Under the pieces are notes generated by a model. The model had not been told where the DNA came from, made no database searches, and saw only the letters and a program-made list of their open reading frames with translations. A stretch of 63,102 nucleotides of DNA, counting the filler, from Octopus bimaculoides (Eukaryota), in assembly GCF_001194135.2 (NCBI RefSeq). It is 5 parts of 5 records of this genome, joined end to end, with 100 filler letters (N's around TTAATTAATTAA, not from the genome) between each part and the next. Parts side by side here need not be neighbours in the genome. Positions count along the whole stretch, not along the records: positions 1 to 28,370 come from NC_068988.1; 4 more parts are not named here. One strand, 5' to 3'. Position numbers and translations under genes: made by a program. Of this stretch, positions 1 to 63,102 are shown in pieces. Position 1 is the first letter of the stretch; each line of letters begins with the position of its first letter.

Positions 1-589
1 GTTGATACTTCTTGTGTAGCATCAATTTCAGTGGGGAGGTGTTATATGGACTGTTAGATATGTAATTCGTCTGACGTTCCGTGTGTCATGTGGTTCGTCT
101 GAGTTCATTGTTTCATTGTTGTTGTCTTGTGGGACTGTCGTAGTAAAAGGTCATTGATAGATATATGGCGGACATGACTTTTGTTAATTCATAACGAACA
201 TTGGGTGAGTGCGTTCTTTGTATGTAATTGAACAATAAATGTAATAATTAAATTGTATAACTCGTTATATTATCTCTGCGAGTCACCCGAGGGAAACATA
301 ACATGAAACATAAAGCAGCTCACTATAGCTTTATTTCAACTCAGAGTGTAGAAGATGGTCACTAAATTTGGTAAGGTATTTTTCTGTAATAATTCTAATC
401 ACCACTACTTTCTTTGTGGTCATTGTTCCATTTGTTGCAAACATTTGAACCAGGCCTCTAGAATGAGGATTTCTGTGAACTGTCCATGTATCATTACTCT
501 CTATATGTCTCCATGATACTGAAAAAATATTTCTAAATCTTCTCAGTCATTTGATAGCTTTTGTCAAACTTTTGAACCCATATGTAACT

Positions 590-1550
590 TCTTACATTCA
601 TGCAATCCATATATCATATTCTCTCTGAAGCTCAAATTTCACAACTCATATTCACTGTTCAGGATATATTCTCTATTGGAACTTCTCTCTTAAAGGTAGT
701 GTCTGTACATACACAGACTCCACTCTTCCTGTCTCTCACTTTTCTCATTTGGATTTCAACAACAATGGCTTCCAGTTGCACTGGTTCACCAGACTCCCTC
801 CGTTTCCAAATGCATTTTCTCCCTCTTTTGCTCTCCAAACTGCCCAAAACTGCCAGCAGTACTTAGGCTATATCTTATCCCATATTGAGAACATTTATTG
901 TAGCACTCTAAGGTCATCATATTGTATGACTTCAACTCTCACAGCTCCTCATGGCTCTCTCACACCTCATCCCACACTGATGTTGTTGGTGCAAAAGCTG
1001 AATCCTTTGCTATTCTCAGCACTTTTTGCACCAACTTGTTTTATCCTCCACTCAGATCTCAGACCATTAAGTAGACATGCCACTTGTCCATGGCAGCAAA
1101 GTGTTTCACTCCTGACCCTTCAAACTGCTCAGAGAGTGACTGAAGCCATTCTTCTAGGCAAGTCCCTTCACTTCTTATGCACAACAATCCCCCAGGTGGT
1201 TTATTCATTGCTGTGTTGCTGCTGTTCAGGCGAAAAACAAGGTTTACAAAATCTGGAGAATCTTACTCACTACCCAAAACTGTATGGAGTTCACCCAGCT
1301 TTGCAGCCCCTGTAAGACCTCTATCCACTTTGCAAAGGATACCTTTGAATTTCATATAACTGTTGAGCTTTCCAACCTCCCAAACTGCAGCCAATCCTTC
1401 TGGTCCCTAATCAAAAGGAGCTTCACCAACTTAGTAGAATCCTTGTTTCTTCCTTTTCTAAACAACAATAGCATCTCCGTAGAGAAAGCCACCTGCTTTG
1501 TTACTCACTTTGTATTTAACTCCACACTTCACACTGTTAATTTTTGAAAA
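590..1550 (+). mobile_element. Decayed CR1/Jockey-type LINE fragment (AP endonuclease and downstream region)
   Basis: Broken frames read HILSEAQIS, VIILYDFNSHSSSWLSHTSSHTDVVG (GDFN-like motif) and SQSFWSLIKR...EKATCFVTHFVFNSTL, which resemble LINE ORF2 segments. Many stops and frameshifts. Confidence 0.6.
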
Positions 1551-1594
1551 TACTGGAGTATTTTGTCAAATAATTGTTAATATTAAGCTGATGT

Positions 1595-1800
1595 AAGGTG
1601 GCAGGCTGGCAGAATCATTAGTATGCCAGGTAAAATGTGTAGTGGCATTTTGTCCACCTTCACAGTCTCTATTCAAGTTCTGCCAAGGTTGATTTGCCTT
1701 TCATCCTTTTAGGGGTCAATAAAATAAGTACCAGCTGAATACTGGGTCGATGTTATCGAAGTTCCCTGAAATTGCCATCCTTGATCCAAAATTTGAAACC
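1595..1800 (+). mobile_element. tRNA-derived SINE, family A (AAGGTGGCAGGCTGGCAGAA head)
   Basis: Homologous to copies at 2520, 30081 and 51758. Near-TSD tattaagct(g/a)atgt on both flanks. Confidence 0.7.
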
Positions 1801-2519
1801 AGTATTAAGCTAATGTTTTTGGACACAAGCTAATGTAAACTTTTAATGAAAAGTTTTCATTTAGATCACTGTGAAACAAGAAGTTTGTATCAGAATCAAT
1901 AGTGATCTCAGGCAGGTTGGTACCAAAAAGTTAAACCAGGTACAATTTGTAAATTTTAAATATTTTATCCAGAAAAATATGCTAAATCTTAGCATGAATT
2001 GATGATGTGCCAAGGTTCAATTTTATTTCATTGTATAAGTCCTCACCTTCTTTAGTAATATTCATAACAATTTTACAATGAAATCACTAAGTAATCCATG
2101 AAAATATGTAAAAAGACTCCTGCTGGATGGAATAATAGAAGAAAATATGAATAACACAAACCTTTGCAAAACTGAAAAATTAGCTTCTGTATGGTTAAAA
2201 TAATCTCGTTTTACAGGACTGTAGGGTTATTTGTAAAACATTTAGTGAAAGGAAATTTGATTGTTATTTCTAACAGCTTTTATGGTGATGTGGAAACCCC
2301 CTTGTTGGGTCCTATGAAACATGTTTTGCTAGCAAAACTAAACAAGCAGAGTTATGGTCCTTGCACATAATTACTGCATTTTGGGTCTTCACTGTGACTG
2401 GTTAGGTAGTGGTGGGAGGTAGCAGTAGGAATGGTGGAAATAACTGTAGTAGTTAGTGGTATGTGGTAGTAGTAAAAGTTAGTGATAGTACTAAGTAATG
2501 GTAATAAAGTAGTAGTGGT

Positions 2520-2705
2520 AAGGTGGCGAGTTGGCAGAAACAGCATGCCAGGCGAAATGCATAGTGGTATTTCGTCTGTCTTTACGTTCTGAGTTCAAAT
2601 TCCACAGGGTCAATAAATTAAGTACCAGTTGCATACTGGATCGATCTAATTGACTCCCCCCCCCCAAAAAAAAAACGGGGACCCTGTGCCTAGAGTAGAA
2701 AAGAA
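2520..2705 (+). mobile_element. SINE family A, internally deleted
   Basis: ggtggcgagttggcagaa...gttcaaattcc...aataaattaagtaccag...gtgcctagagtagaaaag matches the 51758-51968 copy in reverse. Confidence 0.7.
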
Positions 2706-3289
2706 TATAGTAGTTGTGGTGGTTGTGATGCTAGTTAGTGTCTTGTGATATCTTACATTCCAGCACACTGAAGAGAAATAGAAGAGTCCAGAAGTTCTGA
2801 TTTTCTTTGTTTCATTTCCAAGTGTTTTAAAATGTGAATGTTGATGGCTCTTTTTGTCTCGCTCTTCTATTGTTGAATCACTATCAAATTCCTTAAGAAC
2901 TGATAGTGCTAGGAAGCTAGTTAGGGTACCCTCTGTAACTTTTCTTTATTTAATACAGTTTCAGGTAATGGTACTACTGACCTTTCCATATGTTTGCACT
3001 GGTCAGAATTTTGATTTTAAGAGAGTGTCATAGCTGGACGAATGGTTTCCTTGATGCTTCCATACATAGTCCTGATACTCTTACTGGCAAAGATGTGTTC
3101 AATGGAGGAGCTTAACAGCAGCCCAACAGTTGTTGGCACATTTCCTGGTCATTCACTGACAATTAACTTTAGATTTTCTTTGTAAGTTTAAGTCTCTTGA
3201 GTTGGATTTTTCCTGGTTTGTGTTGTGCATTCTGTAACACAGAGATTGGCATCATACTAGTTAGTGCCATCTTTCTGTCTTCCCAAATA

Positions 3290-3700
3290 TTTCAATAGCA
3301 GACCAAAGTTTGATACAACTTTGCCAATGATAAGAGAGTGATCAGAAGCCCAGTTGGTGCTGTGACTGCTCTATGTTCTTATGACAATCACAAAATCCAG
3401 TAGGTGCCAGTGATGTCCTGGATACATTCATGAAACAAACACTATGCTTGTGTTTGTAATGCATGGGTTTTGACTGTTTTCATTCATTTCGTTTTCTCCT
3501 TGGTGGCTGATTCATATACAGGCCCGACATCATATACTGTGCCAACTCCCAGCATATGCAGATCTTCTCATCTCAGAAGCTATTCAATGGGTTCAGCAAC
3601 CTCACTGCAAAAATTGATCTTGATACCTGAGTTATTGTGAGGATAGAGACATTCAATTAGTACCTGTAATAGGTGGTTCTACTATTGATAAGAGAGATAT
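3290..3700 (-). mobile_element. Decayed RTE-like LINE endonuclease fragment
   Basis: Minus strand reads HHWHLLDFVIV...WASDHSLIIGKV (AP endonuclease C-terminal SDH motif) with stops. Confidence 0.5.
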
Positions 3701-4759
3701 CTTTACTACATACACAACATCATACACTTGTCTATAATACTGGTCCCTATCTTTTTCAGAAGGATAGTTTGTCTTATAATAATCCAACAGGTCTCTTGGA
3801 TTATGACTGTGTTCATATTTAATCTTCCAAATTCAGTCTCATTTATAATAAACCATCATTCACAAGTCTTATAATTTGGATTGTGGCTAATTTTACATTT
3901 AGTCTTCCAAGTTCAGCATCAATAACAACTATTTTGTGTCTGTCATTGATTAGTTTCAGATCACTGGACAATAATAGTTCTAACATTTCAGCTTCCTGAA
4001 ATAGCTGGAAACTTATTTGAATTTTTGCATGTAATGTTTGGTACTAGTGTCCAGTTGTCAAACTCAAACACTTGAGGGTCCTTATATCCAAAGAAGCTGC
4101 CAGACCATTTCAGATTTGACATCATTGGCTGGAACTTGCCCATGGAAATAGCATATGGCAACCTACTTTATAACAATTCAGACAGGACTTGTAGTGTGTG
4201 ACTGATGTCTTGCATGTGTTTTTATTCTACAATGATGGAGTACCTTCTCCATGGTGAGAAAAGAAAGAGTGATAGGAAGAAAACAAAAAAGAATCTGAGT
4301 AGATCTTGATGCAGGGGGAAACCAGAACAGAAGAAAATGCAGGTATTATAACTGGTCTACTTTGGTTGCAGAAGTTGTCAGAAAAATTGCCAAGTATCTA
4401 TACTTCTTATGGGGATCCAAGCTGATGTTTCTGTCAAGGTTTGGCTTTATGCTATCTCATAAAGGCTATCTCATAGCCTTTATAACAACCAGCTTTGCTG
4501 AATCCGACAAAATATCACAACATGGAAGTTGATTCGCCTACTCATTAGCTATTTATTTGTAACAATCTCACACATGAGTGTTGTAGTTATTAATAGCAAT
4601 AATCATTGGAAAGATCACCTTATGATATAACTGGTATTTGTATTTGTATGTACTTGAAGTATGAAATACAAAATTTATCATGAACAGATTCGAGATGAAA
4701 ATATTGAAAGGACTAAACTAAATCCTTTAGTTTAATTCTTTCAATATTCAGTAAGACAT

Positions 4760-5100
4760 TTAGAGTGGGCACAACAGACACTCATTATTGTAGGTGATTA
4801 CAATAATGGTGATTATACTAATGATAGTAATTATAGTGATGTTGATGGTAAGTATGGCAGTGGTAGAAATTCTTGTGATAATATCCAAATAAATAATGGC
4901 GACATTGATAAGGATTGTTTTGGTAGTAATTATAATACTGATAAGGGTGTTGTTGGTAGTGTTGATGATGGAAATGTTATGGGAACAGTGATAATTATAA
5001 TGACGGAGATAATGTTGATAATGTGACTTAATGATAGTTGGAATGATGGAGATTATGTTGATAATGTAGATGATAATGTTTATGATAATATTGGTAATAA
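4760..5100. repeat. Degenerate trinucleotide (ATA/ATG/GTA) microsatellite in the last phnX intron
   Basis: 3-nt periodicity. Produces the spurious Ile/Thr-rich ORF 4760-5173. Confidence 0.7.
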
Positions 5101-5133
5101 CCCATATCATTTGGTAATTTCTTTCTTGTACAG

Positions 5134-5633
5134 GAACTGCAGAGACAATGCAAAAACTTCGGAAAGACTTCAATATTAAGATTGGTAGTACGACTGGTTA
5201 TGTACGTTCCATGGTAGATATTGTTTTGGCAGATGTAGCAAAACAAGGTTTCAGACCAGATGTTACAGTGGCTGGTGATGAAGTGATCAATGGATGCCGT
5301 CCCAAACCATTTATGATTTATCGTAATATGGATCTTTTAGATATCCATCCTATTCAATCTGTGATAAAAGTCGATGATACAGCTTCAGGTATTGCTGAAG
5401 CACTGGAGGCTGGTTGTTGGGGTATTGGTGTGAGCAAATACAGTAATTATATGAACATCAACAGTCTTGAACAAGAGGTAGAGCTCACTGAAGAGGCTCT
5501 TGAACAGCGTTTGGAACATTCACGAATTATTCTACGTAACAGTGGGGCACACTATGTTATAGATTCTGTTGCGGATTTACCAAAAGTAGTTGATGATATT
5601 AATAGAAGACTAAGTCAGGGAGAAAAACCTTGA
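5134..5633 (+). CDS. phnX: Terminal coding exon of phosphonoacetaldehyde hydrolase (phosphonatase, HAD family); upstream exons not found in window
   Basis: Acceptor tttctttcttgtacag|GA (phase 1). Frame (G)TAETMQKLRKDFNIKIGSTTGY...GCRPKPFM...KVDDTASGIAEALEAGCWGIGV...GAHYVIDSVADLPKVVDDINRRLSQGEKP* matches the PhnX C-terminal ~60% (HAD motif II STTG, RP motif, motif IV KVDDT, GAHYVID, GE(K/R)P terminus). TGA at 5631-5633; AATAAA at 5886. Confidence 0.92.
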
Positions 5634-8312
5634 CCTCTTATTGGCTTTACTAACTCAAAATGGTTTTGTTTTATGGTTTTTCATTTTATATCATCACCAT
5701 ACTCTTGTTCTGACAAACAGGATAAAAAAGATGATTTGGGTTTGTTTTTTCAAAAAGAATTTGTTTTCCATTTACTCTTTAATGATGAAAAACAAGAATG
5801 AAAGAAATTTAGTTTTGTCTCTTAATCTCAGGAATATGTTTGACTCCAAAGAGTTGGAAGCATTTTTTACAAAAATTGATTTTCGAATAAAATCAAACTT
5901 TATCTTTGTTGTTGAGTATCTCACTTATTTAAACAAAACTAGGTGTGTCTTAATTTAGATAAAACAAGTGTTTGCTCACACTTGTCATTATTCTTGATGG
6001 TGAGTTTTAACAAATTAACAAAAATAAGTAAAATGAAATGTTTAAAAAAAGATTTAATGCTGTGCATGTATGTGTGTGCCTTTTGCTGATGCATATCAGT
6101 AAAGTGTAAAAAAAATAATAGGTGCCTTATAAAGAGTTTCTTAGAGATATTTTTTACTGTATGAACATTCCCTTAGCAGCATTGCTATCATAAATATCAG
6201 TGAACCAGTGACTGGTATGTTAGAAACTTATAACTAACATATTTATCATTCAGTAATTGCTATCTAAAACAAATATATAAATAAATTTACTTGATGATAT
6301 AGGGTTGTCACCACGGCAACAACAATAAAATCTCAATGAGGGCAGTAATGGTAGTTTAGAGATTTACTTTATTTTATTAGCTGTCAGTGATTAAGCTACT
6401 CAAATTGGAATCTGTAGTTGCATGAGGGTGAGAAGGTAAAACCCAAGTTTCACATCAGCAACTAATTAATTGAAGGTACATTAAGCTGGTATGTGCAAAG
6501 CTTTGTTAAACTGGAATAGATAAACAGCAAACGTAATACAAATTAAAACACAAGCCACATTTGTCACCTATATATATGTCATCACATATGTAATACTCTT
6601 GGCTGGTATCAGGGCATACAATGAAACCAATGTGAATAAGGAAACCCTTGCCATTGTCACAGTATCTTTCTAGGAGAGGGACACTGATATAAATTTTGTG
6701 GTTTCACATGATTATTAGCCATTTAACTTCGACCTGCCACTAGGTAATAATCATGGACACTCAGTAAGTGGTACTCAAGTTGTACATGCATTTGCAATCC
6801 AGTGATATACAGATGTCTCTTTATGGTAACCTCATTTGTCATTTTATCTACTGAAAGTCCTATGGTGATAGAAGAGTGGTGGCCTATGCAGACTTAACCA
6901 GTTGGAAGCACACAGTAAATATCAACTTCTGTCTTTCACCTTTGATTCAAACCATGCAGATCTGCAACAGGGTGACAATGAGAAATCATCTGTGAAGATG
7001 GAACAATCACCATGAATGTATATATGTTTATATGTATGTATCCATGCATGCACGTGTGTAGTGAATGAGGGAAGCTTGGTCTGTAATATCTGCAGATGTG
7101 TATGTTTGTCAAGACCTGAGCTCATTTGTCATCAGCAGAGCCACACACATTTGAGTTCATAATGTTCTTAATGGTCAGTGATGGGCTTCTTTGATCACGA
7201 GTGGACAGCCATCATCACATCATCAATGTAACAGCTAGAGTTGGTTTGTTCAAGTGTAGCAAATATTGTTACTACTGCTGTCCAATATTATCATCTGGTT
7301 GGACAACTTTCTAATAAGGTGAAAGATCACTTTTATTATTTGATTGCCATACCATCTCTATGTAAATAATTAATCCATAATTAATCTGCATTGGGACAAC
7401 AATAGTTGACTGATAGGTAATGAGGTGTATTTTGCAGATTCATGGAAAAGAAAAAGAAATATAAGAGGAAATATTTGGAATGGTGACTAAAAGAGTTATT
7501 TGGAAGAAACAGTGGAGCAGTTGATTGAAAGTATCGAAGGATCTTATCGGTTTGGCACAATAATACACTTGCCCAAACTGAATTGCTGGAGTTATTTCAT
7601 TTTTTCCAGAAAAATGTTTTAAAAAAGTTATAGAGGTTTAAAGTTTGATCATTTTCATCCTGTAGCAAGATGAGTAGCAAAGGCTGTTGTTGAGGTAGCA
7701 GATAAAATAGGCATGTGGACGACATCAAAATAAAACTGGGAAAGTATCGGATTGTGGTTTAAATAATTTATTTAATCGACACTTGCATTTACGTGTTGTA
7801 TACACAAGGAAATCCACTACATGACATTACCAACTTGCTTCAAGTTGACAAAGTAAAAAATAAACAGGAGAAATACTGTGTCGATGTGATGAGGTAAAAC
7901 CAGGCATGTTTTGTGTCTGTGTATGCATTGGTCATTCAGTCGTGTCTATGTTCTGCTACTGTGTTTGGTTGTTCATGCTGAATATGTGGTTCTGTGTTGG
8001 CTGCTTGACTGGCGCAAGTTAACTGTTGCCTGTCAACTATTTGTTTGCCTCTTGCAGGCTATCTCTTGTCTCTTGACTGTTTGCCTATTGATGGCTATCT
8101 CTGATTATCTGTCATGTGTGTGGCTGTATTTATAATTGTCATCCCAGCTAGAAGGGCAGACATACCACAGGACTAATTTCTACCTATATAGGTCGCCTCC
8201 TATCCACTTGAACCTTAAATGAAACAGCTCAGGTCAGAGGTCAAAGAGAAATCCATCTATCACCTTTTGACAGGACAAAGAAATTTCTTTCGCGCCTGTT
8301 TGGCCAGTGTCT

Positions 8313-8660
8313 GGAAACTCATGTCTGGAAACCTCGTGACATACTTAGATTATTAAAAAAATTGATAATACAGTCCCTGGAAGGGATCTTTATATCTACC
8401 TCATATAACTATTTTTTTTAAACACCCAAGGGAAATAACCCATAGCATCAGCGTAATATCTTTTTAAACACTCAAGGGAAATAACCCATAGCACCTGCTA
8501 TCAATATTTGATTCTCATGATCAGCGGACCTAATTCTGCATTTCATTACTCAGTTTTCAACTGCTAAACCTTATTATTGCACTTTCTTGATGCATGTACA
8601 CTTTCAATGTCCATAAATCAGATAATCAGACAAGTGAAAATTTTTAGATTCGGTTTCGAA
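8313..8660 (+). repeat. Dispersed repeat copy (same family as 20355-21540)
   Basis: Shares gaaactcatgtctggaaacctcgtgac...aagggaaataacccatagca (twice)...tcagcggacctaattctgcatttcattactca with 20450 and 21140. Confidence 0.8.
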
Positions 8661-9553
8661 TCTTAGCTTGGAAAAAGGAAGTGTTAGTTTTTAACACTAC
8701 TCCCCCCCACCACCTTCTAGTGAGAAAGCCACAGAGATTGAATAATACAGATGTGTATGATATTGAAAATGTGTAATTTTGTGTGTAATGCAGAAAAATG
8801 GATATAGTATCATTTACAAATGAATACATATCAAATATATGTGAAGCAAAAGAAATGTAAAGCAAAATATGTTATGCAATATATGTTAGGCAATGTGTGT
8901 ATGTCTAGGCAGAATCATAAATGTAATATGCTGGCGTGTTGAAAGAGATTGGCAACTCTATTGATCAGTGGCGTGGAGAACAAGTGATAGCACACATGAA
9001 AATATGAATGATGCAAGAGTGTGTAAGCATACAGGTGTGATGTAGAGAGCAAAACAATTTTAAAACAAAGCAAAACATGTGTATGCAAGAAATGTAATTT
9101 TACAGAAAAATGAAAATGTTCATGGAAGAAGTTCATTGGTGAAATGTTCAGCCAGATCAATTAGCAGAACAATGTTCATAAAAATGTTTTTCATTGATAT
9201 AGAAAAATGTTGTTTTTTTTTTAAAACAAAATGTTCTTTGTTTTGTTTTGGTTTTGTTATGTCTCAACACTACTGCTATCTAGCACCTTCGGCTGATCTC
9301 TCCTCAACCGCTACTCAACAATTTCTTTTATTTCCTAATAAATAGGATACATAGAGGGGACGAACTAGGACAGACAAAAAAGGAACATATAGATCGTTGA
9401 GCGTTTTTACAGATGATTTAATGAATGATTTTTATATGAGAATAATATATTATAATATGATGATGTTATTGTTTCAAAAATTTGATTACTTTTAGGTTGA
9501 GGATGTACCTCTAACCCGCCGGTTGATTTTTTGTTTTTCCATTTCTTTTCTTT

Positions 9554-10370
9554 CTATGCCCGGTCCGACCGTGTTGGCATGGCCCCTTGCATACACAACT
9601 TTCTTACGACATCCTTCCATCTTTTTGCAAATACTCTTTGCGACAAGCTCCTCTCCAGACGGATCTTGGAAACAAGATGGGCGGTGAAGTAGTTCACCAG
9701 CCCTCGTCTGGAGATGAGCTGTCCTGTCGCAATTCCTTCCGAACGCGTCCTCCATACCGTTTCTTTCAATATGGTTATTACACAGAAAAATGCTGCCTTC
9801 CTCTCTTTGGAAAAGGAGGAAGGCGGTACCATCTTAATCATGGACTCAGTTGAGAGTCGTACTTCTGCATCTGACATCAGTTGTTCAGCATAGATTATCA
9901 AATCACTCAGCTCCCCACAGTGTACGAAGGTGTGCATCACTGTTTCACTGGCCCGCCCACACCTCGGACATGTGGGGGAGGTGTCACAACCGTGTCTCGA
10001 CAATCTTTCCCGAACCAGTAAGGCCGATCGGTAGCACAGCCAGGCCAAGGATTTTTGGTAATTATCCAGGAGTCCCGACCCGAAGGTCTTCCCGAACAGG
10101 CTGGTTAGCTGCTTCTTGTCGAAGCCCAGAGTCTCCCCCAGGATATCATCAGACTTAAGCTCTACCAACCCACTATAAATATCCGCTGTGGTAACCCTGC
10201 TGCTAGCATTGCTCATTCGAGAGAAGAGGGAGAACGCTTGTTTGCACTCCACCTGCCATTCCCCCGTCTTGGGTCTTCGTCTGATCCATGCTCCTAAGTC
10301 CCTCAGGGACCCATACTTTGGGAAATCCTGCTCGGCAAGCGTTGACCACACCTGCTCACCATCCAGGTGG
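9554..10370 (-). pseudogene. LINE ORF2 C-terminus with CCHC zinc finger
   Basis: LAWLCYRSALLVRERLSRHGCDTSPTCPRCGRASETVMHTFVHC (zf-RVT-like). Confidence 0.85.
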
Positions 10371-10467
10371 CNNNNNNNNNNNNNNNNNNNNNNNNNNNNN
10401 NNNNNNNNNNNNNNNNNNNNNNNNNNNNNNNNNNNNNNNNNNGTTAGGCAGTAGGTTATCACAGATG

Positions 10468-11299
10468 CTATGAACACCTGTGCAACCTCTGCCCTTCCCA
10501 ACAAGGATAACCTCCTCCCAGACCACTCTGGGCTATGGCTGTCACCTTGCTCGCCACCTCACTCCAGTTCTTCTCTACCTGGAGGTCCGGTCCAAACCAG
10601 ACCCCGAGCATTTTAACCGGGCCCTCCGTCCAGCGCCCGTCGACCCCGTTGGGAGGCATCGACTTGCCTCTCCAGGTGCCGAGTTGCAAGCCGACTGATT
10701 TTCCCTGGTTAATTTTCGCCCCTGCTACCGTCTCGTATCCTTTGATGGCGTCCTTTAAGCGAGGTAGACGCCCTTCATCTGACACGATGATGGTGACGTC
10801 ATCCGCGTATGCCGTCACGTTTCTTCCGTTACAAAGATCATGCGGGTCCGCCCCCACGTCCCTCAACTTCCGCAGTAATGGCTCGAGCGCCAACACGTAC
10901 AGAATCGGAGACAGGGGGCAGCCCTGACGAACCGAACGCTTAATCATGAAGGGGTTCGAAAGGAATCCATTCACCCGTTGTCAACCCTATCGAACGCCTT
11001 AGACTGCTCCAAATTCACCAGTGCCCCACCGTTGCCATGCATTTTACCCACCCGCTCTATGGTGTAGCGAATGAGGTGAAGGTTGTCTTGTATCGTCCTT
11101 CCTGGGATGGCGCATGTCTGTGCCTCCCCCACCAGGTCACCCACGACAACCTTAACTCTCTTTCCGAGCACCTTGGCCAAAATCTTTAACTCTGTGTTTA
11201 ACAGAGTTATGGGCCTAAAGTTATTAACGTTATCCCCCTTGCTTGGGTCCTTCCTGACCAGTGTCACCACTCCTCGGCTCACAGCTTTGGGAATCCTCC
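10468..11299 (-). pseudogene. LINE reverse transcriptase domain, frameshifted near 10974
   Basis: NFRPITLLNTELKILAK, LEQSKAFDRV, SVRQGCPLSPILY, AYADDVT motifs. Confidence 0.92.
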
Positions 11300-11692
11300 N
11301 NNNNNNNNNNNNNNNNNNNNNNNNNNNNNNNNNNNNNNNNNNNNNNNNNNNNNNNNNNNNNNNNNNNNNNNNNNNNNNNNNNNNNNNNNNNNNNNNNNNN
11401 NNNNNNNNNNNNNNNNNNNNNNNNNNNNNNNNNNNNNNNNNNNNNNNNNNNNNNNNNNNNNNNNNNNNNNNNNNNNNNNNNNNNNNNNNNNNNNNNNNNN
11501 NNNNNNNNNNNNNNNNNNNNNNNNNNNNNNNNNNNNNNNNNNNNNNNNNNNNNNNNNNNNNNNNNNNNNNNNNNNNNNNNNNNNNNNNNNNNNNNNNNNN
11601 NNNNNNNNNNNNNNNNNNNNNNNNTGTCCGGACTCATCTGTCAAAGACCCGATCGTAGTATCGATGCCACGACGGGTTTCTTCCAAGCGAGC

Positions 11693-12778
11693 CTATCTAG
11701 CAACATTGATAACTTCACGGCCCATTGCACGTGTCCTAGCTCGGACTCTGCACCCTTCGTGTTTGGCATTGAGGTGTCGGTCCAGTGCCGATCTCGCCGC
11801 CAACACTTGTGACGCAGAGCCCGTTCTCAATACCTCGTCTAATGCCTTAACTAAATCCCTTTCTATTCTAGTCTGTTCTAGAATTAACTGTTTGCTAAAT
11901 CTAATTGACTCAAATTGAAGGGCTCTTTTGAGGGCGCTCCACCACCGGTTGTTGATAACAGCGCCGGTAAGTGCCCTCTTCACTAACTCCTTAATCTGGC
12001 TACGGTAAGCCTTGCAATCCAATGAAGTATTGTTCAACTTCCAGTAGCCAGATCTCTGTCTATGTATCTTATCTATAATCACCCTACACGTCACTAACTT
12101 GTGATCTGTGTAGGGTACATATGTAAATTGTAGACAACTGAAACTGTGACTATCTCTAGTGCTTACCATTATCCTGTCTATGTAAGACCTGACCATTCCG
12201 TCACTTCTTGTCCAGGTCCACACTGGCGTGTTCGGGTGGTCAAGCCTGTATCGATCTGCCAGCCTGAAACGCTTCAGCAAATCGATGAGGCAAGAGTTTC
12301 CTTTTCTATCGGTTGAGCTCACGCTATCCAGGCGTGCATCCAGTATAGCGTTGAAGTCACCTAGTACCACTAGTGTCTTTGATGTTACCAGGAAATTCTC
12401 CAGGCGTTGAAAGAAGCCAACCCGTTTGCCTGTATTACTAGGCGCGTAGATGCCCACTAGCCTGAAGGCCTTACCACTGTATTTTACATCCAGAACGACC
12501 AACTTGCCTTCTGGGCCCACGAAGATTGTACTTACCTGCATGACCAAGCTTTTACGGATCAAGACAGCCACCCCTCTGCTCCCTCCCTCTCGGCTAGGAG
12601 AAATTATTTTCTCGTAGCCGTTCAGGAGTGCAGAGAAGGCCTGTAGCTTGTCCAGCTTGGTCTCTGTAACAACCATCACATCTATAACATCTGACCTGAG
12701 GTCGTCGAGGAGGCACGCCTGCTTCCTCTTCGAGTTCAGGCCACGCACATTCAAACAAGCAACATCCAACGCAATCAT
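11693..12778 (-). pseudogene. LINE ORF2 AP endonuclease domain (premature stop at 11693)
   Basis: CLNVRGLN, VTETKL, GIYAPS, VLGDFNAILD, SYIDRIMV, YTDHKLV motifs, followed by SGYWKLNNTSL (L1/Tx1-type linker). Confidence 0.92.
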
Positions 12779-12816
12779 TACGAGTCATAGAAAAAAAGAA
12801 AGTTACTTACCCTCAT

Positions 12817-13790
12817 TTATCTTGTTAGGGGAATGGTTCTCAAAACATTTGAGGCCATTCCCCTACACTCCTCTTTTCGTCTAAGAATGGTTCCACCGGC
12901 GGGAACTATAAACTAGGGAGTCTCGATGGGGTCTAATGACCCCATCTAAATAAATGTTCTTGGCTTTGTAAGCCACTGTTACTAAATCACTGGATTTGAG
13001 GATGTTTATGGGTATGCTTGTGAAGGACATTTTCTTTCTTTTTTCTTTTCTGTGTTAGAGGGCTTGGGTATTTTAGCTCGAACTGTTTTCGGGAAATCAG
13101 TTTTTGTTTTGTCTCTTCCTAGAGCACACTTTATAATCGTCTGTAGTCACAATTTTTTCTTCTTCACTATTCGTAATGTACTCCTCTCTTACGTGTGTTA
13201 CCTCTTGGTGGGGTGAACTCCTGGTAATAGCCTCCTTGGCTGGGAGTTCACCCTCTTTGGTAGGTACGTTTTTTCCTGTAAACTCTGTATCCGGGAGGTG
13301 CACTTTCTTTGGTTTTTCTATTGTTTTCGGGTACATCCTTTTTTGCTTCAGGTTTTTTGGATTCTGTTTGTTTTTTTTGTCCTTTGGGGTATCTTCCTTG
13401 GAGGTGGAGGGAACAGGGGTAGGTTGGTCTGCTTTGTTGTTTTCGGGGAACTTCTCTTTTATGTGGCCCTTCTTGCCGCACTTGTAGCACCTTGGTTTTC
13501 TCCCTTCGACATGAATAGGGATGTTCATGTCATCCATTACAATAGTTTCAGGTAAATCCTCAAGGTCGATGCTTGTGGTTTGGGCCAGAATATCCAGGGT
13601 CTGACCTCGCCAATTTTGTGGACCGTCTCGTGTTATTTGGATATCTTGATTTTCTCTCTCTTGCAGAGGAGGGTGGCCAAAATCCACCCTACCTCTGCTT
13701 CAGGGGGGATGTTTTTAATTTTAATCCTGGATGTACAATATTCCTTCCCCCGAAGGGGGAGGATCACAGTTCTCAGTACAAATAAAATAA
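12817..13790 (-). pseudogene. ORF1b: N-truncated, frameshifted gag-like ORF with zinc knuckle
   Basis: CTSRIKIKNIPPEAEVGWIL...IPIHVEGRKPRCYKCGKKGHIKEKFP aligns with ORF1a VARVRVGKVPPELEEAWLM...LRVKVEGRLPICFACGEKGHMKARCP. Broken reading continues to TAA at 12819-12817. Confidence 0.7.
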
Positions 13791-13870
13791 TAACAAAGTC
13801 ACCCTTACGGGAACAAGCAAACACAATTTACAACAATAACAACAGCAAGCAAAGCCTCTTCTTTCTTCTT

Positions 13871-14743
13871 TTACTGGTTCTTTGGTGGCGAGTTCGTTCT
13901 TCCACTTCTCCTTCGTTTTCTTTTCACTACCGTGAATCCCTCCTCCGTTGTATTTTCTTCCATCTCTGCCTGTACTACCTGGTTCGTGTTCTCCTGCTTT
14001 TCTGTCGGTTCTCTCTGTGGGCATCTCGCCTTCATGTGGCCTTTCTCGCCACATGCAAAACATATAGGCAGCCTGCCCTCCACTTTCACTCTTAATCTTA
14101 GGTCGCCGGGCAGCACTATCTCCTCTTCGATTCTATTTAAGTCTTCCACTGTTGCCTGGATAGTGAGTTTAATTCCATATCCCCAGTAATCCAAACTTTG
14201 TGTTCTTGCGGCCTTCAGTATCTTGGCCTCATCCTTCATGTTGAACATTATTGCTGTCATCAGCCATGCTTCTTCTAGCTCTGGGGGTACTTTGCCTACT
14301 CGCACTCTGGCCACACGTTTGCCACAGTACGACGGCAACAGCACCCATTCCTCCGATCGTATAGCCTCCGTGGAGTTCTTAATTGCTTCTACTTCTGTTG
14401 CAAAGCGTACCTCCACGGTGGCATACTTTCTTCCTCTTGTTACAAATGTTGTTTGCTTCCTGATACTTTTCAGGCATTCCTCAATCTCCTCCACTGTCGC
14501 GCGCTCTATCTTTCTAGTTGCTATTTTCATGGTTTTAAATACCACAGTTCTCTTTCTTACTCCGCTTATCAGTTCCACAGGTGGTGTCAACTTCAGCGTG
14601 TCTCCGACTTTCGCCAGCAACTTCTCACATTCTTTTATTTTCTTCGGCTCCACTTTAATTTCAATTATTTCTAGTTTTCCTTCCTCTGTTCCTCTTTCGG
14701 TTGCGGCCGCATAACTCTGGCCACCCACCGGCGCTTTCTCCAT
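13871..14743 (-). CDS. ORF1a: intact gag-like nucleic-acid-binding protein (~290 aa) with CCHC knuckle
   Basis: Open frame from MEKAPVGGQSYAAA to CFACGEKGHMKARC and a basic tail EGFTVVKRKRRR. Confidence 0.8.
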   Translation of the reverse strand: MEKAPVGGQSYAAATERGTEEGKLEIIEIKVEPKKIKECEKLLAKVGDTLKLTPPVELISGVRKRTVVFKTMKIATRKIERATVEEIEECLKSIRKQTTFVTRGRKYATVEVRFATEVEAIKNSTEAIRSEEWVLLPSYCGKRVARVRVGKVPPELEEAWLMTAIMFNMKDEAKILKAARTQSLDYWGYGIKLTIQATVEDLNRIEEEIVLPGDLRLRVKVEGRLPICFACGEKGHMKARCPQREPTEKQENTNQVVQAEMEENTTEEGFTVVKRKRRRSGRTNSPPKNQ

Positions 14744-15189
14744 TTTCCACAATGGGAAGATATAAAAACAGTGAACAATATCAACAATTAACAGCAATAA
14801 GTAACACTCAATTTTTCAACAAAAATATTCAACGTTGCAACTCACATTAAAAACTCTCCGTCATCGNNNNNNNNNNNNNNNNNNNNNNNNNNNNNNNNNN
14901 NNNNNNNNNNNNNNNNNNNNNNNNNNNNNNNNNNNNNNNNNNNNNNNNNNNNNNNNNNNNNNNNNNNNNNNNNNNNNNNNNNNNNNNNNNNNNNNNNNNN
15001 NNNNNNNNNNNNNNNNNNNNNNNNNNNNNNNNNNNNNNNNNNNNNNNNNNNNNNNNNNNNNNNNNNNNNNNNNNNNNNNNNNNNNNNTTTTATTTGTTGA
15101 TGTGGACTTTGTAGACATTTCAATTGAGATGACGAGTAAGTGAAGAATTTGTACTTACTCGAAAGACTTGAACAAATCTTGCGGGCCAT

Positions 15190-17075
15190 CGAACTGTTCT
15201 TCCCAATTTAGTGTGCAGAATCTGAGGTGTTTGCGGTGGATAAAGCTGAAGTTGTTGAGTCCGTTTGAGGAACGGCGGGAACTGAAAGTAAGTCCTCTCC
15301 GACAAATGCTTTTTCTAAGCGATCGACAGAGACAGTATTTCGTTTTCCTCCAATATCAAGAACGAAATACTTTGGTTCTTTTTGGATTACTTTGTAGGAC
15401 CCAGAATATGGTGGCCAAAGTTGAGAAGGTATTCCATCATTTCTAACAAAAACATTCATCCGAGTATTGATGTCCTTTGGGACATGTGAAGCGACATTCT
15501 GTTGTCTGGGGCCTGCAGGGGGAAAATGCGACATAGATGTCAGTGAGCAGGGGACATATTTTGCTGGGTCCAGAAAGTCTTGTGGTGAAACAGGGTCGAT
15601 CATCTGCCCAGGTAAGGCGAGTGCTGTACCATAGACCAGTTCAGCCGAAGTATTACGGAAGGACTTGGTGCTTTTTTACTGTATTCTATGACCCATCGTA
15701 ACATTCCTATTTAGATTATAACCGTGGATCGAATACCAAGGAGGATGAGAAGATATTCCAACCAGTTGGAGCAGTCTGGATATGCTTTTGTAGCTGCCTT
15801 GAGTTGGCATGCCATTTGCTGCATGGTGATATGCTGTTGTGCGGGTGTGTTTACACCCGAAAAAACTAGTCAGCTCAGTGAAAAGGGGAGAATTAAACTG
15901 ATGTCCTCTGTCGGTGGTGATCGTCACGGGTGTGCTGAAACGTGAAACCCAGTGAAACACTAGCGTTTTGGTGACAGTTTCCGCAGAAGTGTCCGATAGG
16001 GGAAAAGCTTCCAGCCAGCGAGAAAATCTGTCAACACAGGTGATCGGGTGAATGCAGTTGTTGAAAGGAGGCAAAGGTCCAATGATGCCAATATGCACGT
16101 GTTGGAAACATGCATCTGGAGTTGCAAAGTAACCGATGGGAGATTTAATGTGTCGGCGGACCTTTGCTTTTTGGCACGTGACGCAGGTCCTAGCCCAATC
16201 ATGGGTGTCTTTGTTGATGTTGAGCCACACAAAACAGGTCGGTATCAGTTTTTGTGTGGTGCGGACTCCATGAAGTGCTAGGGAATGCAAAGCAGAGAAA
16301 ACGCCACCGCTATGTTTCTACGACATGTATGGATGTTCATGACCGGTGAAGGTATCACCAAATATAACCTGAAGCAGAGGGTATCAGTGATTGCTGAAAT
16401 TTCAGAGATGACGAATTCCGGAGCTGTAATAGCTCTTCGTCATCTTGTTAATTAGTTGCAATCTGCTAGAGATCAAAGTTCCGTGTGTACAGAGCTGTTT
16501 GCACCCTTGATGTGACAAATGTTTGTTGTGTACTGTGATATGAAGTCTAGTTGTCGGACTTCCCTGGGTGAGTGACGATCAGGCTTGGCGTTGAAGGCAT
16601 AAACCAGCAGTTTATGGTCGGTATAAATGGAGAAAACGCGATCTTCCAGCATGTGTCGAAAATGCTTGACAGCGAAACACACTGCCAGTAATTCACTACC
16701 GAAGGTATTGTACTTAGTCTCGGCGGGTTTTACGCACTTGGAGAAGAAGGATACCAAATACCGCCAGTGAGCTGTTGGAGCACACCTCCAACTACAGAAT
16801 CAGATGCATCAACTAGTACACACAGGGGGGCGTCAGGCTTGGGATACTCCAGTATGGTAGCGTTGGATAACGCTTTTTTCAAGTTAGCGAAAGAGGCAAG
16901 TTGTTCACTCAGGGCAATGTTTTTATTTTTGCTTGTTCACAAAAAAGTGGGGTAAAAATCTGTGCTAGAAATTCACCGAGCCAAGAGATTCTCGCAATTT
17001 GCGGAGAGATGTGGGTGGTGGAAAATCCACGACGGCTTTGACTTTCTTCGATGAAAGTGCTCCAGTAATTTTCTT
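15190..17075 (-). mobile_element. Decayed Ty3/Gypsy pol (RT thumb, RNase H, integrase)
   Basis: KVKAVVDFPPPTSLRKLR; LVDASDSVVGGVLQQ; ETKYNTFGSELLA...YTDHKLL; HHCC-like H...WARTCVTCQKAK; HVHIGIIGPLP...CVDRFSRWLEAFPL; PPYSGSYKVI...VSVDRLEKA. Order RT-RH-IN. Confidence 0.9.
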
Positions 17076-17417
17076 TCATGTAAATAAATGTTTATGTTAA
17101 TTTTAAAATTTACCAGCAAAATCTTATAAAATGACAACGTTCCAAAAGATGTACATGTTTATGTTATATATATGAAAAGAAGAGCGAACAAAATATGCTT
17201 AAAAACAAGCATTTAAGCGTGCAATAAGCAACACATTACAAAATGCTGATTGACTATATTTCTAACTTCCGTTTTAATTTTTTAAATATCCTCCTCTGTT
17301 TTCAGTGTTTCTATAATAGAAGCAAAGTTACTGGAGCTTGCTGCCATAATTACACAGAACACAGCATCAAATTTGTCAACACGTACTTCTTCGCAGATAA
17401 AAGACGTTTAAAAGATT

Positions 17418-17431
17418 GTTACTATGGCAAC
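17418..17431. promoter_or_regulatory. RFX X-box motif GTTACTATGGCAAC
   Basis: Exact match to GTTRCYATRGYAAC in unique, non-repetitive sequence. No target gene assigned. Confidence 0.45.
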
Positions 17432-18949
17432 AGACAAAAGAGTTCTTATGTTCTGCTTCTTGATGTCGAAACAGACATGAATGTGTATGTGGTTTACGAT
17501 TGGCTAAAATTACCAAAATTTTGAAACTTTAATTACTAATAATTCTTTATTTATTGATTTATAGCAGACTTACTTCCACATCATTAATATAGTTTATAAA
17601 AGTGTATCATATACACTGAATAAATTTGAACAGAATTGATGCTGGCAGCCAAACCAACAGGATCCGAGTGGTGTCTGCATAAAAAGTAGACCTACAGATG
17701 GAAACGAGGGTAAACAGAATGTTGATTACTCACTTCATTTTCAAGTGCATTCACTGAAAATAAGTGATTGTCACTGAACCACATCTCATCACATTGTTCA
17801 ATAACGTCTCTCTTCTCATGTCAATCTAGAAGAGATATCAGTCAAATTTCGGTAAAAGTGTGCCCTAATGTTTTAAAGAGGGAAGAAAACACAAGATAAT
17901 GTAGTTTCACATTGTAATCAGTGAGTTTCCTTTGACTTACTGAACATTTCCGAATCATTTGATATTTGATAGCGTTAGCAGCAGCAACATGATCAGCAGC
18001 TACAGCTACTCCTCAATCCTGGCCCAAATAATGACCCATTAAATTCCTCAATCAGCAGCCCTTCACATTCCTCATTTCCTCGAAATGTCACAACTGACCC
18101 ATCACCATCATCGCCATCTTGCTCTATTGCTGCTACCACAACTAAACACACTAAACAACTACACAATCAGCAGCCTCGGTCACTCTTCTAGACTAGCGCA
18201 AATTGTCTCTTTCTGACTGTGCCGATAACGGAATATACTACTAGGATTTGAGAATTTGTATCACCCTGAATATGGTTCAGGTCTCCTTTTGAGGACGACA
18301 GAGTACGCCAAGAGTTGTTGTGACATACATGGTGGGTGTGGGGGTGGAGTGAAAGAAAAAAACAGTTTAAAAAAGGAAAAAAGTCACTGATACGACGCTT
18401 ATAAAAGTCCTGTTTATTCATTGTTTTTGTATTTTGTAATTAAAATATTTTTTGTAATTTTTCGCTTATTTTTTGTTGTTTATTTTGGTGCATCTCAAAA
18501 TTCTTCAGTTTCATTTTCTCTTTTCGGTGTTTTAATGCCTTCACTTTTTTATTATCGCACTTCTGCTACACGATGGCCAGGTTGGATTTAACATTGGTGG
18601 TCTGTTGAAAGGAAGGAAAAATAAAATAAAATAAATGAAGTTTTGTGTCATTCGGTGAGTTACCAAGAGACCAGTATGGTTAAATGATTTTGTTACATCC
18701 TACCAGCCTTCGTCCTTCCACTTCTCACTTCCCCAGTCACATTGTAGAGGAGTTAACTCGTATCCCCCTACCTCTACTAACGTCAAATTCGGCTGGAATT
18801 AGTTCTGCTCATCCGTGTATTCACCACACAACTCCCGTAATTGCCAGCCTGCCATCATTGCTTCCTGAATTACTTGTCAATTCATAGTTATTGTATTTTC
18901 TCAGAGTTAGTCCCCCTTATAGAGGGGGTTCTCACCGTCTCTCCAATAC

Positions 18950-19790
18950 TTTGACGACTTAATCTTCGGAAAACTCGAATGCTTGAACAATATCAGACTC
19001 TCTTCTGAGTCTCACGACCAGACTGCTTTGCCCTAAAGGTTTGGGGGTCTAGGTCTGCTCCATTCTATTCCTTCCCTGTTTTCTTTCCCCCATCCACGCT
19101 TGCACCCCTTTAGTAAGCAGCATCGCCTCTCCAACATGGACTAGTTCCAACAGGAAGATAGATGAAGCTCTGTTACAGCGGATAGAGCTGGGTTTGTCTG
19201 TTCCTGCTACAACTGAGGATAGACGGAAGCAGAGAATATGGGACAATCTGCATTCAGGTGGCACTTTCAACTCTCTCCTTGATCAATCTGATCGATTTTT
19301 AAAGTGTCACCTACTTTCTGCTAGGGGGACTGGATTAATGCCCTTCCTGTCACGGTCTATCTTGCCACCAAAATGCTAGTCGTTTCGCTCATCATATCGA
19401 GCTTAATCACTAAGCGGGTCCTGGCTCGAGTTAATATCCCCTCAGTTCTGGATTTGGCAGGATTATCCAAAAGTGATAGGAAGAGACCCGATGGTCTTAC
19501 CCTCTGTCCCCGGATATGAGGTAGTATCTCATCTGGGACGCCACAGTCTGTGACTCCTTTGCGCCCTCCTACATCCGAGATGCTGCGGTAAATGGGCTGA
19601 ACAAAATACTGAAGTATCGGGAATTCTTCCAGCCTGTGGTGTTTGAGATGTCTGGAGGAGCTGGACCGCTAACAGCGAAGTTCTTGTCATCGTTGGTAGC
19701 TCGCCTTACCAGGGTGTCAGGTGATGCAGGCTGTTCCAATGCCTTAGCCTCGCCATCACCTGTGGTAATGCCTTGAGCGTGTTGGTTTAC
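18950..19790 (+). mobile_element. Decayed CRE-like (restriction-like endonuclease) non-LTR retrotransposon 3' part
   Basis: QTALP*RFGGLG; GDWINALPV; RFAHHIELN..KRVLARVNIPSV...SDRKRPDGLTL...LIWDATVCDSFAPSYI...KY...FQPVVFEMSGGAGP...LSLAITCGNALSV. Confidence 0.75.
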
Positions 19791-20354
19791 TTCAGTAGGT
19801 TCCGTTCAACCTTGTGGTGTGTGACCAATTGAGGCACTTGGTGTTGCATTGATGTTTTTTCTTTCTTTTTTGTTTTTCTTTTGTAAAACATATTCCTTTT
19901 CATTGAAATGCTATTCCGGAGAGAAATTAAGATAGAATACAATGCAGTGTGTAACATATAGAAAGGAAAGGCAACTTAAAACTTTCCATGGGCTTTCCCA
20001 TGGTAGACAAATACATAGTGATATAAATAGCAAATTAGGAATTATAGGTCAGCAAACAAAATACTAGCGACCAGTCCACACTTTCACGAAGGGGAGGATT
20101 CCGACTACAGGATGTTGATTATTGGTGACCAATTAACTAGGAACTCGATTTAGGAAACTTAAAATGTCAGTCTTGATGCTTAAGGAGCCTAAAAAGCCAC
20201 ACAAATTAAGATATAATTGACTAGGAGTTGTTTAATAATTAGGGGTGGTGTGGTACATGAAAAAAAAAAAAAATAAAAAGATAAGCTGTTATCTTTGGGA
20301 AGCATAAATATATACGTGTGTTATATACATACATACATAATACATACATACATA

Positions 20355-21540
20355 TATCTACTACATATGTGGAAAATCGATGTGTGTTTGTTTGTGGTGT
20401 TGTTAGCTAACTCCTCCTACATTGATTTTGATAAAACTTGACTCGTGAGTAGAACTCATGTCTGGAAACCTCGTGACTTAGATTGTTGAAAAGATCGATA
20501 ATACAGTCCCTGGAAGGAATCTTTATATCTACCTCATATAACTAATTTTTTTTAAACACCAAAGGGAAATGACCCATAGCATCTGCACAATATCTTTTTA
20601 AATATTCAAGGGAAATAACCCATAGCACCTGCATTTACAGTTGTTAGTTTTTAGCGAAGCGATCAATATTTGATTCTCACAATCAGCGGACCTAATTCTG
20701 CATTTCATTACTCACAGTTTTTGCACTTTCTTGATGCATGTACATTTTCAATGCCCATAAATCCGATAATTTTGCATTCTTCCAGTTAAAAGTTTTCGAT
20801 GACACTACATAAATTTTTGATTCCAGAACGTATTTAATAAGTGTGTCCCAATACAATGAACTAATACTTTGAATGCTTAAACTTCTTAGAAAATGAAACC
20901 AAACTTCCACACCACATTCAGTTGGTACATTCTGTATCACATACTTATTTTACAAATCATAATATTTATTGCTTATTGTTCATACAACATTTTCATGAAA
21001 CTAATTGAGCCATCGAATTTAGAAATATTTTACAGGTTTCATTGTTTATGTTCGATTACTTTGAATATAGATTTTTTGTGTGTCCAATTTCCAATTTTTG
21101 CAGACAATATCACTTCTAAACTTTATTTGATACGTGAGTGGAACTCATGCCTGGAAACCTCGTGACATACTTAGATTGTTTTAAAAAATCGATAATAGGG
21201 CCCCTCCAATGGATCCTTCTATCTACTACATATTTCTAATATTTAAACAACCCAAGGGAAATAACCCATACCACCTACAGTTTTAGCGGATCAATATTTG
21301 ATTCCTACGATCAGCCGACCTCATTATGCATTTCACTACTCAGTTTTGAACTGCTAAACATTATTATTACATTTCGTTGATTTAAATCTTGAACCTTAAA
21401 GAGTTCATTCATACATTTCTATACATACATACGTTTTTGAATGCCCATTACTCCGATAATTCTGCATTTTTACAGTTACACTTTTTCCATGATAGTAGAT
21501 AATTTTTTTTATTCCACAACGTATTTGTAGCAGCTTCATG
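20355..21540 (+). mobile_element. Tandemly duplicated non-autonomous repeat with Helitron-like 5' end
   Basis: Starts TCTACTACATA...gtgtgtttgtttgt...gattttgataaaact. A ~690-bp unit recurs at 20445 and 21135. No clear 3' CTRR or hairpin found. Confidence 0.4.
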
Positions 21541-21569
21541 CAGGCATAGCGCGGATTCGATCCTCGATT

Positions 21570-21890
21570 GACAAATTTCATTAAACACTTCAACAGCGCT
21601 TTTTTCACGGTAAAACAATAGTTTTTCTGTGAATGACCGCAGTTATACATTTCCAAGATGCCTTTGCTAGGCAGAATAATGTCATAGCCACTTGGCCCTT
21701 CTAACCTCCTCTAGGCCACCAGGGGCTGGAATGGAGATAACAGACCTCCAACGAAATCATTATTTCTCAACAATATGTCTATCCTTCTGGCTGCTTTTCG
21801 ATAGTTATAAAAACAAGAACTCCGTACGCTAAATGCAGTTACTGAGAGCGACCATCAGTGAGTGTGAACGTTATTATTGCACTTTCTTCA
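21570..21890 (+). repeat. Truncated copy of the LTR at 26000-26310
   Basis: Shared ttcacggtaaaaca.tagtttttctgtga, caacga.atgtctatccttctgg, gatagttataaaaacaagaac and gagagcgac.atcagt blocks. Confidence 0.7.
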
Positions 21891-22404
21891 TTTCATTCTT
21901 AAATATTAAACAATTCATTCATATACTTATATGTATATATACTACATTTATATATTACCTTTGATAAATTAGCCTTCGTAAAGTTCACCTTTAAAATGCC
22001 ACGACGAGTCTGAGTACTTTCTCGCCAACCTCCGAAAACCTCTCTCGCCAACCTCCAACAATCTCTCCCTCCTCCAGCTGACAATTTTTTGTACTTTTTT
22101 GCGACGGAAAATACACCTTTTGTGGCAGTTATAACAAAATTGCTTTCTTACATCAGAGTTATAAGGCATTTCAATAGAACATCTTTACCCCCAGTATAGA
22201 TATATCTATATCTATATATATATATATATATATATAATATCAATNNNNNNNNNNNNNNNNNNNNNNNNNNNNNNNNNNNNNNNNNNNNNNNNNNNNNNNN
22301 NNNNNNNNNNNNNNNNNNNNNNNNNNNNNNNNNNNNNNNNNNNNNNNNNNNNNNNNNNNNNNNNNNNNNNNNNNNNNNNNNNNNNNNNNNNNNNNNNNNN
22401 NNNN

Positions 22405-23045
22405 AGAGAGTATTCTTTTATTCGTTTACTTTTTTCAGTCATTTGACTGCGACCATACTGGAGCACCGCCTTGAAGGGTTTTAGCCAAATAAATCAACCC
22501 CAGGACTTATTTTCTTTTAAAGCCTAGTACTTATTCTATCGGTCACTTTTGCTGAACCGCTAAGTTACGAGGACGTAAGCACACCAACACTAGTTGTTAA
22601 GCTGTGATTGTTGGGTGGGGGACAGACACAAAAGCTCACACACATAGACACACACAAACACACAAACACATACACACACACGCGACGGATTTCCGTCTAC
22701 CAAATCCACTGATAAAGCTTTGGTCAGCCCAAGGCTATAGTAGAAGACACCTGCCTAAAATGCCATGAAGTGGGACTGAACCCAAAACCATGTGGTTGGG
22801 AATCAGGTGTGACTATGTGGTAAGAAGCTTTCTTCCCAACCACATGGTTTCGGGTTCAGTCCCACTTCATGGCACTTTGACCAAAGCCTAGTGACTGGAT
22901 CTAGTAGACGGAAGCAAATAAACCCGTCGTATATATGTATGTTTGTGTGTGTGTGTGTGTGAGTCTTTGTGTCTCTCCTCCACCCAACGATCAGAGCTTG
23001 ACAACTAGTGTTGGTGTGCTTACGTCCCCGTAACTTAGTGGTTAT
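22405..23045. mobile_element. Two family-B SINEs joined head-to-head (22405-22803 minus; 22805-23045 plus)
   Basis: Inverted heads gtgggactgaacccaaaaccatgtggttgggaa / ttcccaaccacatggtttcgggttcagtcccac; central (CA)n; tail tcttttattcgtttac...gtcatttgactgcgacc. Confidence 0.75.
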
Positions 23046-23197
23046 ATATATATATATATATATATACAGATATAGGGCAGAGAATCGTCAATTAGTAATA
23101 AAATTAATAATTAACAATTTTGCCAAGTAGTTCAGTATGAAAAAACCTTTATCGGTAAAATCATTTATAATCATAAATATACAGGGATTAGCATGAG

Positions 23198-24103
23198 TTG
23201 CTTCTCCAACATACTGAAAATTTAGAAATAGCAGTCAAAGAACTACTGATTCCAAACTACAAATTTTTTTCTCTAACGGATGGCGATATTTACGGCACAC
23301 ACAGAACAAAAACAGAAGAGAAAAGCAAAAACAAACCTGCNNNNNNNNNNNNNNNNNNNNNNNNNNNNNNNNNNNNNNNNNNNNNNNNNNNNNNNNNNNN
23401 NNNNNNNNNNNNNNNNNNNNNNNNNNNNNNNNNNNNNNNNNNNNNNNNNNNNNNNNNNNNNNNNNNNNNNNNNNNNNNNNNNNNNNNNNNNNNNNNNNNN
23501 NNNNNNNNNNNNNNNNNNNNNNNNNNNNNNNNNNNNNNNNNNNNNNNNNNNNNNNNNNNNNNNNNNNNNNNNNNNNNNNNNNNNNNNNNNNNNNNNNNNN
23601 NNNNNNNNNNNNNNNNNNNNNNNNNNNNNNNNNNNNNNNNNNNNNNNNNNNNNNNNNNNNNNNNNNNNNNNNNNNNNNNNNNNNNNNNNNNNNNNNNNNN
23701 NNNNNNNNNNNNNNNNNNNNNNNNNNNNNNNNNNNNNNNNNNNNNNNNNNNNNNNNNNNNNNNNNNNNNNNNNNNNNNNNNNNNNNNNNNNNNNNNNNNN
23801 NNNNNNNNNNNNNNNNNNNNNNNNNNNNNTAAATGTCGCATGGTCAAAATTCCCATGAGTTATATAGACACTTTCAAATTTATTCGAATATTGGGCTGAA
23901 GATCGGAATAGAGTACCTTCATACTCTTGACCGTGAAACGTCGTACTCAATTAACTAAAGGCAGGTTTGTTTTTGCTTTTCTCTTCTGTTTTTGTTCTGT
24001 GTGTGCCATAAATATCGCCATCCGTTAGAGAAAAAAAATTGTAGTTTGGAATCAGTAGTTCTTTGACTGCTATTTCTAAATTTTCAGTATGTTGGAGAAG
24101 CAA
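23198..24103. repeat. Inverted repeat (143-bp visible arms, 2 differences) around an N gap and a hammerhead motif; Penelope-like
   Basis: 23198-23340 is the reverse complement of 23961-24103. Confidence 0.8.
23890..23951 (+). ncRNA. Type I hammerhead ribozyme-like motif
   Basis: attggg CTGAAGA t-cgg..agagta ccttca tactct..ccg-t GAAAC GTC gta ctcaat. Palindromic helix III ACGT; helix I attggg/ctcaat with a 3-nt bulge. Confidence 0.6.
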
Positions 24104-24599
24104 GTTGTCATAATAGGACTCAGAGTTTCAAATGCCGGAGCTAAGAGCTACGATGCATTCTCATCGGCTATTTTGACAACAGACGCTATACAAAAACCGT
24201 TGAATAAAAGGTAAGTTACTTTAATAGATAGGAAAATATAAAAGGTAAAAAATACACCCAACCATATTCTCACAAGACATAGAAACCTCCTGCGTTCATA
24301 ACGTCTACATACGTACACACTCACGCAAACATGTATGTATACTTGCCCATGCACACACAAACATATATGTGCATTTACGTACTCATACACATATCCACAC
24401 ACACACACGCACGCATGTGTGTGTGTGCATATACGTATATATGCACGCAACTTCATCCTCATATATACATAGGTGTATGCTTACATGTATATTAGACATT
24501 TATACATATAAATATACGCATATATATATACATAAGCACATACATATATACATACTTATACAATCATACATACTTATACAATCATACATTTACACTCAT

Positions 24600-24770
24600 C
24601 GCATAAACGAAAAATGATCAAATTATCCAGTCATATATGGTTCTTAAAAGAACACGGTGTCAGCTATAAGGTTTACTGGAAGATCTTGGCCAAGTGTAAA
24701 CCTTATACCAATGCTAGTGGTAAGTGCGGTCTTAGTGATATGGAAAGACGGCTCATTTGGAAAAACTTCC
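24600..24770 (+). mobile_element. Penelope-like GIY-YIG endonuclease C-terminal fragment
   Basis: KLSSHIWFLKEHGVSYKVYWKILAKCKPYTNASGKCGLSDMERRLI resembles the PLE T.LS.HIW.LK...W.IL...PY....C.LC..EK..I tail. Confidence 0.65.
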
Positions 24771-24794
24771 TTGGACCCCGCTACATGTCTAAAT

Positions 24795-24975
24795 TTAGGA
24801 ACTGGACTTCAAGACTATCTCTTCCCCTCCTATATTCAGCTGCCCACTTTTTCACTGTTGATAAAGCTGGAGTGTCATCCCTTAATGAAGCAATTATGTC
24901 AGCATGAATGTCCTTGGGGTTAAATTCTTTTTCTGCAGTCACTTATAACACCGGGATGCCAAATTATGTCCATTT
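24795..24975 (-). mobile_element. mariner transposase N-terminal remnant
   Basis: MDIIWHPGVI...PKDIHADIIASLRDDTPALSTVKKWAAEYRRGRDSLE (mariner HTH region). Confidence 0.7.
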
Positions 24976-25948
24976 TCAAGAGAAGTCGCTACTAGTTACT
25001 TTTGAAGTCTTCTTTGAACAGTCACATATCAGTTTATCTGGAAAAAAGCAATGCAATTTTAAGAAGAAGAGTCGAAATTAAGGTATGCAAGATTTCACAG
25101 CTCTAGTATCACTCCTTCATAGTCAGCCAATGAACTTTACAGCCCACCTTCGAATTTGTCCCAAAATTATAAGCTATACACTAGCCTGAGAGTAATTATT
25201 TTTATCAAAACCAGTGCCTAAAACTGCTTTATTCCTCACTTATAAACCAATTTCCACTTAGCAGTGCCATTTTGAGAGACATCAATGTCACAACTTAGAA
25301 GAACACTCACACTCATGTATGTATGTAGGTATGTGTGTGCGCACGTGCGTGCGGGCGTGCATGCGTGTATGTATGTATGTATGGATGGATGGATGCATGC
25401 ATGCATGTATGTATAATGGTTATATGTAACTGATGGATGTAACGGACAAATGTTGGCCATTTCAGCGTCCATGGAATAAGTAACAGAAGAAATAGATAAA
25501 GTTAAGCTTCCTTTTATTTATCGTTATGTGATACACAGCTACTTCGAGAATTTTTTATATATAAAGACTGTTTCTGTTGTTAACTACTACGTGGCCGAAG
25601 GAAAGAGAGAAAGTAAGAGAATTTACCTTTTCTGAAAGCTGCCGAGCAGAGAAGATAAACGAAGTATGTTACCACTGTGGCAAGCGCTTGGAACTCTCGG
25701 AGTACCAACAAATTTGAATCAAGCTGTTTTGATCCCCCACCCCACCCCACACACACATATATATATAATTATTACGGAGATGTACTTGCATAGCAAGTGA
25801 CTTGATCTGAGAATACATCAAAAATATTTGACAACGCTGGCGGAAGAAAGCAAACATTTTATCTGCAAAAGATCGCGCCAAACAGAGAAGTGAGAATGAG
25901 TGAAGAATTTTATCAACTCCCTACATAGCTACGTCACAGCAAAAGATA

Positions 25949-28370
25949 TGTAGTGAATCTTGCAGGCATGAAGTAAATTCGATCCTAGATAGTCAAATAT
26001 AAATTAACAGTTCAACAGAACTTTTCTCACGGTAAAACATTAGTTTTTCTGTGACAGCAGTTTACATTTTCCAGATGCCTTAGCTAAGCCACTTGACCCT
26101 TCTAGCCTATTCTATTTCACCAAAAGCTAGAATTAAGATAACAAGTACCACCAACGAAATCCATTGTTCACAACGATATGTCTATCCTTCTGGATAGTTA
26201 TAAAAACAAGAACCCCCAAGCAAAAGTCAGTTAGTCAGTTAGTGACAACTCAGTTAGTGAGAACCTGAGTTCGAGAGAGCGACAATCAGTTAGTGAACGG
26301 AACACTAGAATCATGGCCACAAGCAGGCAGCCACTAAAGACAAACGTCCAGAGGGAGAAAGAAAGTTTGCAATCAGTTTACAAGTTTACAATTCGAGACA
26401 ACTTTCCACACTCTCTCACTCTCACTTTATTTTCTCTTACAACATCACTCTATCTCCATCTGCAATTACTACTACACAATGACGAGAACATAAACACAAA
26501 CTATACAAGGAAAATCTACGACATCTATCTTTACTTCGCATGCTTTTGGATTTTATCACCTGCCCATCGAGGCAAGGTATATACAACGTAAAATTAAATA
26601 TTTTCTTCACAACTTCAATCACTGTTCTTTCATCTTTACATAATGGCAATCAACGAATAATCAATCCTTACAAACTGATTACGACTCTGACATTCCACAC
26701 TATTGTTTACAAATTAATTTCAACCGTTACAAAAATAAACCTCTACCGTTACAAATCGGTGATTTCGGTGTTGTACCATAACAACCGTCTAAAAAGAATT
26801 GCTGCCTTCTGAAGCTAACTTTAGCTGCTATCTTTTCTTCACCACCTCAGCTCAAAATGGAACGGCAGTCTTCATATCAACAGTCGCTAGACCAAAGGAA
26901 AAATAATGACAACATTCGTCTCCACCAAGATGCACCCTCCTTCAACCGGCTACAAAAGCTCCATACTGCGATCCACACTACGATGCACATCTCGACAACT
27001 TCAAAAACTATCCGACGAAGAACTAACTGGATACCACTATGGAAGCCCAAACGATTTTCGACAGCCATAGATTTGAACTATCTTTGCATGTATCCATTTT
27101 TGCATTTCAAATGCTACTTTTTAGCTTTTCAGGACCAGAACACATTCTAACTAAGTTTGTCATTTTTGCTTAATTCATTTTGTTATGTTTGCACATTTCA
27201 TGCATACGCATTGCTCACTTGTTTTTATTACATGGTTTCTGCTAAATGTTCTCCTTTTGAATGTCTGCAATTTGCTTCTTCGCATGCACCTTTCCTCAGC
27301 GCCTGGCCTTGCGCACGCATCTGCACACAAGATTCATACACACACACACATGCTAACTCTGTCACATTCATGTCCCACTTGTTTTTCATGCACCCTGAGC
27401 CCTTGTAGACATACCTCATCTCTGTAAGACTCTAGGTCGGTCACGCATACACAGAGAAAGTTGTTTGTCCCTTACAACGCGCCAGCATGCCACACTTTTG
27501 CTACTGCACGATCGAGGCATATAATACCTCATGCACCGGCTGGCATATTCAGCACTGCCTAAATCACCGGCATATTCAACTCTGTACACTGTATCTGAAT
27601 CAATGCACTAGCATTACAGCCTCAGCCTTGCAAGCCCTTTTACATACATGCACACGCACCTCTATTATGCCCCCCACTGCCTTGTTTTTCAACACGTCTG
27701 TGTCAGCTCAACTCTTTTCGCGACTCGATTCACGTCGGATGTTCACATGCTCTGCACTCATGTTTAGACATAATTTACCTCTGTTAGACCCCTGTTTGGT
27801 CATGAAATTAATAGAGAAAATTATCTGTCACGCGCATCACTCCAGCATGCTACACTGTCGTTCTTGCTAACCTCAGCACGACAACAGCACCAGATTCGTT
27901 TCACTTCTGAAAAATATTCAAGGCATTTCGCACACTGCAACCCTGCAGAAAGATCTTCCATATCATGGATTTAGAATACACTCACTCGCCTCAGCTTATT
28001 CCACAGCTGCAAGACTTTCTCTCGCACTCATGTATACGCCCTTGCACGCTTACTCACAACCTCAGTCACTGACTGCACACATTTTGGCACGCAAAGCGAC
28101 ACCGCTATTCGAACTAATCCGAATAGAAAACTGTCCCGTATACACGTCAAAGATCCTCTCCCCGGATATGAAAAATTTCTCCTCAACCATGCATTTCTTT
28201 CTCTCCTTCGATCGTTCGGTTCCTTTCTCGGAACCTAACTGGGGAGGGGAGTGATGTAGTGAATTTTGCAGGCATGAAGTAAATTCGATCTTCTGAATAC
28301 TATGGCCCTTGAGAAGCAGAATCCTTCTATAGGGTACATATACATCACGCTTGGAACTCTTGGAGTACCA
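25949..28370 (+). mobile_element. Degenerate LTR element (non-coding or decayed interior)
   Basis: tgtagtgaat(c/t)ttgcaggcatgaagtaaattcgatc at 25949 and 28255. Polypurine tract ggggaggggagtga immediately precedes the second copy. The two LTRs diverge after ~37 bp and the 3' LTR runs into a gap. Confidence 0.5.
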
Positions 28371-28549
28371 NNNNNNNNNNNNNNNNNNNNNNNNNNNNNN
28401 NNNNNNNNNNNNNNTTAATTAATTAANNNNNNNNNNNNNNNNNNNNNNNNNNNNNNNNNNNNNNNNNNNNTATGGTGTACATAGTAAGTCGTGTTGACTA
28501 TGGTTGGAGATGTCGGTGGCGTTGGTGGTCATCGTTGCTTGGTAGTTCA

Positions 28550-28712
28550 GTCTCCATGGCCGCATTTGTTCTTTAGTCGGGTTCACCAGTTATAGGTTGG
28601 TAGTCCAGAATCCATGCTGCGTTTGTTTCTTAGTCGGGGTCACCACTTTAGTGGAAAGTGGGTTATTGTAGCTCAGCGGGCTGCGTGTTTGAATCACGTC
28701 GGAAGGTCACCA
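28550..28712 (-). other. Three tandem units, each with a tRNA-Trp primer-binding-site sequence
   Basis: Plus strand gtcgggttcacca (28576), gtcggggtcacca (28633), gcgtgtttgaatcacgtcggaaggtcacca (to 28712), versus metazoan tRNA-Trp 3' end GCGTGTTCAAATCACGTCGGGGTCACCA. Confidence 0.75.
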
Positions 28713-28715
28713 CTT

Positions 28716-29086
28716 TATAGGAAAGTGGGTTATACATCATTAGATGTACACCTGACTTTCCTATATAAAATTAAGAATTAACGGAACGCTGAACTCCAGA
28801 CTATCAACACAAACAACATAACAACATTTATTTAAAGGTGGAATATATATACATCTTTAGCTCTTGTTTGTTGTTACAGCTTCTGTGTGTGTGAGCATGA
28901 TTGTTGGGACGTTGGTATGTAGATGTAAGCGAGCTGTCTAGCGTAAGTTCGAAAGATGGAGAGAGACAGCTAAACACGTCCTTGCTCAATCGCTGGCCAG
29001 CAAGAAAGAGACAGAATGAAGCGGGAAAGCTTGGTTGTTGAATTCCACGCATGTGTGAGACTACGCATGCGCACGGCGTTACTACA
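28716..29086 (-). mobile_element. 5' LTR (~370 bp) directly upstream of the PBS units
   Basis: Begins TGTAGTAACGCC, has AATAAA, ends CCCACTTTCCTATA, then AAG and TGGTGACC. Second copy at 48173-48403. Confidence 0.75.
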
Positions 29087-29136
29087 AATATATTTCTAAA
29101 ATGAATGTGTACGTGCTTGGAAAAGTGAGAATAATT

Positions 29137-30076
29137 TGTAGTGAAACCTCTCTCTCGGGCATTCATTCATAAATGATAACGAAGCTGCTAACATCTAGCC
29201 TTCGGCTGCCTTGGCCCCTTGTGTCCACCACCCTGATTGGTTCTCATTTGCGCGGTAATTGTCCCCAGTTCTGCTTCGCGCCAGGGTGCATACCGTCCAA
29301 TAGTGGCCTTCTAATAAGGTCACGTGAGAGAGTGATTTCTGCCTGTTCCCTGGAGTCCCCTGTACATCTATAAATAAGCCTGTTTGAACCCGCCAGTCGT
29401 CTTCGATTCCAAATCTCTCACAGGTCTGGTCGCTGACCACACATACAGAACACAGCTACAGCCAGTTTCCAGCGACGTCTTCACCACCAATCTACTGACT
29501 ACCACAATGTCGTCGCCAGCAACCTCACTACCAGAGTACACACGAACATCAGCAAACGCCGTTTTATCTCTACTACACTGTATGAGTGGATTATTTCCAC
29601 CACGAACAACAGTCAGAACTAACCTGCGAGAATATTCCGACCAGGTAACCGGTCACAGCATCGACGCTCAACACACACACATATTGTGATATCACAGCTC
29701 TTCTCTCTCGGCCACAACTTCCTGCGTATGAACATTCTATATCTTGTGTAACTCTTATACGAACTGGTTTTTCTCTATCTCAGTGTTTAAGACTTTTTGT
29801 AGTCTATGTTACAGACACTCTTTCTATGTTCTGTGTTCCTCTCACTCTCACACACACTTGTACTCTCACATATTGTACACACAATCTTGCTCACACGACA
29901 GTCTGTCATTTCATATTTGTTGTATACATACTCTACTTTTATATATAATGGTTGTCTGTCCTACTCTGTTCTTTTACTGGCACTTGGCTCGTATCTCTCA
30001 CGACGAGCCTTCTTTGTCATATATATTGTTTTGTGTTCGACCATTCTCCTTTGGTTCGCACGGTCGTTCTATTACA
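29137..30076 (+). mobile_element. Solo LTR with 4-bp TSD AATT
   Basis: aatt|TGTAGTGAAACC...TTCTATTACA|aatt; homologous to 34639-35635. Confidence 0.85.
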
Positions 30077-30080
30077 AATT

Positions 30081-30290
30081 ATTTCTTTATTGCCCACAAG
30101 GGGTTACACATAGAGGAGACAAACAAGGACAGACAAAGGAATTAAGTCGATTACATCGACCTCAGTGCATAACTGGTACTTATTTAATTGACCCCGAAAG
30201 GATGAAAGGCAAAATCTACCTCGGTGGAAATTGAACTGAGAGCGTAGCGGCAGACGAAATACCAATTTCTTTATTGCCCACCGGGGGCTA
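30081..30290 (-). mobile_element. SINE family A fragments
   Basis: tttctttattgcccacaagggg...ttaagtcgattacatcgacc...ccccgaaaggatgaaaggcaaa...ttgaactgagagcgtag. Confidence 0.7.
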
Positions 30291-30739
30291 AACACAAAAA
30301 TGTGCAAAACAACTGATTGGGATCAGTAATGCGATATGGTTTTACATATCGAACGACTGCAGCTGAAAAACTATTACTCAGAATTCGAGGCGAGTCACTT
30401 GATACGCTATGATCTATTTCTCGTTATTGAGTTGATGCAGTTTCAAATCTAAGCCCCACTACACAGATAACTGGCCCTAAGTGTCGTAAGACTTGAGACA
30501 GTAATATCTAATGGACTTACTACTAAACTGCTATAAAATCTAAGCGGGAGAAAAAACGTAAATTAATCGAATTTCCCCCCAGTCATATGATATAGTGCAA
30601 GTGACTTGATCAGTGAGGTGATACTCATCAGAGGTTCGTATCCTAATTTTTTCGTTGCCTAAATTTTGATTAATGCTAGAGCGTTAGACTCACCGTCAAT
30701 TCTAGCAATTTTATACTGTAAAACTGATGTTTTGCTGTT

Positions 30740-30865
30740 ATGTTTGCTGCTGATGTTGTTTTGTTGTTATGGTTGTTGTTGCTGCTGCAGTTGTGGTTGC
30801 TGTTGTTATTGTCGTTGTTACTGTTGCTTCTGCTGTTGTTGTTACTGTTGTTGTTGTTGTTGTCA
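30740..30865. repeat. (TTG/CTG)n microsatellite
   Basis: Direct reading. Confidence 0.9.
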
Positions 30866-30929
30866 TTATCCAGATATAGATATCCAGGCATGTCTTTTAT
30901 TCCAGACAGTTCCCCCCGAATACAATATA

Positions 30930-31130
30930 CTCTTTTACTCTTTTACTTGTTTCAGTCATTTGACTGCGGCCATGCTGGAGCACCGCCTTTATAGTCGAGC
31001 AAATCGACCCCAGAACTTATTTTTTGTAAGCCTAGTACTCATTCTATCAGTATCTTTTGCCGAACAGCTAAGTTATGGGGGCGTAAACACACCAGCATCG
31101 GTTGTCAAGCGATGCTGGGGGGGAGGGACA

Positions 31131-31206
<76 letters not shown>

Positions 31207-31369
31207 CGACGGGCCCCTTCCAGTTTCCGTCTACCAAATCCAATCACAAGGATTTGGTCGGCCCGAGGCTATAGTAGAAGACAGTTGCCCAAGGTGCCAC
31301 GCAGTGGGACTGAACCCGGGACCATGTGGTTGGTAAGCAAGCTACTTACCACACAGCCACTCCTGCGCC
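30930..31369 (-). mobile_element. Full-length family-B tRNA-derived SINE with central (CA)n
   Basis: Head ggcgcaggagtggctgtgtggtaagtagc...ccgggttcagtcccactgcg (A/B-box like); tail gactgaaacaagtaaaagagtaaaagag. Confidence 0.85.
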
Positions 31370-31704
31370 TATATATATCCAAAGTTTCTTTTCTTTTCTT
31401 TTTCCTTTTATTTTTCAAAGACCGTTTACATTTTGCTTAAAGTTAATTAACTATTATTTCCAGCAAGGAGATAAATTCAGGAATCAAGAATTCTCCAAAG
31501 TTGACATGCCATTAAGGAAAAGGTTTGACTTACCATCTGGAGATGATAAGAGGACTGTCGTAGACATGTGTTTCTGTCCCATTATGCATCATCAGCACAA
31601 CAGTCGTCCCACTCTATCTCCTGTAGCCAAGGGACATAGACACATACAAAAATAGTATGTATGAATGTATGTATGTCTGCATGCATGTATGTATGTATGT
31701 ATGA

Positions 31705-31930
31705 AGGTATCTGATCTGTGAATCGGAGGTGTGGTAATAGCTTGCCGTTGATGTTCACGCCACTTGTCCAGTCACTGTTTTTAATGACCATTTCTAGACA
31801 TATCGTGAAGCACTTTGGAGAGATAGTATCTCCTTGTCTGAAGCCCTTCTCATTTGGCACTCTTACGAGTAGCAATAGCAAGCTATATCAGTTCGCATCC
31901 GTAAGCAGTTTAGTGTATTCCGCCTTGAGA
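31705..31930 (-). mobile_element. RTE-clade LINE reverse transcriptase fragment
   Basis: KGFRQGDTISPKCFTICLEMVIKNSDWTSGVNINGKLLPHLRFTDQI (RQGD.ISP and degenerate HLRFADD). Confidence 0.75.
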
Positions 31931-32394
31931 TCTTGCATTTCCACAGATTTCAGCACACACACACACACACACACATACACACACACTCACACACACACAC
32001 ACACACACACACAGAGGCACGCACGCGTTCACACCCCGCACGCGCACACACACAAAATAATCTCTGTCGTTTTCGACGATAAGCGCTGCTCATGTTTGGG
32101 ATTAATTGGTGTGTAATGGCTGCAGATGTCACAGAAACATGTATAGTTAATGTAATTCTGAGAAGGCAGAATCAACACACCAGTAGAATATTCGGGATAT
32201 TCTACTAGTAAAATGGCTGCAATGTCCCTCTGTTGGTATCCATTTACAGCTGAATCCACTGGAGCAACGTGAAATGAAATATCTTGCTCAAGAATTCAAC
32301 GTTACCGACCAGTTTAGGGATTGAACGAACGACTTCATGATTATGAATCGAAAATTCCAACCACTCAACCACGCGTCTTCACTATTGGCTATTT

Positions 32395-32740
32395 TTTTTT
32401 TTACTTGGTGGTGGAGTACCAAATTGAAAAAAAATTTTTTGTCGAACAAATGGACCCCAGTGTCTAATTCTATTAACCTCTATTGCGGAACAGCTAAGTT
32501 ACGGACGCAAACAAACATACACAGGTTGCCAAGCGGTGGAGGAGATGACAATCGCGGATACAAAGAAAGCCAGACAGACAGACACACGCACATACAGCTA
32601 CCTTCTACCAAATCCGGTCAGAAATCATTGGTCGGACCGGGGCTATAGTAGAAGACATTTGCCCAAAGTGCCATGCGGTGAGACTGAAGGCAGAACCACG
32701 TGGCTGGAAAACGAGCTTCTTAAACTACATAACCGTGCTT
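32395..32740 (-). mobile_element. Diverged family-B SINE
   Basis: Similar to 30930-31369 (ctaagttacggacg, ggctatagtagaagacatttgccc, aaccacgtgg). Confidence 0.6.
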
Positions 32741-33202
32741 AAATCGTCGTGACCTTGTGCCCTCTATTAGTAATAAATAACCGGTAAAAATGGCATAGTA
32801 TCCTTGACTTTTGCAGGTCTACTTCCCCCAGATTGAGGAATCGATGCAGATGATGTTCAATTTCAGTCTGTCAGGGAAACGGGATTGCTGATTGGGTGGG
32901 TGTGGGAATGGGGGCAGAAATATTTTGGTTGAGTTTTTAAGGACTGTGGAGTAGGGTTGGTGCAGGAAAGAGTTTCTTGTATTCAGGAGACAGAGGAGAG
33001 GTGGGCTATGTAATTTGCTAGTTCCAAAAAAGCCGCGATAGTAGCGGTAGAAGAGTCAGAAAGAACAGACGTGTGTAACTAGTGATCAGAGGTTTGGCCC
33101 ACAAAGAATATCCTGGGGGTCAAGAGAAAGGATTACAAGTTTTACCTCTGATACATATATCATTAGGAAACGCCTCTAAAACCACATCGAAGTTTACACA
33201 TC

Positions 33203-33270
<68 letters not shown>
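33203..33270. repeat. Pure (CTA)n microsatellite followed by degenerate (CAC/CAT)n
   Basis: Direct reading. Confidence 0.95.
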
Positions 33271-33280
<10 letters not shown>

Positions 33281-34273
33281 TCATTACCACCGCCACACTA
33301 CCACTACCATCGACATCATCGTCGCCTTCGTCACCGTCATCTCCCTACCATTGATTTCCATAGCCACTATTGTCAATCCCACCATTTCCGCCCCTCCCCC
33401 ATTGTCACAGCTATCACCACAATCGTCACGACCACCACCGCGTCATCACCACTATTGTACACTCACCACTACTGTTACCACCCACCATCTTCACCACAAC
33501 TATTGCAATTACACCCATCACCACCTTCACATTACCACTCTAACCATCACTGATATATACCAACACCTCATTAGCAATGACAAGATTTGTAATGGGACAA
33601 ACAGGGAGCTTCTCAATATGTGATCGCTCGAAATAGCAGCCAAATCACCCTCAAATCACATTTTACTGTCTTAAATGATCTTAATAAAACGACATAAGAT
33701 AAATTAATATACAAAAACCCAACACAGTCATGTCTCGAAAGGCTTTGATCGTAGGTCGAGACGATGTGCAGTTAAACAATAACAAATGATAGAAAGGGTG
33801 CATCGTAACAATCGTTATCCATTGAGAAAACCTGTTTGATTAAGGAATGACCTAGGCATAACGGTATGTCGCATTTACACTTGGTTTTCCTATTGTGGAT
33901 AAACTTTTGTTGTGAGACACGAAATATCTAAAGTATTCAAGCGGAAGACGAATCAACTTGATCACACGATGACGTAATTTCCTCGTGTGTGTGTGAGTGT
34001 GTGTGGATTATGTATATATTAATAACAGTTTGACTCAGATCCATTTGATTTAAAGTTTTGTGGGGCCGAGTCAAGTTATTATTAAATATATATATANNNN
34101 NNNNNNNNNNNNNNNNNNNNNNNNNNNNNNNNNNNNNNNNNNNNNNNNNNNNNNNNNNNNNNNNNNNNNNNNNNNNNNNNNNNNNNNNNNNNNNNNNNNN
34201 NNNNNNNNNNNNNNNNNNNNNNNNNNNNNNNNNNNNNNNNNNNNNNNNNNNNNNNNNNNNNNNNNNNNNNNNN

Positions 34274-34638
34274 TACCAACCACATGGTCCCGCGTTCAGT
34301 CCCACCGCGTGACATCTTGGGCAAGTGTCTTCTACTATAGCCTCGAGCCGACCAAAGCCTTGTGAGTGGATTTGGTAGACGGAAACTGAAAGAAGCCCGT
34401 CGTATATATGTATATATATATATATGTATGTGTATCTTTGTTTGACCCCCCAACATCGCTTGACAACCGATGCTGGTGTGTTTATGTCCCCGTAACTTAG
34501 CGGTTCGGCAAAAGAGACCCGATAGAAGAAGTACTAGGCTTCCAAAGAATAAATCCTGGGGTCGATTTGCTCGACTAAAGGCGGTGCTCCAGCATGGCCA
34601 CAGTCAAAAGATTGAAACAAGTAAAAGAGTAAAGAGTA
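34274..34638 (+). mobile_element. Family-B SINE whose tail is interrupted by a solo LTR
   Basis: taccaaccacatggtcccgcgttcagtccc...gcggtgctccagcatggcc...aagtaaaagagtaaagagta|TG. Confidence 0.85.
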
Positions 34639-35635
34639 TGTAGAAAACGACCGTGCGAACCATAGGAGAATGGTAACGAATGGAACAGGCTCCTTTTAAC
34701 GCGTCGCACGGTCGACACAAAAATATATTATATATGTTATAATACTATAATATAGAGAACTAGGAAATGCCAGCAAAGAAAAGATAGAGACTCAACCGGT
34801 AAAGATGTATAACAGTAAGGTTTATTGGTTGTCAACTAGAATGTCTGTGTGAGTGTGAATGCGACATAATAGAACACAATATAAGACAGGCCATCATGTA
34901 ACAAAAGAGTGTATGTATACAAATATATGTATGTGAATGCAAGAGATACAGAGCATAGAAAACAGTCTATAATAAGTACGTTAGAAGTCCAGACACCAGG
35001 ATAAGAAATACCAGTTCTCAGTTAAGGTACACAGTTGTTTGACAGTCTGTATATAAGAGGTTGAGGCGTTGAGGCAGTGCTAAGTCACTTGTCGTGCAGT
35101 TGAGGCTTCTATGCCGAGCCGGGCTACTTGATACAGGGGTTTCTAGCAGGTGTCGAATTCTGGCTGTTATTTCGTGGTAAAACAATTCACACAAACAGTA
35201 GTGTTGAGAGAAGCTGCGGTTGCTGTTGGTAGCTTGTGTACGTAGAGACGTCGTGCTGACGTTGGGGACGAAGCTTGTAGTAAACAGTTGAACGATGGTG
35301 TTGATGTCGTCGCTGGAAACTGGCTGGTTGGTGTTATGTGGTCAACGACCAGACCTCAAAAGGTTTGAAGCCGCGACAAACTGACGGGGATAAAGCAGGC
35401 TATTTTATAGGAAAAAATCTGCTCCAGAAGCATCAGAAAACACTCTCTCACGTGACCTTATTAGATGGCCACGATTGGTCGGTATGCACCCAGGCGCGAA
35501 ACAGAACTGGAGACAAATGCCGCGCAAATATGAGTCAGTCGGGACACAGCAGGGTCCAAGGCGGGAAAAAAGATAGATGTTACCCGCTACGTTCGCATTT
35601 GTAAATAAATAACCGAGAGAGGTGGTTTCACTACA
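34639..35635 (-). mobile_element. Solo LTR with 4-bp TSD AGTA
   Basis: agta|TGTAGAAAACG...GGTTTCACTACA|agta; homologous to 29137-30076 (shared ctaataaggtcacgtgagagagtg, cagtttccagcgacg, ggttcgcacggtcgtt). Confidence 0.85.
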
Positions 35636-36484
35636 AGTATATAACTTCAATCAAATGTGCTGAGTGCCACTTTTTTTCGTTTGTCCACTCGTTCGTATAC
35701 ACGCATGCACGCACGTATGTAAGTAAGTACGTATATACGTATGTACGTATGTATGTATGTATGTATGTGGTGAAGAGCTTCAGTATAGCTAAGCTAGGAT
35801 GCGAAGCCAAATCCACATTTTTATACATCGTCAAGCAAAGCCTGGTCTATTGTTTTAGCCTTATTGATCTCACAGATTAATGAGAAAAAGTTCACCTCTC
35901 ATATCTTCTCAGAGTATTCACGGGTCGATTCTAATTAAGTACGAACAATCCTATAGTTCTCAGTTGACCAAATTAAATTGGCAGAATTATAAATACACAA
36001 GCAAATATTAGTCGATCTCTTTTCGGCCGGCCGCCGCTTGATCGAAGAGTAACTTTTTTCCCCAGAAGCGTGCAAACGTAGACTTATCAGCCTTACTATG
36101 TCTTTCTCCCCAGCATTTATAGAAACAGAAAAAAAAACAAAAAATAAACAATATACATAATGGAATCAGTGACAAATATTCTACTGCATCTACAAACAAG
36201 CTGTGTAGACACAAACAAACCGACGAGGTTGTATATTTCTTGTATTTTGAAACGACTTGCATTATAATCATTTTCAACATTGCTACAATATAGTAACTGA
36301 TGGGTATATTAATAACCAAGCAACTATAGTTCTTCATTCATTTCTGATAATTCTTCCGCCGCATTATGTTAAAACATCACTGTCGGTTACACACACATAC
36401 ACACACACACACACAAGTATGTATGTGTGTGTGTGTGTGTATGTACATATACATACATACATACATGTATACATACACACATAC

Positions 36485-36518
<34 letters not shown>

Positions 36519-37585
36519 NNNNNNNNNNNNNNNNNNNNNNNNNNNNNNNNNNNNNNNNNNNNNNNNNNNNNNNNNNNNNNNNNNNNNNNNNNNNNNNNNN
36601 NNNNNNNNNNNNNNNNNNNNNNNNNNNNNNNNNNNNNNNNNNNNNNNNNNNNNNNNNNNNNNNNNNNNNNNNNNNNNNNNNNNNNNNNNNNNNNNNNNNN
36701 NNNNNNNNNNNNNNNNNNNNNNNNNNNNNNNNNNNNNNNNNNNNNNNNNNNNNNNNNNNNNNNNNNNNNNNNNNNNNNNNNNNNNNNNNNNNNNNNNNNN
36801 NNNNNNNNNNNNNNNNNNNNNNNNNNNNNNNNNNNNNNNNNNNNNNNNNNNNNNNNNNNNNNNNNNNNNNNNNNNNNNNNNNNNNNNNNNNNNNNNNNNN
36901 NNNNNNNNNNNNNNNNNNNNNNNNNNNNNNNNNNNNNNNNNNNNNNNNNNNNNNNNNNNNNNNNNNNNNNNNNNNNNNNNNNNNNNNNNNNNNNNNNNNN
37001 NNNNNNNNNNNNNNNNNNNNNNNNNNNNNNNNNNNNNNNNNNNNNNNNNNNNNNNNNNNNNNNNNNNNNNNNNNNNNNNNNNNNNNNNNNNNNNNNNNNN
37101 NNNNNNNNNNNNNNNNNNNNNNNNNNNNNNNNNNNNNNNNNNNNNNNNNNNNNNNNNNNNNNNNNNNNNNNNNNNNNNNNNNNNNNNNNNNNNNNNNNNN
37201 NNNNNNNNNNNNNNNNNNNNNNNNNNNNNNNNNNNNNNNNNNNNNNNNNNNNNNNNNNNNNNNNNNNNNNNNNNNNNNNNNNNNNNNNNNNNNNNNNNNN
37301 NNNNNNNNNNNNNNNNNNNNNNNNNNNNNNNNNNNNNNNNNNNNNNNNNNTGTGTGTGTGTGTGTGTATGTACATATACATACATACATACATTGGGCAA
37401 GTGTCTTCTATAGCCTCGGACCGACCAAAGCTTTGTGAGGAAACTGAAAGAACCCTGTCGTGTAGTATATATCTCTCTCTGTCTTTCTATCTATCTCTAA
37501 CTTCTGGTCAGCCATCATTATGATTGACCGTTGACTGAACACTATTCAATTTTTTTTCTCCGTGTTTTTCTCCTTGTCTCCGTAT

Positions 37586-49795: not shown

Positions 49796-51053
49796 TTCAT
49801 TGAGATTTTGATGATGTGATTGTTTACCTTTAGAATGACATTGTAGGGTTGTTGTGAGAGGCCAGATCAGGTTAGTTTGAAAATAAAACAGGTTGAATAT
49901 TTGGACTGGATATGACCAGTTATAATTCCAAAGAGTTAAACCCAACTCAACTTTGATCAAAAGTAATCTAGCTGTGATCACCTCATCCAAAGACAATGAT
50001 TTCAATATTAAACTTTTCAAGGCATCACTCTATTTTTTAAAACAGCTGTATGTGACAGAAAGTTGATTTGACTGTCATTTCAAGCTGGTTGCCTGACCAC
50101 ATAGAAACCTATTTGTTGGATTATGAGAGATTTGTAACTTAATGAAAAAAACCATTATCAGGTTCAAGTTTGCTGGAAAAATACACAATAAATTTGCAAT
50201 TTTTTAATGTGTGTCCTTATGGGTTTATTGAGGGAAAAAGAGAAAATATCCGACACTGAATGTCTTCATATTGTTTTATTTAATTCCTAGGTTGTCTATT
50301 TTTAACACAATTTTCTTTCTACATTCAGTTATTGTTATTTATTTATTTTGGCATTAATTAATTATTTTTCATGTGCCATTGTTTTACTGTGATAATGAAA
50401 ACTTCCTCATTCTCACAGTTATATTTTTATCTCTTCTGATGTAATAGAAATAAGGTGCAACCAGGAGAATTATAACAATAGAATAAGCTAGAATAACTTC
50501 TGGTCAGCACATGACCAAGGTGTCAGGTTTTCAGAAGGTCTAAAGTTACATTCACGTGTTTAACCTAATTAGTGAAGTTGAAGACAGAAAAAAATGTGAG
50601 AATGTGAGAGAGAGAGAGAAGTTTTAAAAGTTCCTAATGAATAATTTATCAATTTTTCAGAGGCTATATATTTAACAATTTCATGATAGTTGTTGGACTC
50701 AGGACCTGAATGACTCTATGACTGAGTGGTTGTGTGAATCTGCTTCTTTCATCAACATATGCTGACTGCAACATTGGAAGACTAAGAACAACTGTGTAGA
50801 TTTATACAGGTACTCATCCTTCCAGGTATGTTCATCAAAACATTAAGCTTCATTAATTATCTGTTTCAGTTCATTTTTAACTTAACAGGATTGTACATAA
50901 TGTTAATCTTGAAAATTTCAGTTTCATTGGTTGTCATAAATTAATAAAGATAGAGGTGGAACTAAAGATGTTCAGATCTAAAGACGTTTTAATGACCCTA
51001 TATCTAAAAAATAACCTTTAGACTTTCAGGGTCCATGAAATAATAATATATCA

Positions 51054-51299
51054 TAAAGAATAAAACTTTAGAATGGTACAACAATGCTCTATAAAACAAG
51101 AAATAGACTATATACCTGTTGTAATTTGGTTATCTATAGTCCGATGATATTTCGGAATTACAATTCCTTCTTCAGATCTTCTTAAGGAATTGTAATTCCG
51201 AAATATCATCGGACTATAGATAACCAAATTACAACAGGTATATAGTCCATTTCTTGTTTTATAGTGCATTGTTGTACCATTCTAAACTTTTATTCTTTA
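51054..51299. repeat. Palindrome (116-bp arms, 3 mismatches, 14-nt loop) centred on a hammerhead motif
   Basis: 51054-51169 is the reverse complement of 51184-51299. Confidence 0.95.
51143..51178 (-). ncRNA. Type I hammerhead-like motif spanning the palindrome loop
   Basis: gat CTGAAGA a ggaatt gt aattcc GAAA TA TC atc; helix I gat/atc; palindromic helix III ATAT. Confidence 0.55.
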
Positions 51300-51757
51300 C
51301 AAACAATACACAATGCTTCAAGTGAACTACAATACTCTCCTATCCTATATATCATAAAATTGTGGGTTATTAGAATATATATTTTTACCTTTAAACAAAA
51401 ATATCCAACAGAACCTCTTGCCTTAAACTAACTTTGTGTGGGCCTCCACAACAACTTGAGTCAAAGGGGTACCAAGTAAAAAGCTTGTCTTAATATAATG
51501 TATCCAGGGAATGCAAGCCAAATGGAGCCAAATCAGAATTAACCTTGAAAGAATTACAAAATCTTGAGTTTATCAAATTTTTAAAACTAAACCTCAAATG
51601 TTTTTGGATTGTTGCATCATTGATATAATTAGAAAAAATACCCTTGATAGTTTTCCAACTAAGAAAATGCAGTACTTAATTAAAACATTAGAATTACATG
51701 CTAAAATTTAGGTAAAAAATCTTAAATTTGTACAGTTGTATATCTTTTAATAGCAAT

Positions 51758-51968
51758 CTTTTCTACTCTAGGCACAAGGCCTGAAATTTTGGGGGAGGGG
51801 CCAGTCAATTAGATCGACCCTAGTATGCAACTGGTACTTAATTTATTGACCCCAAAACAATGAAAGGCAAAGTTGACGTTGGAGGAATTTGAACTCAGAA
51901 CGTAAAGACAGAAGAAATACAGCTAAGCATCCACCTGGCATGCTCATGATTCTGCCAGCTCACCACCT
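51758..51968 (-). mobile_element. SINE family A with 15-bp TSD
   Basis: TSD tcttttaatagcaat at 51743-51757 and 51969-51983. Confidence 0.9.
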
Positions 51969-53444
51969 TCTTTTAATAGCAATTGATCACAACAGGGCAT
52001 ATTTTCTTCTAACTTCTTTTACAAAATTGTGTCGAGTCACTTAAATTTAAACTTGACATAAATTTCAATTGGAGTGTTCCACAAATAATTTCATATTGTT
52101 GTTAATACTGATCTTGCATTAAATTAGTTAATTCTATTTAAGCAGGCCAATGATGCAGTGGCAGCATAGGAATCTAAGGTTACCTGTTGTTTGGCCCTTA
52201 GGAAACCCCAACTGTGCAGACCAATTATCAAAATTAGTCTGGTCACAATGATCCAATCTTTCTTCCAAGCATTGTGTATTTAGGACTACATTATCCAATG
52301 TGTCTCTTCCTTTTGAAGATGGTTAGGTGTAAATTTGAGGAAATGTGAGATAAGGTAAGCTGTATTATAGTTTGGTTTGGGACCAAATGGCACACTCTGC
52401 CTTATATTCATAAGACAACCATAGAATTACATTGAAAGATACGAGGATAAGCTAGAACACTGATAGATTAAGTATTTAATAATTTGGTGCTAACTCCACA
52501 GAAGGTCTTCTAGAATGACTTCAGAGGAACATTATACTTTTCAGGAATATTTGGAATTTATGGCCCATGATCTCCAAACTTTCTAATTATTTCACATCCA
52601 TTGTCACTTTACTCCACCCTTTTTTATACTTTTTAAAATCATATACACTGATTATTAATCAATTACCAGAATCAGTGTGCGTGTGTATTAATATTGTGAC
52701 ACTACCATTTCTTATATCCTGTCAAGGTGTTCACAAATAGATTTATTATATCACTCTTACAGAATAAATATTCTGATAACAACTGAGTGAACATAGTTTT
52801 ATTCTTCTGCAGCAAGTTAGCCCTTTGCTTATCTAAAGCATTTTCACAAGATTGTCCTAAACAGCCTCCATATTTGTTTTCAGACCTGTTAGTCTTTGTG
52901 TCATATGTTCTGAGTAGCATAAAACTTACTTTCCTTTCATAAGTTCAAAGTTACTTTAGTAGTTGAAAACACTTGGGAATATGTATCATATGATGCATAG
53001 GTGCTAGGGAAATATGTCCTGCATTTAACATATAATACACACATAATGGGTTAAGTTGGAAGAAGAGAACAGAATTCTTTGCCTATGTAAATGAGATTTA
53101 ATCCAACTAAAACAGTTTAAATAGGGTAATATATTAAAATTGCCTCCTTGCACTTTTTTATTTAATATCTTTTGTGTTCTGATTTTTTTTTTAATCTTGA
53201 ACCATGAGGATTCAATATTTAGAGATGGTTACTTTATAAATTTCTGACTGTTTTCCAGAAATTTATAACAAGATGTGATCCTCTGACCAGTCTTGGAGGG
53301 CATGTCTCTGAATGAAATCTCTGTTAGGACATGATGACTCTTCTAACCATGAAAAACAGAAGTTAAATGACAATGGTGATGAGGATGACACCCGTTATAT
53401 CTGTCTGTCTGTTTGTCTACCTGAATGTGTGTGTGTGTGTATGC

Positions 53445-53710
53445 AGCACTCTATGCTAGATCATGGTTTCAATTTCCTGATCAGGCAGGGCATTGAGTTC
53501 TTGAACAAAACACTTCAATTCATGTTGCTCTGCAATCATTTTGACATTCGATGTGCATTACATTAGTGCAACTGTCCAGGTAATGTTGATTCGATAGAGA
53601 AAGTAAGCTTATGTGAACACAAACATTTGATCACCATGAACAAATCATCTGAGTGATAATTCAGCAAGATATTGCTGAACCCTCATCCATTATCTAATGA
53701 AAGGAGAGTC
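53445..53710 (+). mobile_element. Diverged SINE family C
   Basis: gatcatggtttcaatttcc...gagttcttgaacaaaacacttcaattcatgttgctctgcaatc. Confidence 0.55.
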
Positions 53711-53716
53711 CATAAT

Positions 53717-53771
<55 letters not shown>

Positions 53772-53857
53772 GAGAATGGAGAAACAAACGCAAGAAGAAG
53801 CAAGTCAATTGGGCTAGTTAGCCATTGATTTAATTATGTGGAGATTATATAATGAGT

Positions 53858-53909
53858 CATTTACGATCGTTTCAATGTGCCAAATGGTTTGGCAGATCTC
53901 TTCAGAATG
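53858..53909 (-). ncRNA. Type I hammerhead ribozyme, canonical core
   Basis: catt CTGAAGA gat c tgccaaa cca tttggca c att GAAAC gatc GTA aatg. Helix I catt/aatg, extended helix II, palindromic helix III ACGATCGT, GUA cleavage triplet. Confidence 0.7.
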
Positions 53910-54041
53910 TTGAGAAGTATGTTAGAGTTCATACTATCCCCTGGTTGCTTAGATACTTCAGACTACCCTTGAAATATTGAAGCAATCCTATCATTTACCT
54001 ATATATGTATATATATATATATACAACACTTACACATACAC

Positions 54042-54085
<44 letters not shown>

Positions 54086-55093
54086 NNNNNNNNNNNNNNN
54101 NNNNNNNNNNNNNNNNNNNNNNNNNNNNNNNNNNNNNNNNNNNNNNNNNNNNNNNNNNNNNNNNNNNNNNNNNNNNNNNNNNNNNNNNNNNNNNNNNCAT
54201 GCCCTCCAAGACTGGTCAGAGGATCACATCTTGTTATAAATTTCTGGAAAACAGTCAGAAATATATATATATATATATATTAAAAATGAGAAATACTTCA
54301 TATATATATATATATATGTATATATATACGCATGCATACATGTGCACACACACACACATGCACACATACACAAATGTATATAGTCAACTACCCATGTAAA
54401 TCCATCAAATGGGAATTACTTAGTTTCAAATTTCAGATATTTATTAATTTTAGACATTTTTCATAACATTTTGTAGAAAACAATTACTCAGTTTCATTTA
54501 TTTAAAATATATTTGTATTTTCTAAAACCAATTTTTCAATTCAGAAATAATAGCTGTTATCCTTTCCTGAGTTCCTGGTTTTGGATTTACCAAAACTATT
54601 TATGAAGATGGGTGAGTATAACCATTTATAATAATTGTTTTTATAATAATTGTTTTTATAACACAATATATATAACAATCTAATAAGCAAAAGAGGTAAA
54701 TGTTTAATATACTAGACAACTAGATGATTGGTAAACTTAGTATTATGTCTGTGGCTAAGACATCTATCTCTCATACTGCCTACTCCACCAAGCTGTAAAT
54801 AAGTAAATTGACAAATAGTTTGTTAGCTTGTAGAGTACGATTCAACTTTGTGGGTAGGATTTGAACAATGAGCACTAGTTTACATTGATAATGGATTCAA
54901 ACTAGTCCCAAATACTAGGAAATATTTGGGGAATAAACTGAGAGATCAAACTCCCATCAACCAAGAGATCTAACACTAAGATCAGTTGAGAGAGTAAATT
55001 CTGAGCAGGAGTTCCTTAAGAAAGTACTGCATTGTTAACAGTGTATGTATGTATGTGTGTGTGTATGTATGTATGTGTGTGTGTGTATGTATG

Positions 55094-55124
<31 letters not shown>

Positions 55125-55624
55125 TAAGACAGGAATTTCTGGTATTTGTTTTAATTGTGTAGTTACAATTGTTTCAATACAACATGGGGAATGCGTTTCA
55201 TGAACATTCAACTAAAGGTGGTGCCCCAGCATGGCCATAGGCAAATGACTGAAACAAGTAAGAGAATAAAAAGAAAAAAGAATATATATGCTATGAATTC
55301 ATTATATTTGTATTAATATAAATATTTATGCATATGAAATGTATTTCTCACGTTCTATTGCGACAATTGTAAATACAGAATTAAAAATAATGTCATAAAT
55401 TTCACTTCTTGTTTTAATATATCCTTACTCTATGACTAATATACTTGACTGGGAATTTCAAATGTATAACCAGTTTTTTCTTAGAGTACATTTGTACAAT
55501 TGATAGCTAAGTTTTGCAGAAGTGCTTCATGTGGACACAGCTTGGATTTTAATCCTTTTCATATCTTATATACACATATACCTACCTACCTACCTACTTA
55601 CCTACGTATCTATCTATCTATCTA

Positions 55625-55664
<40 letters not shown>

Positions 55665-55798
55665 CATACATATATTTATACATACACACATACATACATA
55701 GATACTTGCATGCATACACATATATATGTATATAGACATACATACATGCATACATGCATATATATATATATATATATATGAATGTTGANNNNNNNNNN

Positions 55799-55841
<43 letters not shown>

Positions 55842-57384
55842 GAGAGAGAGGGAGAGTCAACATCCATTGATAAGGTTGCAAAAGCAATGAAAATTTTGGA
55901 AGAAAAAATAAAAAATAAATGGAGTGGAAATTGAACTGGTAAGTGTGTTAGATAATAACACAGTAAGACAATATGACTCTCTCCAGACACAATACACACA
56001 CACACACACCCATTCACACATATATATACACNNNNNNNNNNNNNNNNNNNNNNNNNNNNNNNNNNNNNNNNNNNNNNNNNNNNNNNNNNNNNNNNNNNNN
56101 NNNNNNNNNNNNNNNNNNNNNNNNNNNNNNNNNNNNNNNNNNNNNNNNNNNNNNNNNNNNNNNNNNNNNNNNNNNNNNNNNNNNNNNNNNNNNNNNNNNN
56201 NNNNNNNNNNNNNNNNNNNNNNNNNNNNNNNNNNNNNNNNNNNNNNNNNNNNNNNNNNNNNNNNNNNNNNNNNNNNNNNNNNNNNNNNNNNNNNNNNNNN
56301 NNNNNNNNNNNNNNNNNNNNNNNNNNNNNNNNNNNNNNNNNNNNNNNNNNNNNNNNNNNNNNNNNNNNNNNNNNNNNNNNNNNNNNNNNNNNNNNNNNNN
56401 NNNNNNNNNNNNNNNNNNNNNNNNNNNNNNNNNNNNNNNNNNNNNNNNNNNNNNNNNNNNNNNNNNNNNNNNNNNNNNNNNNNNNNNNNNNNNNNNNNNN
56501 NNNNNNNNNNNNNNNNNNNNNNNNNNNNNNNNNNNNNNNNNNNNNNNNNNNNNNNNNNNNNNNNNNNNNNNNNNNNNNNNNNNNNNNNNNNNNNNNNNNN
56601 NNNNNNNNNNNNNNNNNNNNNNNNNNNNNNNNNNNNNNNNNNNNNNNNNNNNNNNNNNNNNNNNNNNNNNNNNNNNNNNNNNNNNNNNNNNNNNNNNNNN
56701 NNNNNNNNNNNNNNNNNNNNNNNNNNNNNNNNNNNNNNNNNNNNNNNNNNNNNNNNNNNNNNNNNNNNNNNNNNNNNNNNNNNNNNNNNNNNNNNNNNNN
56801 NNNNNNNNNNNNNNNNNNNNNNNNNNNNNNNNNNNNNNNNNNNNNNNNNNNNNNNNNNNNNNNNNNNNNNNNNNNNNNNNNNNNNNNNNNNNNNNNNNNN
56901 NNNNATAAACATTGTTTTTCTAAATACTGTCTTACTTACTGGATACAGTCCAATGATTAAAATCAGTAAAAGAATATAAAAGTAACAATACAGACACACA
57001 CATACACGTCGATGGTGAATTTATAAAGTAACATAAAAGATAATCTGAGCAACGTAGCTGGGAAACTTTCTTGATTTCAACAAAAATCCCAGGTTGATCT
57101 ACCAATAAAACTATTTTAACATGTTTGGTGACTAAATATATATATTGATTGTCATCTCGTGAAACAAGATGTTCTTATAACAATAGATAAAACTTGAACT
57201 GTTTTTTCTCACACTGAAGAACAGGTGAAAATACTTCTGTCAGTGACATCACGTGTCCGGTTCTGAGAAACAGAAACAGATTTTGCAATTAAGAAATTAC
57301 TCACCTGGCAACATTTATGAGTTTGACTCTCGTGTCAGGTGGACAAAGTGGATTTTCTTACACTGATCCCTTCCATAATTATCA

Positions 57385-57490
57385 TTGCCATTATCATCAT
57401 CATCATCATCATCATCATCCTCACTCCACCACCACCACCACCACCACCACCATCACCACCACCACCACCACCATCACTACCATCTTCATT
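57385..57490. repeat. (CAT)n(CAC)n microsatellite
   Basis: Direct reading. Confidence 0.9.
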
Positions 57491-58229
57491 ATGAGATAAA
57501 AAAGACAGTAGATGTTACAGAAGTAAAGGTAACGTGTATGTTCTATGTGTGCGTATGTATGATGATCTTAATGTGTAATAGGTCGTTCTACAACCATTCA
57601 CATCCACCCACTCACACACATGCATCCATACACACCTACCCACTTAGATACTTCTTCACACACCAGTCATCATTATAGTGCTCTGCCAGTAGAAGAGTTG
57701 ATCTCATCATCCATTGAATTCTCACAAATGCTCACGCATGCACATACACACACACAATACTCACACACACATATTTTCATAATTATCATTTTCATTACTT
57801 TACATCTGCTTTCCATGCAGCCATGGGGTGGATAGGTCATTGCTATTCTCCTAGACAGGCCAAGGAGTGACATACTGCCCATAGTTTTCATTTGGGGCTT
57901 GACTTCTATGACCGGATGTCCTTTCTTATACCAGCCACTTTACAGAACATATGGGGAGCATTTTTTTCATGACATCATCCACAGGGCTGGATTAAGACCC
58001 ATAGAGGTACTAAGCACTCAGAAGGTTTAGGTGCCCTCAAGTATATATGTAAATAGTTCAAAATGTAAACAGAACAAATTAAAAATGTAAACGATAATAA
58101 ACCATAAAATAAATTTTTATTTTTCAAAATGAAACAAAATTCCCAGTAAGATGGAAAATAATGTTTATTTTTGTATGCTTCCATTTTATTTATGTTTGAA
58201 AAGTTTTCTCCTTTTTTTTTTCTAATTGC

Positions 58230-58805
58230 AAAGTGTTCTTATCTGAGAAAAACGAAAGCATGTTTGGTTGGAAGTTTGTTCAAAAGATTCGTTGCATAGC
58301 CTTTCCTCTTGTCTTTGATGGGTTGGGATAAAAATTGGCCCTTTCTCATCTTGTATGAGGAATACCAAATGTCTTCACGAACTACCTGCCTGATAAAAAA
58401 ACTCAGACACTCCCATGTCCGTGGCAAAGAACCTGATTGATTTGGAGGGATCATTGTCAATCATGTCCTGGATCTCACCAACAAATTCAGGAGTTCTTTT
58501 CTTATCAGAACAATCAGAGTGAGTTTTCTGAGCTGCTGTACCTTTGTAATCACCATTAGATTCATCCAATTCTTTCCAAATCCTCTGCACTGTCCTCAGA
58601 TTGACACCTAGACACTCTGAAATGTTCATATTGGAGCTTCTGGCATGAATGCCAAGCAGTACAGCATGTCATTTCCAAGTTTCTGGCAGAGTGAATTGGA
58701 TCATAGTACTATTTTTCTCACAGTTGGTGCCCAACTCTCCTTACTATACTGTGTAGTTGACAAATTAAAAATATAAAATGGCAACAATTTACCCATCGCA
58801 CCCTG
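58230..58805 (-). mobile_element. 5' half of a maT-family element (same family as 48970)
   Basis: TA|CAGGGTGCGATGGGTAAATT TIR; MIQFTLPETWK*HAVLLGIHARSSNMNISECLGVNLRTVQRI...DPSKSIR...SYKMRKGQFLS. Ends near the first catalytic Asp. Confidence 0.85.
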
Positions 58806-58927
58806 TATATATGTGTATATACACAAACACATACAAATGTATGTGTTTATGCAAGTGTGTGTATGTATCTATATGCTTTAATGCATTCAAATATACTAAC
58901 ATATATATATATGTGAATACTTACACT

Positions 58928-58961
<34 letters not shown>

Positions 58962-59003
58962 TACATATAAATTAACGTGATAAAATGTTTTATTTTTTTT
59001 CAG

Positions 59004-59183
59004 CTGAACATACAACTGAGAATTCTGTGGAAACAACGCCATATCATGGAGATAAAATTTTGCCAGAAGAAGATATCATTATCATTATTATTGCTGCCAT
59101 ATCTTCAATTTGTCTCTTAGCAGTCATACTTGCCTGCATTTGGCGGAAAGTGTCAAAGAGAAAGGAAGATGATATGGAATCTG
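59004..59183 (+). CDS. Internal exon encoding stalk, transmembrane helix and basic stop-transfer of an unidentified type I membrane protein
   Basis: ttttattttttttcag|CT...TCTG|gtgagg, 180 nt, phase 1-1. Reads (A)EHTTENSVETTPYHGDKILPEEDIIIIIIAAISSICLLAVILACIWRKVSKRKEDDMES. Confidence 0.75.
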
Positions 59184-59231
59184 GTGAGGACAGTATATTT
59201 TATCATTGTCAAGAATAAATTTATAATGTAC

Positions 59232-59265
<34 letters not shown>

Positions 59266-59543
59266 TTATCTATCTTTCTGTCTGTTTGCATGAAATAGAG
59301 AGTAGTAAAACAGTCAACAACTGACAAGCAAGTTATCTTCTCTTGATATTTTGTCCTGTATTTACCTCTCATGTGTTTATGTATTTTTTACTCTTTGGTG
59401 ATGTCCTGTACTTAATGTGTATTTTTTTATTTATACAACTATANNNNNNNNNNNNNNNNNNNNNNNNNNNNNNNNNNNNNNNNNNNNTTAATTAATTAAN
59501 NNNNNNNNNNNNNNNNNNNNNNNNNNNNNNNNNNNNNNNNNNN

Positions 59544-59670
59544 GAGAGAGAGAGAGAGGAAAGAGAGAGAGAGAGAGGAAAGAGAGAGAGAGAGAGGAAA
59601 GAGAGAGAGAGAGAGGAAAGAGAGAGAGAGAGAGGAAAGAGAGAGAGAGGAAAGAGAGAGAGAGAGAGAG
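59544..59670. repeat. (GA)n punctuated by GGAAA units
   Basis: Direct reading. Confidence 0.85.
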
Positions 59671-60224
59671 TAGCTGCGTTTTTCAGTGAATTTGTATTAT
59701 CAGTTTGTGACCAATTTGGTTCTATTACAACAATATTTTACTAGCGTGGTGACACTTTTAACCCTTTTAGATACTGCGATGTGGTACTTAGTTACGATTC
59801 AATGAAACAAGAGATCTGAAGAACGATGGCAGTCATCGCATTATGTGTATTCGTATTAGACTATTTGAATCACAAGTTATGTCTAGTAGCTGCGTCAATG
59901 CAGGATATTCTTGAACGAAGTATTGAATGGAGAAAAACTGAGACGCAATAGATAAGTGTGGTCTTACTGACATTCATTAGATACCGTTATGGTAGCAATC
60001 ACCAAGTCTTCACTCAAAGAATTCATCGATCCAGGTATTTGACTCGAAGATTGCTGAAGAACAATCGAAAAAAATAGGTGATAATTTGGAGGATACAGAA
60101 GTGCTGTAGACCCACCCATTCAAGCTAGTAGAGAGCATATGAAGTGAAATAGTGATGTAAAGCGTGAGAGTTATCGTGTTGAAGTAGAACGCTATGTTGA
60201 CGGTCGTGTTGATTGGACCTTACC

Positions 60225-60725
60225 CATCAAGTAAAGGTGACGAGCGACAGTATTATGAGAATATTTCATCTGCATGGACAATTTTCTAATGATTTAGTGC
60301 GGATCCTCGTGGATATATTCTTCAATCGATTCTCTTTGAACTGAAGATACCGGCCAGACTGCGGAGAGCTTGTGAGATCGAAGTTTTCCTCCATAAAACG
60401 TGAAAACCGTCTCGGTGCAGTTGTTTCAATAACAGCACTATCTCCATACACAGCATAAATGTCACGAACGGCTCTGACAGTTTTGGAACCATGACTGGAA
60501 TTAAAAGAAACAGGTATTGAAAATACTAATTTCTTTCCACTTGGCGTTCCATCGCCATCTGTCTAACAGAGGTAAAATTTATTCAAATTTCAAAAACGAT
60601 AAAGAAACGTTGTAGAGGAAGAATAGAACTACGAAAATAAAATCAAAATACAACGAAGAAAATATCTTTCATCTCATTTAAAGTAACACTGGAAAGTAAC
60701 GAACTACTTTAACAGACAAAGTAAT
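60225..60725 (-). mobile_element. mariner 5' remnant
   Basis: MERQVERN*YFQ...AVRDIYAVYGDSAVIETTAPRRFSRFMEENFDLTSSPQSGR...HNTVARHLYLMGKV. Confidence 0.75.
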
Positions 60726-60815
60726 CCGTACAAAGGAACATAAAATGATAGAGAAACAGATAAAAATATATTATGTATTAAAATGAAATATATTGCGATG
60801 CACTTTTGACATTTG

Positions 60816-60857
<42 letters not shown>

Positions 60858-60989
60858 AAGGTACCATTATGGCCCCTGGTTAACAAAATCACTGAGCAAC
60901 CACAGGACTTAAGTTTCAGTCCGTACTGGGCATTAAATTTCTTGTACAACCCTAGGCTGAAAAATACACTGTGAATGAAATTTGAGGAA

Positions 60990-61545
60990 ACAAATCGTTT
61001 ATACACACACACACACATACATACATACATACATACATACATACATACATACACACACACATACATACACACATACATACACACATACATACATACATAC
61101 ATACATACATACATACATACATACATACCTACCTACATACATACACACACACATACATACATACACACACACATACATACATACATACTTACACACATAC
61201 ATACATACATACATACATACATACATACAAAATGTAGCTACATGTGGATTGTTGGCGATTTATTCCACTGTCCTCCTTTTCTTTTGGACTTTCCTCTGTC
61301 TCCTGTCTCTGAAAACCATCATATATAAAGCAGAAATAAACAGCAAATATTTCAAACGTACATACATATACACACACGTACACATACATACACACATACA
61401 CACACATACATACATACACACACATACACATACATACATACATACATACATGCATATGTACGTACATACATACATACATATATACATATGCACACATATA
61501 CATACACACATACATACATACGTACATACGTACATACATACATAA
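60990..61545. repeat. Long compound (TACA)n/(CA)n microsatellite field
   Basis: Direct reading. Source of the HTYI/MYVC pseudo-ORFs. Confidence 0.9.
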
Positions 61546-61554
61546 GTGTAGGGA

Positions 61555-61830
61555 ATGGAGTAGATAAAATCCAATTATCACTAATATCGCCACCCTTTTG
61601 GGCAATTACTACATCCACGCGAGAACGAAACCATTTTGAAGCTGCCGCAACCTCCGACCTTTTGATTTTGCGTGTCGCACACACGATGCAGGTCTTCGAA
61701 CTGTTGACACTCGAGTGTGGTGAAGCATTAGTACTTGCTTGAAGTACACCTCATAAAAAGTATTCGAGAAGGTTCTAGATCTGGTTTATTACTGGGCCAA
61801 ATGTTGGCCCTCATAAAAAATGGTACCTTC
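61555..61830 (-). mobile_element. Tc1/maT-like transposase C-terminal remnant
   Basis: WPSNKPDLEPS...PHSSVNSSKTCIVCATRKIKRSEVAAASKWFRSRVDVVIAQKGGDI resembles WPPNSPDLNPLD...FRSRIEAVI...G..IE. Confidence 0.6.
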
Positions 61831-61914
61831 TCACCATGGAAGGTTTGTGTTGCTTTTGTCTCATGGCATGAGAGAAAGAGAGAGAGAGAGAAAGAGAGAA
61901 AGAGAAAGAGAGAG

Positions 61915-61945
<31 letters not shown>

Positions 61946-62325
61946 GAGAAAGAGAGAGAAAGAGAGAGAGATGGGTAGATAGATAAATATAAATACCTTA
62001 TTCTTTTACTTGTTTCTGTCATTAGACTGCGAACATGCTGCAGCACCGCCTATACTAACATCCATGTATGCATACATATATATATATATATATATTCTTT
62101 TCGTTCTTGGACTCCCCAAGCTCGCACGGAATTCTTTGCCCCTCCTGTTCGTGTTTCACAGAGTTCAATACATACACACTTCACGTCTGGCTGTACAGCC
62201 TTTTTGCTTGTTTGCTTATTCACCGTTCCGTTTTCCTGTCTTGTTTTCCGTCCGCCACTACCCTCCACGAAAAAATTTAATTTGTGTTCGTGGGAAGAAC
62301 CATTTCAACGATGCGTACTGCCTTA

Positions 62326-62373
62326 ATTCTTCGAAACGCCGGTGTTTTAATGGTGGCAGCTGATGAAGGAGAT
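62326..62373 (+). ncRNA. Degenerate permuted (type II order) hammerhead-like motif in a Penelope-like end
   Basis: tcttc GAAAC gccg GTG ttttaatggtggcag CTGATGA a ggaga. Helix II tcttc/ggaga; G17 and weak helix I imply it is inactive. Confidence 0.35.
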
Positions 62374-62523
62374 GTTTCTATGTGACTTGCTTGTTTGCTG
62401 TACCTTGTTTATCATTTTGTCCATGTTCTTTTGCCACGCCATGTACCCAGTTATGTATCTATATGTACATGTAGATGAAGGTATGTACATACATGTACAT
62501 ATATATGCATATACTCATATATT

Positions 62524-62562
<39 letters not shown>

Positions 62563-62893
62563 TATATATATATACACACAAAGACATATGTGTACGCAAA
62601 CACATGTATGTGCACACATATACATAAAAGCAATTGTATATTACAGAACAATGTGGAAGTATATGACTGCTGTATGTATTATCTATTTATGTACGTGCAT
62701 AATTCATTATTAATGTGTAAACTTTTGCATCTATGTATTTGCATAATTGTGGTAATGAGGCGCGAATGACACCTAAATCACGAAGATATTAGATCCTTAG
62801 GAAGTAACCACATGTTAACAGCAAATGTATAAAACATCCGTCTTGCTAATTTTATCACATACAATAAAATTACTATAATACTTTTTCACTTAG

Positions 62894-62991
62894 AACAAAG
62901 CGCGGTGATAAGCCACTACAATGGTTTCGTACTGGTTAAGCTGAGAACGACATTTGATATTAGAGATAGCTGCGCTAATGTTGGAAACTAA
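62894..62991 (+). CDS. Candidate terminal exon of the membrane-protein gene
   Basis: actttttcacttag| acceptor. The frame compatible with the 59183 donor is the longest open one (E QSAVISHYNGFVLVKLRTTFDIRDSCANVGN*). AATAAA at 63015. No homology support. Confidence 0.25.
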
Positions 62992-63102
62992 TCCCAGAGA
63001 AAAAGAAGCTATTAAATAAATTTACGCTTAATTAGATGTTAGCTCTCTTCATATATACTATGTATTGTTGTGTGTATATGTATATGTATGTATATATATA
63101 TA

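What the first reader, a model, noticed from the sequence alone, without database searches (positions are those of the whole stretch)
5134..5633. Intron-containing animal phosphonatase (PhnX): host-encoded C-P bond cleavage
Seen: a spliced terminal exon encoding the PhnX C-terminal ~165 aa with intact STTG, RP and KVDDT motifs, in AT-rich host sequence among SINEs and microsatellites, so bacterial contamination is unlikely. Established: PhnX hydrolyses phosphonoacetaldehyde downstream of the 2-AEP transaminase PhnW and is characterised mainly in bacteria; molluscs carry abundant 2-aminoethylphosphonate lipids such as CAEP. Inference: this animal can recycle its own phosphonates. The N-terminal DWAGT and Schiff-base Lys exons are not visible in 1-5133, so the last intron probably exceeds 5.1 kb. 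Whether the gene is stand-alone or fused to a PhnW domain cannot be seen here.
Basis: partly seen in the sequence, partly recalled or inferred. Interest (0 to 1): 0.75.

Follow-up and report, generated by a model that had tools for sequence, protein, structure and literature searches.

The report
Octopus phosphonatase gene, last exon
This is the last exon of the California two-spot octopus's own phosphonoacetaldehyde hydrolase (PhnX) gene, a real host gene for breaking carbon-phosphorus bonds, but one already annotated in public databases and already reported in other animals.

Summary
Window 5134-5633 (+) is a spliced terminal coding exon (AG acceptor, phase 1, 165 codons plus TGA) encoding the C-terminal core of phosphonoacetaldehyde hydrolase.

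The window is 100% identical to the Octopus bimaculoides chromosome assembly. The exon is 165/165 identical to RefSeq XP_052826159.1 / XP_014779081.1, "phosphonoacetaldehyde hydrolase".

The missing N-terminal exon (DWSGT nucleophile, Schiff-base Lys) lies 10,576 nt upstream, outside the window, across a canonical GT-AG intron. The protein is stand-alone (280 aa), not fused to PhnW.

- A 1.3-kb contig with uninterrupted CDS from a related octopod joins the two exons at exactly this junction.
- dN/dS is 0.14-0.22, indicating purifying selection.
- All catalytic motifs are kept. Motif IV is the "DD...G" form rather than the "GD...D" form of the characterised Bacillus enzyme.

Orthologues are annotated across molluscs and a brachiopod. 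They are about 65% identical to marine bacterial PhnX genes that sit next to a gene annotated PhnW, a LysR regulator and, in one locus, an ABC transporter. Intron positions differ between animal classes, and abalone and chiton copies are intronless, which fits an old bacterial acquisition. The tree does not resolve this.

Animal PhnX has already been reported in rotifers, corals and a snail proteome. The finding is real but not new, and enzyme activity remains untested.

The parts
1..5133 (+). 3' 5.1 kb of the last intron of the PhnX gene. The whole intron is 10,576 nt, and its 5' 5.4 kb lies upstream of the window. Pyrimidine tract and AG acceptor at about 5120-5133.
   Evidence: Window 1 corresponds to L002 43626 at 100% identity. 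The donor g|GTAAGT is at L002 38183. The acceptor sequence was read. No PhnX-coding match in 1-5133. Relative to O. sinensis, about 3.3 kb (605-3908) is extra sequence.
5134..5633 (+). Coding part of the terminal exon. Two bases complete Gly115, followed by 165 codons (aa 116-280) and TGA at 5631-5633. It encodes the C-terminal part of the HAD (haloacid dehalogenase-superfamily) core domain of phosphonoacetaldehyde hydrolase.
   Evidence: 165/165 identical to O. bimaculoides XP_052826159.1. Joining it to the upstream exon reproduces the 280-aa RefSeq protein exactly.
5187..5201 (+). HAD motif II, S-T-T-G-Y. It corresponds to B. cereus Ser124-Tyr128, including Thr126 and Tyr128.
   Evidence: Residue-by-residue alignment to 1RQL/2IOF. 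Conserved in all relatives surveyed.
5298..5300 (+). Arg codon (cgt) corresponding to B. cereus PhnX Arg160. PhnX has Arg at HAD motif III where other HAD enzymes have Lys.
   Evidence: Alignment. 'RP' is nearly invariant.
5367..5390 (+). HAD motif IV, K-V-D-D-T-A-S-G. The second Asp corresponds to B. cereus Asp186. Asp190 is replaced by Gly, and Gly185 is replaced by Asp (the 'DD' form of motif IV).
   Evidence: Alignment. The DD...G and GD...D forms covary across the family.
5634..5915 (+). 3' untranslated region of the terminal exon, with AATAAA at 5886-5891. The end is approximate.
   Evidence: Transcript-like contig L006 from a related octopod aligns to the window up to 5915. The hexamer was read.

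Best explanation
Window 5134-5633 is the last coding exon of the nuclear phosphonoacetaldehyde hydrolase (PhnX, EC 3.11.1.1) gene of Octopus bimaculoides. The gene has two coding exons.

The upstream exon lies outside the window. It encodes the Asp nucleophile (DWSGT) and the cap domain with the Schiff-base Lys (PMGLRKDAH). The exon seen here supplies the rest of the HAD core: motif II (Thr/Tyr), motif III (Arg) and the Mg-binding acidic motif IV.

By homology with the Bacillus cereus enzyme (established knowledge, not tested here), the Lys forms an imine with phosphonoacetaldehyde. The Asp then attacks phosphorus, breaking the C-P bond and forming an aspartyl-phosphate. Hydrolysis releases acetaldehyde and phosphate.

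In the animal it most likely acts downstream of an aminoethylphosphonate transaminase, releasing phosphate from 2-aminoethylphosphonate (AEP). The AEP could come from the octopus's own ceramide aminoethylphosphonate (CAEP) lipids or from phosphonolipid-rich prey.

Shown here: gene identity, gene structure, host location, splicing in a relative, purifying selection and conserved catalytic residues. Inferred: substrate, activity and physiological role.
For: Family identity:
- TIGR01422 matches the exon at 4.7e-48.
- The full-length O. sinensis orthologue (156/165 identical to the window's exon) scores 299 bits against a curated cut-off of 220, versus 73 bits for the PhnX-like sister model.
- The full-length O. 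bimaculoides protein aligns end to end with B. cereus PhnX residues 6-261. Asp12, Met49, Lys53, His56, Thr126, Tyr128, Arg160 and Asp186 are all matched.

Host gene:
- 100% identity to the chromosome assembly.
- Canonical GT-AG phase-1 intron of 10,576 nt.
- Orthologous two-exon locus in O. sinensis.
- Retrotransposons in the flank.

Expression and constraint:
- A 1,329-nt contig from run SRR3401912 carries an uninterrupted 280-aa CDS. It aligns to both exons with the junction at window 5134.
- dN/dS is 0.215 against O. sinensis and 0.142 against that transcript.
- The gene is annotated as phosphonoacetaldehyde hydrolase in three Octopus species.

Function of the clade:
- Bacterial relatives about 65% identical, with the same motifs, lie directly after an Aminotran_5 gene.
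- In both loci examined a LysR regulator lies beside them. An ABC transporter is present in one (L003).
- That Aminotran_5 gene is named 2-aminoethylphosphonate--pyruvate transaminase by NCBI and JGI.

Substrate supply: CAEP and N-methyl-CAEP are reported in Octopus vulgaris muscle (PMC12335516).
Against: - No animal PhnX has been assayed, as far as the searched library shows.
- Motif IV differs from the characterised B. cereus enzyme: Asp190 is Gly, with a compensating Asp at position 185. Cys22 is Val.
- The closest solved structure, 3IRU, is deposited only as 'phosphonoacetaldehyde hydrolase like protein'.
- A partner transaminase in the octopus genome was not demonstrated. The search returned only bacterial proteins.
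- The transcript evidence comes from a related species, not from O. bimaculoides itself.
Confidence: 0.88

Rival explanations
1. It is a HAD hydrolase of the PhnX lineage that has drifted to another substrate, such as a sugar phosphate or another phosphonate. On this reading the name 'phosphonatase' is an annotation carried over by homology.
For: - Motif IV is the DD...G form, not the GD...D form of the assayed enzymes.
- Cys22 of the B. cereus active site is Val.
- The nearest structure is labelled only 'like protein'.
- In an animal genome there is no operon context to anchor the function.
Against: - The Schiff-base Lys, His56, Met49, Tyr128 and Arg160, which distinguish PhnX from phosphatase-type HADs, are all kept.
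- The orthologue passes the curated equivalog cut-off by about 80 bits.
- Bacterial proteins with the same DD...G motif set sit immediately after the gene annotated PhnW.
Confidence: 0.07
2. It is bacterial contamination or a mis-assembled bacterial fragment in the octopus assembly.
For: About 65% identity to marine proteobacterial PhnX, as high as the identity to other molluscs.
Against: - The coding sequence is split by a 10.6-kb GT-AG intron.
- The locus has GC of 0.30-0.37, animal retrotransposons and microsatellites.
- The same two-exon locus, with alignable intron and flank, exists in O. sinensis.
- The intron position recurs in a third, more distant relative.
Confidence: 0.01
3. It is a decaying relic (pseudogene) of an old transfer, no longer used.
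For: Only half of the gene is visible in the window. No expression data from this species were available.
Against: - The joined exons give an intact 280-aa frame.
- dN/dS is 0.14-0.22.
- A spliced transcript exists in a related octopod.
- A snail orthologue was detected as protein in haemocytes (PMC6281880).
Confidence: 0.02

Closest known systems
RefSeq XP_052826159.1 / XP_014779081.1, phosphonoacetaldehyde hydrolase [Octopus bimaculoides]
   Same: This is the same gene. The exon translation is 165/165 identical, and the window is 100% identical to that assembly.
   Different: Nothing differs. The window holds only the terminal exon and part of the last intron.
Bacillus cereus phosphonoacetaldehyde hydrolase PhnX (PDB 1FEZ, 1RQL, 2IOF), the mechanistically characterised enzyme
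   Same: - Same length class, with end-to-end alignment.
- The Asp nucleophile, Schiff-base Lys53, His56, Met49, Thr126, Tyr128, Arg160 and Asp186 are all conserved.
   Different: - phmmer E-values are about 1e-55 for the full length and about 1e-26 for the exon.
- Motif I is DWSGT versus DWAGT.
- Cys22 is Val.
- Motif IV is DDTxSG versus GDTVSD.
- It is encoded by a spliced animal gene rather than a phnWX operon.
Oleispira antarctica 'phosphonoacetaldehyde hydrolase like protein' (PDB 3IRU)
   Same: - Best PDB match (2.5e-58 for the full length).
- Shares the KVDDT...G motif IV and the C-terminal ...RRLxxGEKP tail.
   Different: - It is bacterial.
- Its motif I is DWAGT.
- It was deposited without a demonstrated activity in the entry name.
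Marine bacterial PhnX clade (Rhodospirillales, Gammaproteobacteria and Phycisphaeraceae MAGs, i.e. metagenome-assembled genomes), encoded in operons
   Same: About 63-68% identity to the exon, with identical motif set (DWSGT, PMGLRKDLH, RPKP, KVDDTxSG).
   Different: These genes are intronless and sit directly after the gene annotated PhnW. A LysR regulator is present in both loci examined, and an ABC transporter in one.
Animal PhnX reported as horizontally acquired genes in bdelloid rotifers and corals
   Same: Host-encoded, expressed PhnX in an invertebrate, proposed to give access to AEP phosphorus (PMC3499245; PMC4878875; bioRxiv 10.64898/2026.05.06.723128).
   Different: According to the preprint, the coral copies group with Symbiodiniaceae and apart from other Metazoa. 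The mollusc/brachiopod copies here group with a marine bacterial clade.

Membership tests
Phosphonoacetaldehyde hydrolase PhnX (NCBIfam TIGR01422, equivalog) | Whole-protein score above the curated cut-off (220 bits) and above sister HAD models. | tested here: met
   - The O. sinensis orthologue (156/165 identical to the window's exon) scores 299.1 bits, against 73.3 for TIGR03351 PhnX-like.
- The exon alone scores 163.7 bits over profile positions 104-251. That is below the cut-off only because it is about 60% of the protein.
- The O. bimaculoides protein itself was not scanned against NCBIfam.
Phosphonoacetaldehyde hydrolase PhnX (NCBIfam TIGR01422, equivalog) | HAD motif I with the Asp nucleophile (B. 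cereus Asp12, DxxGT). | tested here: met
   DWSGT lies in the upstream exon (L002 37840-38182), outside the window. It aligns to B. cereus D12-T16.
Phosphonoacetaldehyde hydrolase PhnX (NCBIfam TIGR01422, equivalog) | Cap-domain Schiff-base Lys (Lys53) with Met49 and His56, the feature that separates PhnX from phosphatase HADs. | tested here: met
   PMGLRKDAH aligns to B. cereus PMGLLKIDH. It is encoded in the upstream exon, not in the window.
Phosphonoacetaldehyde hydrolase PhnX (NCBIfam TIGR01422, equivalog) | Motif II Thr126/Tyr128 and motif III Arg160. | tested here: met
   STTGY at window 5187-5201 and Arg at 5298-5300.
Phosphonoacetaldehyde hydrolase PhnX (NCBIfam TIGR01422, equivalog) | Motif IV acidic residues (B. 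cereus Asp186 and Asp190, GDxxxD). | tested here: inconclusive
   - Asp186 is present.
- Asp190 is Gly, and position 185 is Asp (KVDDTASG, 5367-5390).
- The two forms covary across 82 family members.
- 'DD' is a recognised alternative HAD motif IV signature (own knowledge), so this is probably equivalent. It has not been shown for PhnX.
Phosphonoacetaldehyde hydrolase PhnX (NCBIfam TIGR01422, equivalog) | Works with an AEP-pyruvate transaminase (PhnW) that supplies phosphonoacetaldehyde. | not testable with these tools
   - The partnership is met for the closest bacterial relatives.
- No tool searches the octopus genome.
- The protein search seeded with the bacterial PhnW listed only bacterial or unnamed metagenomic hits, with no animal protein among the named ones.
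Phosphonoacetaldehyde hydrolase PhnX (NCBIfam TIGR01422, equivalog) | Hydrolysis of phosphonoacetaldehyde to acetaldehyde and phosphate. | not testable with these tools
   This needs an enzyme assay.
HAD superfamily (Pfam PF13419 / PF00702) | Match to the HAD Rossmannoid core models. | tested here: met
   - The exon alone gives only HAD_2 at 17.1 bits, below the 23.8 cut-off.
- The full-length orthologue carries precomputed PF13419 and PF00702 hits.

The most novel reading that the evidence does not exclude
The mollusc/brachiopod PhnX genes descend from one old transfer of a marine bacterial phnX gene into an early lophotrochozoan. They arrived intronless and gained introns independently in each class: cephalopods at codon 115, a bivalve and a brachiopod elsewhere, abalone and chiton still intronless. 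They were kept under selection because these animals build large amounts of phosphonolipid and need their own way to recover the phosphorus. Other animal lineages (corals, rotifers, a hemichordate) would have acquired PhnX separately.
Probability: 0.5. Interest if true: 0.45.

Novelty: already known. Interest (0 to 1): 0.25.

Why it matters
C-P bond cleavage is usually treated as a microbial trait. [quoted passage not shown]

A host-encoded, selected PhnX in animals rich in phosphonolipids would mean they can turn over their own or dietary 2-aminoethylphosphonate without microbes. That bears on phosphorus budgets of marine invertebrates.

However, the gene is already annotated in this species and many molluscs. 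The idea has also been published for rotifers and corals. What remains open is biochemical proof in any animal, and a proper phylogeny for the mollusc clade.

Tried and rejected
- **N-terminal exon in the window.** I looked on both strands with tblastn, using four full-length PhnX queries at word size 2. Only chance hits with E > 0.06 appeared. The exon was then located in the species' own chromosome record.
- **Intron length from O. sinensis.** My first estimate, that the upstream exon lay about 1.2 kb beyond the window start, was wrong. O. bimaculoides has extra intronic insertions.
- **Exact-sequence lookup of the 280-aa isoform** found nothing. The 306-aa isoform worked.
- **Octopus PhnW.** I seeded a protein search with the bacterial PhnW adjacent to a close PhnX relative. 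All 120 listed hits were bacterial or unnamed metagenomic sequences at 76% identity or more, with no animal protein among the named ones. The search says nothing about octopus.
- **Phylogeny.** Neighbour-joining with 200 bootstraps does not resolve whether the animals are monophyletic (2-12% support). It gives only 66% support for animals plus the bacterial clade together. The bacterial clade alone gets 95%. The direction and number of transfers are therefore not settled.
- **SINE claim.** ARAGORN and Rfam found nothing in the window. The interspersed repeats are real but unclassified.
- **Rejected readings.** Contamination, pseudogene and PhnW fusion (see the rival explanations).

Full report
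**1. What is in the sequence**

Positions 5120-5133 read tctttcttgtacag, a pyrimidine tract ending in an AG acceptor. The exon begins at 5134. Its first two bases, 'ga', finish a split codon. From 5136 the frame runs for 165 codons (TAETMQKLRKDF...RRLSQGEKP) to TGA at 5631-5633.

- The peptide matches the NCBIfam equivalog model for phosphonoacetaldehyde hydrolase, TIGR01422. E = 4.7e-48, 163.7 bits, over profile positions 104-251 of 251.
- The next model, PhnX-like TIGR03351, scores 59 bits.
- Pfam sees only a weak HAD_2 match, as expected for half a domain.
- In the PDB the best matches are Oleispira 3IRU and the Bacillus cereus PhnX structures (E about 1e-26 to 1e-28).

**2. Whose gene it is**

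The best database hit is RefSeq [quoted passage not shown], at 95% identity. Its 90% cluster also holds the O. bimaculoides and O. vulgaris proteins. The exon translation is 165/165 identical to O. bimaculoides XP_052826159.1 / XP_014779081.1.

The window itself aligns at 100% identity to chromosome record CM046608.1 of assembly GCA_001194135.2. Window position 1 corresponds to locus L002 position 43626. The window's N runs break the alignment into blocks (N runs listed). The window is therefore O. bimaculoides, and the gene is already annotated.

**3. Gene structure**

tblastn finds no N-terminal PhnX coding sequence anywhere in the window. In the species' own record the upstream coding exon is at L002 37840-38182: ATG ... 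cca g, followed by GTAAGT.

The intron runs from L002 38183 to 48758. It is 10,576 nt, GT-AG, phase 1. The window holds its last 5,133 nt.

Joining the two exons in a script gives exactly the 280-aa RefSeq protein. Isoform X1 (306 aa) uses an alternative first coding exon about 28 kb further upstream. The protein is stand-alone. PhnW-PhnX fusions of about 640 aa do exist in bacteria, but this is not one.

O. sinensis has the same two-exon structure with an intron of about 3.1 kb. The octopus in hand carries extra intronic sequence, including about 3.3 kb at window 605-3908.

**4. Is it used?**

A 1,329-nt contig assembled from run SRR3401912 carries an uninterrupted 280-aa CDS, 87% identical in this exon's 165 aa. 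It aligns to both genomic exons, with the junction exactly at window 5134. It continues through the stop into the 3' UTR as far as window 5915. That is about 24 nt after an AATAAA at 5886-5891.

This is a spliced mRNA in a related octopod. It is not direct evidence for this species.

Nei-Gojobori dN/dS is 0.215 against O. sinensis and 0.142 against that transcript, which indicates purifying selection. A snail orthologue has been detected as protein in Biomphalaria haemocytes (PMC6281880).

**5. Catalytic equipment**

The full-length O. bimaculoides protein aligns with B. cereus PhnX residues 6-261. Counting along that alignment gives the following.

| B. cereus residue | Octopus equivalent |
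|---|---|
| Asp12 | Asp20 (DWSGT; Ala14 is Ser) |
| Met49, Lys53, His56 | conserved (PMGLRKDAH) |
| Thr126, Tyr128 | conserved |
| Arg160 | conserved |
| Asp186 | conserved |
| Cys22 | Val |
| Gly185 / Asp190 | Asp / Gly |

The last row means motif IV reads DDTxSG instead of GDTxxD. Across 82 family members these two forms covary cleanly. 'DD' is a recognised alternative HAD motif IV (own knowledge). I therefore regard it as an equivalent arrangement, but this is untested for PhnX.

The O. sinensis orthologue passes the curated TIGR01422 cut-off, 299 versus 220 bits.

**6. Function of the clade**

Bacterial proteins about 65% identical, with the same motif set, lie immediately downstream of a class-V aminotransferase gene in both loci examined.

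- A divergent LysR regulator lies next to them in both loci.
- A four-gene ABC transporter cluster is present in one locus, L003.
- NCBI and JGI name that aminotransferase 2-aminoethylphosphonate--pyruvate transaminase.

This resembles the classical phnR/phnWX/transporter layout (own knowledge). It supports phosphonoacetaldehyde as the substrate for the DD-type clade.

Octopus muscle contains ceramide aminoethylphosphonate and its N-methyl form (PMC12335516), so a source of AEP exists. I could not establish whether the octopus encodes the transaminase.

**7. Mechanism (inferred from the B. cereus enzyme)**

- The cap-domain Lys forms a Schiff base with phosphonoacetaldehyde.
- The motif I Asp attacks phosphorus.
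- The C-P bond breaks, giving an enamine and an aspartyl-phosphate.
- Both are hydrolysed to acetaldehyde and phosphate.
- The exon in the window supplies the phosphate- and Mg-binding half of the core (motifs II-IV). The nucleophile and the Lys are encoded in the exon outside the window.

**8. Origin**

Orthologues are annotated in gastropods, bivalves, a chiton and the brachiopod Lingula. A more distant copy (51% identity) is annotated in the hemichordate Glandiceps.

In neighbour-joining trees:
- The marine bacterial clade is monophyletic (95% bootstrap).
- That clade groups with the mollusc/brachiopod sequences at 66%.
- Animal monophyly is not recovered.
- The hemichordate falls elsewhere.

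Intron positions are not shared between classes.

| Lineage | Coding intron positions (codon) |
|---|---|
| Cephalopods, including a 71%-identical relative (L010) | 115 |
| Mercenaria (bivalve) | about 47, 90, 129, 162 |
| Lingula (brachiopod) | about 65, 121, 153, 193, 230 |
| Haliotis (abalone) | none |
| Liolophura (chiton) | none |

This pattern fits an intronless acquired gene that gained introns lineage by lineage. The tree is too weak to call the direction or the number of transfers.

**9. What is already known**

- Bdelloid rotifer transcripts for PhnX and AEP transaminase were reported as foreign genes in 2012 (PMC3499245).
- PhnX is in a coral HGT table from 2016 (PMC4878875).
- A 2026 preprint presents coral PhnX/PhnW as horizontally acquired and expressed, with a tree that includes "other Metazoa".
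- No paper in the searched library deals specifically with mollusc or cephalopod PhnX.
- I found no assay of any animal enzyme.

**10. Verdict**

The open points are now settled: the intron is 10.6 kb, the protein is stand-alone, and motif I is DWSGT.

The finding is an ordinary, already annotated gene of a kind already described in animals. Residual interest lies in the untested biochemistry, the DD-type motif IV and the probable bacterial origin with class-specific intron gain.

Noticed in passing
window 9254-15088, minus strand (ORFs 9554-10504, 10468-10974, 11693-12778, 13097-13687, 13871-14797): A non-LTR retrotransposon (LINE) lies downstream of the gene. It has an endonuclease/exonuclease/phosphatase domain, a reverse transcriptase, zf-RVT and two CCHC zinc-knuckle ORF1-like frames. 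Three assembly gaps interrupt it. O. sinensis lacks it at the orthologous site: window 8625-9254 and 15088-16322 align to adjacent O. sinensis sequence.
   Followed up: partly
window 15208-16757, minus strand: A fragment of an LTR-retrotransposon pol gene. It has an integrase zinc-binding and core domain at 15676-16290. An ORF at 16473-16757 looked RNase H-like by eye. About 79% of the sequence is alignable with O. sinensis, so the insertion is older and shared.
   Followed up: partly
window 605-3908: About 3.3 kb of intronic sequence is absent from the O. sinensis intron. It includes a 188-aa ORF (749-1315) with no Pfam match. Window 40-268 also recurs at 99% identity 4.7 kb further upstream in the same intron (L002 38902-39130).
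   Followed up: no
window 22411-23043; also 8343-8591, 20476-20753, 21170-21381: Unclassified interspersed repeats. The first family has at least six copies in the 34-kb O. sinensis locus. The second is an element of about 250 nt present three times in the window.
   Followed up: partly
window 23187-23340 and 23961-24114: A 154-nt inverted repeat, 95% complementary, flanks the 489-nt assembly gap at 23341-23829. It could be a foldback element or an assembly artefact around the gap.
   Followed up: no
window 10372-10442, 11300-11624, 14867-15087, 22245-22404, 23341-23829: Runs of N (assembly gaps) inside the piece. ORFs listed across them are artefacts.
   Followed up: yes
L007 1001-1843 (Haliotis cracherodii), L012 501-1346 (Liolophura sinensis): The PhnX coding sequence is intronless in an abalone and a chiton, on multi-megabase scaffolds. 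Octopus, Mercenaria and Lingula have 1, 4 and 5 coding introns, all at different positions.
   Followed up: partly
PhnX family alignment; window 5367-5390: Motif IV occurs in two mutually exclusive forms across the family: K-V-D-D-T-x-x-G and K-V-G-D-T-x-x-D. It looks as if the second acidic residue had moved from position 190 to position 185. All animal sequences examined have the DD form.
   Followed up: partly
L003 15915-16757: The bacterial contig carrying a close PhnX relative has a second 280-aa HAD hydrolase gene 7 kb away, beside two Aminotran_3 genes. It may be a second phosphonate-related module.
   Followed up: no
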